Shown: positions 1 to 64,000 of the stretch, piece by piece
Position numbering within the stretch: position 1 is the first letter of the stretch
How the letters are laid out: each line of letters starts with the position of its first letter
Notes under the pieces: model-generated
What the model was told of the DNA's origin: nothing
Database searches by the model: none
The model's input: only the letters and a program-made list of their open reading frames with translations
Position numbers and translations under genes: made by a program
From: Candidatus Abzuiibacterium crystallinum
GTDB lineage: Bacteria; Omnitrophota; Omnitrophia; Omnitrophales; Abzuiibacteriaceae
Direction: 5' to 3'
Length of the DNA stretch: 64,000 nucleotides
NCBI GenBank assembly: GCA_002787155.1
Contig: PCVY01000016.1
Location: forward strand, 71,884-135,883

Positions 1-8129: not shown

Positions 8130-9194
8130 ATGCAAATTCCCTTTATCCAAGCGCTATCGTCTAAACTGAGCCGAAAGGAACAGGGAGGCTTGTCGCAAAA
8201 TCAAGTGACGATAGGCTTAGATATCGGACGAGCGCATATCAATGCCATTCAGCTTCAAAAAGCGTCCGGTAGTATTATCATTGATAAATATGCGCATCAG
8301 CAGATCATTCCTAACGCACCGCCCTCCCAACAAATTGCACAGCTATTCACAAGTGCACAGATGCTGCAAAAGAATATCCGCATTTCAATGAAAGGGCAGG
8401 GGGTGATCCTGCGATTTATTAGTTTTCCCAAAATGACTCGTGAAGAGTTTGAAAGCGCAATTCAATATGAAGCTGAGAAATATTTACCTTTTGCCATGTC
8501 CGAAGTTGTGCTCGATTTCCATATTTGCGAGAGTCCTCAAGGACAAACCCCGCAAAAAAACATGGATGTGATTTTGGTAGCTGCACGCCGCCAAGAAGTG
8601 TTGAAGTTAGTAAAAACTTTTCAGGAAATCAATTTGCAGGTTGAAGCCATTGATGTGGATGCCATTGCTTTTTCTAATGCGTTTTTGCATGTGCATAAAG
8701 AAGCCAAAGAGAAAGTGTTTGTTTTGATCGACTTTGGCGCAAAAGACGTTAACGTTAATATCATAAACCACGGTATTCTTTGTTTTTCTCGAGACATCAC
8801 ATTTGGCGGATATGACATTACTCAGTTTCTTAAACGGAAACTTCAAATCGGCGATCAAGAGGCGCTTGCGATTCAATCAACGCCAAATTTGTCGCAATCG
8901 CCCCACGTTGACGTTTTGAAGCAAAGTTTTTCAACCCTCATTCAAGAAATTAAAATATCAATTAATTATTTTTATAATCAGCATGCCGATTTGGAAAAAC
9001 CGAGCGCCATCTACGTCAATGGCGGATTGGCCAGGATGGAGCTGTTAATTGAAACAATCGAAAAAGAAGTGGGCATACCCGTTAAACATTGGAATTCAGT
9101 TGAGCCCTTTGTGGTTGGACCCGAAGTGAAAAAAGATGAACTCGAAAAGCATCATTCTTATTTACCGGTCTGCATCGGTTTAGCGCTTAGGTGA
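8130..9194 (+). CDS. pilM: Type IV pilus assembly protein PilM (actin-like ATPase fold)
   Basis: 354 aa. GLDIGRAHINAIQL N-terminal actin-fold motif. Followed by pilNOPQ. Confidence 0.8.
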   Translation: MQIPFIQALSSKLSRKEQGGLSQNQVTIGLDIGRAHINAIQLQKASGSIIIDKYAHQQIIPNAPPSQQIAQLFTSAQMLQKNIRISMKGQGVILRFISFPKMTREEFESAIQYEAEKYLPFAMSEVVLDFHICESPQGQTPQKNMDVILVAARRQEVLKLVKTFQEINLQVEAIDVDAIAFSNAFLHVHKEAKEKVFVLIDFGAKDVNVNIINHGILCFSRDITFGGYDITQFLKRKLQIGDQEALAIQSTPNLSQSPHVDVLKQSFSTLIQEIKISINYFYNQHADLEKPSAIYVNGGLARMELLIETIEKEVGIPVKHWNSVEPFVVGPEVKKDELEKHHSYLPVCIGLALR

Positions 9195-9198
9195 GGCA

Positions 9199-9810
9199 AT
9201 GATTAAGGTCAATTTACTTCCAATTGAATTCAGGCAGGTAGAGGTTAAGCAAAGCCGTGTTAAACCGCAAACTGCGCTGCTTGCCATTTTTTTCTTACTA
9301 TTGGCGGTTGCCTTAATTCAACTCTTTTCGTATGTCACCGTTCAGCAAAAAGTTCATCGATTCGAATCGGAAATGGAAGTTTTGAAAGCCCCGAGTGCTA
9401 AATCCGATTCTTTAACAACTGCCATTAAATCAAAACTTGAACCGGAAATCGCATTCTTCCGCCGCCACGTCTTAGCCAATGTGCTGGTTGCGGAAATCTT
9501 AAATAGTGCAAGTGATTTACTGCCGGAAGGCATGTGGTTATCCGATATACGATTAAATCGCGGCGGGGAAGCCGTTGTTTTAGAGATGACCGGTTACGCA
9601 AAGTTGACAACCAAACAAATCGCAGTTGCTCAAATTCAGGAATATGTCAACAAATTAAAGGCGCAGCTTGAAACGATGTTAAATGAAGGTGTGTCGGATA
9701 ACAGAATGCAGGAAGTGAAAATTACATTAAGCACGAACTTGCGGGAAGTTTCTAGCTCCGAGGTGATGCAGTTTGCTGTGAATTTTCAATCACTCAGGAA
9801 GAGCGGCTGA
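9199..9810 (+). CDS. pilN: Type IV pilus assembly protein PilN
   Basis: MIKVNLLP N-terminus and a single transmembrane helix (PilN/GspL-like). Gene order pilM-N-O-P-Q. Confidence 0.7.
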   Translation: MIKVNLLPIEFRQVEVKQSRVKPQTALLAIFFLLLAVALIQLFSYVTVQQKVHRFESEMEVLKAPSAKSDSLTTAIKSKLEPEIAFFRRHVLANVLVAEILNSASDLLPEGMWLSDIRLNRGGEAVVLEMTGYAKLTTKQIAVAQIQEYVNKLKAQLETMLNEGVSDNRMQEVKITLSTNLREVSSSEVMQFAVNFQSLRKSG

Positions 9811-9811
9811 T

Positions 9812-10450
9812 ATGGCAACGCCACAGGGCAAAGGACAAAAGAAAGCGACGGCTAAAAAGACGCCCATCGAAGCGCTTAAACTGCTTTGGGAGAAAGACCG
9901 TAAACAAGTGATCCAATTGGGTATTATCGTGCTGGGAGTCCTCGTTCTTCTCAGCTGCATTGTGATTCCGCTTTTCTTTAAAAACAGCACCATTCATAAT
10001 CAGGTCAAACAATTAGAGCTCAATATTCGAACTTCAAAATCGAAACGGGACAGAATTCCCGAACTAGAGGAAAAACTAAAGCAGTATGAAACAGAAATTG
10101 GCAGCACGCGCAAACGGTTCTTTCAAATCCATGAACTTGATGAATTGCTGGGCGAAATATCAAAGTTAGCCAGCAAGGACGGCGTCACATTGGTGGGATC
10201 GCGGCCGCTTAGCGACTTACAAAAAAATTTTCCAGCACCTTATGATAAAAAATATTTCGCCGTCACCTATGAGTTAACACTCGCCGGCGGGTATCACCAA
10301 TTCGGAAGTCTTTTTAGCCGGCTTGAACAGCTGGACAAACTGTTACTCATTCGTGATCTTAACATCAAACAAAATAGCGCGAGATCATTGCAAAATTTGC
10401 AATGCGTTGTGCAAGTTGACGCATTTGTCCTCGCGCCGCAAGGTCTATGA
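9812..10450 (+). CDS. pilO: Type IV pilus assembly protein PilO
   Basis: Single N-terminal transmembrane helix, coiled-coil and periplasmic domain. Start abuts the pilN stop. Confidence 0.65.
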   Translation: MATPQGKGQKKATAKKTPIEALKLLWEKDRKQVIQLGIIVLGVLVLLSCIVIPLFFKNSTIHNQVKQLELNIRTSKSKRDRIPELEEKLKQYETEIGSTRKRFFQIHELDELLGEISKLASKDGVTLVGSRPLSDLQKNFPAPYDKKYFAVTYELTLAGGYHQFGSLFSRLEQLDKLLLIRDLNIKQNSARSLQNLQCVVQVDAFVLAPQGL

Positions 10451-10803
10451 TGAAGCGTCATTTAATAAGCTTTGTAATTGCCGCATTTTTTAGTACCGGC
10501 CTTTTTTCATTAGCATTTGCTGATGATTTTCGTTATGATAGTCACGGTAAACGGGATCCATTTATGGAGCCGTCGATGCGGACTGCGGTGGTAAAACAAG
10601 AAACGGGTTCGATAACAAATTTACGGCTAGAAGGTGTTGTGATTGATCCGGGCGGCCGCTCAGTTGCTATTGTTAATGGAGAAATGGTCGGAGCAGGTGA
10701 CCAGATCGGAAATCAAATCGTGGTTAAAAAAATCACCAATCATGGTGTTGAGTTTGAAAATAACGGAAAAGTCTTCACTATTCCATTAATAACCGAAGAA
10801 TAA
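10447..10803 (+). CDS. pilP: Type IV pilus assembly lipoprotein PilP-like
   Basis: 118 aa with a signal peptide and a beta-rich domain. 4-nt overlap with pilO. Immediately precedes the secretin. Confidence 0.5.
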   Translation: MMKRHLISFVIAAFFSTGLFSLAFADDFRYDSHGKRDPFMEPSMRTAVVKQETGSITNLRLEGVVIDPGGRSVAIVNGEMVGAGDQIGNQIVVKKITNHGVEFENNGKVFTIPLITEE

Positions 10804-10824
10804 CGACGCAAAGGAGTTGGACAA

Positions 10825-12540
10825 ATGAATCCCTTGCCCGCTCGAAGAAAAATAAGAAAAAAAAATTTGTTAGGCTATGTGTTGTTCATTGTCTTTTTGC
10901 TGTGGAACGCCGGGGCGTTTGCTGATCAAAACGACGGTGTGCCAACTGATAATTCAAATAGTTCAGACGCCCAAAACTTTGACGAAGCAGCCGATGAGGC
11001 AGTTGGTCAATTAAACCAAGACGCACCGACTGCCCTGGAAGAAAACCAACCTGAGGAGTTGGAAATGGCCGGCGATGAGGATGTGAGCACTGCTTCTATG
11101 GTGATGCCCGTTGAGGAGATGGAAGAAGAAATAAGCAGTGATGAAGAAGCCGTTCAGCTCGCCAGCCAGGACACGACTGCCCCGGGGAATGTGAGTCTTG
11201 ATTTTAAAGATGCTGACATCTTGAATGTTCTACGGGTGCTTAGCTTAAAAAGCAACGTGAATATTGTGGCCGGTCCTGAAGTAGAGGGGACAGTTACCAT
11301 TCGTTTGTCAGACGTTCCGTGGGAAAAAGCCATGGATGTTGTTTTGCGTACTTACGGATATGTTTACGAGCGGGAAGGAAATATCATTCGTGTCACGACC
11401 AAAGATAATTTATCAACAGAGGAATTAGTCACTGAAACTTACGTGTTGAATTACACCACATCACAAGAAGTCGAAGAGGCAATTCGCGATGTCTTATCAG
11501 AGCGCGGACGCGTCAAATCGGTACCGCGTGCAAATACCATTATCGTTTCTGATGTGCCCACCAACATGTATAAGATCAGTCAGGTAATAGCCGCGCTTGA
11601 TCAAATTACCCCGCAAGTCTATATCGATGCAAAGATTGTGCGAACCGAGTTAAATGAGAACGAAGATCTTGGCATCGGTTGGAATCTTCAAGGATCAATA
11701 ACGGGCGGATCGCGCGAGGTTACTTTTCCGTTTACTGCACCGGGCAACACAACGGATTTTAACCCCATCAATAATCTATTTAACGATTTTTTCGCAGGCA
11801 AGGCCCCCTTTAGTAACCTTGACAATGAAGCAGTCAATGTCACTGACTCAACGGCGACTGAGGCCGGATTTACCTTAGGAACGCTTAATTTTCAATCTCT
11901 GAGTGCGGCGTTGGCTTATCTGCGGTCGAAAACAAATACCAAGATTGTTTCGAATCCGCGCATTGTTGTTTTAAACAATCAAACAGCAAAAGTGCAAGTG
12001 GGCAATGAAATACCAATACCCACATTTGAACGAAATGAAACAACCGGCAGTTTTGTTATTTCCGGATTTACCTACCGTGATACCGGCGTTGTTTTGAATG
12101 TTACTCCCCACATTAATGCCGCACGTGAAATCTTGGTTGATTTAAAACCCGAAGTAAGCAGTCAGGCAGCAGATGTAAGTTTTGGAACAGGTGTTTTTCA
12201 AGCACCTTCGTTTAGCACAACGACCGCTGAAACTCAATTGCTCATCAAAGATGGTGAAACAATTGCAATCGGAGGTCTCATGCGTGATCTGGAAAAATAC
12301 GAGGAGGATTCGGTCCCCGGTTTGTCAAAGATTCCGTTAATTGGCCGCTTATTCAGGAACTCAACAAAGCCAGCGGGATCGGATGCAAATCAAAAGATCG
12401 AGACATTATTTTTCATCACCATTTCTATCGTAGATACAGCTGGACAGCGTACAATGGTGCAGCCAATGCGTCGGAATACCACCATTGTACCTGCGCAAAC
12501 AGCCGTAAATACAGTTGGAATTCAACAAAACCCAGTTTAA
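10825..12540 (+). CDS. pilQ: Type IV pilus secretin PilQ
   Basis: Signal peptide. Acidic low-complexity N-terminal region. C-terminal secretin domain (GETIAIGGL...VPGLSKIPLIGRLF). Confidence 0.85.
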   Translation: MNPLPARRKIRKKNLLGYVLFIVFLLWNAGAFADQNDGVPTDNSNSSDAQNFDEAADEAVGQLNQDAPTALEENQPEELEMAGDEDVSTASMVMPVEEMEEEISSDEEAVQLASQDTTAPGNVSLDFKDADILNVLRVLSLKSNVNIVAGPEVEGTVTIRLSDVPWEKAMDVVLRTYGYVYEREGNIIRVTTKDNLSTEELVTETYVLNYTTSQEVEEAIRDVLSERGRVKSVPRANTIIVSDVPTNMYKISQVIAALDQITPQVYIDAKIVRTELNENEDLGIGWNLQGSITGGSREVTFPFTAPGNTTDFNPINNLFNDFFAGKAPFSNLDNEAVNVTDSTATEAGFTLGTLNFQSLSAALAYLRSKTNTKIVSNPRIVVLNNQTAKVQVGNEIPIPTFERNETTGSFVISGFTYRDTGVVLNVTPHINAAREILVDLKPEVSSQAADVSFGTGVFQAPSFSTTTAETQLLIKDGETIAIGGLMRDLEKYEEDSVPGLSKIPLIGRLFRNSTKPAGSDANQKIETLFFITISIVDTAGQRTMVQPMRRNTTIVPAQTAVNTVGIQQNPV

Positions 12541-12714
12541 CAATTTCATTGTGGCTGAAAGTGAGTTTGAGCAAATTTATGGAAGACAATGTGATGTATA
12601 GTCAGCATGTTAACACTAAAGATCTTTGCCTATCGATTGGGCAAAGGATCGTTGTCTTGCTGCTCAGTTTTAAACAGCCCAATTCACAACTATTACAAAG
12701 AATGGTTAATTTAT

Positions 12715-14265
12715 ATGAAGAAAGAAATACTCATGTCGCTGGAAGCCAACGAAAAAAGAGTGGCGATCCTCGAAAATGGCAAATTAGAAGAATATTACAT
12801 CGAACGCGAAGAAACACAGCGCATGTTTGGCAATATCTACAAAGGTACTGTCAAATCAGTTGTCCCGGGTATCGGGGCAGCCTTTATTGATCTTGGACTC
12901 AAAAAAGACGGATTCTTATATGTTTCAGACGCCATCGGTTCTCCGTTAGAGACTGCGTTTGAAGAGTTTGATACAGAAGACGACGAAGAGGAAGAAAAGC
13001 AAGGGTCCAGAAAGAAGCCGCACCGCAAAAATCACCGCGACCACAGAAAAGACCTGCCTCGCATAGATTCTGTTCTAAGTGTCGGACAAGAAATCATTGT
13101 ACAGGTTGTCAAAGAGCCTATCCGCAACAAGGGGGCTAGGCTCACCACCCATTTTTCTATTCCAGCCCGTTACCTCGTTTTGATGCCGGGGGAGCGAAAA
13201 ATCGGTATTTCAAGACGTGTCGATGACCGAAAAGAAAGAGAACGAATCCGTAAAATTTTTGCTGAAATTGACATCCCCTCAGACGTTGGTTTTATTGTCA
13301 GGACAGCGGGGGAGGGTAAGAGTAAACGGGAGTTTATCCGCGATGTCAAATACCTCATCAAAACGTGGAATCGGATCAAAAATGACATTCAACGCAAGAA
13401 GGGTCCTTGCCAGATTCATGAAGAGTTGGATTTGGTTGAACGAATGATCCGCGACTATTTTACAGAGGACATGGATAAAATTGTTGTTGATCATTACAAC
13501 CTTTACACGCAAGTCAGACGGTTTTTCAAGTCCTACATGCCCGGCTATCGGGCGCATGTGGAATGGCATCGCGGTCCTGAACCTTTGTTTGAAAAATACC
13601 TGATTGAAAAAGAAATTGCCAAAACCTTCCAACGCAATGTCATGCTGAAATCACGCGGCCATATCGTCATTGAACAAACGGAGAGTTTGGTGGCCATTGA
13701 TATTAATACAGGGAAATTTACCGGCAAACGAGATTTGGAGGAGACTGTCTATCGCACCAATATCGAAGCAGCCCATGAGATTGCCAGGCAAATAAGGCTG
13801 AGGGATATGGGCGGCATTATCATCATCGATTTTATCGATATGGAACGTGAAGATCATCGCCGAAGTGTGTATCGAATTTTTCGGGATGCCATCCAGAAAA
13901 AAGATCGTGCCAAGACCAATATCCTTTCGATGTCAGATATTGGATTGGTAGAAATGACTCGGCAGCGTCTGAGGCCGTCACTTGAAAGCGCTTTGTATGA
14001 TTCCTGCCCTTACTGCCGCGGGAAAGGAATGGTCAAATCAGCCAACACCATGTCGATACAAAGCGTCAAGGAAATCAGGAAGTCGCTCAATTCGTCCAAA
14101 GGGAAAGTGTTAAACGTTTACGTGCATCCAGATGTGGCCGATCGATTGCTGCATCAAGAGCAGAAATCAATACAGGAATTAGAGCGAATGTCCAAGAGCC
14201 GAATTCTGGTCTTAGCAGATCCTGCGCTGCACATTGAAGATGTTAATATCACATTTATTCATTAA
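12715..14265 (+). CDS. rng: Ribonuclease G/E family (RNase G-like), S1 domain plus catalytic domain
   Basis: N-terminus MKKEILMSLEANEKRVAILENGKLEEYYIERE, S1 domain NIYKGTVKSVVPGIGAAFIDLG, and DNase I-like catalytic core. I chose ATG 12715 over the ORF-track start at 12607, which would add a non-conserved leader. The sequence contains a charged insertion (DTEDDEEEEKQGSRKKPHRKNHRDHRKD). Confidence 0.8.
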   Translation: MKKEILMSLEANEKRVAILENGKLEEYYIEREETQRMFGNIYKGTVKSVVPGIGAAFIDLGLKKDGFLYVSDAIGSPLETAFEEFDTEDDEEEEKQGSRKKPHRKNHRDHRKDLPRIDSVLSVGQEIIVQVVKEPIRNKGARLTTHFSIPARYLVLMPGERKIGISRRVDDRKERERIRKIFAEIDIPSDVGFIVRTAGEGKSKREFIRDVKYLIKTWNRIKNDIQRKKGPCQIHEELDLVERMIRDYFTEDMDKIVVDHYNLYTQVRRFFKSYMPGYRAHVEWHRGPEPLFEKYLIEKEIAKTFQRNVMLKSRGHIVIEQTESLVAIDINTGKFTGKRDLEETVYRTNIEAAHEIARQIRLRDMGGIIIIDFIDMEREDHRRSVYRIFRDAIQKKDRAKTNILSMSDIGLVEMTRQRLRPSLESALYDSCPYCRGKGMVKSANTMSIQSVKEIRKSLNSSKGKVLNVYVHPDVADRLLHQEQKSIQELERMSKSRILVLADPALHIEDVNITFIH

Positions 14266-14284
14266 ATGAGACAGGGAGGGGTAT

Positions 14285-14563
14285 ATGCGACGCAATCCAA
14301 CAGCGCTTATCATGGTAATCATGCTCATGCTGATTCTCGCCGCAATACCGCTTTTTGCTGAAAATGATTCATCGGAACGATCAAGAAAAGACGGCATCTC
14401 TGAATATGGTACGTTTGCGGTTGTGCAGAAGCCGATTGAAGGCGTTGGTCAGGCGATAGACTGGACCGTAAAAGGGATTGGAAAAGCTGGTTCATATGTA
14501 TTCACGCTGCCTTTTCGTCCTTTTATGAAAGAAAAAAATCAAACAGGAGAGACCCATGGCTAA
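14285..14563 (+). CDS. Small hypothetical exported/membrane protein
   Basis: 92 aa. N-terminal hydrophobic signal/anchor MRRNPTALIMVIMLMLILAAIPLFA. Strong RBS GGGAGGGG. Confidence 0.4.
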   Translation: MRRNPTALIMVIMLMLILAAIPLFAENDSSERSRKDGISEYGTFAVVQKPIEGVGQAIDWTVKGIGKAGSYVFTLPFRPFMKEKNQTGETHG

Positions 14564-14993
14564 GAAAAGAAAAACTCAAAAGAAAAAAACGAGTCAGGGT
14601 AAGAAAAAGAGAGCTAAGCCAACCAAGCGTAAAAAAACATCTAAGCAGCAAGCCAGATCAAACCTGAAACCCAAAAAAGGATTACTTAAGACGTTTGTCG
14701 GTAAATTATTGGGGAAGGGCAAAAAAGGAGATTTAGCGGCAAAAGGAAAATTGATAGGCGCGATCACGCATTATTTTCCACACGTACATGCCGGGGTTCT
14801 GATCCTTCGTTCAGGACAACTCAAGCGGGGTGACCGTATTTACATCAAGGGTCACACAACCGATTTTAAGCAAATTGTTGATTCACTTCAAATAGATCGT
14901 GTCAATATCGAGACCGCTAAGAAAGGTGATGAGATCGGCATCGCTGTTAAAAAAAGAGTGCGCGTCGGCGACGAAGTTTATTTGATTGGCTAG
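14556..14993 (+). CDS. Lysine-rich, histone H1-like small protein with a C-terminal beta-barrel (EF-Tu domain-2-like) domain
   Basis: About 60 N-terminal residues are extremely K/R-rich (MAKKRKTQKKKTSQGKKKRAKPTKRKKTSKQQ...). The C-terminus has a GxV...LKRGDRIYIKG...GDEIGIAVKK...VGDEVYL pattern. Confidence 0.5.
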   Translation: MAKKRKTQKKKTSQGKKKRAKPTKRKKTSKQQARSNLKPKKGLLKTFVGKLLGKGKKGDLAAKGKLIGAITHYFPHVHAGVLILRSGQLKRGDRIYIKGHTTDFKQIVDSLQIDRVNIETAKKGDEIGIAVKKRVRVGDEVYLIG

Positions 14994-15005
14994 TTTTGAG
15001 GATGT

Positions 15006-15323
15006 ATGGCACAACTTTTTGTCCGGGTCTGGAAAAATTTCGAAATCGAAGAAGTTAAAAAGCATCTCTTGTTCATGGGTGATTCGAGCGGTGATTGTGC
15101 TAATTGCCGAGCATTTGGGTTAGATCCCTGGTCCGCGAAAAGTTGTCCCGAATGTAAAACGACCTTTCAATTCTTTACCAGCCGTCGATTCCAAACCCAT
15201 CCGGGTGAACGTTTCTCCTTCGCCAAACGGGCGCATGATAAAAGACCTGAATTAATCTGCATTGATTACGAAGATTATATGAAAGCCATTGGCGATAAAA
15301 AGGCGCGTGATTTTTTTTCATGA
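15006..15323 (+). CDS. Small hypothetical zinc-ribbon protein
   Basis: 105 aa with CxxC...CxxC (CANCRAF...CPECK). Confidence 0.35.
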   Translation: MAQLFVRVWKNFEIEEVKKHLLFMGDSSGDCANCRAFGLDPWSAKSCPECKTTFQFFTSRRFQTHPGERFSFAKRAHDKRPELICIDYEDYMKAIGDKKARDFFS

Positions 15324-16534
15324 GTATCGATCTTGGCAATACACGGGAAAACTTCAAATCCCTCCAACCTGATATTGTCCATCTGACCTCGGTCGTATAT
15401 TTTTTTCAAGGATGCCTTGGCATTGTCGGTATTGCACTTCCATTATTTTTGCGAAATATGGGCTTTAGCGTTTCTAAAATTGCTTATTTTACCTCTATCA
15501 TGACAGTGCCCTGGCTTTTTAAGATTATTTACGGAAGCATATCGGATGCATATCCAATTAGAGGGAAAAGGAGAAAACCTTATTTATTGTTTTATGCCGT
15601 GGCAGCCAGTTTGGGATGGTTGTTATTATCCTGCGTTCCTGCAAAATGGTGGTGGCTCTTATTGGCTGCTTTGATTGCGCAATTGGGTTTTGCGGGAACC
15701 GATGTTGTTACCGATGGCATCGTTGTTGAGCATTCTGATGAGAAAACAACTCAGATATATCAGAGTATTGCATGGGGGGCGAGAAGTGTTGGCGCTTTAC
15801 TTACAGGGGTGATGGGCGGTTATCTGGCAGCGCACTTGCCTTATCGTGTTATTTTTGCCGTGATGGGCTGTTTGCCTTTGATCATATTAATAGCAGTCCT
15901 AAACTATCAAGAAAATGTGTGCAAAGATTTAGCAAGACGTGACGGGTTTCTATCCTCACTCGTCAAAAGTTTTAAATTACTGTTTACGATACGTGACTTA
16001 GGGTTGTTCTGCATCATTCTATTTATTTCAACTTTATCCGGGATGTTTGTTGTGCCTTTATTTTTTTATCTCAAGGAAACCTTGGGGTTTAGCGAGTTGT
16101 TTTTAGGTTCTCTATCGAGTATCACCTGGGGCGGTGCTATCGTCGGCTGTTTTCTTTACTTAAAGTTTTTAAATCACTTGCCGCTTAAAAAAGCACTTTA
16201 TCTTGCGTTTGGGATTGGCGTCGTGAGCATTATTTCTTGTTTGGCGATTCGCAGTCAACTCTCATCGATCATGATCTATTTCATGGGAGGTGTTCTTGGG
16301 TATATCGGCATATTACCGCTCATGTCAACCGCAGCCAAGCTTTCTCACAAGACCGGCGTTGAGGGATCGCTGTTTGCTATACTGATGAGCGTTCACAACA
16401 TTGGCGTTTCTTCATCAGGTATTTTAGGGGGATGGCTGTTTAAATGGGTTTCTATCGAACAGTTGATTTTAATGAGTGCTGCCATGACCTGCGCGGGATT
16501 TTTTGTTATTGCGCGATTAAAAACAGTTCAATAA
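15320..16534 (+). CDS. MFS transporter of the folate-biopterin transporter (BT1) family
   Basis: About 12 transmembrane helices. BT1 signature after TM2: FKIIYGSISDAYPIRGKRRKPYLLF. Confidence 0.55.
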   Translation: MSIDLGNTRENFKSLQPDIVHLTSVVYFFQGCLGIVGIALPLFLRNMGFSVSKIAYFTSIMTVPWLFKIIYGSISDAYPIRGKRRKPYLLFYAVAASLGWLLLSCVPAKWWWLLLAALIAQLGFAGTDVVTDGIVVEHSDEKTTQIYQSIAWGARSVGALLTGVMGGYLAAHLPYRVIFAVMGCLPLIILIAVLNYQENVCKDLARRDGFLSSLVKSFKLLFTIRDLGLFCIILFISTLSGMFVVPLFFYLKETLGFSELFLGSLSSITWGGAIVGCFLYLKFLNHLPLKKALYLAFGIGVVSIISCLAIRSQLSSIMIYFMGGVLGYIGILPLMSTAAKLSHKTGVEGSLFAILMSVHNIGVSSSGILGGWLFKWVSIEQLILMSAAMTCAGFFVIARLKTVQ

Positions 16535-16543
16535 AACGTCGTC

Positions 16544-16819
16544 ATGGCCAAAGCAAGGCTGCAAATTAAAATTTCAGGACGTGTGCAGGGCGTATTTTTC
16601 AGAAAGAGCGCTTGTGATGAGGCTGAAAGAATGGGTGTTTGTGGTTACGTTCGCAATTTAATAAATGGTGATGTTGAAATTGTGTGCGAAGGAGAAGAGG
16701 TAAGCCTGTCACAATTCCTTGGTTGGTGCCGGCAAGGCCCGCCGATGGCCCGCGTGACAAAAGTGGATACTAAGAAACTGCCGGCCACTGGCGAGTATAA
16801 ACATTTTTTTGTAGAATAA
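16544..16819 (+). CDS. acyP: Acylphosphatase
   Basis: 91 aa. VQGVFFR and GYVRNLINGDVE acylphosphatase motifs. Confidence 0.8.
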   Translation: MAKARLQIKISGRVQGVFFRKSACDEAERMGVCGYVRNLINGDVEIVCEGEEVSLSQFLGWCRQGPPMARVTKVDTKKLPATGEYKHFFVE

Positions 16820-16820
16820 A

Positions 16821-18143
16821 ATGGAAAATCTCAAAGCTGATGCTATTCAAATTGTGACGGACTTACAAAAAGCGGGCCATATTGCTTACTTTGCCGGCGG
16901 CTGTGTCCGCGACAAATTAATGGGTCTGACGCCCACCGATTATGATATCGCTACAACTGCAAAGCCTGAGGAAGTCGAGCGGTTATTTAAAAAAACAGTT
17001 TCGGTTGGCAAGCAGTTTGGCGTCACGATTGTTGTGCGTAATCAACATCATTTTGAAGTGGCAACCTTTCGCGAGGAAGGTGATTACCAAGACGGCAGGC
17101 ATCCCGGCCGCGTTTCATTCAGCCGTCCTGAAAAAGATGCGCTAAGAAGGGATTTTACGATCAACGGAATGTTTTTTGACCCCATTCAGGATAAAGTGAT
17201 CGATTATGTTGATGGTCAATTGGATATACAAAAAAAAGTTATTCGTACCATTGGCAATCCCCGAGACCGATTCAAAGAAGATAAACTACGCTTATTAAGA
17301 GCAGCCCGCTTTGCGGTTAATTTAGGGTTTTCGATTACACCGGAAACTAAAAAAGCCATTCAGGAGATGGCGAGTGATATTGGGTGTGTGAGTCAAGAGA
17401 GGATCCGCGATGAATTGATTAAGTTATTCACCCGGCCTCGGGCAGGGGACGGGCTTTATCTCTTATCCGAGTTAGGTCTTTTGAAGGTTATTTTACCTGA
17501 AATTGAAGCCATGAAGGGTGTTCAACAATCGCCCGAGTTTCACCCCGAAGGAGATGTTTTTGTTCATACGGCCATTATTCTCAATCAATTAAAAGATCCT
17601 TCTCCTATTTTAGCGTTTGGCGCGCTTTTGCATGATGTCGGCAAACCGGCGACACAGGCCGTGAAGGAGGGGAAAATCACTTTTTATTCCCATGAGCACG
17701 TGGGCGCTGAGATGGCAGAGAAGATTTTGCGTCGATTAAGGTTCTCAAATCATGAAATTGACGGTATTCTATCTTGCGTGGTGAATCACATGAAGTTTGC
17801 AGCGGTTCAGCAAATGCGGCTCGGAAAGCTTAAACAATTTGTAACACGCGAAGGGTTTGATGATGAACTTGAGTTCCATCGCATCGATTGCCTTTCCAGC
17901 CATGGGAAATTGGATAATTATCAGTTTTTAAAATTAAAGTTAAAAGAATTTGAAATTGAGAACCTTAAACCAAAAAGCTTGATTAATGGGCACGATTTGA
18001 AGAAAATAGGCATTGTGTCGGGCCCTTTGATGAAGACTATTTTAGATGAGGTTTATGTTCAACAGTTGGAAGGGAAATGGCAAAATAAAGAAGAGGTATT
18101 AGAATGGGTGCAGCGCACTTATCAGAAAAAGAGCCAAGGCTAG
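16821..18143 (+). CDS. cca: CCA tRNA nucleotidyltransferase / poly(A) polymerase family with HD domain
   Basis: GGCVRDKLMG...DYDIATTA head-domain motif. RxxRF motif. HD domain (HDVGK). Confidence 0.75.
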   Translation: MENLKADAIQIVTDLQKAGHIAYFAGGCVRDKLMGLTPTDYDIATTAKPEEVERLFKKTVSVGKQFGVTIVVRNQHHFEVATFREEGDYQDGRHPGRVSFSRPEKDALRRDFTINGMFFDPIQDKVIDYVDGQLDIQKKVIRTIGNPRDRFKEDKLRLLRAARFAVNLGFSITPETKKAIQEMASDIGCVSQERIRDELIKLFTRPRAGDGLYLLSELGLLKVILPEIEAMKGVQQSPEFHPEGDVFVHTAIILNQLKDPSPILAFGALLHDVGKPATQAVKEGKITFYSHEHVGAEMAEKILRRLRFSNHEIDGILSCVVNHMKFAAVQQMRLGKLKQFVTREGFDDELEFHRIDCLSSHGKLDNYQFLKLKLKEFEIENLKPKSLINGHDLKKIGIVSGPLMKTILDEVYVQQLEGKWQNKEEVLEWVQRTYQKKSQG

Positions 18144-18946
18144 ATAATCCATATTCCAAAAAAGAATTTCCTAAGATCAGGGCGGAACATCTGGGTGAGG
18201 AGGATGTGATAGAGATCCGCGCAAAAAAAGATTTTACCGATGAGGGGGCCGGCTACTTGCGGTATGCCATTGCAATTTTGGTTGCCCAAATCGTTATTTT
18301 TTTTGCAACGGTAGTTTTAATTCAGTCTTCAAAAATGAACACCCGTCAGCCGCCTGATGCTTCCGGACAGCAAGCTGATCATGCGGCGGGGAATGATCAA
18401 AAAATACAGTCCGCGGCCGCTCGGCCGATGGCGTCACCGAAACAGGAAGAATTAATCGTGGCACAATTTGATCATCATCAACTTGCCACAGAACTTGGTG
18501 GCCAGGTGAAGAGTATCATTGATCCCATGACGGCAAATGCTCTGACTTTAGGAGTTGACGAAGCTAATAAATTTGGCAGCACGGGAGGTTCGCTCCGTGT
18601 TAATTTTGCTTTTAAACCCAACCTGTATAAGCCGGCTTCATTCGTTATTGAACTGCCTAATACCGATTTGAGCAAATACTCTAAAATCTCTATGCGAATG
18701 AAAACCGCTACGGTTGTTGATCGCGCACCCAAAGCCGAGGTGGATTTGCTGGGAACGAAAAACGAACACATTACTTTCGGAGTCGCAGATGTCTTTACAT
18801 TTTGGAAGACGTACACATTTGATCTAAGAACCGAAGCCAGTAAGTTGAAATTAAATGCACTTTCGGCGTTAAGAATAAATTTATATTCATTGGGACAAGA
18901 AAGTGCCGGCACCTGGTACATCGATGAGATAAAACTTAGCGCGTAA
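18104..18946 (+). CDS. Hypothetical membrane-anchored protein with a beta-rich C-terminal domain
   Basis: Single transmembrane helix (YAIAILVAQIVIFFATVVLI), a low-complexity linker, then a beta-sandwich-like C-terminal domain. Overlaps the cca 3' end by 40 nt. The true start is uncertain. Confidence 0.4.
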   Translation: MGAAHLSEKEPRLDNPYSKKEFPKIRAEHLGEEDVIEIRAKKDFTDEGAGYLRYAIAILVAQIVIFFATVVLIQSSKMNTRQPPDASGQQADHAAGNDQKIQSAAARPMASPKQEELIVAQFDHHQLATELGGQVKSIIDPMTANALTLGVDEANKFGSTGGSLRVNFAFKPNLYKPASFVIELPNTDLSKYSKISMRMKTATVVDRAPKAEVDLLGTKNEHITFGVADVFTFWKTYTFDLRTEASKLKLNALSALRINLYSLGQESAGTWYIDEIKLSA

Positions 18947-18954
18947 AAGGAAAT

Positions 18955-19506
18955 TTGATGAAATTATGTGTGACGGTTTCAGGGAAGGACCAGAGCGGTA
19001 TTATTGCCGACGTCACATCCGTCTTTTACCGTTTAAAGGGTAATTTACAGGATGCCACCATGAGCATTTTGTGCGGCGAGTTTGCCATGATTTTTATTGT
19101 AGCGTTACCCAGCCAAAAGCAGCTGAGTGTGCTGGAAAGTTATTTAAAGCGGCTGGAAGCAAAACGAAAGTTAAGCATTGATATCCGGCCTTTATCACCA
19201 GCCAAAAAAAAGAAAATTCCTCACGCAACACAGTACGAAATGCCCTACTATGTTTCGATATTTGGTGAAGACAGGGCAGGCATTGTTTACCATGTCAGTC
19301 ATCTGCTGGCAAGCCGCGGGTTGAATATCACTGATTTGAATTCAAAGTTAATACAAATGGGTAAGAAAAAGATTTATGGTTTAGCGCTTGAAGTTGATAT
19401 TCCAAAATCAAAAGACATCAAGTCAGTCGAAAAAGGGTTGCGGCAAGTCGCTAAGCGCTATCGAGCTGATCTTGTTTTTAAACCTGTCGAACCACTGCCG
19501 CTTTAA
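18955..19506 (+). CDS. Tandem ACT-domain protein (GcvR-like)
   Basis: Two ACT-like segments: CVTVSGKDQSGIIADVT and VSIFGEDRAGIVYHVSHLLASRGLNI. Confidence 0.5.
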   Translation: MMKLCVTVSGKDQSGIIADVTSVFYRLKGNLQDATMSILCGEFAMIFIVALPSQKQLSVLESYLKRLEAKRKLSIDIRPLSPAKKKKIPHATQYEMPYYVSIFGEDRAGIVYHVSHLLASRGLNITDLNSKLIQMGKKKIYGLALEVDIPKSKDIKSVEKGLRQVAKRYRADLVFKPVEPLPL

Positions 19507-19510
19507 ATTC

Positions 19511-20032
19511 ATGTCTGTTAAACCCATCGTGTTGTACCCGGATCATATACTGCGAAAGTCAGTCAAACGTGTTCAGGGCATCACCTCATTTGAACGAGGA
19601 ATCATTAGGGATCTCATTGACACCATGGCTGTTCAACCTGGCGGTATTGGCATTGCAGCCCCGCAAATTGGCTATGATCGAGCGATTGCCGTTATAGATG
19701 TCAGTAGCAGAGAAAAGGGCAAAAAACGGCTTATTCTGGTGAATCCTGAGCTATTAACAGGGGAGGGGGCAAAAATAGGCAGAGAAGGGTGTATGAGTTT
19801 ACCGCATCACACAGGCAATGTTTCGCGGTATGAGAGAGTGACAGTTCATTATCATGATGAAGATTTCAAAGTCCGTCAAATAGCGGCCGCTGGTATTGAA
19901 GCGATTTGTCTTCAGCACGAACTCGATCATTTAAATGGCTATTTGTTTTTAGACCGTGTTCACTCAGTTGCGCGCGATGTTTTTCGTCGGAAAGTCTATC
20001 GACGGCACCCGCCATCGGCTTCAAAAAAGTAA
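19511..20032 (+). CDS. def: Peptide deformylase
   Basis: GIGIAAPQIG, EGCMSLP and QHELDHLNG motifs. I chose ATG 19511 (MSVKPIVLYPD), which removes the overlap created by the ORF-track start at 19388. Confidence 0.85.
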   Translation: MSVKPIVLYPDHILRKSVKRVQGITSFERGIIRDLIDTMAVQPGGIGIAAPQIGYDRAIAVIDVSSREKGKKRLILVNPELLTGEGAKIGREGCMSLPHHTGNVSRYERVTVHYHDEDFKVRQIAAAGIEAICLQHELDHLNGYLFLDRVHSVARDVFRRKVYRRHPPSASKK

Positions 20033-20069
20033 TTTTATTATTTCGACTATTTATTGTAGAATCAAACCC

Positions 20070-21713
20070 ATGCAGCCAGTCATTAAGAAAATTTGCAATC
20101 TTATTAATGCCGAAAGTCTAGAACTGCAATTAGCGGCTATTCGCGTGCTGGCGGAACTTCAGGTGCGGGACCCTCAAGTAGTTCAGCTGATCGGACAGCG
20201 CATCAAAAAAGCTTCTTCGCCGCAGTTAAGGGTTGCTTTGTTAGAGATTGTGGCAAAAACGCCCGTCACCGCTTATCTTCCGCACTTAATTGACGCGTTA
20301 CAAAGCTCCGAAATGCAGCGTGATCGCATCGTGTCAATCATGACGCAAATGGGGCCGGGCGCAGTGCCTTATTTGCGAAAAGCTTACAAAAAGGTTACCT
20401 ATCAAACCAAGCAAGCCATCTTAGATGTGTTTGCACGACTAAAGAGCAGGGAGGCAATCGATTTCCTTTTAATGGCTTTGCTTGATCAAAGCAATTTTGA
20501 ACACCTGCGGTATGTATGCAGTTTATTGCGGCCGATCCTGGCGCAGGCGGAGCGGAAGAACCGTTCGTGGCTCCGGACTCGAATTGTTCGTTTTGTGAAC
20601 CGCACTGATGTGAAGAAAAACGCCTCGGTTTTAACCTCCGGTATTATTTTGATGGGATATTTAGGGGACGTTTCTTTTAAAAAAAATCTTTTGAAATTCA
20701 TCGCAACGAATCGCGAGTTAGGTGTGCGTAAATTTGCACTCATTTCGCTGTCGCTGCTCCCGCTGGAGAAAAAGGGAAATGAAGACGTCATAAAAGCGTT
20801 ATTCCCGCTTTTACACCATGATGATTTTTCAAACATTGTTAAAAACGCGATTGCCACCTTGGAAAAACAGACGCTTCCGGAAAAATATAAGAAACAACTA
20901 ACGAAGCTCTTAGAAAGCCATCATCCGTCCGTACGAAGTTTTGCGCTCTCAAAATTGGGGACATACGATTCGAAAGAAAATGTTTCGACTTTAACGCGTT
21001 ATTTGGATTCTAATGATTTTAGGATCCGGGACGCGGCTAAATCTTCGCTAGAAAAAATGTCACGCGCTGTCCCGGCTTTGTTGATTCAATTTGACCACGC
21101 AAGCGGTCCGGAAAAAGCTAGTCAAATTATTCATATTCTGCAGTCCCACAAGATTTACTTTAAAAAGCGAGCGGCTTGTCAGAGCATCGTGAAACGGGCT
21201 GAAAAGCTAGTGAAACAAAATAATGAGCAGTACAAGCGTTATTTTGCGCTCTTAAAAGCTGTGAATCCTGATTATTTATATACTTATGTGATGACAAGTG
21301 TTAAAGCGTTCCAACGAAAGAAGAAATGGGATCAAGCTCTGTTTTACTTGAATCAAATTGAAGGAAGTGTCCTGTTTAATGAAGAAGCGCGATTTGCCTA
21401 TATGGTTAACCTTCTAAAACGTTCAAAACAGGACCTTTCAAGCGCTTATCGCGACCAAGACAAGGGACTTTTGATGCTTCAAAGCATGGTTAAATCAGCC
21501 GGAGCCAGTTTTGCGAAACGGATCCAAAAGGAGAAGGCCTTTGATCCCAAAGACAAGTACTATATTGGATTTCACTTTTCAGAGAAGTTGTTTGATCTTC
21601 GGGAATTCGGGATTCAAGTATTGAAACAACTGGCTAAAGGGAATACAACGTTGGGGCGGCTTGCCAAGAAGAAGTTAAGCATTGTCGGGAGTCTTTCTGC
21701 AGCAGCAGTTTAG
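20070..21713 (+). CDS. HEAT/PBS-lyase repeat protein, hypothetical
   Basis: Repeated ~30-aa helical repeats of the type IRVLAELQVRDP, SVRSFALSKLG and FRIRDAAKSSL. Start taken at ATG 20070 to avoid overlap with def. Confidence 0.5.
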   Translation: MQPVIKKICNLINAESLELQLAAIRVLAELQVRDPQVVQLIGQRIKKASSPQLRVALLEIVAKTPVTAYLPHLIDALQSSEMQRDRIVSIMTQMGPGAVPYLRKAYKKVTYQTKQAILDVFARLKSREAIDFLLMALLDQSNFEHLRYVCSLLRPILAQAERKNRSWLRTRIVRFVNRTDVKKNASVLTSGIILMGYLGDVSFKKNLLKFIATNRELGVRKFALISLSLLPLEKKGNEDVIKALFPLLHHDDFSNIVKNAIATLEKQTLPEKYKKQLTKLLESHHPSVRSFALSKLGTYDSKENVSTLTRYLDSNDFRIRDAAKSSLEKMSRAVPALLIQFDHASGPEKASQIIHILQSHKIYFKKRAACQSIVKRAEKLVKQNNEQYKRYFALLKAVNPDYLYTYVMTSVKAFQRKKKWDQALFYLNQIEGSVLFNEEARFAYMVNLLKRSKQDLSSAYRDQDKGLLMLQSMVKSAGASFAKRIQKEKAFDPKDKYYIGFHFSEKLFDLREFGIQVLKQLAKGNTTLGRLAKKKLSIVGSLSAAAV

Positions 21714-21731
21714 TTGTTGATTGTATAATGA

Positions 21732-21759
21732 ACGTCCTATAATATATCTTATGTAAGAT
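21732..21759. other. dif: dif-like XerC/XerD chromosome dimer resolution site
   Basis: ACGTCCTATAATATATCTTATGTAAGAT has the 11-bp arm, 6-bp AT-rich centre and 11-bp arm layout with a TTATGT..A..T XerD half-site. It matches a remembered 28-bp degenerate dif consensus at about 26 of 28 positions. Sits in the only convergent intergenic gap, where gene orientation switches from all + to all -. Confidence 0.6.
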
Positions 21760-21781
21760 GTACTACTGATAAAAACCGCGC

Positions 21782-22780
21782 TCACCAATCCTTCTCGACA
21801 TACTCATCCTCGCGCTTCTTCTCCGGAGGTCGCCTGACAATCTGCAGCTCCTGCTCGCCATCCTTAAGTGCATCCAGGATTCGCAAGGCATCTTCTTTTG
21901 ACATTTGACCTTGCAAGTATTCACCGGCTTTAGTACCGCCCTGATTCACTAACTCCTGTTTTTCTGATTGATTTGGCTTTAATTCAGCTTGCTGCTGTGG
22001 CTGTTGTTGCTGAGGCTTTTGGTTAGGTTCGGGCTGCTGCTGGTTCTGTTGCTCATCTTGCTGATTTTTCGGCTTTTTTTGCTCGGTTTCCTTACTTTCC
22101 TGATCATTTTGCTGCTGATTCTGCTCACCCTTTTCTTGTTTTTGATCTTTAGATTGATCTTGCCCTTGATCTTGCTGGTCCTGTTTCGAATCTGATCCGC
22201 CTTGGTTTTGGTTTTGCTGCTGATTTTGGGACTGATTGTTCTGATTCTGATTTTGCTGTTGCTTCTGGTTCTGGTTTTTTTGATTTTCCTGCTGCTTTTC
22301 GTTTTGGCGGTCACGTTCCTTTTGCTTATCTTCAAAAGCGCCTTTTTTCTTCATCAGGAGTTCTAAATTGTGTTTAGCATCTCGATCTTCAGGATCAAGA
22401 TCCAGCGTTTTTTTGTAAGCTTCGACGGCTTTCTCAAAATCCCCCAAGCGGTATTGCCCATTACCGTAGTTATACCAGTATTGCGCCAACATTTTCTTAT
22501 CAGTTTTCTGGTCTTTTGTTTCTTGAATCGCTTTATCCAGTGAAGCCCCCGCATTTACAAAGTCACCCGCTTTGTAGAGAGTCGTCCCAATGTTGTAATG
22601 CACTTCCGGCCGATGGGGGCTTTTGACTTGTGCTTTCTGGAATTGTTCAAGCGCTGATTGATACTTTTTTTGTTCGAACAAATCGTTTCCTTTTTTCGTC
22701 AGGCCGGATGCTGAATCAAACCATGCACTGAAGAAACCTAAAAAACAAAATAGTATGAAAATTCGGAAAAATGGCATCAT
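21782..22780 (-). CDS. TPR-repeat protein with a long Q/N-rich low-complexity region (BatC-like)
   Basis: N-terminal transmembrane/signal segment. TPR motifs (YQSALEQFQKA, YNIGTTLYKAGDF). About 130 aa of QNQ/KQ-rich low complexity. Last gene of the MoxR-vWA array. Start trimmed to the MMPFF Met so it abuts the batB stop. Confidence 0.55.
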   Translation of the reverse strand: MMPFFRIFILFCFLGFFSAWFDSASGLTKKGNDLFEQKKYQSALEQFQKAQVKSPHRPEVHYNIGTTLYKAGDFVNAGASLDKAIQETKDQKTDKKMLAQYWYNYGNGQYRLGDFEKAVEAYKKTLDLDPEDRDAKHNLELLMKKKGAFEDKQKERDRQNEKQQENQKNQNQKQQQNQNQNNQSQNQQQNQNQGGSDSKQDQQDQGQDQSKDQKQEKGEQNQQQNDQESKETEQKKPKNQQDEQQNQQQPEPNQKPQQQQPQQQAELKPNQSEKQELVNQGGTKAGEYLQGQMSKEDALRILDALKDGEQELQIVRRPPEKKREDEYVEKDW

Positions 22781-23778
22781 AATTTTCGCCGATCTGATAA
22801 TAAAGTCGAAAACATGCACAAAGTGAGCCCCATTGCCACAAAAAGCTGAAAATGATCTTCCCGTTCAATGACAAGCTGTTCCTTGAATTCTTGTTTGCCG
22901 AGACTCTGCATGTGCTGATAAATCAACTCTGTTTCGCGCTCAGCGGCAGAAGCTCTGAAATAAAGCCCTTCCGTTTCTTGCGCTAACTGCTTGAGAAAAG
23001 ATTCATCCAGCCTGGTAATGACCACCTGCCCTTCCCTGTCTTTTTTATAGCCCATTGACTTCCCCTCTTTGGATTTTAAGGGGATAGGTTCTCCGTCAGG
23101 CGATCCGATTCCAACGGTGTAAATTTTGACGTTTTCTTTTTTGGCTAACGCGATCGCCTCATCGGCTTGTCCTGCAAGTGATTCACCGTCACTCAAGATA
23201 ACAATGGCGCGATATTTCTTTTGGCTTTCAGGGAAAGAGTGCACCGCTGTTTTAATGCCCTCGCTGAGATTAGTCCCGGGATCCGGAATATAGCCGGCAA
23301 AAATAGAGTTAATAAACAAAGTAAACGCTGAATAATCTAATGTGAGCGGTGACTGCAAAAAGCCTGTGCCGGCAAACGTGACAATGCCAATCCGATCACC
23401 TTTCAAATGCCGCAAGAACGATTTCATCAGGAATTTTGCTTTCTCTAAGCGGTTTGGCTTTACATCTTCGGCCAACATGCTGAGAGATGAATCAACCATA
23501 AATATAATGTCCACACCACGGCGTTTCAATTGTTTCTTTTCCTCTCCCCATTGCGGCTGTGCTAGTCCAACCAACAAAAAAGTAATCCCTAAAATCAGCA
23601 AAGCTGCCTTCCAAAAATACTTCGTAGAACTAAACGAACTGATGAGTTGTTTAATCGTATCAAGCATGCCTAGGGATCGGAGCGCGCGCATCCGCCTTTG
23701 CCACAGCCAGAGATAAAAAACCACGAGGGCTGGCACCAGCCAAAGCAACACCAGGTTATTCGAATGATAGAACTGCAT
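22777..23778 (-). CDS. von Willebrand factor A domain membrane protein (BatB-like)
   Basis: Two N-terminal transmembrane helices. vWA MIDAS motif DSSLSM and ...TDG.... Confidence 0.65.
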   Translation of the reverse strand: MQFYHSNNLVLLWLVPALVVFYLWLWQRRMRALRSLGMLDTIKQLISSFSSTKYFWKAALLILGITFLLVGLAQPQWGEEKKQLKRRGVDIIFMVDSSLSMLAEDVKPNRLEKAKFLMKSFLRHLKGDRIGIVTFAGTGFLQSPLTLDYSAFTLFINSIFAGYIPDPGTNLSEGIKTAVHSFPESQKKYRAIVILSDGESLAGQADEAIALAKKENVKIYTVGIGSPDGEPIPLKSKEGKSMGYKKDREGQVVITRLDESFLKQLAQETEGLYFRASAAERETELIYQHMQSLGKQEFKEQLVIEREDHFQLFVAMGLTLCMFSTLLSDRRKL

Positions 23779-23780
23779 GA

Positions 23781-24764
23781 TTAAGGAACCTTTAAGAAGA
23801 AAGTATTACGGATGATGATTTCGAGCAATAAAATTAGAATGCCAGGCCATAAAAAATAATCAAAGAGTTCATTGAAGCTCTGATATTCTTGAACTTTGAA
23901 ATCACTTTTCTCAAGTTTGTCAATTTTCTCATAAACTTGCGAAAGCATTTGAGCATCACGTGCGGGGAAATATAACCCGCCGGTAATATCGGCGATGCGT
24001 TTGAGCATACGCTCGTCAATAGCCACTTCAGCCTGCACATACCGTTTGCCAAAAATAGGATCATCAATCGGGAACGGCACCAAGCCCCCTGTTCCGATAC
24101 CGATGGTGTAGATGCGGATACCGAAGCTTTTGGCTAATTCAGCAGCTGTCACAGGATCAATGTTGCCCGCATTATTGTCGCCGTCCGTCAACAGAATAAT
24201 GATCCTGCTCTTGGCATCGCTGTCCCGTAACCGATTAACTGCATTGGCAATGGCAAGTCCGATGGCAGTCCCATCTTTAATTAAACCGATTTGCACGTCA
24301 TCAATAAGGCGCGTCAGCACATGGTAATCAAGCGTGAGCGGACATTGGGTGTAACTCTTGCCGGCAAAAACTACCAAGCCGATTCTGTCGCTATGCCTTC
24401 CTTTGATAAAGCGTTTTGCTTCTTCTTTGGCGACGCTAATTCGATTGGCAGGCTTGAAGTCTTCGGCTAGCATCGACCCCGAGATATCCAAAGCTAAAAC
24501 AATGTCAATCCCGCTCGCTTCGAATTCTCTTTCAGCGGATACCTGCTGCGGGCGCGCAAGCGCAGCTATTATTAATAAGAAAGCAACGAGCCGTGCTAGG
24601 TCAAAATAAAATTGGATCCGGCGGGCACTGCCGATCTGAGAAATACGGGCGAATGGCGTAATGGATGAGAATCGGATAGAACTGCTGCGTTTTCTCTTGA
24701 ACCAAAACAGAATAACAGGCAAAAGCACTATGAAAGCAAAAAATTGCGGATCTTTAAAAGTCAT
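23781..24764 (-). CDS. von Willebrand factor A domain membrane protein (BatA-like)
   Basis: N-terminal transmembrane helices. vWA MIDAS motif DISGSM...LLTDGDNN. C-terminal transmembrane helix. Confidence 0.65.
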   Translation of the reverse strand: MTFKDPQFFAFIVLLPVILFWFKRKRSSSIRFSSITPFARISQIGSARRIQFYFDLARLVAFLLIIAALARPQQVSAEREFEASGIDIVLALDISGSMLAEDFKPANRISVAKEEAKRFIKGRHSDRIGLVVFAGKSYTQCPLTLDYHVLTRLIDDVQIGLIKDGTAIGLAIANAVNRLRDSDAKSRIIILLTDGDNNAGNIDPVTAAELAKSFGIRIYTIGIGTGGLVPFPIDDPIFGKRYVQAEVAIDERMLKRIADITGGLYFPARDAQMLSQVYEKIDKLEKSDFKVQEYQSFNELFDYFLWPGILILLLEIIIRNTFFLKVP

Positions 24765-24767
24765 ACA

Positions 24768-25748
24768 TCACGGCGATTGAACGGATGGCGGAATGTGACC
24801 GCCATTTGCTGTGTCTATTTTAGTTATATCAATTATTTCTTTAGAAAATCGGTTCAATTCAAGCACTTCAGCGGGTGAAGGTTTGTATTTGGCAAACTTA
24901 GCTAAGTCACAAAATTCCAATGTTTGGCGAATGAGGGTCAAGGTTTTTCCATCCAGATTCTTTTGCCGAATAGATTGCATGACTTCATCCGTGGTGGATT
25001 CGAGTGCTGAAAAATAAAACCGGCGTTCAAAGTACCGGCGGATAATTTCAGAAAGCTGAAAAAAGTACTCACGGTAAAGCTGCTGCTTGAGTAAGTTGGA
25101 TTCTATTAATCGATTTAATGCTCGATAGGCCTCTTCGTCAGCTGAAAGAGCAGGCTGTTCTCCCATCGCTGTCATGTGTTTTTTTTGACGATTGAACAGC
25201 CGCCATATAGCAGCAATCACAAGAAGGCCTGTGATCAGCGCTAGCCAAATCCATCGTGAATGTTGGAAAAGCAAAATTCCTTTAACGTCCTTAATATCTT
25301 GGCTAGCGCTTTGTCCCTGGTCAATGCTTTCAACGGTTAAGTAAAGTTGGTTGGTTTCAGTGCTTTGCGGTGTTCGGTTCTGGTCGAGATAGCTGATAAT
25401 GGCTGGAGCCATGACGTACTCCCCTACTTGGTAACTGGTAAAAACAACGTCTCTCCCCTCCTCAATTTGTCCGTCCGATTTTTCTTGTTTAAAAGGCGTG
25501 TCTTGTTTAACCTCAAAATCTTTTAGCGGCTCAGCGGTGTTAATTTGCGTGATTTGAATCTTAGGATCATGCGTAACCGTGATTTTAAAATGGACTTGAT
25601 CACCAATGGTGATGAAGGCATTATCAACGGCTGATTTGACTGAAATATCAGCGTCTTCTGCACCGATCGCTCCCAGTGGGCAGTAAAGGATAGATAAGGT
25701 GTAAAACAGCAAAAAAAGGCTAATTACACGCGATTTCAAGCCCATCAT
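24768..25748 (-). CDS. Hypothetical signal-peptide / single-TM protein with a cytoplasmic C-terminal tail (BatD/DUF4381-like architecture)
   Basis: Signal peptide, beta-rich ectodomain, TM WIWLALITGLLVIAAIW and a charged helical tail. Position between the DUF58 and vWA genes. Confidence 0.4.
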   Translation of the reverse strand: MMGLKSRVISLFLLFYTLSILYCPLGAIGAEDADISVKSAVDNAFITIGDQVHFKITVTHDPKIQITQINTAEPLKDFEVKQDTPFKQEKSDGQIEEGRDVVFTSYQVGEYVMAPAIISYLDQNRTPQSTETNQLYLTVESIDQGQSASQDIKDVKGILLFQHSRWIWLALITGLLVIAAIWRLFNRQKKHMTAMGEQPALSADEEAYRALNRLIESNLLKQQLYREYFFQLSEIIRRYFERRFYFSALESTTDEVMQSIRQKNLDGKTLTLIRQTLEFCDLAKFAKYKPSPAEVLELNRFSKEIIDITKIDTANGGHIPPSVQSP

Positions 25749-26620
25749 TTCCTCTTTTCACGTTCACGAAATAGCTTGATCAGAGGCTCGGTGTAAGAAC
25801 CGTCTGTTTGAATATCAACGCGGTCAATCCCAATGGATCGAAACAAACGGTTTAGGCGTAAAAAACGTTCTTCAAAATGCCGTTGATAAGCATCGCAAAT
25901 TTGCTTTGAGCGGGTATCGACGAGGACTTTTTCTCCCGTTTCCGCATCCTCCAATTCTAACATAGCAGATCGAGGCAGTTTTTTTTCCCGGGGATCCACT
26001 AACCGGATGGCAATCACATCGTGCTTACGGCCGAGCACCTTAAGAGGCTTTTCATAACCGTCATCCATAAAGTCGGACACAATAAAAATGATCGCATTAC
26101 GGCGCAAGGATTTCTGAAGATGTTCAAGCGCAGCTTTTAAATTGGTTTTTTTCCGCTTTGGTTCGTAGAAAAGAATTTCACGGATAACCCTCAAAGCGTG
26201 GCTGCGGCCTTTTTTAATGGGGACAATTTTCTCAATTTCATCGGTAAAAATTAAGAGACCGACCTTATCATTGTTTCGAATTGCCGAAAATGCCAGCAAT
26301 GCACAAATTTCAGCAGCAATGGTGGATTTGAATTTAGAGGCAGTTCCAAAGTGCTGTGAGCCCGAACCATCCACAACGAACAAGACGGTCAGTTCACGTT
26401 CTTCAACATACTTCTTTACAAAGGTTTTATCCGACCGCGCCGTCACATTCCAATCAATCGTACGAATGTCATCGCCCGGAACATATTCGCGCACATCAGC
26501 AAATTCAATTCCTTGGCCTTTAAAAATCGACCCGTACTCTCCGCCGAATAAGTCATTGACCAAGCGGTTGGTTCGAATTTCAATGCGCTTAACTTGTTTT
26601 AGAACATCTTTTGGAATCAT
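25745..26620 (-). CDS. DUF58 family protein (MoxR partner, vWA-like)
   Basis: Motif LTVLFVVDGSGSQHF. Immediately downstream of, and overlapping, the MoxR ATPase gene. Confidence 0.7.
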   Translation of the reverse strand: MIPKDVLKQVKRIEIRTNRLVNDLFGGEYGSIFKGQGIEFADVREYVPGDDIRTIDWNVTARSDKTFVKKYVEERELTVLFVVDGSGSQHFGTASKFKSTIAAEICALLAFSAIRNNDKVGLLIFTDEIEKIVPIKKGRSHALRVIREILFYEPKRKKTNLKAALEHLQKSLRRNAIIFIVSDFMDDGYEKPLKVLGRKHDVIAIRLVDPREKKLPRSAMLELEDAETGEKVLVDTRSKQICDAYQRHFEERFLRLNRLFRSIGIDRVDIQTDGSYTEPLIKLFREREKRK

Positions 26621-27609
26621 TAGGGAACTTCAATTTGGTCAAAGATTTTGCCAACAATGTCCTCGGATCGCATCTCTTCCGCTTCCGCCTCATAAGTGAC
26701 GATGACGCGATGGCGTAAAACGTCCATCCCAATTTGCTTAACATCCTCGGGCGTCACATATCCCCTGCCCTTCAAAAAAGCTTGTGCTTTTGCGGCAACC
26801 GTCAACATAATGCTGGCTCTCGGAGAAGCGCCAAAATTAATCAACGGTTTCAAGGAATCCAGTTTGTAGTTTTCGGGGTTTCGAGTCGCAAACACAATGT
26901 CGAGAATGTAATCCTTTATTTTTTCATCGACATAGATTTGGTTGACTAATTTTCGCAGGTCAAGAATATGCTTGGCTTCCATCACAGGCTGCACTTGGAT
27001 TTCGGTTCCGGTTGACATGCGTTCTAAGATTTCTTTTTCTTCTTTTCTGGTTGGGTAAGTAACCGAAAGCTTAAGCATGAAGCGGTCAACTTGTGCTTCA
27101 GGCAGCGGATAAGTTCCTTCTTGTTCAATGGGATTTTGGGTTGCCAGAACCAGAAATGGATCATCCAGTTTAAATGTCGTGTCACCGATTGTTACTTGGC
27201 GTTCTTGCATAGCTTCCAAGAGAGCGCTTTGCACTTTTGAAGGGGCGCGGTTAATTTCATCTGCCAGAATAATGTGAGAAAAAATTGGTCCTTTTTTTGT
27301 AGTGAAATGTCCGTCTTTGGGATTGTAAACCAAAGTACCGATCAAATCGGCCGGTAGAAGGTCTGGGGTGAACTGGATTCGCTGAAAATCGGTACGGATG
27401 GCATTTGCCAGCGTCCGCACAGCGGTTGTTTTTGCCAATCCAGGCACGCCTTCTATTAAAATGTGTCCATTGCCGAGCAGCCCGATCATTAAGCGTTCAA
27501 TCAGATATTTCTGTCCAACCATCACCTTGTTTATTTCTTGAAACAGTGTTTCAAGTTTGGTGTGTTCGGACTTAATTTTATCCCCAAGTTCACGGATGCT
27601 AGCTTGCAT
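26620..27609 (-). CDS. moxR: MoxR-family AAA+ ATPase
   Basis: Walker A GVPGLAKT. Walker B ILADEINRA. Typical ~330-aa MoxR length. Confidence 0.85.
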   Translation of the reverse strand: MQASIRELGDKIKSEHTKLETLFQEINKVMVGQKYLIERLMIGLLGNGHILIEGVPGLAKTTAVRTLANAIRTDFQRIQFTPDLLPADLIGTLVYNPKDGHFTTKKGPIFSHIILADEINRAPSKVQSALLEAMQERQVTIGDTTFKLDDPFLVLATQNPIEQEGTYPLPEAQVDRFMLKLSVTYPTRKEEKEILERMSTGTEIQVQPVMEAKHILDLRKLVNQIYVDEKIKDYILDIVFATRNPENYKLDSLKPLINFGASPRASIMLTVAAKAQAFLKGRGYVTPEDVKQIGMDVLRHRVIVTYEAEAEEMRSEDIVGKIFDQIEVP

Positions 27610-27628
27610 AGATTCCTCCAGTATTTTG

Positions 27629-28555
27629 TTAGGCTGATATGACGGCTGCTACAGGTTCATGTTGATGAATAAACTGTCGGGAAAGTCTAACGGTATCCAT
27701 AAAGACTTCTTGATCAATTTGATTACCCGCGTAATTTAATTTCTCGAGCTGATCTAGGATGATGCCTATTTTTTTCTGCTCGTTTTCTTCTAATGCTGTT
27801 AATTTGGTCGACTTAAATTCATTCATGCTGCGTGCATGCCATTTTAACACGCAATAGTCATTTATAATTGAAGATAATTCTTCTATCTCCTTCATTTCAC
27901 AATGACGTGCTTTCACTTGCATTTCTAAGTGTTCGAGTTTTACAAGTTGCGTTTGTTCGAGCGAAGTGACCGGAACGGCTCTTACCGCCCTCCTCCGCTG
28001 AGTACTGGTCTTTAACAAAATGATGGGAAGAATAACGCAAATCAGGGCACCCGTCAGAGAGATTGGCCAATAAGTTTTTAGCCATTTTGCTGCAGAAGAG
28101 GAAAAAATGGTGAGCGGCTGTTCATTGATAGTGATAGAGGTGATTTCGGCCGCCTCTTTTGCTTGGTAGGAAAACTGAAACGCACGGACCGTAGCAACCC
28201 CGTTTTTGATCGGCTTAAACGTAAAATTGAAGGACTTTATAATTTGCGGTCCTTTTGACTCGATCGACTGCCCTATTTTAGTGAGGATTAAATTGTCTAA
28301 CTTAAGCGAAGGAATCAAAAAGCGGTAATCGTTTGGATCACCATGCCAAATGAATTGAACATTAAGCGTAAAAGCATCATCCAGTGTGAGTTCTTGTCCG
28401 GAATGAGTCGTTTTAACTGTCAGATCAGTGTTAGAAAAAACATTGACCGGCAGCAAGATAAATGCGCTACCGGCCAATACGATCAAAAGGAAAACCAGTT
28501 GCAACCGTTTACTTATCAGCATGCTCTTATGAGCGCTCGTAATAAGAAACAACAA
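27629..28555 (-). CDS. Hypothetical membrane protein with the same architecture as 24768..25748 (N-terminal TM, ectodomain, TM, cytoplasmic coiled tail)
   Basis: Two transmembrane segments flanking a ~130-aa beta-rich region. Lies 14 bp downstream of dnaK and 19 bp upstream of moxR. Confidence 0.4.
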   Translation of the reverse strand: MLFLITSAHKSMLISKRLQLVFLLIVLAGSAFILLPVNVFSNTDLTVKTTHSGQELTLDDAFTLNVQFIWHGDPNDYRFLIPSLKLDNLILTKIGQSIESKGPQIIKSFNFTFKPIKNGVATVRAFQFSYQAKEAAEITSITINEQPLTIFSSSAAKWLKTYWPISLTGALICVILPIILLKTSTQRRRAVRAVPVTSLEQTQLVKLEHLEMQVKARHCEMKEIEELSSIINDYCVLKWHARSMNEFKSTKLTALEENEQKKIGIILDQLEKLNYAGNQIDQEVFMDTVRLSRQFIHQHEPVAAVISA

Positions 28556-28569
28556 GCGGTTAATTTAAG

Positions 28570-30507
28570 TTATTTCTTCTTATTCCCCTCGTCATCATCA
28601 ACAACTTCGTAATCAGCATCTACGACATCGCCTTTGTCCTTTGCTTTGGAGCCTTGTGATGATGATGGTTCTGCCTGAGATGTCTGTTGTGCCCCCTGCT
28701 GCTTTTTAGCAGCTTCTGCATACATTTTTTGAGCAACAGCATGAGAAGCTTGCGTCAGTTTTTCCTGTGCGCTCTGAAGCGTAGAGATGTCTTCAGAATG
28801 CAAAACTTCTTTTGCAGCTTTTAATTCCTGTTCTATTTTCTTTTTTTCGTCTTCGGTAATTTTATCTCCGTATTCTTTCAAGCTTTTCTCAACGGAATAA
28901 ATTAAATTGTCTAAAGTATTTTTGGCTTGAACCAGTTCGTGTTTTTTCTTGTCCTCAGAAGCATGTTTTTCCGCTTCCTTGACCAGTTTGTCAATCTCAT
29001 CTTTGGAAATTCCGGAGGACGATTCAATCCGAATCTTTTGTTCCTTGCCGGTTCCCAAGTCTTTTGCCGACACATGCACAATGCCGTTGGCGTCGATGTC
29101 GAATGTGACTTCAATTTGAGGTACGCCACGCGGCGCTGCTGGTATCCCTTCTAAATTAAAAATACCGAGCACTCGGTTTCCTGATGCCATCTCACGTTCG
29201 CCTTGCAACACTTTCACGGTAACAGCTGTTTGATTATCCGAGGCGGTTGAGAAGATTTCCGACTTTTTGGTTGGAATGGTCGTGTTACGTTCAATCAGCT
29301 TCGTCATCACGCCGCCAAGTGTTTCAATCCCCAGTGATAAAGGTGTCACATCCAAAAGAAGGACGTCTCTCACTTCCCCTGCTAAAACACCGCCCTGAAT
29401 AGCTGCGCCTACCGCGACCACCTCATCCGGATTAACACCCTGATGCGGATCTTTTTGGAATAGCTTCTTAACCTGTTCTTGAACCGCCGGCATGCGCGTT
29501 TGACCGCCGACCAAAATCACCTCATCAATTTGAGAAGCTGAAAGACCGGCGTCTTTGAGGCATTGCTGGCATGGGCCGATGGTGCGTTCTACCAATTCTT
29601 GAACCAGCTGTTCTAACTTTGAACGCGTAAGCGACATAACCAAGTGCTTTGGTCCGGAGGCATCAGCAGTGATAAAAGGCAAGTTAATTTCAGTGGATTG
29701 AGAAGTCGAAAGCTCGCATTTAGCTTTTTCGGCCGCTTCTTTCAAACGCTGTAAGACCATGCGATCTTTTGAAAGATCAACACCCTGATCTTTTTTAAAC
29801 TCACTCACAAGCCAGTTGATGATCTTTTGATCGAAATCGTCGCCGCCTAAATGTGTGTCGCCATTGGTGGCCTTAACTTCAAACACGCCATCTCCGATTT
29901 CAAGAATTGAAATATCAAAAGTACCGCCGCCAAGATCATAAACAGCGATTTTTTCTTCTTTCTTTTTGTCAAGTCCATAAGCCAAGGCCGCCGCCGTTGG
30001 CTCATTGATGATGCGAAGCACTTCCAATCCGGCAATTTGCCCGGCATCTTTTGTGGCTTGCCGCTGTGAATCATTAAAATATGCGGGAACCGTTATGACT
30101 GCTTGTTTGATCGTCTCACCCAAAAAAGCTTCCGCGTCTGCTCGGAGTTTTTGTAAAACAAGAGCTGATATTTCAGGCGGTGTAAAATCCCGGCCGTTGA
30201 CATGTATCGCGGCTTCGCCGCTTTTACCTTCTCTGACCTCAAAAGGGACAAGCGAGATCTCAGATTTCACTTCGTTAATTCGTCTGCCAATAAAGCGCTT
30301 AGCACTGAAAATCGTATTTTCAGGATTAGTGACAGCCTGCCGCTTAGCCGCCTGGCCCACATGCCGTTCATTATTTTTGGTAAATGCAACAATTGAGGGC
30401 GTGGTTCGATTCCCTTCTTTGTTTGGAATCACTTTCGGTTCTCCACCCTCAATGATCGCCATACATGAATTGGTTGTTCCTAAATCAATCCCTAAAACTT
30501 TTCCCAT
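28570..30507 (-). CDS. dnaK: Molecular chaperone DnaK (Hsp70)
   Basis: [18 protein letters not shown] and the full Hsp70 ATPase, substrate-binding and lid domains. 645 aa. Confidence 0.95.
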
Positions 30508-30556
30508 GGTTTATCCCCTTTTTAATCATTTTAATAAAACTGTCTACTCAATCTAG

Positions 30557-30572
30557 TTCAAGTAGTGTGCCA
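30557..30572 (-). promoter_or_regulatory. Candidate sigma54 promoter TGGCAC-ACTAC-TTGAA on the minus strand, upstream of dnaK
   Basis: Perfect -24 TGGCAC. -12 TTGA with canonical spacing. The predicted TSS lies about 38 nt before the dnaK ATG. A sigma54 activator gene is immediately upstream. No CIRCE/HrcA inverted repeat found. Confidence 0.35.
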
Positions 30573-30696
30573 AAGATCAGAGCAATCCTATGTCTTGTAA
30601 GTTACTCAAAATAAAAGACTTAAGGAATACCGTTAAAATGATAAGGCTTCAATCATCTGGAAATTGAATTCTATTGAACCATGCAGTGTGTCAATA

Positions 30697-32064
30697 TTAC
30701 ACGTTCAGCCCATACTCTTCCAGCTTGCGATAGAGGGTTCGGCGGGAGATTCCTAACTTTTTGGCCGCAAGTGATTTGTTGCCTTTTACCGCTCTAAGCG
30801 CCCTCTCAATCCAATTTTTCTCCATCGAAGAAAGACTGCTGCTATCTGACTCATTCTTTTTAGACGTTGCAGAAGATGTGACACTGATTAAGTCAGACGG
30901 GATCAAATCCACATCAAGTTTTGGCTCTTTGCTTAGCACAATCATTCGTTCAATAATATTGCGCAGTTCACGAATATTGCCAGGCCAATCATATTGTTGA
31001 AAAAACTTCAACGCTCGAGGCGTAATGGACTTAACATCGCGGCGATTCTTCACTGCAAGAATATGGATGAAATGTTGTGCCAGCACTTCGATGTCTTCTT
31101 TCCGCTCTCTTAAAGACGGAACTCTGAGTAAAATAACATTAATACGATAAAAAAGATCTTCCCGAAATTTACCTGCCTGCACCTGGTTCTTTAGAATCTT
31201 ATTGGTCGCACAAATTAATCGAACGTCCGCTTTTAACGTTTTAGCGCTTCCGACACGTTCGTATTCACCGGACTGAAGAAAACGAAGTAATTTGATTTGG
31301 GTCGTTTCCGTAATTTCGCCAATTTCATCTAAAAAAAGCGTGCCGCCGTGTGCCCTCTCGAACCGGCCGGTTTTTCGCTCTGAGGCACCTGTAAAAGCCC
31401 CTTTTTCATGTCCGAACAATTCACTGCTCAGCAAACTTTCAGTCAGCGCTCCGCAATGCACCGTCACAAACGGCGCTTGTCGACGCCTGCTAAACTGATG
31501 AATGGCATGTGCCAGTAATTCTTTACCTGTTCCGCTCTCTCCTTCAATTAAAACTGTTGCATCCGATTCAGCTACTTGCTTTGCGGTTTTTAATAATGCC
31601 TGTATTGGTTCTGACTGGCCGATGATTTGATTCGTTTCAAATTTCGCGTCTAACAATTCTTGTCGCAGGCTCTTATTTTCTTGCTCGAGAGAGTTTTCTC
31701 TAAAGGCTTTCTTTAAAATAATCTCCAATTCATCCAGATTGACAGGTTTGCTGAGATAGTAATAGGCACCTGCCTTCATGGCCTGAACGGCAGTTTCAAC
31801 AGTTCCATACGCAGTTAAAACGATAACGATCATAGCAGGGTATAATTCTTTGAAGCGTCTGAGTAAAGTCAACCCGTCCATCTCCGGCATCCGCAAATCA
31901 ATCAATGCCAAATCTGGCCGGTGCGTTTTTGCTGTCTCCAACGCCTCGGTGCCGTTGGCAGCCATCCACACGTCGTAGTCTTTGCTTTCTAAGAATATCC
32001 GCATGCCGTCACGGGTATTCTTTTCGTCATCTACAATCAAGACTGAGTTAAATAAATTGTTCAT
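30697..32064 (-). CDS. Sigma54-dependent response regulator (NtrC family)
   Basis: REC domain (DLRMPEMDG). AAA+ with GESGTGKE and GAFTGA. C-terminal HTH. Confidence 0.85.
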   Translation of the reverse strand: MNNLFNSVLIVDDEKNTRDGMRIFLESKDYDVWMAANGTEALETAKTHRPDLALIDLRMPEMDGLTLLRRFKELYPAMIVIVLTAYGTVETAVQAMKAGAYYYLSKPVNLDELEIILKKAFRENSLEQENKSLRQELLDAKFETNQIIGQSEPIQALLKTAKQVAESDATVLIEGESGTGKELLAHAIHQFSRRRQAPFVTVHCGALTESLLSSELFGHEKGAFTGASERKTGRFERAHGGTLFLDEIGEITETTQIKLLRFLQSGEYERVGSAKTLKADVRLICATNKILKNQVQAGKFREDLFYRINVILLRVPSLRERKEDIEVLAQHFIHILAVKNRRDVKSITPRALKFFQQYDWPGNIRELRNIIERMIVLSKEPKLDVDLIPSDLISVTSSATSKKNESDSSSLSSMEKNWIERALRAVKGNKSLAAKKLGISRRTLYRKLEEYGLNV

Positions 32065-33232
32065 TTCTTTTTTGAGTTGGCTGAGGACTTGGCAATGGTA
32101 ACTTTTCTTTTTGAATCGGCAGATAAATATGAAAGGCGGTTCCTTTGTTTAATTGACTTTGCACTTCAATGCGGCCGTGATGTTCCCGAATGATTTGATA
32201 AGCAATCACGAGTCCTAGTCCGCTCCCCTCTTCTTTGGTGGTGTAATAAGCGTCAAAGATTTTATCCAAGGCTTTACGGTCCATCCCGTGCCCGGTATCT
32301 TCAATAGAGATTCGGCAGAGAGCCTGGTTTTTTTTAACGGTAATCCGTAAAGTGCCCCCATTCGGCATGGCTTGAATTGAATTCTTGATGATATTCAAAA
32401 ACACTTGGTTAAGACGTTCCTCATCCATCAGAAATGGTTCCAATTTATGATCAAAAATACTTTTGAGTTTAATGTGCTGCTGTTTAAATTCGGGCTCAAG
32501 CAAACGAAGCACATCCTTTAGGATGTCTTGCAGATTACCTTTCTCAAATTGGATGGGCTTGCGGCGTGTGGCGCGCAAAAAGTTCTTAACAATTTGATCA
32601 AGCCGATCGGTCTCTTCCGAGACCACCTCGATCGATTCTTTGATTGTCTTTGCGTATCGGGCGGGTATCAGTCCAAGCTGCTTGGCAATTAACTGCAAAT
32701 GGATATTAATCGAGTTAAGGGGGTTACCGATTTCGTGGGCAACCCCAGATGCTAATGTCACAATAGCAGCTAGATGTTCTTGTTGATATCTTTCTTTCAA
32801 ACGTTCGTCGTGGTGGGTTTCGGGCAATAAACTAACGACGTAAGAACCTTTTAAGCGCTTTAAGCACAGGATACTAATTCGTAAATACTGATGACGGGGC
32901 ATCAAGAGTTGAAATGGTTCGTCAAAAACCTCATTATTTTCATGGATAATGCTTTTCAGCCGTTGTTTTAAATTTTGATCAAAAATAAGATGATCCAGAG
33001 TTCTGTCTTGCGGCGTTTCCGATTGAATCCCCAGAATGCGTTGCGCTGGAAGATTAAGATAGGTTACTTGCAATTGCGAATCAATGACTAGAACACCCTC
33101 ATGAATTGCATCGAGCAGTTCCGCAGTTTTTTTCTGGTGATCGCAAAGCGAAGAAACCCATTCAGCCAGTTTATCTTTATCAATGTTATCAATTCGCTTG
33201 ATCGCTTTGAGGTAGAAGTCCGGTGTCATCAT
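32048..33232 (-). CDS. Cytoplasmic PAS-domain sensor histidine kinase (NtrB-like)
   Basis: No transmembrane segments. PAS-like N-terminus. H-box HEIGNPL. HATPase motifs DTGHGM and GSGLGL. Overlaps the downstream RR gene and the upstream trpF stop. Confidence 0.75.
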   Translation of the reverse strand: MMTPDFYLKAIKRIDNIDKDKLAEWVSSLCDHQKKTAELLDAIHEGVLVIDSQLQVTYLNLPAQRILGIQSETPQDRTLDHLIFDQNLKQRLKSIIHENNEVFDEPFQLLMPRHQYLRISILCLKRLKGSYVVSLLPETHHDERLKERYQQEHLAAIVTLASGVAHEIGNPLNSINIHLQLIAKQLGLIPARYAKTIKESIEVVSEETDRLDQIVKNFLRATRRKPIQFEKGNLQDILKDVLRLLEPEFKQQHIKLKSIFDHKLEPFLMDEERLNQVFLNIIKNSIQAMPNGGTLRITVKKNQALCRISIEDTGHGMDRKALDKIFDAYYTTKEEGSGLGLVIAYQIIREHHGRIEVQSQLNKGTAFHIYLPIQKEKLPLPSPQPTQKRNEQFI

Positions 33233-33870
33233 GACTTTAATGTTTTAATCTCATCGCCTTTCGCCAACCGTATGAATTCACGCAGGAGATCCGGGTCTTT
33301 TTGACCGGGTGCCTTCTCAACGCCGCTTGCCACATCGATGGCATAAGGCTTTACAGTCTGGACGGCGTGTTTAACATTGTCTACGCTGAGTCCTCCCGCA
33401 AGAAATAATCGTTCACGCACATAAGGTTTTTCATCGATCAAAGACCAATCAAAGATTTGACCGGTACCGCCTTTTTCTTTACTTGAATAGGTGTCAAAGA
33501 GAAAAGCATCGACATTGTACTCGTCGATCCGTTTTAAGCTCATGGCATCTTTGATGTGGAAAGTCTTGATGATCTTATAACCTTTTTGTGAAAAATAGTC
33601 ACAGTACCGGCTTGTTTCTTCACCGTGGAATTGGAGCCACTGAAGACCTAGCAATTCGACAATTTTTTCTACTTCTTCTTTAGGTTGGTTGGCAAAAACA
33701 CCAACAAATGCTTTAAAATCTTTCATGTGTTCCATCATTTGTTTTGCTGTATCAGCCGTAATAAGACGTTTACTTTTTGCAAATATAAAACCCAGAAAAT
33801 CAGCGCCATACTGTCGCGCCAATTGGGCATCTTCTAAATTGGTGTTTCCGCAAATCTTAACTTGAACCAT
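33229..33870 (-). CDS. trpF: Phosphoribosylanthranilate isomerase
   Basis: MVQVKICGNTNLEDA...GADFLGFIF PRAI N-terminal signature. 213 aa. Confidence 0.8.
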   Translation of the reverse strand: MVQVKICGNTNLEDAQLARQYGADFLGFIFAKSKRLITADTAKQMMEHMKDFKAFVGVFANQPKEEVEKIVELLGLQWLQFHGEETSRYCDYFSQKGYKIIKTFHIKDAMSLKRIDEYNVDAFLFDTYSSKEKGGTGQIFDWSLIDEKPYVRERLFLAGGLSVDNVKHAVQTVKPYAIDVASGVEKAPGQKDPDLLREFIRLAKGDEIKTLKS

Positions 33871-33871
33871 A

Positions 33872-34651
33872 TCAGCAGCCTCGCAATTCTCTGAGTTTTT
33901 CTAAAATATTTGTCGATTTCATCAAAGTGCTACCAATCAAAAAACCATCCGCTCGTTCTTGATAAGTTTGAATATCGTTATGCGATGAAATACCGCTTTC
34001 CACCACGGCTAAAAGATTTTTTGGCACCTTTTCTAAAAGTTGTTTCGCATAGTTGACGTCAGTTTGAAGCGTGTCAAGATTTCGATTATTAATCCCAATC
34101 AAATCTGACCCCGCGTCGATTACCATTTGTAGTTCGTCTTCGCGATGAATTTCGGTCAACACTTCAAGTCCTAACGTGCGAGCCAGTTTCAAAAAGTCAC
34201 TCATTTGTGCCGGCGTGAGGATAGCGGCAATTAACAAAATGATATCAGCCCCGATTAAACGTGATTCATATATTTGATATTCATCAATAATAAAGTCTTT
34301 TCTTAAAATTGGTATTTTTGAAAGCGGTCTTAAACGTCTCACGTGTTCAATGCTGCCGGAGAAATAGTGAGGTTCAGTTAAAATCGAAACGGCCGCCGCG
34401 CCGCCTTTTTCAAACTGTCTTAAAAGATGTTGCGGAACATACCGATGCTTGAGCATGCCCTCCGAAGGCGAGCTTTTTTTCATTTCACAAATCAAATGAG
34501 GCCTGCTTTCGCGGTTTTGCAAAACGGATTTCAAACTGCGGACGGAAACTTTGTGAGTTAAGAGCGCCCGTTTCAGTTTTTGAAGCGGGTAAAGATTTTT
34601 TGCTTCCACCACCTGATTTTTCTTTTTATTGACAATTTGATCCAGTATCAT
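33872..34651 (-). CDS. trpC: Indole-3-glycerol phosphate synthase
   Basis: ILDQIVNKKK N-terminus. KKSSPSEG and ILRKDFIID motifs. Start set at the Met whose ATG overlaps the trpD stop in an ATGA arrangement. The ORF-track start at 34801 would add 50 non-conserved residues inside trpD. Confidence 0.8.
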   Translation of the reverse strand: MILDQIVNKKKNQVVEAKNLYPLQKLKRALLTHKVSVRSLKSVLQNRESRPHLICEMKKSSPSEGMLKHRYVPQHLLRQFEKGGAAAVSILTEPHYFSGSIEHVRRLRPLSKIPILRKDFIIDEYQIYESRLIGADIILLIAAILTPAQMSDFLKLARTLGLEVLTEIHREDELQMVIDAGSDLIGINNRNLDTLQTDVNYAKQLLEKVPKNLLAVVESGISSHNDIQTYQERADGFLIGSTLMKSTNILEKLRELRGC

Positions 34652-35694
34652 TGGCTTAACCGCCTCAATTGATTCAAAACCATAAGTGCTTTTCCTGTCT
34701 TTAAAATGACGGCCGCTTTTTGAATTCCTGCCCGAATGGACGGTGAAATACCTGCCACATAAAGCATGGCGCCTGCGTTTGCCAGCACGACATCCGTGCA
34801 AGCGCTTCGATCTGTGCCGTTTAGAATCCTGAGCGTCTTTTTTGCATTAAACAGCGCTCCGCCCCCCTTAAGATCTTTGGTCTGCGAGCGTCGTAAAAGC
34901 CATTGCTTTGGTTGAAACCGACCGTATTTAATTTGGCTTTTTTTAAGTTCAGCCGTATATGTTATTTGATGGGTGGTGATTTCATCCGTCCCATCCTGGC
35001 CTGAGACAACAAGCGCGTGTCGACAGCCAAGTAACTTGAGCGTTTTAATCAATAACGGAATATATCGATAATGAAAAACACCGATGACCTGTCTTTTAAC
35101 ATGCAATGGATTTAAAAGCGGACCGGATAAATTAAAAATAGTTTTCATCTTCTGACGTGCCAATGCTTGACGTGCAGGCGCGGCGTATCGAAATGCCTTT
35201 GTATACGCAGGGGCATGAAAATAGCCAAATCCAATTTGCTTTAATGATCTTAACATCGCATGGCTAGGCGCCTGAATCCTAACCCTTAAAGCTTTCATCA
35301 AATCAGAACTGCCAGCTCGCGAGGTGATCGAATAATTTCCATGTTTGGCCACATAAGCGCCTGCCGCAGCTGCAACAAGTGAAGCGGCGGTTGAAATATT
35401 AATGGTTTGCTTCCCGTCGCCCCCGGTTCCGCAGCCATCACAAAGATTGGCGTGCACAGGTTTAAACTTGAGGCGTTTTTGAATGCGGCGGGCTGCTTTC
35501 ACTAGGCCGGTTAACTCTGTAACCGCCTCTCCTTTTTTTTGAAGTAATGCCAAAATTTGCACTACCGTTTCGAAAGGTAATCGATTACGGATGAGCAGTG
35601 TGAATAGTTTCCTGCTTTCCGATTGTTCTAAGTCTTTACCTAGCAACAGCTTATCTATAACTCTTTTTCTATTCATAGTGTGTAATAATAGCAC
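34648..35694 (-). CDS. trpD: Anthranilate phosphoribosyltransferase
   Basis: GTGGDG motif. GNYSITS. Length 348 aa. Confidence 0.85.
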   Translation of the reverse strand: MLLLHTMNRKRVIDKLLLGKDLEQSESRKLFTLLIRNRLPFETVVQILALLQKKGEAVTELTGLVKAARRIQKRLKFKPVHANLCDGCGTGGDGKQTINISTAASLVAAAAGAYVAKHGNYSITSRAGSSDLMKALRVRIQAPSHAMLRSLKQIGFGYFHAPAYTKAFRYAAPARQALARQKMKTIFNLSGPLLNPLHVKRQVIGVFHYRYIPLLIKTLKLLGCRHALVVSGQDGTDEITTHQITYTAELKKSQIKYGRFQPKQWLLRRSQTKDLKGGGALFNAKKTLRILNGTDRSACTDVVLANAGAMLYVAGISPSIRAGIQKAAVILKTGKALMVLNQLRRLSQ

Positions 35695-35721
35695 ACTTGA
35701 AAATACGAATCAACGGACAAA

Positions 35722-36285
35722 CTATTTGTTAAGGAAATTAGCCAAGATGGTTTTTCCGGCTCTAGTGAGGATTGACTCGGGATGAAATTGAACCCCGAAG
35801 GTGGGGAATTTCACGTGCTGCAAACCCATGATCTCACGGTCTTTAGTCCAAGCCGTGATTTCAAAATCCTTCGGAAATGATTTCCGCTCTACCAAAAGCG
35901 AATGGTAACGCGTTGCTTCAAAAGGCGATTTGATGTTCTTAAATAACCCTTTTCTTTGATGATAAATTTGAGACACCTTACCATGCATGATATTTTTAGC
36001 GCGAATGATACGCCCGCCAAATGTATAACCGATACATTGATGTCCAAGGCAAACACCCAAAATGGGATACTTGCCATGAAAAGCCGAGATAACCTCGTTG
36101 GACACACCGGCTTCTTTCGGCGTACACGGACCTGGCGAAATAACAATGTGAGTTGGTTTGAGACGTTTGATTTGCGCGACAGAAATTTTATCATTTCGGT
36201 ACACGCGAACGTGAGCACCTAATTCGCCAAGATATTGGACAAGGTTGTAAGTGAAGGAGTCATAATTATCGATCATGACAATCAT
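35722..36285 (-). CDS. trpG: Anthranilate synthase component II (glutamine amidotransferase)
   Basis: Class I GATase with GVCLGHQ. Overlaps trpE by 4 nt. Confidence 0.8.
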   Translation of the reverse strand: MIVMIDNYDSFTYNLVQYLGELGAHVRVYRNDKISVAQIKRLKPTHIVISPGPCTPKEAGVSNEVISAFHGKYPILGVCLGHQCIGYTFGGRIIRAKNIMHGKVSQIYHQRKGLFKNIKSPFEATRYHSLLVERKSFPKDFEITAWTKDREIMGLQHVKFPTFGVQFHPESILTRAGKTILANFLNK

Positions 36286-37784
36286 GACGATCTCCTTTGT
36301 GACAACCGAACGGCCTGCATCAACGCTTTGGCTTTATTCACCGTTTCTTTGAACTCTCGCAATGGATTCGAATCATTCACAATACCAGCGCCAGCCTGAA
36401 CCATAGCCCGGCGATTCATGATCATCAAAGTTCGAATCGTGATGCAAACATCCATATCCCCGTTAAACCCAAAATATCCAACAGCGCCCGCGTACGGCCC
36501 TCGTCGATAAGGTTCAAGCTCATCGATGATCTGCATGGCACGAATTTTTGGCGCTCCCGAAACAGTCCCCGCTGGGAATGCAGATTGAATTAAGTCAAAC
36601 GCATCTTTACCCTGCTTCAGCCGCCCTTTGACAACGCTGACCAAATGCATCACATGGGAGAACTTTTCAACGTGACAAAAATCAATGACTTTGATGGTGT
36701 TTAAATGACAAACACGGCCCAAATCGTTCCGGCCTAAATCCACCAGCATCAAATGTTCCGCCTTTTCCTTCGGCGAGGATTTTAACTGCATCTCAAGGCG
36801 TTGATCTTCGCGTTCGTCACGCCCGCGAGGGCGTGTCCCTGCGATTGGTCTCGTCTCTGCAATCATCCCTTCTTTTTTAACCAATGTTTCCGGGGACGAA
36901 CCAATCAAGCGAAGCTTTTCATTGCGGTAATAAAACATATAAGGGGATGGATTTAAAATGCGCAGTGCACGATAAATTTCAAAATCATTTTGCACCATGC
37001 CTAAGTCAAAGGGTTGCGATAAGACAGTTTGAATACAATCGCCATTTTTGATGTATCGTTTAATTTGCCGAACTGCCTCCAAGAAAATTTTCTTTTTCAC
37101 TTTTGAATTTGGAGCAAATGAATCGTAATCCTCCTTCTTCACCGCCTCTAGCCGCTCGCCTGCGGCCTTTCCTGTCCGGATACATTTTGCCAAGCGCCGC
37201 AAGTCATGGCATGCTGTTCGGTAAGCCTTATTCGCCGATTGATTTTTACTGTCAGCCAAGACAATCAATTTAACCGTTCGATTGAAATGATCATAAACAA
37301 TTACTTTACGGGCAATGAGTAAATTTAGATCGGCAGTTTGCGTGCCGTATTTTTGGGTCAAATTAATTTCTTCACAGTACTGCACAAATTCATACCCTAA
37401 AAAACCAACCAAACTGCCGACAATGCTCGGGAGCGCAGGATTGGGAACAAATTTTAACGTCTTAATAAAATGCCGCAGTATTTTAAAAACATCTTCCTTG
37501 GTCGTGATTTTAAATTTTTGTTTTAGCCCTTTTTGCTTAATTTGTAGCACATTATTCTGAAGCGTCACTTCGTGGGATGGATCAAGTCCCACAATTGAAT
37601 ACCGACCGATGTGCTCGTCTGTTTCGGCAGATTCCAGCAAGAAAGTTTTCTCTTTTAGACGGGCTATTTTCATAAAGAGCGTGACAGGCGTTTCTTGATC
37701 GGCGATAAACTCCGCATAAACCGGGATAAGTTTACCCTTTCGTGTCTGTGATTTAAATGCTGAGGTACTCGGTCTAATATGCAT
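36282..37784 (-). CDS. trpE: Anthranilate synthase component I
   Basis: Chorismate-binding domain (GRYS..G, GAVGYF). 500 aa. Confidence 0.85.
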   Translation of the reverse strand: MHIRPSTSAFKSQTRKGKLIPVYAEFIADQETPVTLFMKIARLKEKTFLLESAETDEHIGRYSIVGLDPSHEVTLQNNVLQIKQKGLKQKFKITTKEDVFKILRHFIKTLKFVPNPALPSIVGSLVGFLGYEFVQYCEEINLTQKYGTQTADLNLLIARKVIVYDHFNRTVKLIVLADSKNQSANKAYRTACHDLRRLAKCIRTGKAAGERLEAVKKEDYDSFAPNSKVKKKIFLEAVRQIKRYIKNGDCIQTVLSQPFDLGMVQNDFEIYRALRILNPSPYMFYYRNEKLRLIGSSPETLVKKEGMIAETRPIAGTRPRGRDEREDQRLEMQLKSSPKEKAEHLMLVDLGRNDLGRVCHLNTIKVIDFCHVEKFSHVMHLVSVVKGRLKQGKDAFDLIQSAFPAGTVSGAPKIRAMQIIDELEPYRRGPYAGAVGYFGFNGDMDVCITIRTLMIMNRRAMVQAGAGIVNDSNPLREFKETVNKAKALMQAVRLSQRRSS

Positions 37785-38545
37785 TATGTCAATCTAACGG
37801 GTATTCTTCTTTTTTTTAAATATTGTTTAACTTGCCTAATGCTAAATTCTCCAAAATGAAAAATCGATGCTGCCAAGGCTGCATCAGCTTTACCGCCGTG
37901 GAAGGCATCATAAAAATGGGAAAGATTCCCGACACCGCCTGAAGCAATGACCGGTATACGTACCGCTGATGAAACGCGGCGGGTAAGTTCGATATCATAG
38001 CCTAGTTTAGTTCCATCTTGGTCCATGCTGGTCAGCAAGATTTCTCCGGCGCCTAGTTTCTCTACATGTTTCGCCCACCGAATGACATCCCATCGGGTCG
38101 GTATACGGCCACCGTGTGTATAGACACACCATTGATGTTTGCCAGAGGCCTTCGCATCAATGGCGATCACGATGCATTGACTGCCAAAACGTGTACTCGC
38201 TTTCCGGATAAGTGATGGGTTTTCAACCGCACTGGTGTTCAGCGACACTTTATCACAACCTGCTTTTAAAAGTTCTCTAATGTCTTCAACGCTACGCAGA
38301 CCGCCGCCAACGGTAAATGGGATATAAACTGATTCAGCTACTTTTTCCACCACTTTTCGCATGATGTTACGTTTCTCATGAGACGCTGTAATATCAAGAA
38401 AAACCAATTCGTCGGCGCCGGCTTGATCGTATGAACGCGCAATGGCTACCGGGTCACCTGCGTCCCGCAAATTAACAAATTTAACCCCTTTCACCACGCG
38501 ACCCGCATGCACATCCAGACAGGGAATGATCCGTCTCGTGAACAT
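37784..38545 (-). CDS. hisF: Imidazole glycerol phosphate synthase cyclase subunit
   Basis: RIIPCLDV...GRVVKG N-terminus. 253 aa. Confidence 0.9.
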
Positions 38546-38940
38546 CAGATATCCCCCTTCGTCGACATCCGGTCATCGATAAATTTCAGGAGCGAATGCG
38601 TACAGGCTTTCTGGTGTAAAAGAACAGAAAAAATGAAAAGCATAAAGGCAACGCATTGCCCTCTGCCCCATGTCAGCCAAATATTTAACATGGGCAAATC
38701 CATCCAAGATAATGTCAGTATGATCAAAGCTGCCACAAAAATAATCCAACCAAGCAAAGCCCGACTGCTGTATTCGGAACGCACAAACCGGGCAGTGTCA
38801 CGGGATAATTCGTTGATCTTGATAAAAGTCCTTCTCAGCAAGAGGTTTCTAATGAGCAGACCTAAGATAAAGTAAGCCAAAACGATGACTGACCATGACC
38901 AGGATTTTTCGGTCTCAATCATCATCAGAAAATCATTCAT
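38545..38940 (-). CDS. Small hypothetical membrane protein embedded between hisA and hisF
   Basis: Three to four hydrophobic helices. No his-pathway similarity. Overlaps hisA by 8 nt at the ORF-track start. Confidence 0.4.
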
Positions 38941-39673
38941 GGGTACTATCCGATTGAATCGCTTGAATGGCTTCTTGCAATGTAAACCGCTGCTCGTAGA
39001 GTGCTTTTCCTACAATCACACCCCATAGATTTGAGCACTCAAGCGCTTTTAAAAATTTAAAATCCTTTAAGGTTGAGATGCCGCCCGAAGCGATGACATT
39101 CATACTTGTTTTTGTGCAGATATTTTTTAATTCCGTCACATTCGGCCCCATCAATGTCCCGTCCCGCGAAACATCAGTCAACACAATGTGTTTCACGCCA
39201 ATCCGCTCAATTTCTTTGCAAAATGATTCCAGTTTAATGAGCTTGACTTGTTTGAGCCAGCCCTGAATTTGGATAATACCGTTTTTAATGTCTATGCCAA
39301 CGACAATTTTGTCGCCAAATCGATTAATTAACTGCGTCAACATTTTAAGATCTAATGCTTTTGTGCCGATGACAGCGCGGCTGACGCCCGTTTGAAAAAC
39401 ATCAGCAACCGCCTGAACGGACCGCAAGCCGCCGCCGAATTGGATGGGCGCTTTAACAGCTTGGCAAATATTTTTGAGAGATCCGAGATTTTTCCTTTTC
39501 CCTGCCAAGGCGCCGTCTAAGTCAACGACATGAATCATTTCAGCACCGTCTTGCTGCCATTTCATGGCCACTTGTTCCGGTGCTTGCGAATAGACTTTCT
39601 CCTGAGCAAAATCTCCTCGGGTGAGCCGGACTACTTTACCATCTTTGAGATCAATCGCTGGGATGATGATCAT
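38933..39673 (-). CDS. hisA: ProFAR isomerase
   Basis: IIPAIDLKDGKVVRL N-terminus. (beta/alpha)8 HisA pattern. Confidence 0.85.
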   Translation of the reverse strand: MIIIPAIDLKDGKVVRLTRGDFAQEKVYSQAPEQVAMKWQQDGAEMIHVVDLDGALAGKRKNLGSLKNICQAVKAPIQFGGGLRSVQAVADVFQTGVSRAVIGTKALDLKMLTQLINRFGDKIVVGIDIKNGIIQIQGWLKQVKLIKLESFCKEIERIGVKHIVLTDVSRDGTLMGPNVTELKNICTKTSMNVIASGGISTLKDFKFLKALECSNLWGVIVGKALYEQRFTLQEAIQAIQSDSTHE

Positions 39674-39674
39674 G

Positions 39675-40280
39675 TTATTGCTTGATAAAGTTCTTGAGAA
39701 TAGTTAATCCAACTTTTTGACTTTTTTCAGGATGAAATTGAACAGCGGTCACGTTTTCCTTTTGAACGGCCGATGCAAAAGAAATGCCGTAGTTTGTTGT
39801 CCCGATCGTCACTGCGCCTTCCTTGGGTGCCGCGTAAAATGAATGAACAAAGTAAAAAAATGAACGGTCCGGGACGCCAGAAAAATACGGAGTCCGTTTT
39901 AGAATCTTCATTTGATTCCACCCCATCTGTGGAATTTTGAGATTTTTTTTTAATCGAAACCGTTTAACACGACCCCGAATGACTCCCAAACCTTTTGTGC
40001 GGGGACTTTCTTCACTTGATTCAAACAATAATTGCAATCCCAGACAAATACCGAGAAATGGTTTTTTAGCTGCAATGGCTTTCTGAATAGGTTTGACCAA
40101 GCCCCTACTTCGAAGTTCGCGCATGGCGTGGCCAAAACTGCCTACTCCCGGTAAAACAAGCTTTTGCGCGTGTTCGATGACGGTTGGCTTGTCACTAATA
40201 CAGACCTTGCCCCCTAAAGTCTCAATGGCTTTACCCACACTTCTCAAATTACCCATTCCGTAATCTATGACGACAATCAT
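39675..40280 (-). CDS. hisH: Imidazole glycerol phosphate synthase glutaminase subunit
   Basis: DYGMGNLRSV and GICLGLQ motifs. HPEKS. Confidence 0.85.
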   Translation of the reverse strand: MIVVIDYGMGNLRSVGKAIETLGGKVCISDKPTVIEHAQKLVLPGVGSFGHAMRELRSRGLVKPIQKAIAAKKPFLGICLGLQLLFESSEESPRTKGLGVIRGRVKRFRLKKNLKIPQMGWNQMKILKRTPYFSGVPDRSFFYFVHSFYAAPKEGAVTIGTTNYGISFASAVQKENVTAVQFHPEKSQKVGLTILKNFIKQ

Positions 40281-40882
40281 TCGAGCGTTCCCTTGGTGGA
40301 CGGAACGTCTTTGACTCGCGGATCCAACTGGGTTGCCAAATCGAGCGATTTCGCCAAAGCTTTAAACATGGCTTCGGTCACGTGGTGTGAATCTTCCCCG
40401 CTTACCACTTCGACAATGAGATTGATTCCGGCGTGTTGAACAAATGAGCGGAGAAATTCACAGCCGTCATGAAAAGAATACTGTGACGACGAATAGAGGC
40501 GTTTTTTCTTTACTTGCAACAGGTGAAAGGAAGGGCGGCCGGAAATATCTAAAACAGCTCGCACCAAAGCTTCATCCATCGGAACCGCAAAGAATCCGAA
40601 ACGCCTAATCCCCTTTTTTAATCCAAGCGCTTTAGCAAATGCTTGACCCAGCACAATGCCAACATCTTCATTGGTGTGGTGATGATCAATGTGTAAATCG
40701 CCTTTGGCTTTCACGATTAAATCAAAAAGTCCGTGCTTGGCAAGTGCGGTCAGCATATGATCGAGGAAAGGAATCCCCGTTGCAATGTGTTGTTTTCCCG
40801 TCCCGTCGAGATTCAATTTAATCTCAATGTTGGTTTCAGAGGTTTTTCTCGATACGGCGGCAGTTCGTTTAGAAGATTTCAT
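40277..40882 (-). CDS. hisB: Imidazoleglycerol-phosphate dehydratase
   Basis: RKTSETNIEIKLNLDG. HHHTNED and GEDSHH metal-binding motifs. Confidence 0.85.
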   Translation of the reverse strand: MKSSKRTAAVSRKTSETNIEIKLNLDGTGKQHIATGIPFLDHMLTALAKHGLFDLIVKAKGDLHIDHHHTNEDVGIVLGQAFAKALGLKKGIRRFGFFAVPMDEALVRAVLDISGRPSFHLLQVKKKRLYSSSQYSFHDGCEFLRSFVQHAGINLIVEVVSGEDSHHVTEAMFKALAKSLDLATQLDPRVKDVPSTKGTLE

Positions 40883-40891
40883 AGCTTTTTC

Positions 40892-42145
40892 CTAATCATT
40901 GGTTGAGTTATTTTTGTCATTCATAAAACGTGCTTCTAACGAAATGCGATGTAAAACCAATCCTTCTAATTCGGTCAATTTCTTGACATGTTCCCGCGTC
41001 CGAGCCAGTGCTTCTTTGCTATATTGAATAATCTGGGTACTTTTGATAAAAGTAGAAGCGCTCAGCGGAGAAAAGTAGCGGGCTGTGCTCCCTGTTGGTA
41101 ACACATGGCTTGGGCCGGCAATGTAATCACCGATTACTGCCGGTGAATATTCTCCCAAGAAGATAGCGCCGGCGTGTCTGATTTTCGGAACGAGTTCCTC
41201 TGGTTTTTCAGTTAAGATTTCCAAATGCTCGGGCGCAATTTCGTTCACTGCTTCGCAAGCCTCGCTCAAATTTTTCACAAGAAAAATATAGCCGTTATCC
41301 ACTCTTTTTCGAATGCTCTCAGCTAATTTCTTTGAGTTAGTAACCAAATACGAAATACCTCCGGCATGTTCTGCTTGTGCCAAGAGATCGCATGTCACAA
41401 AGTCCGGGTTTGCTTCCGAATCGGCAATGATGGCCACTTCGCTGGGACCAGCTACCATGTCAATGTCGACAAACCCGTAAACCTGACGCTTGGCTTCTGT
41501 CACATATGGATTCCCGGGCCCGACAATCTTATCAACTTTACGAATTGTTTTGGTTCCAAAAGCTAACGCTGCAATGGCTTGTGCGCCACCGGCGCGATAA
41601 ATTTCTTTGACGCCGAGCAAATTAGCGACAGCGAGTATATGCGGATCAATTTCTCCCGTTTCTCGGTTCGGCGGTGTTGCAATGGCGATTTCAGTGACGC
41701 CGGCTACTTTGGCTGGGATAATGGTCATGTAAACAGTTGATACCAATGGCGCTGTGCCGCCCGGTATATAAACGCCGACTCGGTCAATTGGGATGTATCG
41801 CTTTGCCAGGTAAGTTCCATTTTTCCCCTTGATCTCAAATGATTTCTTCAGCTCTGCCTCATAAAATGATTGGACATTCTCCGTGATTTGTTTCAGCAAC
41901 GGTACAAATTCATAATGAATTTGCTCAAAAGCACGGTTAATGTCTCCTTCTGAGACCTTCAAGCGTTTCAGCGGTAAGTCAATTTTATCAAACTCTTTTG
42001 TAAAACTGCGCAGCGCCACATCCCCTCTCGTTCTGACCTCATTGATAATTCGCTCAACTTTTTTAGTCAGATTTTTATCGTAGAGAGCCGTCACCTCTCG
42101 CGTAATCTTTTGAGTCAATCCCTTTTGCCACGTTAATAATTGCAT
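40892..42145 (-). CDS. hisD: Histidinol dehydrogenase
   Basis: 417 aa. Conserved HisD core (GPGNPYV, AGPSEV, QAEH). Confidence 0.9.
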   Translation of the reverse strand: MQLLTWQKGLTQKITREVTALYDKNLTKKVERIINEVRTRGDVALRSFTKEFDKIDLPLKRLKVSEGDINRAFEQIHYEFVPLLKQITENVQSFYEAELKKSFEIKGKNGTYLAKRYIPIDRVGVYIPGGTAPLVSTVYMTIIPAKVAGVTEIAIATPPNRETGEIDPHILAVANLLGVKEIYRAGGAQAIAALAFGTKTIRKVDKIVGPGNPYVTEAKRQVYGFVDIDMVAGPSEVAIIADSEANPDFVTCDLLAQAEHAGGISYLVTNSKKLAESIRKRVDNGYIFLVKNLSEACEAVNEIAPEHLEILTEKPEELVPKIRHAGAIFLGEYSPAVIGDYIAGPSHVLPTGSTARYFSPLSASTFIKSTQIIQYSKEALARTREHVKKLTELEGLVLHRISLEARFMNDKNNSTND

Positions 42146-42146
42146 A

Positions 42147-44750
42147 TTAGCCGGCCTTAATGAGTGAAACTACTTTTGCTAATGCGGTCGGGATAGCGGC
42201 ACTGTTCTTGCCGCCGCCTTGGGCTAAATCTTTTCGACCACCCGCAGATCCCCCGCATGCTTGTGAGATTTCCTTGGCAATTGACGCTGCATTGACAGAC
42301 GTTTTTTCTAAGTCTTTTGACAGTGAAACAATTAAAGAAAATTTATCCGGCTGGATGCCAAATAAAATGACAACACCGGTTGTTAATTGTTTTCTCACCT
42401 GGTCGCTCAATTGCCGCAGTTGTTCAATGCTGGCATCTTGGTATTGATGTGTCACTAGTTTAATCTTACCTACTGACTGCGCCTTTTTAATCAAATCGTC
42501 AATTCCGATTGTTGATTGCGTTAAGGCGGCCTGTTTTTTATCTTTTTGTAATTGCTTTAAACTTTGCATGAGCGATTCAGCGCGGTCAACCAGCGCATCG
42601 GGCGTCGACTTAAGGACGTCTGCTGTTTTCTGTATGGTTTGCCGAATATTTGTCAAGTATTCAAGCGCTCCCAATCCCGTGACGGCTTCTATCCGCCGTG
42701 TCCCGCTGCCAATCGCAGTTTCACTTGCAATCACAAAAACACCGATATCACCTGTTCTTTCACAATGGGTTCCCCCGCACAATTCTTTGCTAAACCCGGA
42801 CACATTGATCACCCGTACTTTTTCTCCGTACTTATCGCCAAAAAATGCAATCGCACCGCCGGAAACAGCTGCCTCATAGGTTTGCTGGGCCGTTTCCACC
42901 AATTCGTTTCTTAGAATAACTTGGTTGACCGCTGACTCGATCATCGCAAGCTCTTTTTCGCTTAATGCACTGTGATGTTTAAAATCAAAACGAAGTTTGC
43001 TTGGATGGACCAAGGATCCGACTTGGCGAACATGATTTCCTAACACTTGACGGAGAGCTGCTTGCAATAAGTGAGTGGCCGTGTGGTTTCGTTTGGTCGC
43101 CTCTCGGCGAACTGTATCCACCGAGGCTTTCACATCCATGTTTTCTTCGATTTTGCCTTTGACAACTTTCCCAATATGAAAAATAATTTTATCCTTTTTC
43201 TGCGTATCCGTTACTTCAAATTTGAAAGAAGCAGATTCAATGGTTCCCGCATCACCCACCTGCCCGCCACCTTCGGGATAAAAGGGTGTTTGATTTAATA
43301 TCAGAGCCGTTTGGCTACCTTGATTAAAATGTTGAATCACTTTCGCCCCGGCTGTCAGTTGTGCATATCCCAAAAATTGAGTAGCAGCAGTTGAGCCGAT
43401 CTTTTGTTTAACCTCATCAACCGAGAATATCTCAGTACTGATATTGCTTTTTTGTTTAGCCGTCTTTTTTTGCCGAGTCATCAACATGTCAAATTCATTC
43501 TGATTGATTGTTAAGCCTTCGTGAGCGGTAATCTGACGCGTTAATTCATCCGGAAAACCATATGTGTCATAAAGCAAGAAAACATCCTGTCCGCTTAGTT
43601 GTTTTAATTTCTTTTTCTTCGCTTCCCGAATAAAACGTTCTAACACTTGATTACCCTTCTCAAGTGTTTCAAAAAATTTTAATTCTTCCTGCTTAATTGT
43701 TTCAACGATATTCTTTTCGGCTTGCTTAATTTCAGGGTAGGCTTGCCCCATCGCCTCGACAACAGGCGCTACAATCCGGTAAAGAAAGGGCTCTTTTTTA
43801 CCTGTGGTTTGAGCCTGCCACACAGAACGACGAATCAGTTTTCGGATGACATAGCCGCGCCCTTCATTTGATGGGAAAGCACCGTCGGCGATTGCAAAGG
43901 TCACCGCCCGGCCATGATCAACAATTCGATACAAGATGTCAGTTTGGTTTTCCGTTAATTTTAATTCTTTTTTCATCGCTTTAAGCAATGGTTCAAAAAG
44001 GTCGATTTCGAAATTTGAACGCCTCCCTTGCAACATGCAGGCAACCCGCTCAAGGCCTGATCCCGTATCAATATTCTTTGCTTTTAGCGGTTTTAATGAG
44101 CCGTCTGATTGGCGGTCAAATTGTGTAAAGACCAGGTTCCAGATTTCTGAAAATCGTCCAGTTTCATCCTCGTACCATGGCCCCTTAAAAGGTTTTGGCG
44201 CATAACGCTCACCTTGGTCAAAGAAAATTTCAGAACAAGGTCCGCAAGGACCATTGGGACCGTCCTGAGGTGCATTGGCCGGCCAAAAATTGGAATCGTC
44301 CCCTAATTGAGCAATATGTGTTTCCGGAATCCCGATTTCATTCTTCCAAATATCAAAAGCTTCACGGTCGTCTTTATGAACACTCACCCGCAATTTTTCA
44401 GCCGGGATACGCAGAATTTTTGTCAAAAATTCCCATGCCCAAACAATGGCATCTTTTTTGAAATAATCACCAAATGAAAAATTACCCAACATTTCAAAAA
44501 ACGAATGGTGATAAGGCGTTTTGCCGACATGATCCAAATCACCCGTTCGTAAGCATTTTTGAGATGAACAAGCCCGTTTCATATCCTTTTTCACGCCTAA
44601 GAAATAGTCCTTAAACTGGTTCATCCCGGCTCCCGTAAATAATAGTGACGGATCGTTAACGGGAATTAGGGAATCGCTCTTAACGATGGTGTGCCCCTTT
44701 TCCTTGAAGAAGCTAAGAAATTTCTCTCTAATTTGATTCGTTTTCATCAA
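42147..44750 (-). CDS. alaS: Alanyl-tRNA synthetase
   Basis: 867 aa. Class II core. Editing-domain HxxxH motifs. C-terminal C-Ala domain. Confidence 0.95.
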   Translation of the reverse strand: MMKTNQIREKFLSFFKEKGHTIVKSDSLIPVNDPSLLFTGAGMNQFKDYFLGVKKDMKRACSSQKCLRTGDLDHVGKTPYHHSFFEMLGNFSFGDYFKKDAIVWAWEFLTKILRIPAEKLRVSVHKDDREAFDIWKNEIGIPETHIAQLGDDSNFWPANAPQDGPNGPCGPCSEIFFDQGERYAPKPFKGPWYEDETGRFSEIWNLVFTQFDRQSDGSLKPLKAKNIDTGSGLERVACMLQGRRSNFEIDLFEPLLKAMKKELKLTENQTDILYRIVDHGRAVTFAIADGAFPSNEGRGYVIRKLIRRSVWQAQTTGKKEPFLYRIVAPVVEAMGQAYPEIKQAEKNIVETIKQEELKFFETLEKGNQVLERFIREAKKKKLKQLSGQDVFLLYDTYGFPDELTRQITAHEGLTINQNEFDMLMTRQKKTAKQKSNISTEIFSVDEVKQKIGSTAATQFLGYAQLTAGAKVIQHFNQGSQTALILNQTPFYPEGGGQVGDAGTIESASFKFEVTDTQKKDKIIFHIGKVVKGKIEENMDVKASVDTVRREATKRNHTATHLLQAALRQVLGNHVRQVGSLVHPSKLRFDFKHHSALSEKELAMIESAVNQVILRNELVETAQQTYEAAVSGGAIAFFGDKYGEKVRVINVSGFSKELCGGTHCERTGDIGVFVIASETAIGSGTRRIEAVTGLGALEYLTNIRQTIQKTADVLKSTPDALVDRAESLMQSLKQLQKDKKQAALTQSTIGIDDLIKKAQSVGKIKLVTHQYQDASIEQLRQLSDQVRKQLTTGVVILFGIQPDKFSLIVSLSKDLEKTSVNAASIAKEISQACGGSAGGRKDLAQGGGKNSAAIPTALAKVVSLIKAG

Positions 44751-45240
44751 TTGTCAGATTCCTGTCCCCTTGCATGACTTCTGTTACCACATCACGACAA
44801 ATTTCATATGGAAATCCTCGCCGCGTTAAATAATCGTACAATCTCTTTTTTTGTTTCAACGGCTCCAGTTTTTGCAACTTAGCCAACCGCGCAGCAGCCG
44901 CTTCATGAGCCCGCGTTTTCTCCTCGGTCACATCATAGGTTTCTAGCACTTGATCGATCAATTCACGTGAGATGCCTTTTTTCTTTAAATCACCCCATAT
45001 TTTACGTCGACCAATCGGATTACCATGGGCGGCCCAGAAAATTTTTTGTTTTGAATATTCCAGATCATTAATTAAATGCTGCTTTTTTAATTGATCAATA
45101 ATTTTTGCAATGGCCTGCTCGTGATAGCCTTTCCGTACCAGTCGGTCGTGAATATCCCGCTCACTTCGTTTAGCAAGCGTCAACAAACGTATGGTGTAAA
45201 TCAGGCCTTGCTTATATTGTGCTTCGATATTAGCTGTCAT
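44728..45240 (-). CDS. recX: Recombination regulator RecX
   Basis: 170-aa helical-repeat protein directly downstream of recA. Conserved recA-recX-alaS order. Confidence 0.75.
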   Translation of the reverse strand: MTANIEAQYKQGLIYTIRLLTLAKRSERDIHDRLVRKGYHEQAIAKIIDQLKKQHLINDLEYSKQKIFWAAHGNPIGRRKIWGDLKKKGISRELIDQVLETYDVTEEKTRAHEAAAARLAKLQKLEPLKQKKRLYDYLTRRGFPYEICRDVVTEVMQGDRNLTIDENESN

Positions 45241-45248
45241 CTTTCCGT

Positions 45249-45279
45249 AAAAAAAAGTCGGCGGAAGTTACTCCGCCGA
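45249..45279 (-). terminator. Rho-independent terminator/attenuator between recA and recX
   Basis: Minus-strand TCGGCGGAG-TAA-CTTCCGCCGA followed by TTTTTTTT. A second 6-bp GC hairpin (GCCCGC...GCGGGC) lies just upstream on the same strand. Confidence 0.7.
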
Positions 45280-45313
45280 TGTCATGATGCCCGCTCCTTA
45301 GTGAATGCGGGCG

Positions 45314-46369
45314 TTATGCTTGATGTGCGACTGCTGCTGAGGTTTCCAGTATCTTTTCTTTCACACGCGTTTCAATTTCATTTAAAAGTTTCTGGTTTTC
45401 TTTTAAAAATAGTCTGACTTGATCACGACCTTGACCCACCTTTTCACCATTATAAGAAAGCCAACTGCCGGATTTCTCAAGCACTTGGTGGTTCAGCGCT
45501 AAATCAATGATGGTGGCGGAACGTGAGATCCCTTCATCAAACATGATGTCAAACTCAGCAATTTTGAACGGTGCAGCACATTTGTTTTTAACGACCTTTA
45601 CTTTGACACGGTTCCCGATTACTTCCTCACCTTTTTTGATCGAACCAATTCGTCGGATATCAAGCCGCATCGAGGCATAAAATTTGAGAGCTTTTCCGCC
45701 AGTGGTAGTTTCCGGGTTGCCAAACATCACGCCAATTTTGTCCCGAATTTGATTAATAAAAATAACGGAAGTTTTAGATCGGCTGATAATTGCGGTTAGT
45801 TTTCGGAGCGCTTGAGACATCAGGCGCGCTTGCAGCCCCATGTGCGAATCGCCAATGTCGCCTTCGATTTCAGCTTTGGGTGTTAAGGCAGCTACCGAAT
45901 CAATCACAATCAAGTCAACCGCCCCGGAACGCACCAGCATCTCGGCAATCTGAAGCGCCTGTTCCCCCGAATCAGGCTGCGAGATCAAAAGATCAGAAAT
46001 ATTCACGCCTAGCTTGGTTGCATAAAGAGGATCAATCGCGTGTTCTGCATCAATAAAAGCAGTCGTACCGCCTTGTTTTTGCAGTTGAGCGATCACGCTC
46101 AGTGTTAATGTGGTTTTACCGCTGGACTCAGGGCCATAGATTTCGGTCACGCGCCCCCTTGGAATCCCGCCAATGCCTGTCGCTAGATCAAGTGTTAAAG
46201 CACCTGTCGGAATCGAAGGAATATTTTCATGGTGCTCCTCACCTAACTTCATAATCGAACCTTTGCCAAATTCCTTTTCGATTTGAAGTAAAGCCAGTTC
46301 CAATGCTTTCTTTTTGTCTTGATTGATTTGAGCCGACTCTTCTTTTTTCTCAGGTTGCTTTTTTTTCAT
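45314..46369 (-). CDS. recA: Recombinase RecA
   Basis: GPESSGKTT Walker A and the full RecA core. 351 aa. Confidence 0.95.
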
Positions 46370-46402
46370 TTTAATCTCCGGAAAATTGACCTAACTGCTT
46401 GA

Positions 46403-46431
46403 ATTATACTAACTTAGTCGAATTCTGTAAA
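46403..46431 (-). promoter_or_regulatory. Sigma70-type promoter for recA (TTTACA-17 bp-TATAAT on the minus strand)
   Basis: The -35 TTTACA is the reverse complement of 46426-46431. The -10 TATAAT is the reverse complement of 46403-46408. The spacer is exactly 17 bp. About 34 nt to the recA ATG. Confidence 0.5.
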
Positions 46432-46460
46432 GCAATCTTTAACCTGAAATAGTGACCAAT

Positions 46461-46709
46461 TTAAGTTGTTTTGTGGCCATTATTTAGCGATTTTGACTGC
46501 TTCTCAATGGTCATAAGCGCTTTTTTGATTTCCGCAATTGTCCAGGTTGGCAGAGTGATGCCTTTTTTTGTTGGAATCAACTCTCCGCTGTCACTGTGTA
46601 TAAAGAACAGGCGAATATCCAGATAAGATTTCTCCTTAAATTCGCCGAGGGAGAAACAAATCCGCTCTTGTTGGTTTTTCTTTATTTGATAGATAATTTG
46701 CGTACTCAT
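46461..46709 (-). CDS. Small PC4/YdbC-like putative ssDNA-binding protein
   Basis: 82 aa from MSTQIIYQIKKNQQERICFSLGEFKEKSYLDIRLFF...GELIPTKKGITL, a PC4/YdbC-like pattern. Strong RBS AAAGGAGAA 5 nt before ATG 46709. The ORF-track start at 46769 is a less likely upstream Met. Confidence 0.5.
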   Translation of the reverse strand: MSTQIIYQIKKNQQERICFSLGEFKEKSYLDIRLFFIHSDSGELIPTKKGITLPTWTIAEIKKALMTIEKQSKSLNNGHKTT

Positions 46710-46822
46710 CGGGTTCTCCTTTAATGAAGCGTTCGTGGGCACGCGGTGAAGTAAAAATATTCTTTTCAATCGTGGGTGTTAGGGAGGATTTACTTATATC
46801 AAATATATGATGATAAATCAAG

Positions 46823-47443
46823 CTATTTTTTAGATTTACCAATCTTATTCTCGGTCCCGCGGATGAGACGAGTAATGTTACTTCGATGCGTATAGACAAT
46901 AAAAATAAAGAGTAAGACAGCGATGATCATAATAAAACGGAATTCTGACACATGCCGGTAAAAGAGGAAAAGGAAGATTTGAAAACTAAACGCTGCAACC
47001 ATTGATGAAGCAGAAACAAATCGGGTGAGAACAGCAGTCGCGATCCAGACCAATAATGCTAATAACACAGCCAAAGGAAAAATTCCAAGAAAAACACCGC
47101 ATGAGGTAGCGACCCCTTTACCTCCCTTAAACTTAAGCCAGATCGGCCATGTATGTCCGCCAATTGCGAGCAGACCAAACACCAACTGCCATATGATTAA
47201 TGAGTCGTGAGAAGAAAGGCGGTAAGCCAGCGGCACTATCACCGCCGAAACAATAAGTCCTTTAGACATATCCAGTACAAGCGCAAGACTTCCCCAGCCT
47301 TTTCCGACTGTCCGAAACACATTAGTTGCGCCCACGTTACCGCTTCCGTGTTCACGAATATCAATGTGTTTCACCAACTTTCCGATGAGGAAAGCATTTG
47401 GGATTGACCCGATTAAATAGCTTAAAATTCCCGCCAAAATCAT
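46823..47443 (-). CDS. plsY: Glycerol-3-phosphate acyltransferase PlsY
   Basis: HGSGNVGATNV motif. About 5 transmembrane helices. 206 aa. Confidence 0.85.
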   Translation of the reverse strand: MILAGILSYLIGSIPNAFLIGKLVKHIDIREHGSGNVGATNVFRTVGKGWGSLALVLDMSKGLIVSAVIVPLAYRLSSHDSLIIWQLVFGLLAIGGHTWPIWLKFKGGKGVATSCGVFLGIFPLAVLLALLVWIATAVLTRFVSASSMVAAFSFQIFLFLFYRHVSEFRFIMIIAVLLFIFIVYTHRSNITRLIRGTENKIGKSKK

Positions 47444-48780
47444 TTAACTTCTTCTTCTCGGATAAACAGTTCAATAGGTGTTCCTACAAATTTGAACTGC
47501 TGCTGAATTTGATTTTTAATAAACATGCTAGATTCATTTTTTAATTGCTTCACACGCCGCCCAACAAGTAAAAATGAAGGGGGAGCAGTTTTGATCTGGG
47601 TCAAATATTTTAACTTAATATTCTCTTTAAATGGATGGTTATTTTTTAATTCAAACAAGAAATCATTTAAAGTTTTGGTTTTAATGGAGCGCCTGTAATT
47701 AGCGTGCGCTGTTTGTGCTGCTAGTAATGGGTGTGTGATGGATCGCTTTGTTTTAGCCGAAATAAAAGCAATTTCAAACGGTCGTAAAAACGGAAGGCGT
47801 TGAAAAATATGGTTTGCATACCTGGCTTGTTCAACACCCTTCACCAAGTCCCATTTATTCATGACCAGGACACATGGTTTTTTAGCATCACGAACAATGT
47901 CTAATATTTGCTTGGTGACGCGGCCGATTCCTTTCGTGGCATCACAGACCAGTAGGCAAACTTCTGATTCTTGAATTGATTTTCTCGCCCGCGCCATACT
48001 GAAGTACGTGGTGGTATCTTTAATCGTTGTTTTTGGCCTGATACCTGCCGTATCACGAATTAGAATATTTTGTTTTTGAAAGGTCAGCAATTCTGAGACC
48101 ACGTCCCGTGTGGTTCCGGGAATGTCGGATACAAACATCCTGTCTTCGTTCAGCAAAGCATTAAAATAAGACGATTTACCGCTATTAGGCTCACCGATGA
48201 TACAAATTGAAAATTGAAAATGAATTGAAGGCGGTAACTCCATGATTTCCGGTAGTCTTGATTTGATCGACTCATTAAGATCTGCGATTCCTAGTCGATG
48301 TGACGCTGAGACTTTGACTAAATGTTGAAATCCTAATCGATAAAAGTCATCCCCCAAGACCGCCTGGTCCGCACTATCTATTTTATTAATGACCAAAATC
48401 ACTTTCTGCTGATGTGTTCGCAAAGCATCGGCTATTACTTCATCGTGCGGATGTAGACCGCTTTGCCCATCGCAAACAAATAAAATAAGATCAACCGATT
48501 GAATGAGGCCGTAGACTTGCTGATTTACCTGGTCATGAAAGGGATCGCTCGGACGATGCGTCACCCCTCCTCCGTCAATAAGGGTATAAATAAGATTAAC
48601 GGCTTTTGCCGTCGCGCTTAGATAATCCCGAGTGGTATGCTCCGTTTCATTAACGAGGGAAAGTTTCTTCCCCACCAATCGATTAAATAGAGAGGACTTC
48701 CCTACATTGGTCCTGCCTAATAACAGCACAGTCCCTTTACTTTTCGTTATTGATGTTGTTTGGATCTGATTATTTGGCAC
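47440..48780 (-). CDS. der: Ribosome-associated GTPase Der/EngA
   Basis: Two tandem GTPase domains (GRTNVGKSSLFN and GEPNSGKSS) plus a C-terminal KH-like domain. Confidence 0.9.
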   Translation of the reverse strand: MPNNQIQTTSITKSKGTVLLLGRTNVGKSSLFNRLVGKKLSLVNETEHTTRDYLSATAKAVNLIYTLIDGGGVTHRPSDPFHDQVNQQVYGLIQSVDLILFVCDGQSGLHPHDEVIADALRTHQQKVILVINKIDSADQAVLGDDFYRLGFQHLVKVSASHRLGIADLNESIKSRLPEIMELPPSIHFQFSICIIGEPNSGKSSYFNALLNEDRMFVSDIPGTTRDVVSELLTFQKQNILIRDTAGIRPKTTIKDTTTYFSMARARKSIQESEVCLLVCDATKGIGRVTKQILDIVRDAKKPCVLVMNKWDLVKGVEQARYANHIFQRLPFLRPFEIAFISAKTKRSITHPLLAAQTAHANYRRSIKTKTLNDFLFELKNNHPFKENIKLKYLTQIKTAPPSFLLVGRRVKQLKNESSMFIKNQIQQQFKFVGTPIELFIREEEVK

Positions 48781-49312
48781 GGTTCAATTGCTTCAGCTCG
48801 CGGAGAATATAAACGATACCCGAAGCAACTGTCAACCAAGCAGTTAACCACCAGATAGGCGGCGCCAATGTTGAGTTCAGTAAAATCAACAGAACTGTGA
48901 GCATTTGCCCAAAAGTTGTTAGTTTACCCAGCCAATTGGGTTTAACGATTAATTTGTTTGTTGTCAGTACGATAGTCAGAAGACCGCTCACTATGAAAAG
49001 ATCTCGAAATATAATGATGATCACAACCCAACTGGGCGGTTTAAGCGGCAGCAGTGAGTTGCTAATGGCAATAAAAGTTGAAATAAGAAGCAGCTTATCT
49101 GCCAGAGGGTCTAAAATGGTCCCTAGTGTGGTGCGCAAATTCCACCGCCTGCAGATAAATCCATCGATGGCATCTGTCAAGCTGGCAAAGGCAAACACAT
49201 ATAAAGCCCACCAACGATAATGCTCCTGTGCGGGCGTATAATAAGTGATTAATAAATAAACTACGGGGACGAGCAGGATGCGGAGTATCGTAATGTAATT
49301 GGGTAGAGACAC
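48770..49312 (-). CDS. pgsA: CDP-diacylglycerol--glycerol-3-phosphate 3-phosphatidyltransferase
   Basis: CDP-alcohol phosphatidyltransferase motif DAIDGFICRRWNLRTTLGTILDPLADKL. Confidence 0.8.
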   Translation of the reverse strand: MSLPNYITILRILLVPVVYLLITYYTPAQEHYRWWALYVFAFASLTDAIDGFICRRWNLRTTLGTILDPLADKLLLISTFIAISNSLLPLKPPSWVVIIIIFRDLFIVSGLLTIVLTTNKLIVKPNWLGKLTTFGQMLTVLLILLNSTLAPPIWWLTAWLTVASGIVYILRELKQLNRAK

Positions 49313-49324
49313 TGCAAAATTCCA

Positions 49325-52300
49325 CTATTGGAGTGCTTCGTTTAGCTGTTTTTGTACTTTTTCGTCCTGGTGTTCAATGGTTTCGCTATCTTGTCCAACT
49401 TTAACTGAAACAATCTTTGAAATCCCCGCTTCTTCCATCGTCACACCGTAAAGCGAATCACCCATGCTGATGGTTTTGCGGCTATGCGTCACAATAATAA
49501 ATTGTGTTGAATTGATAAATTCCCTTAAAACGCGGTTAAAACGTTCTGTGTTTGCTTCGTCTAACGGTGCATCAATCTCATCAAGAACGCAGAATGGAGA
49601 TGCTTTAATTTTAAAGAGCGCAAACAAGAGAGCAATCGCTGTTAAGGCTTTTTCTCCGCCTGATAGCAGGGTAATGTGCTGGGGTTTTTTTCCGGGCGGT
49701 CGCGCCACGATATCAAGACCTGATTCTAAGGGATTTGTTTCATCGATTAAAACAAGATCAGCATGACCGCCTTGAAACAAAATCTTAAAGTATGTATTAA
49801 AATTTTCTCTGACCATTGTCAGCGTTTCTTGGAATAACTCTTTCGTTGTTCGATTGATTTTACGAATGGCTTCCAATAAGGCATCTCGCGAGTCTTCTAA
49901 ATCTTTCTTTTGCGTCGTGAGAAAATCAAAACGCTTTTTGAGTTCATCGTATTCTTCAATTGCCATTAAATTGACAGCGCCAAACTGTTCCACCTTCCCT
50001 TTTAGGACTTCAAGCCGTTGGGTGCTCGTTTCAAGGTCTAAGGCCGGGTCGTAGTAACCCTGGAGCAACTGTTCATCCGCTTGAATATGGTAGGTATTCC
50101 GAACACGTTCAATGGCGGATTTTTTATGGTATTCCAGCTCAATTTCCCTTTTCTCTTGTTGATAAAGGTCATTTTGCTCTTGCTGAACGATTATTTGCTG
50201 TTCGTCACGCTTGGTTTCAATTTCTTGACTTCTTTGGGCTGACTCACCTCTTTTTTGAGAGCAACGCTGGACTTGTGCGGTTACTGTAATTAGGTCTGCC
50301 TGCAACGCCTGTTGATTTGCCGAAAGATCCATTGTGAGCTGCTCGAGTCTAATAAGGCGCTCCTCAAGTGCATGTTGCTCTTTTTCAAGAGATTCATTGC
50401 GATGAACCAAGTCTTCATGATTCTTGGTGAGCAGATCTTGTTGAGACTTGATACGCTGCTCTGTTTCGCAGTGGGTTTCCAGCTTGATTTGCGCTTTCGC
50501 GTGCTGAATCTGCTTTTGTTCCTTAATGACCTGCACTGCTTCAATCGCCTCAGTAAGCGCTTTTAGCTGTGTCTTAAATTCACGTTCTTTTGCTTCTAAA
50601 CCCGTCAGGTTGGTTTGGTGCGCCTCAATTCGCTTATGACATTCAGCTTCATCGTCACCTAAGGCAGCTTGGTCATGAGAGCGAAGTTCCAGCTCCTGTT
50701 GATGCTTTTTGAGCTGCTCATGAATGTTATTTTTGGTTGTTTCGCAACGTTCAATGTGAAGCTGCAATTCCACGTAACGCTGATTGGTGGTTTGGATCAG
50801 CTGTTCGGTTTCCGCGAGTGTTTTTTCATTGTCCTGAAGTTCAGCGCTGAGACCACTCATCGTTTGCTCAAGGTGAGCCAACTTTTCTTCAATTTGCGCA
50901 ACTTCTACTTCCTGTGCTTTTAAATCTTTTAGGGGCGTCAATGAACCATTGCGAAGCGTCAGTTGAAATTTAGAACCTAAAAATATGCCGTTCTTAGAAA
51001 CCAAGCGAACCGTTTTTGACAGTTCCGAGTAGGCTTCGGATTTGTCTTCGTGAAATTCGTCAATCACATACACATCCCCCAAGAGCTCCTCAAACATGAC
51101 TTCGTAACCGCTTTTTACTTTTATTCTGTCAAGCAGTCTTGCTTCTTGAAGAGGTGAAATTTGATGCGCGTTCTGTTCGCTGAATGTATATTCTACTTGA
51201 TTTTTAATCAGAATGGACGCACGGTGATGCCCTTTACTCCGTAATTTTGAGATAAGAGAAACAGCATCTTTTGTATTTTCCGTGATTAAGGATTTAGAAA
51301 AATCAGAAAGGGCGGCTGCTGTCGCAACTTCGTACCCGTCTGAAATCTCCAACAGATCAAGAAAGGCGTGAACCGTTGTCTGCGTTTCTGAGGTGTGCAA
51401 TAGCTGTTTTACTTGCGAGAACGCCGGGCCGTGAAGCTGGCTCATCAGTTCTAGTTGGTGTAAAAACTCGGCTTTTTCCTCTTTTTGCTGCCCAACTTGA
51501 TCTTTTAACTGGCCCACTTGCGTTTGCAGCAACTCACGTTTTAGAGTGGCAGAGGAAAGAAGTGTTTTTTGATCAAGTAAATGTTGTTTCAGGGATGCGA
51601 TTTGATCGACAATTTTTCGCTCATCCCCAATCAATTCATTCAGCTGATTTTCTAAGCGAGTCCGGTATTCTTTTGTCTGCTGGCGGCGTTCGTTTAAGTG
51701 TAACACATGGGAAGCAATCCTTTGAATTTCATTTTTGACTTCGGCCATTTGGCGCGCGTGATCAAAACTGTCCTCAGAAAGTTGTTTGAATGCCAATTCT
51801 TTTTTGGCTATCTCATCGGTGGTTTGGGCTAGATTGGCATGCGCTGACTGGTACTGTGTTTCAAGTTCATGATGAATGCTGCTTAACTTATCATATTCGG
51901 CTTTAATTTGTTCAAGTTCGACAATCAGTTGTTCTAGTTTCTTGTGATTCTTTTCGAACTCTTCGGTATTGCGATTAATTTGAGATTTGACTTCATGAAA
52001 ACGTTCGCGGGTAGTTTCTCTTTCTTTCTGAATTGAACTTAGTTTTTCACCAATTTGAAGGCGGTTATGCTCTGTCTCAAAAAACTCTTTCTCCGCCACT
52101 CTCAACTCTTCCGATAATTGTTTGAAGGTTGTTTCCAATTCGGCCAGCAAGTTTTTATCTTTCTGCAGCTTAGCCTCTTCTTCCTGCCGCAGGAGATCGA
52201 GATTACCTTTTTTAAGATTTAGATCATTAATTTCATTAGCTAAAAGTTTAAGTTCGAGCGTTTTGAGCTCTTCATAATTGACTTTATATTGTTCTGCGCG

Positions 52301-52930
52301 CTTCGCTTGACGTTCCGCATATTTAATATTTCGCTCAACTTCTGCAATAATATCGTTCAAACGTAACAAGTTATTTTCTGTGTGGTCTAATTTACGAATC
52401 GCTTCTTCTTTTTTCACCTTGTATTTAGAAATGCCCGCAGCTTCTTCAATTAAAAACCGCCTCTCTTCGGCTTCTGCATTCAAGATATAATCAATGCGCC
52501 CTTGTTCAATCATCGAATATGAACTAGATCCTATACCGGTATCTAAGATAAGATTTTGGATGTCTTTTAAGCGGCAAGCTGTCCTATTGATCAAATATTC
52601 ACTCTCCCCGGACCTGTGGAGTCGGCGGGTCAATGAAACCTCGGTATAATCAATGGGAAGCGCATGGTCACTGTTATCAATGGTGAGCGTCACTTCTGCA
52701 AAATGAACCGGATCCCTAAAATCAGTTCCTTGAAAGATCACGTCTTCCATTTTAGAACCGCGTAGCATTTTGGCGCTTCGTTCACCTAGTACCCAGCGGA
52801 TAGCATCAGATATATTGCTTTTACCGCAACCGTTGGGCCCTACAATACACGTCACACCTTTTTCAAAAAGGAGTTCTGTTTTTTTGGCAAACGATTTAAA
52901 ACCGGCTAATTCGATTTTCTTTAAATGCAT
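49325..52930 (-). CDS. smc: Chromosome partition protein SMC
   Basis: 1201 aa. N-terminal Walker A GPNGCGKSN, long coiled coils, hinge, C-terminal LSGGEKAL signature and Walker B. Confidence 0.9.
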   Translation of the reverse strand: MHLKKIELAGFKSFAKKTELLFEKGVTCIVGPNGCGKSNISDAIRWVLGERSAKMLRGSKMEDVIFQGTDFRDPVHFAEVTLTIDNSDHALPIDYTEVSLTRRLHRSGESEYLINRTACRLKDIQNLILDTGIGSSSYSMIEQGRIDYILNAEAEERRFLIEEAAGISKYKVKKEEAIRKLDHTENNLLRLNDIIAEVERNIKYAERQAKRAEQYKVNYEELKTLELKLLANEINDLNLKKGNLDLLRQEEEAKLQKDKNLLAELETTFKQLSEELRVAEKEFFETEHNRLQIGEKLSSIQKERETTRERFHEVKSQINRNTEEFEKNHKKLEQLIVELEQIKAEYDKLSSIHHELETQYQSAHANLAQTTDEIAKKELAFKQLSEDSFDHARQMAEVKNEIQRIASHVLHLNERRQQTKEYRTRLENQLNELIGDERKIVDQIASLKQHLLDQKTLLSSATLKRELLQTQVGQLKDQVGQQKEEKAEFLHQLELMSQLHGPAFSQVKQLLHTSETQTTVHAFLDLLEISDGYEVATAAALSDFSKSLITENTKDAVSLISKLRSKGHHRASILIKNQVEYTFSEQNAHQISPLQEARLLDRIKVKSGYEVMFEELLGDVYVIDEFHEDKSEAYSELSKTVRLVSKNGIFLGSKFQLTLRNGSLTPLKDLKAQEVEVAQIEEKLAHLEQTMSGLSAELQDNEKTLAETEQLIQTTNQRYVELQLHIERCETTKNNIHEQLKKHQQELELRSHDQAALGDDEAECHKRIEAHQTNLTGLEAKEREFKTQLKALTEAIEAVQVIKEQKQIQHAKAQIKLETHCETEQRIKSQQDLLTKNHEDLVHRNESLEKEQHALEERLIRLEQLTMDLSANQQALQADLITVTAQVQRCSQKRGESAQRSQEIETKRDEQQIIVQQEQNDLYQQEKREIELEYHKKSAIERVRNTYHIQADEQLLQGYYDPALDLETSTQRLEVLKGKVEQFGAVNLMAIEEYDELKKRFDFLTTQKKDLEDSRDALLEAIRKINRTTKELFQETLTMVRENFNTYFKILFQGGHADLVLIDETNPLESGLDIVARPPGKKPQHITLLSGGEKALTAIALLFALFKIKASPFCVLDEIDAPLDEANTERFNRVLREFINSTQFIIVTHSRKTISMGDSLYGVTMEEAGISKIVSVKVGQDSETIEHQDEKVQKQLNEALQ

Positions 52931-53077
52931 TAGTTTAAGATCTCCTTATCAGGATTCATGCATGCGTATATTGTATCGTCCTGTACTCTTAAAATATTTA
53001 CACCTAAACAACAGATAAAAAAAGAGGACCGAGGATTGTCGGAAGCGCCCATTTGAGCGGCTGAGGCGGTATGAGGG

Positions 53078-54328
53078 CTAATTAAATTTCTTAAAACAAA
53101 TGGTTGCGTTGTGTCCACCGAAACCTAGAGAATTTGATAACGCGACATTGACAGGTTTTTCCCGCGCTGTATTTGGAACATAATCCAAATCACAATCAGG
53201 ATCAGGCGTGTGATAATTGATTGTCGGCGGAATGACGCTATTTTTTATTGTGAGAACGGTAAAAATCGCTTCAACACCGCCCGCAGCCCCCAACAAATGG
53301 CCCGTCATTGATTTGGTTGAACTGACCATAATTTTTTTGGCAGCCGCATCTCCTAATACTTTTTTAATCGCCAGTGTTTCAACTTTATCATTGAGCGGTG
53401 TCGATGTGCCGTGTGCGTTAATATAATCGACATCCGTCGGGTTAATTTGGGCACTTTTTAATGCAAGTGCCATACACCGCGAAGCCCCTTCCCCTTTAGG
53501 ATCAGGCGCTGTCATGTGAGAAGCGTCAGAGGTCATTCCGTACCCAACGATTTCAGCATAAATATTAGCATTTCTATTTTTAGCGTGTTCAAGTTCTTCC
53601 AACACAACCACGCCACAACCCTCCCCCATCACAAAACCGTTCCGCGTCGCGTCAAATGGACGTGAAGCTGTTTCTGGTTTTTCGTTGTGCGTGCTAAGCG
53701 CCTTCATAGCATCAAAACCGCCGAATCCGAGCGGTGTAATGCATGATTCGGTGCCGCCTGCAATCATGGCTTTTGCTTCCCCGCGCTGAACGATTTTAAA
53801 CGCATCACCGATCGCATGCGAGCCGGTTGCGCAGGCTGTCGCAACACAATTGTTAGGACCCTTTAAACCGTAAGCAATTGAAATTTGACCTGGTGCCATA
53901 TTAACAATCAACATAGGAATTAAAAATGGTGAAACTCGACCCGGACCTTTTTCTAAAAGCACTTTATGCTGTTCTTCAATGGTCCGCAAACCACCGATTC
54001 CAGAACCCACCAGCACCCCAATATCTGCCGGATTTTCTTTTTTAAGATCAAGGCCGGAATCTTCAATGGCCATTTTAGTCGCTGCCAAAGCGAATTGAAC
54101 AAATCGGTCATTTTTTTTGATTTGCTTGGCGGGCATAAATTGCTTGGGATCAAAATCGCGAACTTCAGCGGCGACTTTTGAATTAAAGTGCACCGCTACC
54201 TCGTTCGGAATCTGAGTCACTTTTGACGTGCCGCTGACACCACTAATGACGTTTTGCCAGGCGGTTTTGGCATTATTGCCTACTGGGGTCAAGGTACCAA
54301 CACCTGTGACCACCACGCGGAATTTCAT
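53078..54328 (-). CDS. fabF: 3-oxoacyl-ACP synthase II
   Basis: KAS II with the Cys-His-His active-site context ([28 protein letters not shown]). Confidence 0.9.
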
Positions 54329-54382
54329 GGTAGGTATTTACATTAACAAATTTTTCACAGAAGGTCAACTTCTGATGAGCTC

Positions 54383-54622
54383 TTACTTAGAGGCTGTTTT
54401 TTCGTCAATGTATTTAATGGCATCGCCGACAGTTTGGATTTTTTCGGCGTCTTCATCCGGAATTTCTATGCCAAACTCTTCTTCCAGCGCCATAACTAAC
54501 TCGACTGTATCGAGCGAATCAGCGCCGAGATCATCGACGAATGATGCTTCTGGTGTCACTTCTTCGCGTTTAACACCAAGTTGTTCAACTATAATATCAG
54601 TAATCTTATCTTGAGCGGCCAT
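54383..54622 (-). CDS. acpP: Acyl carrier protein
   Basis: [19 protein letters not shown] phosphopantetheine-attachment motif. 79 aa. Confidence 0.9.
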
Positions 54623-54638
54623 CAGTTAACCTCCTTGA

Positions 54639-55385
54639 TTATGTCAACATTCCACCACAAACTTGAATGACTTGTCCGTTAATGTAACCTGCTTCATCTG
54701 ACGCTAAAAAGAGAGCAGTATTTGCAACGTCTTGCGGACTGCCAAGGCGTGCCAAAGGTATTTGACTTAAAAGTGCTTGTCGATGCTCTTCCTTTAACTT
54801 GTCTGTCATGGCCGTCTGAATGAACCCGGGGGCAATCGCATTGGCTGTCACACCCCGTTTTCCCAGTTCTCGTGCAGTGCTTTTCGTGATCGCAATCACG
54901 CCCCCTTTTGAGGCGGCGTAATTAGCCTGCCCTGCATTTCCCATCACACCGATAATCGATGCCATGTTGACGATTCGACCGTATCGCTGTTTCATCATGA
55001 TTCGTGAGACAGATTTAGTAAAGAGAAATACGCTTTTTAAGTTAATTGAAAGAACAGAATCCCAATCGTTTTCACTCATGGTAGCAAGCAATTGATCACG
55101 TGTAATGCCTGCATTGTTGACAAGTATATCGATGCGACTTTTGGAGTCAAGCGTTTTTTTAACAGTTTCTTCGACTTGTTTTGCATTCGCAACATCGCAA
55201 ACAAAAGTGAGTGAATCTTGACCGGTTTTGCTTTTAATATCTTCTCTGGCTTCCTGCAATAACGGTTCTTGAATGTCGCACAGCACGGGTGATGCGCCCT
55301 GCGCTGCCATCGTCATGGCAATGGCTTTTCCAATACCTCTTGCGCCGCCGGTAATTAATGCAACTTTATTATCTAACCTCAACAT
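54639..55385 (-). CDS. fabG: 3-oxoacyl-ACP reductase
   Basis: SDR family. TGGARGIGKA. YAASKGG catalytic motif. Confidence 0.9.
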   Translation of the reverse strand: MLRLDNKVALITGGARGIGKAIAMTMAAQGASPVLCDIQEPLLQEAREDIKSKTGQDSLTFVCDVANAKQVEETVKKTLDSKSRIDILVNNAGITRDQLLATMSENDWDSVLSINLKSVFLFTKSVSRIMMKQRYGRIVNMASIIGVMGNAGQANYAASKGGVIAITKSTARELGKRGVTANAIAPGFIQTAMTDKLKEEHRQALLSQIPLARLGSPQDVANTALFLASDEAGYINGQVIQVCGGMLT

Positions 55386-56314
55386 ACCTTCCCCTCCAAT
55401 TCCTTCACGAGTTGTTGAATGTCATTATCGGTTTCTATGTTAATAACTGAAGCAGTTAATTGATTTCTTTTCGCCAACCCTTTCAGCACTTTTCCGGGCC
55501 CGATTTCAAGCACTTGTTCAATGCTGTCTTGGTTTAAGGTTTCCATTGTCTTGACCCATTGAACCGATGAGGTTACTTGCTCATATAGGCGCAATTTAAT
55601 TTGAGCGGGGTCTTGGATGTAGGTGCCCAAAACGTTAGGAACAAATTTCACTTTGGGTGACTTTAAAGTGACGGAATTGAGGGCATCCTTTAAGCCTTGT
55701 TGAGCCGATGCCATTAATTTTGAATGGAAAGCCCCGCTCACTTTAAGCATCATGGCTTTTCCGTTCTGTTTTTCTGCTAGCCGGCAAGCTTTTTGGACAG
55801 TTTCCAAAGTTCCTGAAATAACGATTTGAGTTGGTGAATTAATGTTAGCAATTCCCGCGCCAGATTTGTCACAAATTTGCTGGCATTGCTCAGCCGTAAG
55901 TCCCAATAAAGACGCCATCGTTCCCGGATTCTCTCGGGCAGCTTCTGTCATGAGTTCACCGCGTTTGCGGACTAATTTCAACCCCTCCTCAAAAGATAAA
56001 GACTCCGCCGCTACTAACGCCGTAAATTCGCCTAAACTTAAACCGGACACAGCCATTGGTGCAAACTGGGGAAGTCTGGCTTTCAAAACTGCCCAAGCCG
56101 CCATGCTTGTAACAAAAATAGCCGCTTGGGCATTCGCTGTATCTGTCAATCGTTCTTCGGGGCCATTAAAACAAATATTTGAAAGCGATAAACCTAAAAT
56201 TTGATCGGCGCGGACGAACATCTCTTTTGCTTCAGGACAATTTTCGTATAAACTTTTCCCCATCCCAACATATTGCGCACCCTGTCCAGGAAATAAGCAT
56301 GCCGTTTTCAACAT
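55379..56314 (-). CDS. fabD: Malonyl CoA-ACP transacylase
   Basis: FPGQGAQ and GLSLGEF motifs. Start taken at MLKTACLFPGQG, which abuts the fabH stop. Confidence 0.9.
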   Translation of the reverse strand: MLKTACLFPGQGAQYVGMGKSLYENCPEAKEMFVRADQILGLSLSNICFNGPEERLTDTANAQAAIFVTSMAAWAVLKARLPQFAPMAVSGLSLGEFTALVAAESLSFEEGLKLVRKRGELMTEAARENPGTMASLLGLTAEQCQQICDKSGAGIANINSPTQIVISGTLETVQKACRLAEKQNGKAMMLKVSGAFHSKLMASAQQGLKDALNSVTLKSPKVKFVPNVLGTYIQDPAQIKLRLYEQVTSSVQWVKTMETLNQDSIEQVLEIGPGKVLKGLAKRNQLTASVINIETDNDIQQLVKELEGKVC

Positions 56315-56316
56315 AG

Positions 56317-57300
56317 TTACCACCGAATGATATTTGCTCCCCACGTTAATCCGCCGCCAAATGCAACTAGGACCACATGCTGACCATTTTTTAATTTACC
56401 AAACTTAGCAGCCTCATATAACGCAACAACTGTGGAAGCAGCGGACATGTTCCCGTAACGTTCGACATTGATAAATACTTTTTCGATTGGTAACTTAACG
56501 CGATCAGCCACTGCCTGCAGAATTCTAAGATTGGCTTGATGGGGTATTAAACAATCAATTTGCGCCGGGGTAATTTGAGCGCATTGGCAGATTTTTTGAA
56601 TGGCTTCATCCATTGTCCTGACGGCAATTTTAAACACATCACCCCCGGACATTTTAAGATATTGAAGTCCCTCTTTGATATTTTCAGATGTGAGCGGCAA
56701 CGCAGACCCGCCAGCCGGTACTTTTAAAATATCCGCCTGTTCACCGTCGCTCCCCAAATAACTCCCTAACAATTCAGGCCCTTTATCAGAAACGCCTAGG
56801 ACAGCGGCACCTGCCCCGTCACCAAATAACACACAAGTAGCACGATCTTTCCAATCAATAAAAGAGGATGTGATTTCAGTTCCAATCACCAAAATATGCT
56901 TATGCAAACCGCTTCTAATGTAAGCCTCTGCCACTGAGAGACCGTAAACAAATCCGGAACAAGCCGCTGATAAATCAAAGGCTGGGCAAACCGCTCCTAT
57001 TTTTTGCTGAATGACGCAGCCGGTTGAAGGAAAAGTCATATCGGGAGTCGCAGTTGCGACAATGATGAGATCAATTTGAGTCGCTTTTAGATTCGCCTGC
57101 GCCAACGCTTCAAGTGCAGCTTTTGCGCCAAGGTCACTTGCCGCAGTCCCGGGCTCTGCGATGTGGCGTTCTTGAATCCCGGTTCGAGTTCGGATCCACT
57201 CATCGCTGGTATCGACCATTTTTTCAAGGTCAAAATTTGTCAGCACTTTTTCCGGAACAAATGCGCCCAAACCAAGAATTCTAACTGATGATGATTTCAT
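56317..57300 (-). CDS. fabH: 3-oxoacyl-ACP synthase III
   Basis: KAS III with active-site Cys context AACSGFVYG. 327 aa. Confidence 0.9.
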   Translation of the reverse strand: MKSSSVRILGLGAFVPEKVLTNFDLEKMVDTSDEWIRTRTGIQERHIAEPGTAASDLGAKAALEALAQANLKATQIDLIIVATATPDMTFPSTGCVIQQKIGAVCPAFDLSAACSGFVYGLSVAEAYIRSGLHKHILVIGTEITSSFIDWKDRATCVLFGDGAGAAVLGVSDKGPELLGSYLGSDGEQADILKVPAGGSALPLTSENIKEGLQYLKMSGGDVFKIAVRTMDEAIQKICQCAQITPAQIDCLIPHQANLRILQAVADRVKLPIEKVFINVERYGNMSAASTVVALYEAAKFGKLKNGQHVVLVAFGGGLTWGANIIRW

Positions 57301-57341
57301 TCGATTCTTTCACAACACGGACAACAGCGAATGTTTCATAT

Positions 57342-58391
57342 TTAGGCTGTCGGTTTTTGAGTGGGGTTTGCCGAACCGGTATGATGGTTTTGCTCTCTGA
57401 TCTTCAATTCTTCGATGATATGGTTATTGACTTGATTTTCAACCATATTGGCTCCCGTCCGAATTGCATTTCGAATGGCTCTGGCTGACGATATGCCATG
57501 CCCAATGATAACCACCCCGTCAACCCCTAAGAGGGGCGCTCCGCCCGCTTCTTCATAATTGGTTTGGCGTCGAATAGACTCAAATGCATTTTGACAAAAG
57601 AAGGCGCCTATTTTTGCTAAAAAATCTTTCTTGATTTCATTACTGACCAAACTGACAAAAACTTCGATAATACTTTCAATCATCTTTAAAACAACGTTGC
57701 CAACAAAACCATCGCAAACAATGCAATCGGCTTTGCCGCCAAAGAAATCTCTGCCCTCAATATTGCCGATAAAATTAATGCCGGAATCACGCAGCATGCG
57801 ATAAGCATCCTGCAAGACTTCCGTTCCCTTTGATTCTTCTTCGCCAATATTAAGTAAGGCAACCGCCGGTTTCTTCTTCTTTAATAAGAAGCGAGAGTAT
57901 GCCTCGCCCATGATGGCATATTGAACCAAATGATGAGCCGAAGGATCAATATTAGCACCCACATCCAAAGCGAGTGAAATGCCGTGAAGGGTCGGAAACG
58001 TGATAGCGATCCCGGGCCTGGTAACACCCGGCAGTAAACCAAGATTTAAAGTTGCCCCTGCAACAACAGCGCCTGTATTGCCTGCGCTAATAACAGCGTC
58101 CACTTCTTTTCTTTTTAAAAGATCAATGCAAACCGCTAAAGAAGAATCCTTCTTCTTTTTAATTGCTTTGACAGGTGAATCTCCCATGTCAATTACTTCA
58201 GAGGCATGGTGAATCGATATTTGTCCGCCTTGTACTTTATGCTTCTTAAGTTCACGCTTAATAGCATCCTCGCGCCCTACAATGACGATCTCGTCAATAT
58301 CGGTGTAAGCCAGTGCAGCTTCTACCGCCCCATCAACAATTGTTTGCGGAGCGTAATCGCCCCCCATCCCGTCAACAGCGACTTTAATCAT
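57342..58391 (-). CDS. plsX: Phosphate acyltransferase PlsX
   Basis: MIKVAVDGMGGDYAP N-terminus. 349 aa. Confidence 0.9.
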   Translation of the reverse strand: MIKVAVDGMGGDYAPQTIVDGAVEAALAYTDIDEIVIVGREDAIKRELKKHKVQGGQISIHHASEVIDMGDSPVKAIKKKKDSSLAVCIDLLKRKEVDAVISAGNTGAVVAGATLNLGLLPGVTRPGIAITFPTLHGISLALDVGANIDPSAHHLVQYAIMGEAYSRFLLKKKKPAVALLNIGEEESKGTEVLQDAYRMLRDSGINFIGNIEGRDFFGGKADCIVCDGFVGNVVLKMIESIIEVFVSLVSNEIKKDFLAKIGAFFCQNAFESIRRQTNYEEAGGAPLLGVDGVVIIGHGISSARAIRNAIRTGANMVENQVNNHIIEELKIREQNHHTGSANPTQKPTA

Positions 58392-58585
58392 TTCTCACTC
58401 TTCGACTTCATTTTAATGGTAACCACTTGACGCCCCTTGTAATAACCGCATGCAGGACAAATCCGGTGCGGTGCGATCATGGCGCCGCAATTAGAACACT
58501 TAGAAAGTGATTTTGCATGAACGGCGTCATGAGAACGTCTTAAGCTCGATCGTTCATTTGAATGTCTTCGTTTCGGATGTGCCAT
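58388..58585 (-). CDS. rpmF: 50S ribosomal protein L32
   Basis: MAHPKRRHSNERSSLRRSHDA...CSNCG...CPACGYY zinc-ribbon L32. Start trimmed from the ORF-track Met to MAHPKRR. Confidence 0.8.
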   Translation of the reverse strand: MAHPKRRHSNERSSLRRSHDAVHAKSLSKCSNCGAMIAPHRICPACGYYKGRQVVTIKMKSKSEK

Positions 58586-58602
58586 AAAAACTCCTTCGTC
58601 AG

Positions 58603-59064
58603 TTAGGTATTGCTGAACCACTTTTTTAAATTCTTAAAGGAATCTGCCTTGCGCGTTTCGCGACAGTGACACTTTGACGTGTTGAGATCAATACCGCAAT
58701 GAGGGCACAAACCTTTACACTCCGAATCACACAGAAAACGTTCAGGCTGATCTAAAATCAATGAATCACGAATATCGTCAGAGAGATCTATTTCTTTTAG
58801 GCCTTTGATATCATAAGCGTAGTCAACTGATTCATCAATGTTATTCACTACTTTTTTTAGACATCGCGCACATGTTTGTTCGCGGGTACAATAGATATGA
58901 CCTCGAAACACGAGTGTATTTAGATTTTTTTCGGCGTTTCCCCGCACGGTCACTTCCCCCACATAATGCATATCTACCGCGTCAATGTCGAGTGTGCCTG
59001 CCGGCAAAATTTCCTCGATCGGTGTCGGTGTGCTGTCTTTGAGTTGCAAAACCTGGATAATCAT
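58603..59064 (-). CDS. yceD: YceD/DUF177 family protein (23S rRNA accumulation protein)
   Basis: 153 aa. C-terminal CxxC...CxxC. Conserved position upstream of rpmF-plsX. Confidence 0.7.
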   Translation of the reverse strand: MIIQVLQLKDSTPTPIEEILPAGTLDIDAVDMHYVGEVTVRGNAEKNLNTLVFRGHIYCTREQTCARCLKKVVNNIDESVDYAYDIKGLKEIDLSDDIRDSLILDQPERFLCDSECKGLCPHCGIDLNTSKCHCRETRKADSFKNLKKWFSNT

Positions 59065-59068
59065 CGGT

Positions 59069-59557
59069 TCACATTAACTTTTTCTTAATTTCATTCATAA
59101 CAAAAGGAGGTACAAACGTATCCACATTACCGCCGTATTTCGCAATTTCTTTTACTAATTTTGAGGATAGATAAAAATGTTTTTCGGAAGGCATCAGAAA
59201 AATGGTGTCAATGTCTTTTGCCAATGTCCGATTCGTCATCGCCATTTGGAACTCATAGTCAAAATCAGAAGTTGCCCGCAATCCCCGAATCAACGTCTGA
59301 ATGTTATGTTTTCGCGCAAATGCAACACTTAATCCATCAAAAGCATGCACATGAACCCGTTTTAGTCCCTTTAGTGCCCGCTGCATCATCTCAACCCGCT
59401 CGGCAACACTAAACAACGCTACCTTATCCTCATTAGTCGCAATAGCAACATAAACCTCGTCAAACAATGCCAGCGCACGTTTAATAAGGTCAAGATGGCC
59501 ATAGGTAATGGGATCAAAACTGCCGGGGTATAAAGCTTTTCGCTTTGAGTGCTTCAT
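59069..59557 (-). CDS. coaD: Phosphopantetheine adenylyltransferase
   Basis: YPGSFDPITYGHLDLI nucleotidyltransferase motif. 162 aa. Confidence 0.9.
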   Translation of the reverse strand: MKHSKRKALYPGSFDPITYGHLDLIKRALALFDEVYVAIATNEDKVALFSVAERVEMMQRALKGLKRVHVHAFDGLSVAFARKHNIQTLIRGLRATSDFDYEFQMAMTNRTLAKDIDTIFLMPSEKHFYLSSKLVKEIAKYGGNVDTFVPPFVMNEIKKKLM

Positions 59558-60141
59558 AGGTCTTTTTTAACTTGCGAGCATGGTTCTATTGCCATCAATA
59601 CGCTAATAAAAGCTTGTCCCAGAGGCCGGTCGGTTTCTAGCTGAAATCTCCTAATTCCGGCTAATTCCATACCCTCCTGGCTTGCCCGATGGATGACGAT
59701 TTTACCAAATTTTGGCAATATAACAGAACGCTCTAATTGACGCAATGTTTTTTTTATAAGTCCTTTATTGTAAGGAGGATCCAAGAAAATAAGATCGTAG
59801 GAAAAAGCGCGTTGTGATAACCGGCGGATGACTTGGGAGGCTGAACCTTGAAAAATGTCATACCGGTCACGGGTGACCCCTAATGAATCTAGATTCTTTT
59901 TAATCATGCCTATCGCTTCCAAGTCCTGTTCCACAAATGTGACATGGTTAGCCCCCCGACTAATGGCTTCCAAACCGACACTTCCGCTCCCCGCGAACAG
60001 ATCTAGAACTTTCAAACCATCCAGCGTTTGTCCTAAAATATTAAAGACACTCTCGCGCATCCGATCCATCATGGGACGCGTTATTTTTGCTTTAGGAAAA
60101 TCGATGAGCCGGCTTTTAAAAACACCGGCGATAATTCGCAT
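59554..60141 (-). CDS. rsmD: 16S rRNA (guanine966-N2)-methyltransferase RsmD
   Basis: LDLFAGSGSVGLEA and DPPY motifs. Paired with coaD. Confidence 0.8.
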   Translation of the reverse strand: MRIIAGVFKSRLIDFPKAKITRPMMDRMRESVFNILGQTLDGLKVLDLFAGSGSVGLEAISRGANHVTFVEQDLEAIGMIKKNLDSLGVTRDRYDIFQGSASQVIRRLSQRAFSYDLIFLDPPYNKGLIKKTLRQLERSVILPKFGKIVIHRASQEGMELAGIRRFQLETDRPLGQAFISVLMAIEPCSQVKKDL

Positions 60142-60147
60142 TTTAAT

Positions 60148-62235
60148 TTAACCTGTCATTTCTTTCAAACGTTGGTGCTCAGACGCGTTCAGATCGGGAT
60201 CTGTTTGCAAAAGATTCTTAGCTTCCTGACGGGCAATTTTTAACCACTCATGATCACGGGATAGGTGAGCTATTTTAAAAAACGGCACCCCGCTTTGTCT
60301 GACACCTAAAAATTCACCCGGCCCTCTTAATTTCAAATCTTCCTCGGCGATCTCAAAGCCGTCTTGTGACTGTGTTAGTATTTTAATACGTTTGAGCGCA
60401 TCTTCCGCCTGATGATCCGAAACCAAGTAACAGACAGAAGGTTTGACGCCTCTGCCGATTCGTCCGCGTATTTGATGTAATTGCGAAAGACCAAACCGTT
60501 CGGCATGTTTAATCACCATCACGGTTGCATTTGGATTATCGACGCCCACCTCAACGACGGTAGTGGCAATTAAAATTTTAATGAGCCCTTTACGAAAAGA
60601 TTCCATGACTCTTTCGCGATCTTCATACCCCAACCGACCATGCACCAACCCGATGGGTATTGATTTCAGCGGCCCATTTTTAAGCCGATCATATTCCTGG
60701 ACAGCTGCTTGTAATTCGTTTTTTTGATTTTCTTCAATCATGGGAAAAATGATGTAGGCTTGCTCCCCTTGAGCGACTTTGGCTCTGATCGTTGTCATGA
60801 GCTTTGATTCGTCGACCGAAGAGATGCTAACGGTTTTAATGGGCTGCCGCCCTTTTGGCAATTCCCGAATGGTTGAAATATCAAAATCACCGTAAACAGT
60901 TAACCCTAAAGTCCGCGGGATTGGGGTTGCTGACATGATGAGCAGATGAGGCCGCGGCACGCGGGCTAGCAACTGAGAACGCTGTTTGACTCCAAACTTA
61001 TGCTGCTCATCGATCACTACCAAACCCAAATTCTTAAATTGAACCGTCTCCTGCAAAACTGCATGGGTGCCGACCAAGACATCAATACCGCCTGAGGCAA
61101 GCTGTTCAAGCACGCGAACACGTTCCTCGCCCGTGATACTGGCAGTTAAAAGTGCGACCTTAAGAGCGGTTCCTTTTAGAATCTTTGTCATGGTCTCCAT
61201 GTGCTGTTCTGCCAAAACCTCAGTCGGAATCAGAAAAACACTTTGGCACTGATTGCGTTTGGCAAGCGCCATCATAAACGCAGCCACCACTGTTTTGCCG
61301 GAACCCACCTCTCCCTGAAGTAATCGCGTCATGGGAGCCGGTTGACTCATGTCGCCCGCAATCTCTCGAATAACAGTTTCTTGATCTTTGGTTAATTGAA
61401 AAGGCAAACGCGCAGTGAACTCTTTTAAGGTGTCTGCAGCATATTGAAAGGGAATAGCTTTCTTTCGTTTCACGGTTTGCTGCTTGCGCATCAATCGAAG
61501 ACCTAGCAAAAAAAAGTCGTCAAAAATAAGGCGTTTTCTAGCTTCTTCTAACATTTCAAAACTCTCAGGAAAATGCAGCTGCCTGACAGCGGTGGGCAAC
61601 CCCATAAAATGTAAACGTTTTTGAATGGACGCCGGCAAATAGTCCTGCACACATTTGTCCATCTCATGCTCGACAACGGATTTCATGATGACGCGCAAAG
61701 ACCGTTGAAACAGACCTTCTGTGAGGGGATAGATTGGTGTAATGCGTCCGGTATGAACGGGGTTTTCTTCGTCAATATCAATAATTTCATATTCTGGCTG
61801 CGTCATTTGCAAACGGTTTTGATATAGCTCCGCTTTGCCGCTTATGATGATGTGAGTATTTTCGTGAATGATGCGTTTAAGATACGGCTGATTAAACCAA
61901 ATGGCAGAAAAAAGCCCCGTATCATCCTGGATCCACATTTCAAAAAGTTTAAGACGCTTCAACGGTTTTAGCTGCGCGGAAACCACCTTCCCTTGCAAGG
62001 TCACAAAAGCGCCAATCTTCACATCGCTTATTTTGACAAAGTGACTACGGTCTTCGTAGCGCCTCGGGAAGAAATAGAAAAGGTCAGAAACATTTTCAAT
62101 TCCAATACGTTTAAATGCTTCCGCTTTCCGCGGACCAACCCCTTTCAAATAGCGAACAGGTTTTGGTGATTGGGGGGCTGTTTCTGTGGTTTTTGTGTGC
62201 ATATCGCTTGCCAAATCCATCGCCTGTGGTAGCAC
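60148..62235 (-). CDS. recG: ATP-dependent DNA helicase RecG
   Basis: Wedge domain plus SF2 helicase (GEVGSGKT, DEQH). 695 aa. Confidence 0.9.
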   Translation of the reverse strand: MLPQAMDLASDMHTKTTETAPQSPKPVRYLKGVGPRKAEAFKRIGIENVSDLFYFFPRRYEDRSHFVKISDVKIGAFVTLQGKVVSAQLKPLKRLKLFEMWIQDDTGLFSAIWFNQPYLKRIIHENTHIIISGKAELYQNRLQMTQPEYEIIDIDEENPVHTGRITPIYPLTEGLFQRSLRVIMKSVVEHEMDKCVQDYLPASIQKRLHFMGLPTAVRQLHFPESFEMLEEARKRLIFDDFFLLGLRLMRKQQTVKRKKAIPFQYAADTLKEFTARLPFQLTKDQETVIREIAGDMSQPAPMTRLLQGEVGSGKTVVAAFMMALAKRNQCQSVFLIPTEVLAEQHMETMTKILKGTALKVALLTASITGEERVRVLEQLASGGIDVLVGTHAVLQETVQFKNLGLVVIDEQHKFGVKQRSQLLARVPRPHLLIMSATPIPRTLGLTVYGDFDISTIRELPKGRQPIKTVSISSVDESKLMTTIRAKVAQGEQAYIIFPMIEENQKNELQAAVQEYDRLKNGPLKSIPIGLVHGRLGYEDRERVMESFRKGLIKILIATTVVEVGVDNPNATVMVIKHAERFGLSQLHQIRGRIGRGVKPSVCYLVSDHQAEDALKRIKILTQSQDGFEIAEEDLKLRGPGEFLGVRQSGVPFFKIAHLSRDHEWLKIARQEAKNLLQTDPDLNASEHQRLKEMTG

Positions 62236-62285
62236 AATAATTCCGTCTTAAGTAACAGTATAAACAAAACGATGAAACAAACCAG

Positions 62286-62687
62286 CTATTCGGCAGCTGA
62301 GTCAGGTGGGGTTGGCTTCTCTTCTGCCGGAGTTGCTGTATCGGTTGGCGCTGCGGTTGACTCGCCTTTTGTTTCTTCTGCCTTGATTTTATTCAAAACT
62401 TCTTTGATTTTATTGACATCAACCTGAGTTTGCGGCGTATTGCTAAATAGTGATTTAGACTTTTTGGTTTCCAAGATTGCAAGCGCAATGCAAGTGGTTA
62501 AGAAAATAATGGCAGCCACGGAGGTTGCTTTCGCTAGAAAACTGGCCGATTTGGTTCCAAAAAATGATTGCGGCGTACCGCCAAAAGTTCCCCAGCTCAG
62601 TCCGCTCCCCCGTCCGGCTTGCAGCAAAATAACCAAGATCAGAATAAAACAAACGATGACATGAATAATTACAATAAACGTTGTCAT
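62286..62687 (-). CDS. secG: Preprotein translocase subunit SecG with a low-complexity C-terminal extension
   Basis: VIIHVIVCFILILVILLQAGRGSGL SecG signature. Second transmembrane helix. T/P/A/E-rich ~45-aa tail. Confidence 0.75.
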   Translation of the reverse strand: MTTFIVIIHVIVCFILILVILLQAGRGSGLSWGTFGGTPQSFFGTKSASFLAKATSVAAIIFLTTCIALAILETKKSKSLFSNTPQTQVDVNKIKEVLNKIKAEETKGESTAAPTDTATPAEEKPTPPDSAAE

Positions 62688-62689
62688 TT

Positions 62690-63472
62690 TTAGTTACCTC
62701 GTGCGCCAGAAAGATGTGTGGAGTTTGTGACGATTTGAATAAAAGATTCCGCTTTCAACGAAGCGCCCCCTACTAACGCGCCGTCTAAATTTGGTTTTTC
62801 CATTAATTGCGTAATATTGTCTGGTTTGACACTGCCGCCGTACAGAATGCGAACCTTACTTGCGGTGTCATCACCATATTTTTCAATTAATAATCGACGA
62901 ATATAAGAATGCATTTGTTCGGCTTGCTCAGGGGTTGCTGTTTTTCCCGTTCCGATTGCCCACACCGGCTCGTAAGCGATCACGATTCGTTCTAAATCTT
63001 TTGCTTCCAAATGAGCCAGCGAACCTTCAAATTGCTTTTTAACCACTTCAAAAGCTTGGCGCGCTTCCCGCTGCTCAAGCGTTTCTCCAATGCAGACAAT
63101 CGGAATAAAACTGTACTTCAATGCTGCAAGTACTTTTTTATTAATGAGCTCATCTGATTCTTTAAAGTGCTGCCGCCTCTCGGAGTGGCCTAAAATAACA
63201 TATCGGCACCCAACCTCTTTTAGCATGAGAGGAGATATTTCACCCGTAAACGCCCCTTCAGACTCATAATGCATATTTTGAGCACCCAAATCAATTTTAC
63301 TGCCTTGAAGTGCTTCATTTGCAGCTTGCAATGCTGTAAAAGGTACGCAAACTGCGATATTGACCTCAGTAGCTGCGCGGACCCCTGCTTTAATGGCATT
63401 GATCAAAGTAGTGGCTTCTGAAATGCTTTTGTACATTTTCCAATTTCCAACAATCAGCGAATAGGTCATCAA
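62690..63472 (-). CDS. tpiA: Triosephosphate isomerase
   Basis: [20 protein letters not shown] and [10 protein letters not shown] motifs. Confidence 0.9.
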
Positions 63473-64000
63473 GCAACTCCCGATTTTTCTTTATCGTTAA
63501 GGACTTTGATTCCAGGTAATTCAATGCCTTCCAAATATTCCAAGGAGGCACCGCCGCCGGTTGAAATGTGTGAGACCTTGCCTTCGAAACCGAATTGCGT
63601 GATGGCTGCTGCCGTGTCTCCGCCGCCAATAATGGTGGTCGCTTGACTTTCAGACAAGGTTTTTGCTAACGCCAACGTTCCTGCGGCAAATGGCTTCAAC
63701 TCAAATATGCCGACAGGGCCATTCCAAATAATTGTTTTTGCTTTTTTTAAAACGTTTTGAAAGGCGGCGGTTGTTTTTGGTCCGATGTCGACGCCAAGCC
63801 ACCCATTCGGAATATCATCAGCTGCAATTTTGGTTTCGGCAGCCGCGTCTACTTTTTGAACAATAACATGATCGGTCGGTAGCAATAACTCAACCTTCTT
63901 TTCTTTTGCTGCTTGAATGACTGAATTGGCAATCGCAATACCATTTTCATCTTCGACTTTTGAATTCCCCACTTCTCGTCCCATGGCCTTTAAAAAAGTG
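63469..64000 (-). CDS. pgk: Phosphoglycerate kinase. Only the C-terminal part is present: the frame remains open to the window edge, so the N-terminus lies beyond 64000.
   Basis: [11 protein letters not shown] and [12 protein letters not shown]-domain motifs. The reverse frame has no stop between 63984 and 64000 (...[10 protein letters not shown]). Confidence 0.9.

Follow-up and report, generated by a model that had tools for sequence, protein, structure and literature searches.

What is a small protein that carries a histone-H1-like, lysine-rich tail in front of a translation-factor-like barrel, and does it belong with the two small genes beside it? Both questions are raised by one locus of the window, the whole 64-kb stretch of DNA that was analyzed, which belongs to the Omnitrophota bacterium Candidatus Abzuiibacterium crystallinum. 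The initial annotation described a three-gene mini-cluster encoding a tiny exported protein, a lysine-rich protein and a zinc-ribbon protein, and proposed that the lysine-rich one may be nucleoid-associated or RNA-binding. All three open reading frames are present on the forward strand with the overlaps it described, and they lie among the following features (window positions).

12607..14265, forward strand: RNase G gene, context (Pfam RNase_E_G 2.4e-101; syntenic in 6 of 80 loci)
14285..14563, forward strand: 92-aa ORF with an N-terminal hydrophobic segment, lineage-specific (single-member cluster, hypothetical)
14556..14993, forward strand: lysine-tailed barrel protein, full gene, 145 aa (ORF with ATG start, AGGAG 4 nt upstream)
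14556..14750, forward strand: disordered polybasic tail, residues 1-65 (composition, model confidence, open frame in relatives)
14751..14993, forward strand: beta-barrel domain, residues 66-145 (motifs ITHYFP, KGHTTDF, SLQ, GDEIG and RVRxGD conserved)
15006..15323, forward strand: 105-aa four-cysteine zinc-ribbon-like protein (C31, C34, C47 and C50 invariant)
15320..16534, forward strand: BT1/MFS transporter gene, context, translationally coupled to the zinc-ribbon gene (Pfam BT1 1.2e-37; 8 of 80 loci)
16821..18143, forward strand: CCA-adding enzyme / poly(A) polymerase family gene, context (Pfam PolyA_pol 1.7e-37 plus PolyA_pol_RNAbd and HD; syntenic in 8 of 80 loci)

The last 8 nt of the 92-aa ORF, its stop included, are also the first 8 nt of the 145-aa ORF (ATGGCTAA). 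JGI, Logan and ENA list the protein at its full 145 aa, and NCBI lists only the last 80 aa (PIQ87310.1), the barrel alone, read from a TTG at position 14751. If the NCBI form were the true product, the lysine-rich region would be an untranslated A-rich leader and the tail an annotation artifact; the 80-aa length of PIQ87310.1, an AGGA immediately 5' of that TTG and the existence of tail-less Patescibacteria relatives of 81-93 aa would all fit. We consider this highly improbable. When we compared frames across related loci, about 70 of 76 had an upstream frame that was open for at least 45 codons from an ATG (usually beginning M[AVP]xKKK) with a K+R fraction of 0.31-0.56, whereas the other two frames upstream of the barrel contained 1-8 stops in the same loci. 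Differences in tail length among relatives are in-frame indels, and other gene callers arrived at 145 aa. The NCBI truncation also recurs at a related locus (L001) despite an open 68-aa tail, and for at least two genomes the reference annotation omits the lysine-rich tail. Because the upstream frame is open and lysine-rich in these relatives but the two alternative frames are interrupted by stops, we conclude from the reading frames that the tail of the 145-aa protein is translated. A promoter and terminator scan returned no signal beyond shuffled expectation.

The composition of this tail is the first clue to function. Residues 1-41 are rich in K, R, T, S and Q, and residues 42-65 form a K/G/L-rich linker (GLLKTFVGKLLGKGKKGDLAAKGKL), so that the original description of about 60 residues of near-pure K/R/T/S holds for the first part and was slightly generous for the second. 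The 67 residues before the barrel include 28 K/R and 1 D/E, the computed tail pI is 12.0, and the AlphaFold model is disordered here (pLDDT 57-63). Because its 21 K/R per 40 residues is the most K/R-rich 40-residue stretch among all ORFs of the window, and because a search of related genomes recovered the fusion of a K-rich tail to this barrel in hundreds of homologs, which keep the K/R-rich composition in otherwise unrelated tail sequences, we regard the basic tail as beyond chance. Across the family, the median contents of the tails are 44% K+R and 3% D+E (K 37%, A 13%, V 8%, R 6%, S 6%, P 5%) and a median length of 58 aa, reaching about 145. A tail with this much K and A, plus P, S and T, is equally typical of DNA-compacting H1/Hc1-type proteins, an observation that speaks against an RNA reading.

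Tails of this kind are best known from the histone H1 C-terminal domain, chlamydial Hc1/Hc2 and mycobacterial HupB, whose compositions we compared with that of the window tail; all share a long, disordered, polycationic segment rich in K, A, P, S and T. The match in composition and length to H1-type C-terminal domains favors a nucleoid-associated, H1/Hc1-like DNA compactor in very small cells, with the barrel as a dimerization or partner-binding module. We consider this reading unlikely, mainly on account of the barrel evidence given below. The window tail also differs from these proteins in being N-terminal, in sitting on a translation-factor-type barrel rather than a winged-helix or HU domain, and in lacking sequence homology to them; no linker-histone or Hc1 family was among the Pfam and NCBIfam matches at E <= 1.

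The barrel itself was well resolved by prediction. Residues 61-145 are all-beta with pLDDT > 95 in the AlphaFold model and form a closed beta-barrel of six to seven strands, superposable on EF-Tu or IF2 domain II. Pfam GTP_EFTU_D2 matched the window protein at E = 2e-5 (25.4 bits, below the gathering score of 30.3) and matched 29 of 30 family members at E <= 1, with a best value of 2.1e-8. A barrel-only family profile searched against the PDB reached aEF1A at 4e-5 and EF-Tu at 5e-4, the EF1A/EF-Tu matches ranging from 4e-5 to 4e-3. The proposal of a compact barrel like EF-Tu domain 2 behind an H1-like tail thus proved correct in architecture, on composition, Pfam and AlphaFold alike. The same fold and detectable sequence homology extend to domain II of the translational GTPases in general (EF-Tu, EF1A, SelB, IF2/eIF5B). 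Unlike these, the window protein has no GTPase domain or domain III (no GTPase family matched the 145-aa protein), and its barrel is more compact. Similarity to EF-Tu domain II leaves out the N-terminal third of the barrel, and HMMER aligned nothing in that domain with the N-terminal strand motif ITHYFP. Judged by these profile matches, the barrel is a distant homolog within the translation-protein beta-barrel superfamily and not a curated GTP_EFTU_D2 member.

Within that superfamily the barrel is its own stand-alone family. No Pfam or NCBIfam model matched the 145-aa protein at its curated cut-off, and the literature searched contained no description of the barrel family and nothing relevant on lysine-rich or histone-like proteins of Omnitrophota, which bears out the suggestion of a type not described in model bacteria. 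Nor is it merely a ribosomal-protein-like paralog, the outcome that the initial annotation had named as fatal to its proposal: besides forming a family of its own, the 145-aa protein matched no ribosomal-protein family in Pfam or NCBIfam. The family is large. A barrel-only query retrieved 701 clusters (50% identity) at E <= 1e-10, relatives are encoded by at least 551 GTDB species genomes, and 664 homologs were found at E <= 1e-3 among the approximately 1000 candidates scored, with lengths of 120-163 aa for most of the 120 matches listed. The tailed barrel protein is thereby a genuine small protein, and it occurs throughout the phylum Omnitrophota. For many members of the family, JGI gives the name "putative protease" or "U32 family peptidase." Patescibacteria encode tail-less relatives of about 83 aa (81-93 aa), which NCBI calls "translation elongation factor-like protein"; these belong to the same barrel family, are approximately 47-55% identical and carry the same near-invariant residues, but they have no lysine-rich tail, and their median barrel pI is 6.8 versus 9.6 in Omnitrophota. 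On two Patescibacteria-type contigs with such relatives, the neighbors were all unannotated.

We next turn to the surroundings of the gene. Neither of the small genes on its flanks is linked to it in function. The 92-aa ORF starts with MRRNPTALIMVIMLMLILAAIPLFA, which resembles a signal peptide or membrane anchor and fits the hydrophobic anchor first described; none of 80 related loci gave a tblastn match to it, and the syntenic loci have RmuC in its place. The 105-aa ORF starts 12 nt past the stop of the barrel gene, and its end overlaps the BT1 gene by 4 nt (ATGA). Its CxxC...CxxC pattern is genuine, all four cysteines being invariant in 11 of 11 homologs, the only ones known; its AlphaFold model (pLDDT 86.5) matched no PDB fold at E < 0.5, and in 7 syntenic loci the next gene downstream of it is BT1. 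The barrel gene occupies other neighborhoods in approximately 72 of 80 related genomes (~90%). With the 92-aa ORF lacking homologs, the zinc-ribbon gene tied to BT1 and the barrel contexts differing, we rejected the three ORFs as one unit, and the proposed mini-cluster did not survive.

The contexts of the 80 clustered loci were heterogeneous (GH57/ParA-CBM48, HhH-GPD, DUF134, and RNase G...CCA enzyme), with none universal, and we gave neighborhood little weight as a functional clue. The commonest neighbors were ParA-like ATPase, endonuclease III-like and RmuC genes; translation-related genes were rare, and no ribosomal-protein family occurred among the annotated recurrent neighbor clusters. 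Some of these neighbors are DNA-related and count for the nucleoid-associated reading, namely an HhH-GPD glycosylase-like gene upstream in 18/80 loci, a ParA/MinD-type ATPase in 34/80 and RmuC in the syntenic clade. RNase G and CCA-adding enzyme genes flank the barrel gene in the syntenic clade, a weak context for RNA.

The ParA association raises a further reading, in which the protein is a peripheral-membrane or ParA/MinD-partner adaptor whose polybasic region, together with the hydrophobic, amphipathic N-terminus of many relatives, would contact anionic lipids or stimulate an ATPase of the ParA type, with the barrel binding cargo. In 29-34 of 80 loci the barrel gene comes right after genes for a ParA/MinD-type ATPase-CBM48 fusion and for a small membrane protein, basic N-terminal peptides are common in ParA partners, and 66 of 221 family tails (~30%) begin with a hydrophobic or amphipathic stretch of the type MxxFKKLKxSLFG. 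Most tails (148/221) lack this motif, however, and so does that of the window protein, where a candidate amphipathic helix was rejected: an internal hydrophobic cluster was marginal (p = 0.056) and its helical moment low. No ParA-CBM48 homolog or ParA-like gene was found in the 64-kb window, and tails of 50-140 residues are far longer than contact with lipid or ParA needs. We regard such an adaptor as very unlikely.

Conservation within the barrel points elsewhere. Conservation is at least 97% at T71, H72, Q112, E126, G128 and R136, tail-less Patescibacteria relatives included. In the HMMER alignment, E126 falls opposite the Asn of the EF-Tu GDNxG motif (E. coli N273), which reportedly, as Nissen et al. 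1995 are said to have described, has a role at the tRNA 3' end. Q112 falls opposite the Glu of GxEMF (E. coli E259), a contact to the tRNA end (PMC9540759). The family residue at the E259-equivalent position is Gln, not Glu, and the EF-Tu R288 segment had no HMMER alignment to the barrel, loop lengths being different. Q112 and E126 are thus near-invariant, and they are predicted to line a pocket where EF-Tu holds the aminoacyl-tRNA 3' end. The sub-gathering Pfam score, the Gln for Glu at E259 and the scarcity of translation-related neighbors are observations on the other side of an RNA reading.

A polar pocket could also hold something smaller. T71, H72, Q112, E126 and R136 are common to the acidic, tail-less relatives, and several relatives carry tandem barrels C-terminal to TIR_2 domains, a typical position for a sensor module; the barrel might then sense a small ligand (a nucleotide, or something aminoacyl-adenylate-like) and the tail bind a polyanion such as polyphosphate, with RNA not the physiological partner. 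A barrel behind TIR domains could indeed sense something other than RNA, which is an observation against RNA binding in its own right. Against a ligand sensor, the fold searches gave no ligand precedent beyond tRNA ends and the ribosome. The idea is purely speculative, and we think it improbable.

Among known proteins, the nearest in design, and the only stand-alone analog that has been characterized, is archaeal Pbp11 of Thermococcales (Q9UZY3, PDB 7ANU; PF0907, PDB 1XE1/4PGO), likewise a stand-alone EF-Tu-domain-II-like barrel of approximately 10 kDa after a disordered N-terminal tail. Pbp11 requires this tail for tRNA binding, and in gel shifts it shifted tRNA but not single- or double-stranded DNA (PMC9540759). 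It is not a sequence ortholog, however, as the family profile matched 7anu_A at only E = 0.1 over 30 residues; its tail is short and not described as lysine-rich (PMC9540759), and it binds the PAN proteasome, which is absent from bacteria. A second structural relative is the U32 peptidase C-terminal domain (Peptidase_U32_C; PDB 4HE5/4HE6). Here the likeness is structural only, at 15-16% identity; only 3 of 30 family members touched Peptidase_U32_C, at E >= 0.02, and the window protein had no Peptidase_U32 match and contains no cysteine. Both tRNA and rRNA are acted upon by U32 enzymes (TrhP and RlhA), and TrhP/YrrO has a characteristic C-terminal motif, which we take to be the U32 C-terminal barrel; the literature searched stated no function for the U32 C-terminal domain.

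Every fold or sequence relative of the barrel recovered by the fold and profile searches is linked to RNA or translation, which argues against a DNA-compacting nucleoid protein, as does the lack of DNA binding by Pbp11. A near-invariant pocket, shared with relatives that are neither basic nor tailed, would also be unnecessary for non-specific coating of DNA. Because the relatives of the barrel are tRNA- or ribosome-binding modules, we prefer RNA to the nucleoid, and we tentatively favor, at somewhat short of an even chance, a small, strongly basic binder of tRNA or the ribosome. The basic barrels of Omnitrophota and their K/R-rich tails count for this reading. In such an RNA binder, the C-terminal barrel would recognize one particular conserved feature of RNA, with the acceptor end of a tRNA or a site on the ribosome as the most likely candidates, and the lysine-rich tail would bind the RNA backbone strongly whatever its sequence. 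[quoted passage not shown]

A more specific reading, which we consider distinctly unlikely, is that of a lineage-specific ribosome-associated or tRNA-sequestering factor, or of a coupler between nucleoid and translation. Such a factor would be phylum-specific and probably abundant in these ultra-small cells, its barrel docking on tRNA or the ribosome while the H1-like tail condenses or tethers nucleic acid. To our knowledge, no counterpart of such a polycationic Omnitrophota factor has been described in cultivated bacteria.

These results draw attention to a widespread family (701 clusters, at least 551 GTDB species) without a characterized member or a curated model. Since the lysine tail is cut from the annotation, database users see only an "elongation factor-like" or hypothetical protein of 80-92 aa. 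Binding to tRNA or the ribosome would make the protein a bacterial counterpart of archaeal Pbp11 and an example of a translation-factor domain put to new use as a free-standing RNA binder; binding to DNA would make it an H1-like bacterial chromatin protein of a new type. That the barrel also occurs without a tail in Patescibacteria, and in tandem behind TIR domains, suggests that it is a portable module for recognition and of interest beyond this family. On either reading, this compact, easily expressed protein offers an entry to the cell biology of an uncultivated phylum.

We confirmed the three plus-strand ORFs at exactly the positions reported by the initial annotation, including the overlap between the first two.

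ORFs of the putative cluster
14285-14563, + strand: 92-aa ORF with a hydrophobic N-terminus
14556-14993, + strand: 145-aa ORF encoding the barrel protein; its ATG overlaps the stop of the 92-aa ORF by 8 nt
15006-15323, + strand: 105-aa ORF encoding the zinc-ribbon protein; it starts 12 nt past the stop of the 145-aa ORF

The 105-aa ORF shares 4 nt with the gene that follows, which encodes a BT1/MFS transporter, and every gene between position 97 and about 21700 of the window is on the same strand. A site scan found no promoter- or terminator-like sites standing out around the three ORFs. Upstream, RNase G (12607-14265, + strand) carries an acidic-then-basic low-complexity insert, DTEDDEEEEKQGSRKKPHRKNHRDHRKD, at about residues 120-150, between its Pfam S1 match (residues 75-108) and its catalytic-domain match (184-454). 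Immediately upstream of RNase G is a secretin gene (10825-12540, + strand) of the kind found in type II/III secretion or type IV pili; 4 of 80 related loci have it in synteny.

Two starts have been called for the barrel gene. The NCBI annotation begins at a TTG at 14751 and covers just the final 80 residues (PIQ87310.1, "translation elongation factor-like protein"); the JGI, Logan and ENA gene calls all give 145 aa. Because a Shine-Dalgarno-like sequence precedes both candidate starts, this criterion does not settle the question, which is instead decided by the open lysine-rich upstream frame in relatives. In 110 of the 120 closest homologues, at least 30 residues precede the barrel; the tails of these best 120 have a median length of 58 aa with 44% K+R and 3% D+E, and no alignment among them was possible. 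Across 76 species-representative genomes, about 70 have an open frame of at least 45 codons upstream of the barrel, usually opening on an ATG (M[AVP]xKKK) and encoding 31-56% K+R, and the other two frames contain 1-8 stops in the same 150 nt. Differences in tail length are accounted for by in-frame insertions and deletions. We conclude from this comparison that the product is the 145-aa form; that the tail goes untranslated is highly improbable, as these open frames contradict it. The loss of the tail in NCBI annotation is probably systematic for the family. At the related locus L001, for example, NCBI annotates 92 aa of a 145-aa open frame (5851-6288), cutting off an open 68-aa tail.

The 67 residues preceding the conserved barrel include 28 K/R and 1 acidic residue, and the tail is the richest K/R segment among all ORFs of the 64-kb window. 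Computed pI values are 12.0 (tail), 9.6 (barrel) and 10.8 (whole protein). The tail had been described as about 60 residues of near-pure K/R/T/S; this holds for residues 1-41, which are K/R/T/S/Q-rich, and fails for residues 42-65, a K/G/L-rich linker. AlphaFold, given a 30-sequence alignment, modeled residues 1-60 with a pLDDT of 57-63. Among 221 family tails, 66 (about 30%) begin with a hydrophobic/amphipathic N-terminus of the MxxFKKLKxSLFG type before the lysine-rich region (for example L001:5851-5900 and the metagenomic proteins P0189, P0196 and P0178), which is reminiscent of membrane-targeting helices, for instance the C-terminus of MinD.

Residues 61-145 were modeled as an all-beta fold of seven strands (pLDDT 93-98), and the proposed likeness to EF-Tu domain 2 was borne out by both fold and profile searches. 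Pfam GTP_EFTU_D2 matched the window protein at E = 2e-5 (25.4 bits, under the 30.3-bit gathering score) and 29 of 30 relatives (best 2.1e-8), and a barrel-only family profile matched archaeal EF1A (4e-5) and EF-Tu (5e-4 to 4e-3) in the PDB. The best structural match was the accessory C-terminal barrel of the U32 family. In the HMMER alignment, E126 aligned to the Asn of EF-Tu GDNxG (E. coli N273), a residue said, in 1995 work by Nissen et al., to have a role in the aminoacyl pocket. By strand order, we infer that the ITHYF strand, which falls outside that alignment, would be the counterpart of the EF-Tu xEDVF strand. The near-invariant Q112 aligned to the Glu of GxEMF (E. coli E259), which in EF-Tu contacts the tRNA end (PMC9540759).

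Scanning one genome per GTDB species, we found at least 551 genomes encoding a barrel relative; the best 80 of these were all Omnitrophota MAGs or assemblies coarsely labelled "uncultured Planctomycetia/bacterium". An exhaustive barrel-only HMMER search yielded 2138 clusters (50% identity) with E <= 1e-3, 701 of them with E <= 1e-10. The best 150 clusters comprise 138 with one barrel and 12 with tandem barrels; the longest tails among them reach about 145 aa. The fusion of lysine-rich tail and barrel recurs in relatives, with a tail of at least 30 residues and at least 30% K+R in 106 of the 138 single-barrel clusters; 23 of the 138 are short or tail-less. Patescibacteria (Microgenomates, Gottesmanbacteria) are hosts of tail-less relatives of 81-93 aa, some of which also bear the NCBI name "translation elongation factor-like protein". 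Their median pI is 6.8, compared with 9.6 for Omnitrophota barrels, and they keep T71, H72, T102, F104, Q106, Q112, E126, G128 and R136 at 94-100%. One Patescibacteria-type contig, L085, holds two 82-aa ORFs 250 nt apart: the second (4001-4249) is a tail-less barrel protein, and the first (3498-3746) may be its tandem paralogue.

Five of the tandem-barrel proteins have an N-terminal TIR_2 domain. In the metagenomic proteins P0147, P0151, P0247, P0270 and P0206, the barrel pair lies C-terminal to TIR_2 (E down to 2.8e-31). Such an arrangement suggests that the barrel acts as a recognition module of TIR-type signalling/defence proteins. The TIR fusions would also fit a sensor of a small ligand, or a binder of another polyanion such as polyphosphate, which we consider improbable.

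Comparison of gene neighborhoods did not sustain the three-gene mini-cluster as a unit. The 92-aa ORF is present in all annotation sources yet forms a singleton cluster, had no tblastn match in the 80 related loci and lies outside any conserved unit; at its position, syntenic relatives have an RmuC of about 360 aa, sometimes with a PCMT methyltransferase gene. This signal-peptide-like ORF is a lineage-specific small gene, or possibly no gene, and may be a lineage-specific replacement or remnant at the RmuC position. Among 5.8 billion proteins, just 11 are homologues of the zinc-ribbon protein. The cysteines of its CxxC…CxxC pattern (C31, C34, C47, C50) are invariant in them, with H20, and the motifs PGERF, IDYEDY and ARDFF are conserved; AlphaFold modeled this protein with confidence (pLDDT 86.5), and no PDB structure matched it at E < 0.5. 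Its gene overlaps the BT1 transporter start in 6 of the 7 loci that carry it, and at L023 it lies about 40 nt upstream of BT1 and 1.4 kb from the barrel gene. Judged by gene order, it travels with BT1 and not with the barrel gene and, as it is always directly upstream of BT1 and mostly overlapping, may encode a transporter accessory or regulatory subunit. The order RNase G ... barrel, zinc-ribbon, BT1, CCA enzyme was found in only 7-8 of 80 loci.

The barrel gene closes a same-strand array in 26-34 of 80 Omnitrophota loci; ahead of it the array encodes, in order, a GH57 glycoside hydrolase, a membrane-anchored protein of 190 aa without a Pfam match, a ParA/MinD-type ATPase with a fused C-terminal glycogen-binding CBM48/AMPK1_CBM module, and a 108-aa membrane protein (examples: ParA-CBM48 at L020:4380-5474, GH57 at L060:1899-3443, and L027:3764-4336 and L054:5466-5792). 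To our knowledge, a glycogen-binding domain is unusual on a ParA-like ATPase; the fusion might position glycogen granules. The barrel gene's place after this fusion in many loci, together with the MxxFKKLKxSLFG-type starts, would fit a membrane or ParA-partner adaptor. The window protein lacks the N-terminal motif, its internal hydrophobic cluster, GLLKTFVGKLLG, is only marginally non-random (p = 0.056), and we found no ParA-like gene in the window; such an adaptor role is quite unlikely.

Pbp11, an archaeal protein of Thermococcales, consists of a disordered N-terminal tail and an EF-Tu-domain-II-like barrel that stands alone; in gel shifts it moved total tRNA only with the tail present and left short ssDNA/RNA, dsDNA and hybrids unshifted, and its pull-down contained ribosomal proteins and tRNA-processing enzymes (PMC9540759). 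[quoted passage not shown] In every characterised setting that we found for this barrel, tRNA or the ribosome is thus involved. An H1/Hc1-like nucleoid protein, as first suggested, would match the tail composition and the frequent DNA-related neighbors (18 of 80 loci have an HhH-GPD gene and 34 of 80 a ParA-type ATPase, and the syntenic clade has RmuC), but is unlikely given the RNA-linked barrel relatives and a conserved pocket common to non-basic relatives. Our tentative proposal is that a T71/H72/Q112/E126/R136 pocket lets the barrel recognise a conserved RNA feature, likely the acceptor end of a tRNA or a site on the ribosome, and that the polycationic tail adds strong non-specific backbone affinity, as the basic barrel surface would likewise do in Omnitrophota. 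Architecture, tail translation, fold, homology, conserved residues and distribution are established here, whereas we infer the ligand and the way tail and barrel share the work.

Pbp11 had already made known the fold and the concept of a free barrel of the EF-Tu domain II type carrying a disordered tail, and in databases the barrel already goes by "translation elongation factor-like protein" or "putative protease"; we found no description of the family in the literature searched. New here are the fusion of the barrel to a long H1-like polybasic tail, the near-universal presence of the tailed barrel in one phylum, and the concealment of this fusion by reference annotation. Without being a surprise of principle, the barrel protein is a solid and experimentally tractable lead.

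Follow-up and report, generated by a model that had tools for sequence, protein, structure and literature searches.

The convergent gap and its neighbours

On the contig studied here, two long runs of genes converge on a gap that holds a 28-bp site resembling dif (Table 1). The window is the whole 64-kb stretch of DNA that was analysed; it reads in reverse on the metagenome contig Ga0210009_1000079 (JGI 3300025833), whose length is 116,532 bp. The genes on either side of the gap, a HEAT-repeat protein gene on the left and a TPR protein gene on the right, both end with their stop codons facing it. To the right the TPR gene closes a Bat/MoxR-type operon with the content TPR, VWA, BatA-VWA, DUF58 and MoxR ATPase. 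Inside the 68-bp gap there are no promoter-like or terminator-like sites, and an Rfam search of the gap returned no family at E≤1. Its predicted RNA fold has a z-score of −0.24 and is no better than that of shuffled sequence. A reading of the gap as a terminator or a structured RNA is rejected on these three counts.

The flanking genes include the core housekeeping genes recA, alaS, smc, a fab cluster, rpmF, gap-pgk-tpi, secG, priA and def-fmt. The site therefore lies on a chromosome and not on a plasmid. There are two peptide deformylase genes on the contig, one per arm, at 19511-20032 (+) and ~67931-68419 (−). The second (L007 4269-4757, just past the window end) adjoins fmt. Some 9-25 kb from the terminus, the left arm also carries a type IV pilus-like locus that is complete (window 1-12540 plus ~8.6 kb upstream, L004). 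Its genes encode two MshEN-domain T2SSE ATPases, T2SSF, a sensor kinase with a sigma-54 response regulator, a pilin, a 607-aa TPR protein, PilM, PilO and a secretin.

Table 1. Positions of the 28-bp site, its surroundings and the comparison loci
Feature	Locus	Position	Strand	Remarks
28-bp site read as dif, ACGTCCTATAATATATCTTATGTAAGAT	window	21732-21759	+	sequence and coordinates exactly as originally predicted
Left arm ACGTCCTATAA, putative XerC-binding half	window	21732-21742	+	by alignment with E. coli and B. subtilis dif
Centre TATATC, 6 bp, presumed strand-exchange region	window	21743-21748	+	11-6-11 layout by alignment to published dif
Right arm TTATGTAAGAT, putative XerD-binding half	window	21749-21759	+	by alignment with published dif sites
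Left replichore arm	window	1-21713		all called genes +; GC skew +0.01 to +0.14 (2-kb windows, to ~21 kb)
Right replichore arm	window	21782-64000		all called genes −; GC skew mostly negative, down to −0.13
Convergent intergenic gap, 68 bp, holding the site	window	21714-21781		
HEAT-repeat protein gene, 547 aa	window	20070-21713	+	gene call, Pfam HEAT_2; last of left replichore arm; synteny anchor
TPR protein gene, 332 aa	window	21782-22780	−	last of Bat/MoxR-type operon and of right arm
Sites with C at the last central position	L026, L049, L050, L058, L071, L072, L092, L093, L120, L015, L017, L157, window	21748 (window)		
Modified dif ACGTCCTATAATGTATCAAGTGTTAAAT	L157	1735-1762		one end of the inserted element
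Intact dif ACGTCCTATAATGTATCTTATGTTAAGT	L157	12839-12866		other end; perfect Omnitrophota-type
Inserted element with both flanking copies	L157	1735-12866		
XerD-like gene	L024	312-1184		35-46% identical to E. coli XerD (range for all three); site at 7402
XerD-like gene	L035	6006-6857		site at 587
XerD-like gene	L082	503-1363		site at 7200
Viral contig family with dif-like 28-mer	L140-L148, L151, L153, L155			IMG/VR, mostly sample 3300045988
Viral dif-like site	L148	9224-9251		
Integrase ORF	L148	9265-10578		
Viral dif-like site	L144	2665-2692		
Integrase ORF	L144	1350-2516		

The 28-bp site and its match to published dif sequences

The survey of Kono et al. 2011 gives GGTGCGCATAATGTATATTATGTTAAAT for E. 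coli dif and ACTTCCTAGAATATATATTATGTAAACT for B. subtilis dif, classes the B. subtilis site as experimentally confirmed and predicts dif in 641 organisms of 16 phyla (PMC3025954). The reference sequences used in the original prediction are the same as those printed. Alignment to them bears out the proposed division of the window site into two 11-bp arms around a 6-bp centre, and the 28-mer lies inside the gap with the letters and coordinates first given for it. The left arm is identical to that of B. subtilis dif at 9 of 11 positions. The right arm agrees with the right arms of E. coli and B. subtilis dif (PMC3025954) at 9 of 11 positions each, counted by eye. Between the two arms of the window site 6 of 11 positions are self-complementary, as would suit binding by two distinct recombinases.

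Over its full length the site matches B. subtilis dif at 23 of 28 positions, as had been counted. The background was a set of 300 Markov-simulated 64-kb windows with the same dinucleotide make-up, of which the best reached 21/28. Since no simulated window scored above 21/28, the likeness to B. subtilis dif is beyond chance. The predicted count of 18/28 to E. coli dif is also correct, but it is no better than background, with other window positions scoring 18-19.

A single copy had been expected, and the 28-mer is indeed unique in the accessible DNA: it occurs once in the 64-kb window at ≤3 mismatches, and 100 shuffles gave 0 matches. The left arm and centre taken alone (the first 17 nt) also have a single occurrence in the window at ≤3 mismatches.

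Gene orientation and nucleotide skew

Inside the window 22 called genes lie on the + strand up to 21713, and 42 called genes and one further ORF lie on the − strand from 21782. Opposite-strand ORFs of ≥100 aa do occur in the window, every one of them nested in a longer ORF. The complete switch of strand at the gap thus stands as predicted, while the numbers first put forward (~26 and ~45 genes) were slightly above those called. The one-strand pattern was also expected to continue outside the window, and it does so at both ends, to ~−8.6 kb on the left (L004) and to +72.7 kb on the right (L007; ~8.7 kb). Over 81 kb of the 116.5-kb contig all 31 called genes left of the site are on the + strand and all 50 on its right are on the − strand. 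Such strong gene-strand bias is known from PolC-type lineages, for example the Bacillota. Taking the contig pieces together (L004, L001, L010, L007), 81/81 called genes point to the site, and the genes of the relatives L015, L017 and L157 are likewise co-oriented.

The cumulative G−C curve, computed at base resolution over 81.3 kb, has its maximum at window position 21730, 2 bp before the site, which is also where GC skew in 2-kb windows turns from positive to mostly negative. The forecast that a skew extremum would fall here holds for GC skew, locally over these 81.3 kb. AT skew is noisier and has its cumulative T−A minimum at 14975, away from the site. The skew switch is not independent evidence for a terminus, because every gene is co-oriented and skew and strand are fully confounded. 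Of the words examined as KOPS-like guide motifs for FtsK, GGGNAGGG is oriented toward the site at a ratio of 9:0 and GAGAAGGG at 3:0; yet G-rich words overall are skewed 3-5:1, with all genes co-oriented, which confounds this polarity.

Conservation in relatives and across phyla

The HEAT-repeat neighbour has few homologs, at 27-45% identity. In two groups of relatives, L015/L016 (from the groundwater metagenome assembly GCA_900206355.1) and L017/L018, the HEAT protein is 44-45% identical and the same convergent junction is present, with sites (ACGTCCGATAATATATCTTATGTAATAT and AAGTCCTATAATATATCTTATGTAATAT, respectively) that match the window site at 26 of 28 positions. The gap around the site is unalignable in the relatives outside the 28-mer. 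The site of a more distant relative, L157, agrees with that of the window at 24/28. In a four-way alignment 21 of 28 positions are invariant in the site against 22 of 193 elsewhere, and all four syntenic relatives have an unchanged TTATGT in the right arm. Judged from this alignment, a site kept while the surrounding gap diverges is a clean phylogenetic footprint. The cumulative G−C maximum of L015 falls 27 bp from its own site. Another HEAT homolog (L019, 27% identity) stands in a different context, where nothing dif-like comes within 8 mismatches of the 28-mer.

A scan with the degenerate pattern GTCCNATAATNTATNTTATGTNANNT, using one genome per species, found at least 120 different genomes, with one match each among the matches listed. 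The phyla among these listed matches include Bacteroidota, Bacillota, Alphaproteobacteria, Planctomycetota, Acidobacteriota, Thermodesulfobacteriota and others, together with at least 10 Omnitrophota MAGs. Where ≥1.5 kb was available on either side of the site, 53 of 61 loci among the matches listed show a drop in GC skew from one side to the other (sign test, p=1.5e-9). On the same terms the skew runs from positive to negative in 30 loci and the reverse way in 1. The site is intergenic in all 10 Omnitrophota loci among the matches listed; in most of them the ORFs to its left are on the + strand and those to its right on the − strand. Relative to the arms, the site is found in either orientation.

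Among 14 Omnitrophota sites, left-arm positions 3-6 and 8-11 do not vary, with the qualification that the search pattern fixed these positions for the 10 sites from the genome scan. The last central position, which the pattern left free, is C in 13 of the 14. The resulting Omnitrophota dif consensus is A[C/T]GTCC[T/G]ATAAT[A/G]TATCTTATGT[A/T]A..T. Matches outside the Omnitrophota mostly have A at the last central position and some have C, for example L024, L127, L132 and L134.

Recombinase and FtsK genes

Tblastn with E. coli XerC and XerD as queries (sequences approximate) detected no tyrosine recombinase genes between −8.6 kb and +72.7 kb in window coordinates, that is, over ~30 kb to the left of the site and ~51 kb to its right. 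The same search of the Omnitrophota loci gave no match either; matches came only from loci of other phyla and from three viral contigs. Classical XerCD genes lie far from dif (PMC1914069). The lack of a recombinase gene within tens of kilobases fits this classical layout, unlike the XerS module (PMC1914069). FtsK, which probably activates the reaction, is encoded by a gene reported in 2025 to be conserved throughout the PVC superphylum, in which the authors include the Omnitrophota (PMC12283558). No description of the dif site or Xer proteins of Omnitrophota was found in the searchable literature. In one Acidobacteria and two Ignavibacteria genomes an XerD-like gene lies ~6 kb from a dif-class site, closer than in the classical layout (Table 1).

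The site might instead be a dif served by a single Xer homotetramer, in the manner of XerS, XerH or XerL, and not by an XerC/XerD pair. Single-recombinase systems do exist in several lineages (PMC1914069; PMC9765430). In the window site the arms clearly differ, as their 6/11 self-complementarity indicates, and the site has both the length of 28 bp and the 23/28 agreement with the XerC/D-type dif of B. subtilis. The same sequence class is present in Brevibacillus, sphingomonads and Bacteroidota. An XerS site, moreover, adjoins its recombinase gene on the upstream side, and here there is none within 30-50 kb. A homotetramer is for these reasons an unlikely partner of the site, and a pair of XerC/D-type recombinases is preferred.

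An element inserted at dif in a relative

In the relatives L157/L158/L159 (HEAT protein 33% identical; one contig of 421 kb) a phage-like element of 11,076 bp sits exactly between the converging arms. The order in L157 is HEAT gene, EF-P gene, ACGTCCTATAATGTATCAAGTGTTAAAT, 11,076 bp of small genes, ACGTCCTATAATGTATCTTATGTTAAGT and then the minus-strand arm with the Bat operon. The flanking copies, one modified and one intact, are direct repeats 11,104 bp apart and 24/28 identical. Their left arm and centre are the same; the right arm diverges over its first three bases, and one more position differs. In the 421-kb contig of this relative the degenerate pattern matches only these two copies. 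Genes of the element encode a phage-type replication initiator, a terminase-nuclease-like fragment, a tail-fibre-like protein and a DPBB lipoprotein. No integrase was found in it by Pfam (ORFs of ≥160 aa scanned or with precomputed hits) or by tblastn with XerC/XerD at E≤10. Besides L157, the element is carried by L158, L159, L013, L014, L160 and L161; it has no counterpart in the window. A second half-site, which would mark such an insertion in the window too, is absent from the window at ≤3 mismatches.

An integrase-less element lying between an intact and a modified dif shows the pattern published for IMEXs, integrative mobile elements exploiting Xer (PMC9765430). LME-1 of Legionella leaves such an intact and a modified dif, which stabilises the insertion (PMC9765430). 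The element of L157/L158/L159 is likewise integrated at dif between direct dif and dif-like repeats. As far as comparison of sequences goes, this arrangement indicates that tyrosine-recombinase strand exchange has occurred within this class of dif sites in the Omnitrophota lineage. The L157 element itself is a candidate IMEX or Xer-dependent satellite. The insertion alone does not prove the action of host Xer, because some phages carry a dif-like core beside their own integrase.

Neither an empty site nor a free circle of the element came to light: the viral contigs lack the hybrid site, and the element's Rep protein has no relative among those contigs. A metagenome scan for the empty or circular form returned the two known copies and L162 only. 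In L162 (Ga0111183_1013, 40,346 bp) positions 235-262 carry the 28-mer of the intact L157 dif, preceded by the same 3 upstream bases, in an unrelated context. Sibling insertions were sought through Rep homologs and the candidates were set aside: there are 10 distant homologs on short contigs, and the longest of these (L163), a tailed-phage replication module with DnaB and NinG, is not an insertion at dif.

Viral contigs with a dif-like core

A family of viral contigs of 33-63 kb (Table 1) carries a canonical dif-like 28-mer, either ACGTCCGATAATATATCTTATGTTAAAT or a variant that departs from it at the first two bases only. In the two members checked, L144 and L148, a gene for a phage tyrosine integrase (PF00589, E ~1e-23) follows directly, with the 28-mer on its upstream side. 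Across the dif-like site of the viral contigs there is no fall in GC skew. The module looks like an attP-int arrangement whose core mimics the host dif.

These contigs, with an integrase gene next to the 28-mer and no fall in GC skew, and the element inserted in the site of a relative would also suit a site that is mainly an attB for phage or satellite integrases, kept by mobile targeting and having no role in dimer resolution. Attachment sites, however, persist in host-conserved sequence, whereas this site is intergenic and conserved amid diverged surroundings. It also marks skew-switch points in at least 120 genomes of many phyla, almost all of them without a visible element, and it matches the experimentally confirmed dif of B. 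subtilis (Kono et al., PMC3025954). Use by mobile elements is, furthermore, a known secondary use of dif and not an alternative to it (PMC9765430). A purely attB function is accordingly very improbable, and a chromosomal dif is the preferred reading.

Interpretation

We conclude with high confidence that the 28-mer is a canonical XerC/D-type chromosomal dif, placed at a replication terminus that is local and very probably that of the whole Omnitrophota chromosome. The call rests on the match to B. subtilis dif, the uniqueness of the site in the accessible DNA, its position, the footprint, its generality, the recombination signature in a relative and the gene layout. A dif at the replication terminus was the central claim of the original prediction, and it is supported by GC skew, single copy, strand bias, conservation, occurrence in other phyla and the element in the relative, for a terminus that is local to the 81 kb covered. 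That a chance likeness in an AT-rich convergent gap coincides with the edge of a large inversion or an operon block is the least credible reading: the 18/28 to E. coli dif at background, the confounding of skew with gene orientation and a view of the replicon of 81 kb would allow it, but 23/28 to B. subtilis dif was reached in 0/300 simulations, relatives whose gaps are otherwise unalignable retain 26/28 of the 28-mer, the convergent junction itself is kept at ~45% protein identity, and an inversion edge would not account for a dif-class sequence 2 bp from the cumulative skew maximum.

Taking the dif reading, the steps that follow are those of established dif/Xer knowledge applied to this locus. 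The two replication forks would meet at the site, with its 11-bp XerC arm, 6-bp centre and 11-bp XerD arm. An odd number of crossovers would leave the sister chromosomes joined as a dimer, whose two dif copies would be paired at the closing septum. Bound to the arms as a tetramer and probably activated by FtsK, tyrosine recombinases would then exchange strands across the 6-bp centre. This exchange would restore two monomers.

A broader proposal, about as likely as not, is that the dif of this Omnitrophota lineage is exploited by phage-type elements. The L157 element would then be the first IMEX or Xer-dependent phage satellite described for the Omnitrophota and an unusual, non-filamentous one, the dif-mimic phages would be a separate case, and the window site would be an unoccupied attB.

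A dif is expected in nearly all bacteria with a circular chromosome, and the finding brings nothing new on mechanism. Its use is practical. The site marks the terminus on a contig from an uncultured member of the Omnitrophota, which makes it possible to place genes on one replichore or the other and aids the ordering of contigs. It can serve as the 'ter' anchor for origin-to-terminus coverage ratios, from which growth rates are estimated in metagenomes. The Omnitrophota dif consensus can be used to search other MAGs, and the site points to mobile elements that insert at dif.

Comparison with known systems

The systems of XerS (in streptococci and lactococci, acting at difSL), XerH and XerL are alike in resolving dimers at the terminus and in having inverted arms around a short centre. 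The difSL site is 31 bp long, only weakly similar to classical dif and located immediately upstream of xerS (PMC1914069). The window site differs in its 28 bp and its closeness to classical dif, and its neighbours are a HEAT-repeat and a TPR gene, with no recombinase gene within tens of kilobases.

The element in the relative invites comparison with IMEX, of which CTX-phi, TLC-phi and the gonococcal genetic island are examples. Like these, the L157 element occupies the dif position between direct repeats, of which one is intact and the other modified, and no integrase was detected in it; LME-1 also leaves an intact and a modified dif. The classic IMEX phages are filamentous, whereas the genes of the L157 element are tailed-phage-like. 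The element also belongs to the relative and not to the window, and dependence on the host Xer is a candidate mechanism to which the integrase of a helper phage is the alternative.

The closest parallel is classical dif/XerCD. In B. subtilis the XerC and XerD homologues are CodV and RipX. The window site shares with the classical system its 28 bp in an 11-6-11 layout, the 23/28 agreement with B. subtilis dif and the TTATGT that opens the XerD arm. It is likewise a single copy in the accessible DNA, intergenic and placed at the GC-skew shift point, and recombinase genes do not adjoin it. The differences are that the host is an uncultured member of the Omnitrophota, in which the recombinases, the activity of the site and the dependence on FtsK are putative, and that the last central base is C in the Omnitrophota lineage (TATATC or TGTATC) as against A in E. 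coli and B. subtilis.

Follow-up and report, generated by a model that had tools for sequence, protein, structure and literature searches.

A dnaK gene preceded by a predicted sigma-54 promoter heads a Bat-like envelope gene array in an uncultured Omnitrophota bacterium

The window analyzed here is a 64-kb stretch of DNA from an uncultured Omnitrophota bacterium, an organism known from metagenome assemblies only. An ORF list of the window contained an eight-gene array, all on the minus strand, in the order dnaK, P2, MoxR, DUF58, P5, BatA-like, BatB-like, and TPR, and reproduced all eight ORFs of the array proposed in an earlier, sequence-only reading of this DNA. The ORF-list coordinates were 28570-30507 (DnaK, 645 aa), 27629-28555, 26620-27609, 25745-26620, 24768-25748, 23781-24764, 22777-23778, and 21782-22819, respectively. 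The locus has four public copies, obtained from four different samples, and in their gene calls P2 starts at ATG 28522 (297 aa), which is also where its signal peptide begins. With this start the dnaK-P2 spacer is 47 bp; the 14 bp given earlier corresponds to the longest-ORF TTG start. For the TPR gene, ATG 22780 is the most likely start, yielding a protein of 332 aa and a 4-nt overlap with the BatB-like gene. Apart from these two revisions the tight spacing described earlier was as stated overall, with the DUF58 gene overlapping moxR by 1 nt and the P5 gene overlapping the DUF58 gene by 4 nt. The next gene (19956-21713) is convergent, so the TPR gene closes the array and is not followed by a BatE-like gene. 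The features of the locus, in the direction of transcription, are as follows.

32048-33232, minus strand: soluble PAS-HisKA-HATPase sensor histidine kinase (Pfam), likely partner of the adjacent activator
30697-32064, minus strand: NtrC-type sigma-54 enhancer-binding response regulator (receiver, AAA+, Fis-type HTH)
30688-30702, no strand assigned: candidate activator-binding palindrome GTGTAATATTGACAC, overlapping the regulator stop codon; tentative
30558-30572, minus strand: predicted sigma-54 type -24/-12 promoter TGGCACactacTTGA; the dnaK ATG follows 65 nt downstream
28570-30507, minus strand: dnaK, canonical Hsp70 (NCBIfam DnaK equivalogs, Pfam HSP70)
28523-28569, minus strand: dnaK-P2 spacer, 47 bp, no canonical terminator
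27629-28522, minus strand: P2 membrane protein (TM-like segments, BatD-hitting positional homologs, P5 paralogy)
26620-27609, minus strand: MoxR-family AAA+ ATPase of the AAA_3 type (Pfam AAA_3, AAA_lid_2)
25745-26620, minus strand: DUF58 protein, cytoplasmic and vWA-like with a MIDAS motif (Pfam DUF58, DGSGS)
24768-25748, minus strand: P5, paralog of P2 (hhalign)
23781-24764, minus strand: BatA-like vWA membrane protein (Pfam VWA and BatA N-terminal domain)
22777-23778, minus strand: BatB-like vWA membrane protein (Pfam VWA_2/VWA)
21782-22780, minus strand: BatC-like TPR protein (TPR families; NCBIfam BatC_Lepto below cut-off)

The DnaK protein passed the NCBIfam equivalogs NF001413 (1044 bits, cut-off 648) and TIGR02350 (999.8 bits, cut-off 822.55), with the equivalog alignment spanning residues 1-639, and scored 899 bits against Pfam HSP70. 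An SD-like AAGGGG precedes its ATG. DnaKs recovered by our scans from many other phyla were 64-69% identical to it; because of this, and because the equivalog thresholds were passed, no specialized divergence of the protein is apparent. Its ortholog adjoins grpE in locus L066 and dnaJ in locus L015. This DnaK is an ordinary housekeeping heat-shock chaperone and not a dedicated paralog, and the dedicated chaperone proposed by the sequence-only reading was not supported by these results. Neither GrpE nor DnaJ was found in the 64-kb window by tblastn and Pfam, no hrcA was present among its annotated ORFs, and the CIRCE inverted repeat (TTAGCACTC-N9-GAGTGCTAA) was absent from the window even when as many as 3 mismatches were allowed. 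The lack of grpE, dnaJ, and CIRCE, remarked on earlier for the region just upstream of dnaK, was therefore borne out there and extends to the whole 64 kb.

Two features overlooked by the sequence-only reading, a sigma-54 type promoter and a neighboring kinase/regulator pair, lie upstream of dnaK. Using the consensus TGGCAC-N5-TTGC, with a -24 GG and a -12 GC at fixed spacing, the 189-bp intergenic region (30508-30696) was found to hold TGGCAC-N5-TTGA, which agrees at 9 of 10 consensus positions and has the -24 GG but GA rather than GC at -12. It is the sole match to TGGCAC-N5-TTGM on both strands of the 64-kb window, where 0.31 were expected, and it is oriented toward dnaK. L005, L006, L015, L086, L089, L090, and L091 each have an equivalent site 57-116 nt ahead of dnaK, with the full TTGC -12 element in L006, L015, and L086, and L015 has the motif upstream of dnaJ too. 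Across 168 dnaK loci 60 such sites were counted, compared with 1.0 expected. The gene that ends 189 bp before dnaK encodes the NtrC-type regulator (Pfam Sigma54_activat, 236 bits), which possesses a Walker A motif (GESGTGK) at residue 175 and GAFTGA at residue 222. Six relatives have a regulator gene as the immediate upstream neighbor of dnaK, and one extra ORF lies between the two in L005. The kinase has no TM-like segment and is kept upstream of dnaK in L005, L006, L086, L089, L090, and L091. The palindrome at 30688-30702 has one mismatch to GTGTCA-N3-TGACAC and does not reach significance within the window by itself, where 3 matches were found and 1.6 expected; similar elements were seen at the same position in L006, L086, L089, and L090. 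The window has another pair of kinase and sigma-54 regulator genes, located ahead of TGGCAT-N5-TTGA and a pilin gene in the classic PilSR layout, and this pilin promoter, an internal control from the same window, shares the TTGA -12 element with that of dnaK. The rpoN gene was not in the 64-kb window. Activation of the dnaK promoter is most likely due to the PAS kinase and NtrC-type regulator next to it, and such a promoter and two-component system would account for the missing CIRCE.

Downstream of dnaK, the identities proposed earlier for MoxR, DUF58, the two vWA MIDAS proteins, and the TPR protein were confirmed with Pfam and NCBIfam models and DxSxS motifs. MoxR scored 220 bits against Pfam AAA_3, with AAA_lid_2 in addition, and shows 100% identity to a protein at NCBI from Ca. 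Omnitrophica bacterium CG11_big_fil_rev_8_21_14_0_20_45_26; its gene has a GGAGG Shine-Dalgarno sequence. Together with the DUF58 protein that follows (Pfam DUF58, 274 bits), it forms a MoxR-DUF58 pair of the Bat/MRP type. The MIDAS motif reads DGSGS in DUF58, DISGS in the BatA-like protein, and DSSLS in the BatB-like protein. A domain search found the BatA N-terminal domain in both vWA proteins, of which the BatA-like protein has TM segments at its N-terminus and C-terminus and the BatB-like protein has three TM-like segments. Because the Leptospira-specific cut-offs were not reached (BatA_Lepto, 216.7 bits, cut-off 380; BatB_Lepto, 150.6 bits, cut-off 350), the two are regarded as homologs rather than equivalogs. 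The TPR protein, which begins with a signal/TM segment and ends in a long low-complexity tail rich in Q/N/K/E, had BatC (BatC_Lepto) as its best NCBIfam match, at 94 bits and below the Leptospira-specific cut-off of 175.

P2 and P5 are paralogs (hhalign 99.5%, E 2e-22) and share an architecture of a signal/TM segment, a BatD/DUF11-like beta domain, a TM helix, and a helical, DUF4381-like cytoplasmic domain. A database search with P2, whose TM-like segments are at 10-28 and 152-170, returned no match except P2 itself, while its positional homologs match Pfam BatD (26.1 bits for the L066 copy, which exceeds the cut-off). P2 is a fast-evolving membrane protein with a predicted periplasmic BatD/DUF11-like domain and a predicted cytoplasmic helical tail. 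P5 carries a conserved DLxKFAKY motif in its DUF4381-like domain and weakly matches the Leptospira LB_053 family. Within the P2/P5 family, 7 of 11 members match BatD and 7 of 11 match DUF4381. The BatD architecture assigned earlier to P2 and P5 accordingly stands for the N-terminal domain of these shorter proteins, the C-terminal part being helical and DUF4381-like. Likewise, the resemblance to a Bat operon holds for the MoxR-DUF58-vWA-TPR segment and is limited by the lack of a full-length BatD and of BatE and by the sub-cut-off Leptospira models.

A search of related genomes for the same adjacency found dnaK followed by the Bat-like operon in seven related loci (L005, L086, L089, L090, L091, L015, and L066), so that the link is present in 8 of the 11 loci of the Omnitrophota Bat-like type that were examined. 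In the other three Omnitrophota loci (L085, L087, and L088) the same operon occurs without dnaK, always starting with P2, and hence can be expressed independently. In other lineages, 93 dnaK loci were informative, and none of them had MoxR within 5 kb downstream of dnaK; given its presence in most of the Omnitrophota relatives examined, the adjacency is not due to chance. In a tree of MoxR, DUF58, and BatA, linked loci fall on deep and shallow branches alike. The entire neighborhood from the trp operon to def is syntenic in closer relatives, trpEGDCF lying on the upstream side and def, ACT, and poly(A) polymerase on the downstream side, so part of the conservation may reflect inheritance rather than selection. 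L015 and L066 are deep-branching and the most distant loci, with rearranged flanks and DnaKs just 66-68% identical. Their clusters also hold HtrA proteases and DnaJ or GrpE beside dnaK, and a TPR-PPIase/SurA-like gene within the Bat-like operon, which fits a proteostasis or envelope-stress theme. The chaperone, MoxR, and vWA envelope-stress module suggested earlier is supported as to this theme, but its parts are separable, as the three loci without dnaK indicate. With its layout kept in relatives, the array appears to be a stress gene cluster particular to this lineage and not a new kind of system.

The earlier reading had also raised the question of a terminator between dnaK and the next gene. 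A scan of the 47-bp spacer found none, RNAfold gave just a weak, long-loop structure, and the spacer contained no recognizable promoter; a weak sigma-70-like TTGTTG-17-TCATAA, a possible promoter by eye, fails the threshold of the scan. No sigma-54-like site was detected from mid-dnaK to moxR in the window, or between dnaK and moxR in any linked locus. In this genome RNA polymerase probably reads through the spacer, and dnaK and the Bat-like genes would be co-transcribed. Terminator-like hairpins were found right after dnaK in L005, L089, and L015. The distance from hairpin to P2 start codon is about 20-37 nt in L005 and L089, which is too short for a separate promoter, so that P2 of these two loci must be transcribed through the hairpin. 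The hairpins of the three relatives suggest an attenuated form of read-through.

We consider it fairly probable that an ordinary sigma-54-driven dnaK is co-regulated here with the downstream seven-gene Bat-like envelope operon, and that the Hsp70 is not dedicated to MoxR. In such a scheme, a stress signal would act through the PAS histidine kinase and the NtrC-type response regulator on the sigma-54 promoter of dnaK, which is followed by the Bat-like operon where dnaJ would stand. Polymerase would pass the spacer into P2 and the rest of the operon, and the cytoplasmic Hsp70 would rise together with a membrane-anchored MoxR/vWA complex, the latter at a lower level. The coupling would consist of co-regulation in a stress/proteostasis gene cluster inherited within Omnitrophota. 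A possible but rather unlikely alternative is that the genes are neighbors by inheritance, with a monocistronic sigma-54 dnaK, a Bat-like operon driven by its own unrecognized promoter, a little-shuffled gene order, and no functional or regulatory link. It would agree with the P2-first operons of L085, L087, and L088, with the hairpins after dnaK in L005, L089, and L015, with the synteny of unrelated flanks (trpEGDCF; def, ACT, poly(A) polymerase) in closer relatives, and with the independent transcription possible for Leptospira bat-cluster genes (PMC3557215). However, the link persists in L015 and L066 despite rearranged flanks and 66-68% DnaK identity, and the extra proteostasis genes there argue for a functional theme. 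L005 and L089 leave no room for a promoter between hairpin and P2, the window spacer is short and without a terminator, and linkage was seen in 0 of 93 other dnaK loci.

Much less probable is a dedicated Hsp70 that partners a MoxR/vWA machine as one physical module and needs neither of the usual co-chaperones GrpE and DnaJ. The tight array and the lack of grpE and dnaJ in 64 kb are in line with this, P2 and P5 could offer docking sites in their cytoplasmic helical tails, and chaperone-like activity is described for MoxR proteins of the same subfamily (PMC11432383). Against it are the equivalog scores and cross-phylum identity of DnaK, the orthologs adjoining grpE (L066) or dnaJ (L015), the three relatives with the operon but no dnaK, and a promoter type shared with dnaK genes of lineages in which no MoxR lies within 5 kb downstream. 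Finally, a MoxR-vWA ternary-type conflict/anti-phage system lying beside dnaK by accident is very improbable: MoxR does match Pfam bpMoxR (MoxR-vWA-beta-propeller ternary systems) at 62 bits, but AAA_3 is far better at 220 bits, the array has no beta-propeller or effector gene, PADLOC models match 0 of its 8 proteins, and gene order and domains fit the Bat/MRP type.

The array resembles the Bat/MRP operons of Bacteroides, Riemerella, Francisella, and spirochaetes in its AAA_3 MoxR, DUF58, two MIDAS vWA proteins, TPR protein, BatD-like domain, and tight same-strand organization, with Leptospira BatA, BatB, and BatC models below cut-off. It differs from them in that MoxR is not first, P2 preceding it and P5 following DUF58, and in that dnaK is directly upstream. 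In Riemerella, a two-component system controls the Bat operon, and heat and oxidative stress induce it (PMC11834572), and the Borrelia BatA-like protein BB0173 is an inner-membrane protein with a periplasmic vWA domain (PMC5700661). In Leptospira, htpG (Hsp90) is contiguous and on the same strand with moxR and the bat genes, and a batABD deletion mutant shows a drop in HtpG protein (PMC3557215). As in the array, a general cytosolic chaperone gene is linked to bat genes there, but it encodes an Hsp90 at the downstream end rather than an Hsp70 at the head, in another phylum, and the Leptospira bat genes appear to have independent promoters. The earlier statement that no Hsp70 was known to head such an operon needs to be qualified by this chaperone precedent.

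Precedents thus exist for a general chaperone gene in a bat cluster, and they exist for dnaK under sigma-54 control as well. Sigma-54 control of dnaK and grpE has been reported for Chlamydia, and predictions place it in Bacteroidota and Planctomycetota (PMC8762339, PMC12316311). In Chlamydia, dnaK transcription is described as involving a promoter of the sigma-54 type and a two-component activator of the NtrC type (PMC8762339, citing Soules et al. 2020). The activator there is not adjacent, and hrcA, CIRCE-type repression, and a grpE in the operon are present; in the array the kinase and regulator are immediately upstream of dnaK, with no hrcA, grpE, or CIRCE in 64 kb. The regulons predicted for Bacteroidota and Planctomycetota place DnaK, DnaJ, GrpE, and GroEL behind -24/-12 promoters (PMC12316311); the term Omnitrophota was not matched in that survey, and its regulon was not linked to a Bat-like operon. 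In the Myxococcus HsfB/HsfA-lonD system, a response regulator resembling NtrC acts as the activator of a heat-shock gene (PMC9109919, citing Ueki and Inouye 2002). The likeness of the Myxococcus system and of the sigma-54 heat-shock regulons to the array lies in heat-shock genes under sigma-54 or NtrC-like control. By analogy in logic only, and with no sequence relationship to Psp proteins, the array also recalls the PspF/sigma-54/pspABCDE system of E. coli, in which the gene for an enhancer-binding protein without a receiver domain, PspF, lies beside the sigma-54 promoter driving an envelope-stress operon.

An ORF map and profile searches of the window bore out the array of eight minus-strand genes, running from 30507 to 21782, that the sequence-only reading had described:

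28570-30507, minus strand, dnaK (NCBIfam DnaK equivalogs, 1044 and 999.8 bits, both over cut-off)
27629-28522, minus strand, P2, an unannotated membrane protein (recognized by domain layout; paralog of P5)
26620-27609, minus strand, MoxR (AAA_3, 220 bits)
25745-26620, minus strand, DUF58 protein (274 bits)
24768-25748, minus strand, P5, an unannotated membrane protein (recognized by domain layout; paralog of P2)
23781-24764, minus strand, BatA-like vWA protein (VWA and BatA N-terminal domain)
22777-23778, minus strand, BatB-like vWA protein (VWA_2/VWA)
21782-22780, minus strand, TPR protein (top NCBIfam match, BatC)

DxSxS MIDAS motifs were found in DUF58 and in both vWA proteins. P2 and P5 are paralogous (hhalign, 99.5%), and in each, a signal/TM segment leads into a BatD/DUF11-like beta domain, after which a TM helix connects to a DUF4381-like helical domain in the cytoplasm. 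The BatD architecture previously ascribed to both proteins thus holds for the beta domain, but full-length BatD is absent. A database homology search with P2 matched only P2 itself, implying that sequences in this family change too rapidly for word-based searches to succeed, and P2 proteins were compared through positional homologs taken from the loci in place of search matches. Single-sequence AlphaFold models of P2 and P5 were poor (pLDDT 49 and 51, respectively) and were used for the secondary-structure pattern only. In the C-terminal half of the TPR protein (21782-22350, minus strand), the TPR repeats are followed by ~140 residues that are nearly all Q, N, K, E, or D (e.g., QQENQKNQNQKQQQNQNQNNQSQNQQQNQNQ). 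In several relatives (L088, L089; L-numbers denote other dnaK or MoxR loci compared with the window), the BatB-like and TPR genes are fused to encode a single protein of ~700 residues.

From moxR onward the genes overlap or are 2-3 bp apart, as reported earlier, but for the dnaK-P2 spacer a length of 47 bp is more likely than the 14 bp originally given. The P2 start codon (ATG at 28522) coincides with the onset of the signal peptide and is called as such in four public copies of this locus, each taken from a different sample. For the TPR gene, 22780 is the probable start. Metagenome contigs as long as 116 kb carry the same locus. MoxR matches a protein of Ca. Omnitrophica bacterium CG11_big_fil_rev_8_21_14_0_20_45_26 with 100% identity, and its named close homologs are all from Omnitrophica/Omnitrophota. 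The absence of grpE, dnaJ and CIRCE, claimed for the region upstream of dnaK, was found to extend throughout the 64-kb window, and a look-up along the source contig returned only pilus and lipid genes and no co-chaperone genes.

Operons of the Bat/MoxR-DUF58-vWA type have a very wide distribution, with contributions to both stress tolerance and virulence. The seven genes downstream of dnaK are homologous to those of Bat/MRP-type MoxR operons, with MoxR, DUF58, BatA, BatB and a TPR protein present. In contrast to the textbook Bat operon, however, BatE is missing along with full-length BatD, MoxR is not the first gene, and scores fall below the Leptospira-specific equivalog cut-offs. The locus is not a new kind of system. 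A defense-system reading was rejected, as there were no PADLOC matches. In the open-access literature, we found no description of a dnaK heading a Bat-like cluster, nor of MoxR/Bat genes in Omnitrophota.

The region upstream of dnaK, overlooked in the sequence-only reading, contains a kinase gene, a regulator gene and a sigma-54 motif. The two genes are as follows:

32048-33232, minus strand, soluble PAS-HisKA-HATPase kinase, second gene before dnaK
30697-32064, minus strand, NtrC-type response regulator (receiver, sigma-54 interaction domain, GAFTGA, Walker A, Fis-type HTH)

The 189-bp intergenic region ahead of dnaK holds TGGCACactacTTGA at 30558-30572, 65 nt from the dnaK ATG. With both strands searched, it is the single match to TGGCAC-N5-TTGM in the window, against 0.31 expected by chance, and its -12 element is TTGA. 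As an internal control, the same -12 variant is seen at another kinase/sigma-54 regulator pair of the window (2590-5204), with TGGCAT-N5-TTGA and a pilin gene next in line:

2590-3831, plus strand, histidine kinase of a PilSR-like module
3831-5204, plus strand, PilR-like sigma-54 response regulator
5358-5372, plus strand, sigma-54 motif TGGCATgtcaaTTGA, between the PilR-like regulator and the pilin gene
5415-5882, plus strand, type IV pilin gene (N_methyl)

This module (2590-5882, plus strand), with T2SSE/T2SSF genes upstream and pilM/N/O/secretin genes downstream (8130-12540), has the classic PilSR-pilA layout. At dnaK, a candidate activator site, GTGTAATATTGACAC, lies at 30688-30702, and similar forms recur in relatives. 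The GTGTCA-N3-TGACAC element was picked by eye and is kept as tentative because it is not significant within the window alone; an unbiased palindrome search for an activator site was dominated by AT-rich noise.

In the stretch 33229-42145 (minus strand), trpEGDCF immediately precedes the kinase and regulator genes on the same strand, with his biosynthesis genes farther upstream. The stop codon of trpF (33229-33870) overlaps the kinase start codon at 33232 and this junction is kept in L086, L089, L090, and L091; therefore, the trp operon transcript may also include the kinase and regulator. In L005 only, a 234-residue ORF with a weak DUF6901 match (9012-9716, plus strand) separates the sigma-54 regulator from dnaK, and the sigma-54 promoter motif sits downstream of it.

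Relatives were found by a DnaK search restricted to one genome per species, followed by tblastn with all proteins of the locus. MoxR-DUF58-P5-BatA-BatB is linked, i.e., lies downstream of dnaK, in three of these loci, L005, L015, and L066, with DnaK identities of 79, 68, and 66%, respectively. The sequence of L006 (Omnitrophota; DnaK identity 76%) stops at dnaK and has the kinase and regulator upstream. Further relatives came from seven close MoxR homologs (75-78% identity), four of which (L086, L089, L090, L091) are linked in the layout trpEGDCF, kinase, regulator, dnaK, P2, MoxR, DUF58, P5, BatA, BatB(/TPR). In the remaining three (L085, L087, L088), this P2-to-TPR operon is preceded not by dnaK but by PEPCK or a HAD hydrolase. 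The dnaK-moxR adjacency, which had been singled out for checking in relatives, is thus found in relatives of both sets, L085, L087, and L088 being the exceptions. Outside the clade, MoxR was found within 5 kb downstream of dnaK in none of the 93 loci that had 3 kb or more of sequence downstream, among the matches listed; among the 156 dnaK loci listed there, grpE was just upstream in 54 and dnaJ just downstream in 34. Matches listed in a metagenome DnaK scan, nearly all 64-68% identical and from other lineages, served as a negative control.

In a neighbor-joining tree of MoxR, DUF58, and BatA, linked loci occupy the two deepest branches and also occur in the main clade, and the unlinked loci comprise one sister pair and one nested lineage. 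Crude as it is, this tree fits an ancestral link that was lost at least twice. Because synteny in the closer relatives extends to the unrelated flanks, those loci are weak evidence for selection; L015 and L066, whose flanks differ, are more telling. The gene order in L015 is HtrA, dnaJ, HtrA, dnaK, TPR, BatD-like, MoxR, DUF58, TPR/SurA_N-like, P5, BatA, BatB, TPR, and that in L066 is HtrA, grpE, dnaK, Zn-ribbon, small ORF, BatD-like, MoxR, glycosyltransferase, DUF58, TPR-PPIase, P5, BatA, BatB. The Bat-like genes of both loci are part of a broader protein-quality-control cluster.

A site equivalent to that of the window occurs 57-116 nt upstream of dnaK in L005, L006, L015, L086, L089, L090, and L091, with a full TTGC -12 element in L006, L015, and L086. 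When the 250 nt ahead of dnaK were scanned in 168 loci under a relaxed criterion (9 or more of the 10 consensus positions), 60 sites were detected versus 1.0 expected, indicating that putative sigma-54 promoters at dnaK are widespread and not peculiar to the window locus. Many Gemmatimonadota-type loci carry the motif (G/T)GGCAC-N5-TTGC at an almost fixed position, -73 from the dnaK start. The dozens of loci with sites at ~-73 (L024, L027, L033, L037, L040, L053, L055, L096, L101-L168, and others) are labeled Gemmatimonadota, Gemmatimonadales, or Longimicrobiales, or are unlabeled metagenome contigs, and have no activator gene adjacent to dnaK. Sites were also detected in L010 (Lentisphaerales), L093, and L152. 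Taken together, the motifs suggest that sigma-54-driven dnaK is common in these phyla, in agreement with a 2025 survey that predicted sigma-54 control of DnaK, DnaJ, GrpE, and GroEL in Planctomycetota and Bacteroidota (PMC12316311). The pairing of a sigma-54 promoter with a canonical DnaK is a regulatory type with precedents, and the predicted control of dnaK is here extended to Omnitrophota. The fixed-position motif may also bear on heat-shock regulation where HrcA/CIRCE is lacking at dnaK. L097 was rejected as a parallel case; a sigma-54 regulator lies upstream of its grpE-dnaK but no sigma-54 motif was found there.

In L015, TGGCAT-N5-TTGC (6692-6706) lies ~100 nt upstream of dnaJ (6798-7877), and an HtrA/DegP gene lies on either side of dnaJ, a hint that a sigma-54 heat-shock regulon extends beyond dnaK in that lineage. 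L152, a high-GC relative with a 74% identical DnaK, has TGGCACgggcgCTGCT upstream of dnaK (~4880-4930), and two direct repeats, GGGTGCGACAC, precede its sigma-54 site. These repeats look like activator binding sites and have a GACAC core in common with the tentative site in the window.

The DnaK of the window had been proposed to be a dedicated chaperone in a MoxR/vWA envelope-stress module. It is above equivalog thresholds across its full length and, among the matches listed, shares 64-69% identity with DnaKs from many further phyla; its orthologs adjoin grpE or dnaJ in L066 and L015, and its sigma-54 promoter type is common to dnaK genes that have no Bat neighbor. On these sequence grounds, we conclude that it is the housekeeping heat-shock DnaK and not a specialized paralog. 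Hence, the dedicated chaperone is not supported, and what survives of the proposed module is the conserved linkage, which is probably regulatory.

A terminator between dnaK and the next gene, regarded in the sequence-only reading as grounds for refutation, was not seen in the window, where neither a terminator-like hairpin nor a sigma-54-like site was found in the 47-bp spacer. In L005, L089, and L015, however, a strong GC-rich hairpin with a U-tract is situated directly 3′ of dnaK. Only ~20-37 nt separate this hairpin from the P2 start codon in L005 and L089, which is too short for a separate promoter, so P2 must be transcribed through it. No internal sigma-54 promoters were found between dnaK and moxR, or upstream of P2 in the unlinked loci, and the P2 ribosome-binding site is weak at best. 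The simplest model would be a dnaK transcript with partial termination and read-through into the Bat-like genes, in which one regulated promoter could provide high DnaK and low Bat-like expression.

In the proposed mechanism, a cytoplasmic signal would be sensed by the soluble PAS kinase, which would phosphorylate the adjacent NtrC-type activator. The activator would then bind upstream sites in the 189-bp region and remodel sigma-54 RNA polymerase at TGGCAC-N5-TTGA, a step predicted from the motif, its conservation and the adjacent GAFTGA activator. Transcription of dnaK would follow, with a fraction of polymerases continuing into P2, moxR, DUF58, P5, batA-like, batB-like and TPR, as we infer from how the genes are spaced, from the missing terminator and from the geometry of the hairpins in relatives. 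MoxR and DUF58 are cytoplasmic. The predicted layout of P2 and P5, with the beta domain in the periplasm joined across the membrane to the helical domain in the cytoplasm, could allow them to bridge both sides. BatA/BatB-type proteins are inner-membrane proteins, with the vWA domain facing the periplasm in the sole mapped homolog (PMC5700661).

The role of the system is most likely stress tolerance or envelope proteostasis, by analogy with Riemerella and Francisella, in which Bat/MoxR systems show heat and oxidative induction and stress phenotypes (PMC11834572), and with Leptospira, whose bat cluster contains htpG (PMC3557215). The combined claim that a single operon, driven by sigma-54 and controlled by a two-component system, comprises dnaK and the seven Bat-like genes and that their products also cooperate physically is improbable in our estimation. 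Under such cooperation, the Hsp70 of the cytosol would work on, or by way of, the MoxR-DUF58 pair and the cytoplasmic DUF4381-like tails of P2 and P5. If true, protein folding in the cytoplasm would be coupled to a trans-membrane, periplasmic vWA complex, and the long-enigmatic Bat/MoxR-vWA systems would gain a defined role in proteostasis. In Omnitrophota, the Bat-like operon lies directly behind a heat-shock dnaK, and deeper branches add HtrA, DnaJ or GrpE, and a SurA/PpiD-like PPIase; this comparative evidence would place Bat-like MoxR/vWA systems in the proteostasis/envelope-stress network. The locus also offers a testable regulatory circuit of kinase, sigma-54 activator and promoter.

Unusual gene calls flank the Bat-like operon in some relatives. 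Just downstream of the operon and yqeY, L086 (16427-20990, minus strand) and L089 (17025-20990, minus strand) have calls for giant proteins of 17,115 and 14,634 residues, respectively, with no Pfam matches recorded; a HEAT-repeat gene takes this position in the window. Upstream of the unlinked operons, enzymes are fused in the gene calls of L085 (1-4427; 5,725 residues; PEPCK, enoyl-CoA hydratase and AMP-binding domains) and L087 (1-8972; 3,060 residues; isocitrate lyase, malate synthase and PEPCK), which may be real multi-enzyme fusions or gene-calling artefacts. L085 and L087 also share the motif TTTTCCCCTTGATTTA just upstream of P2.
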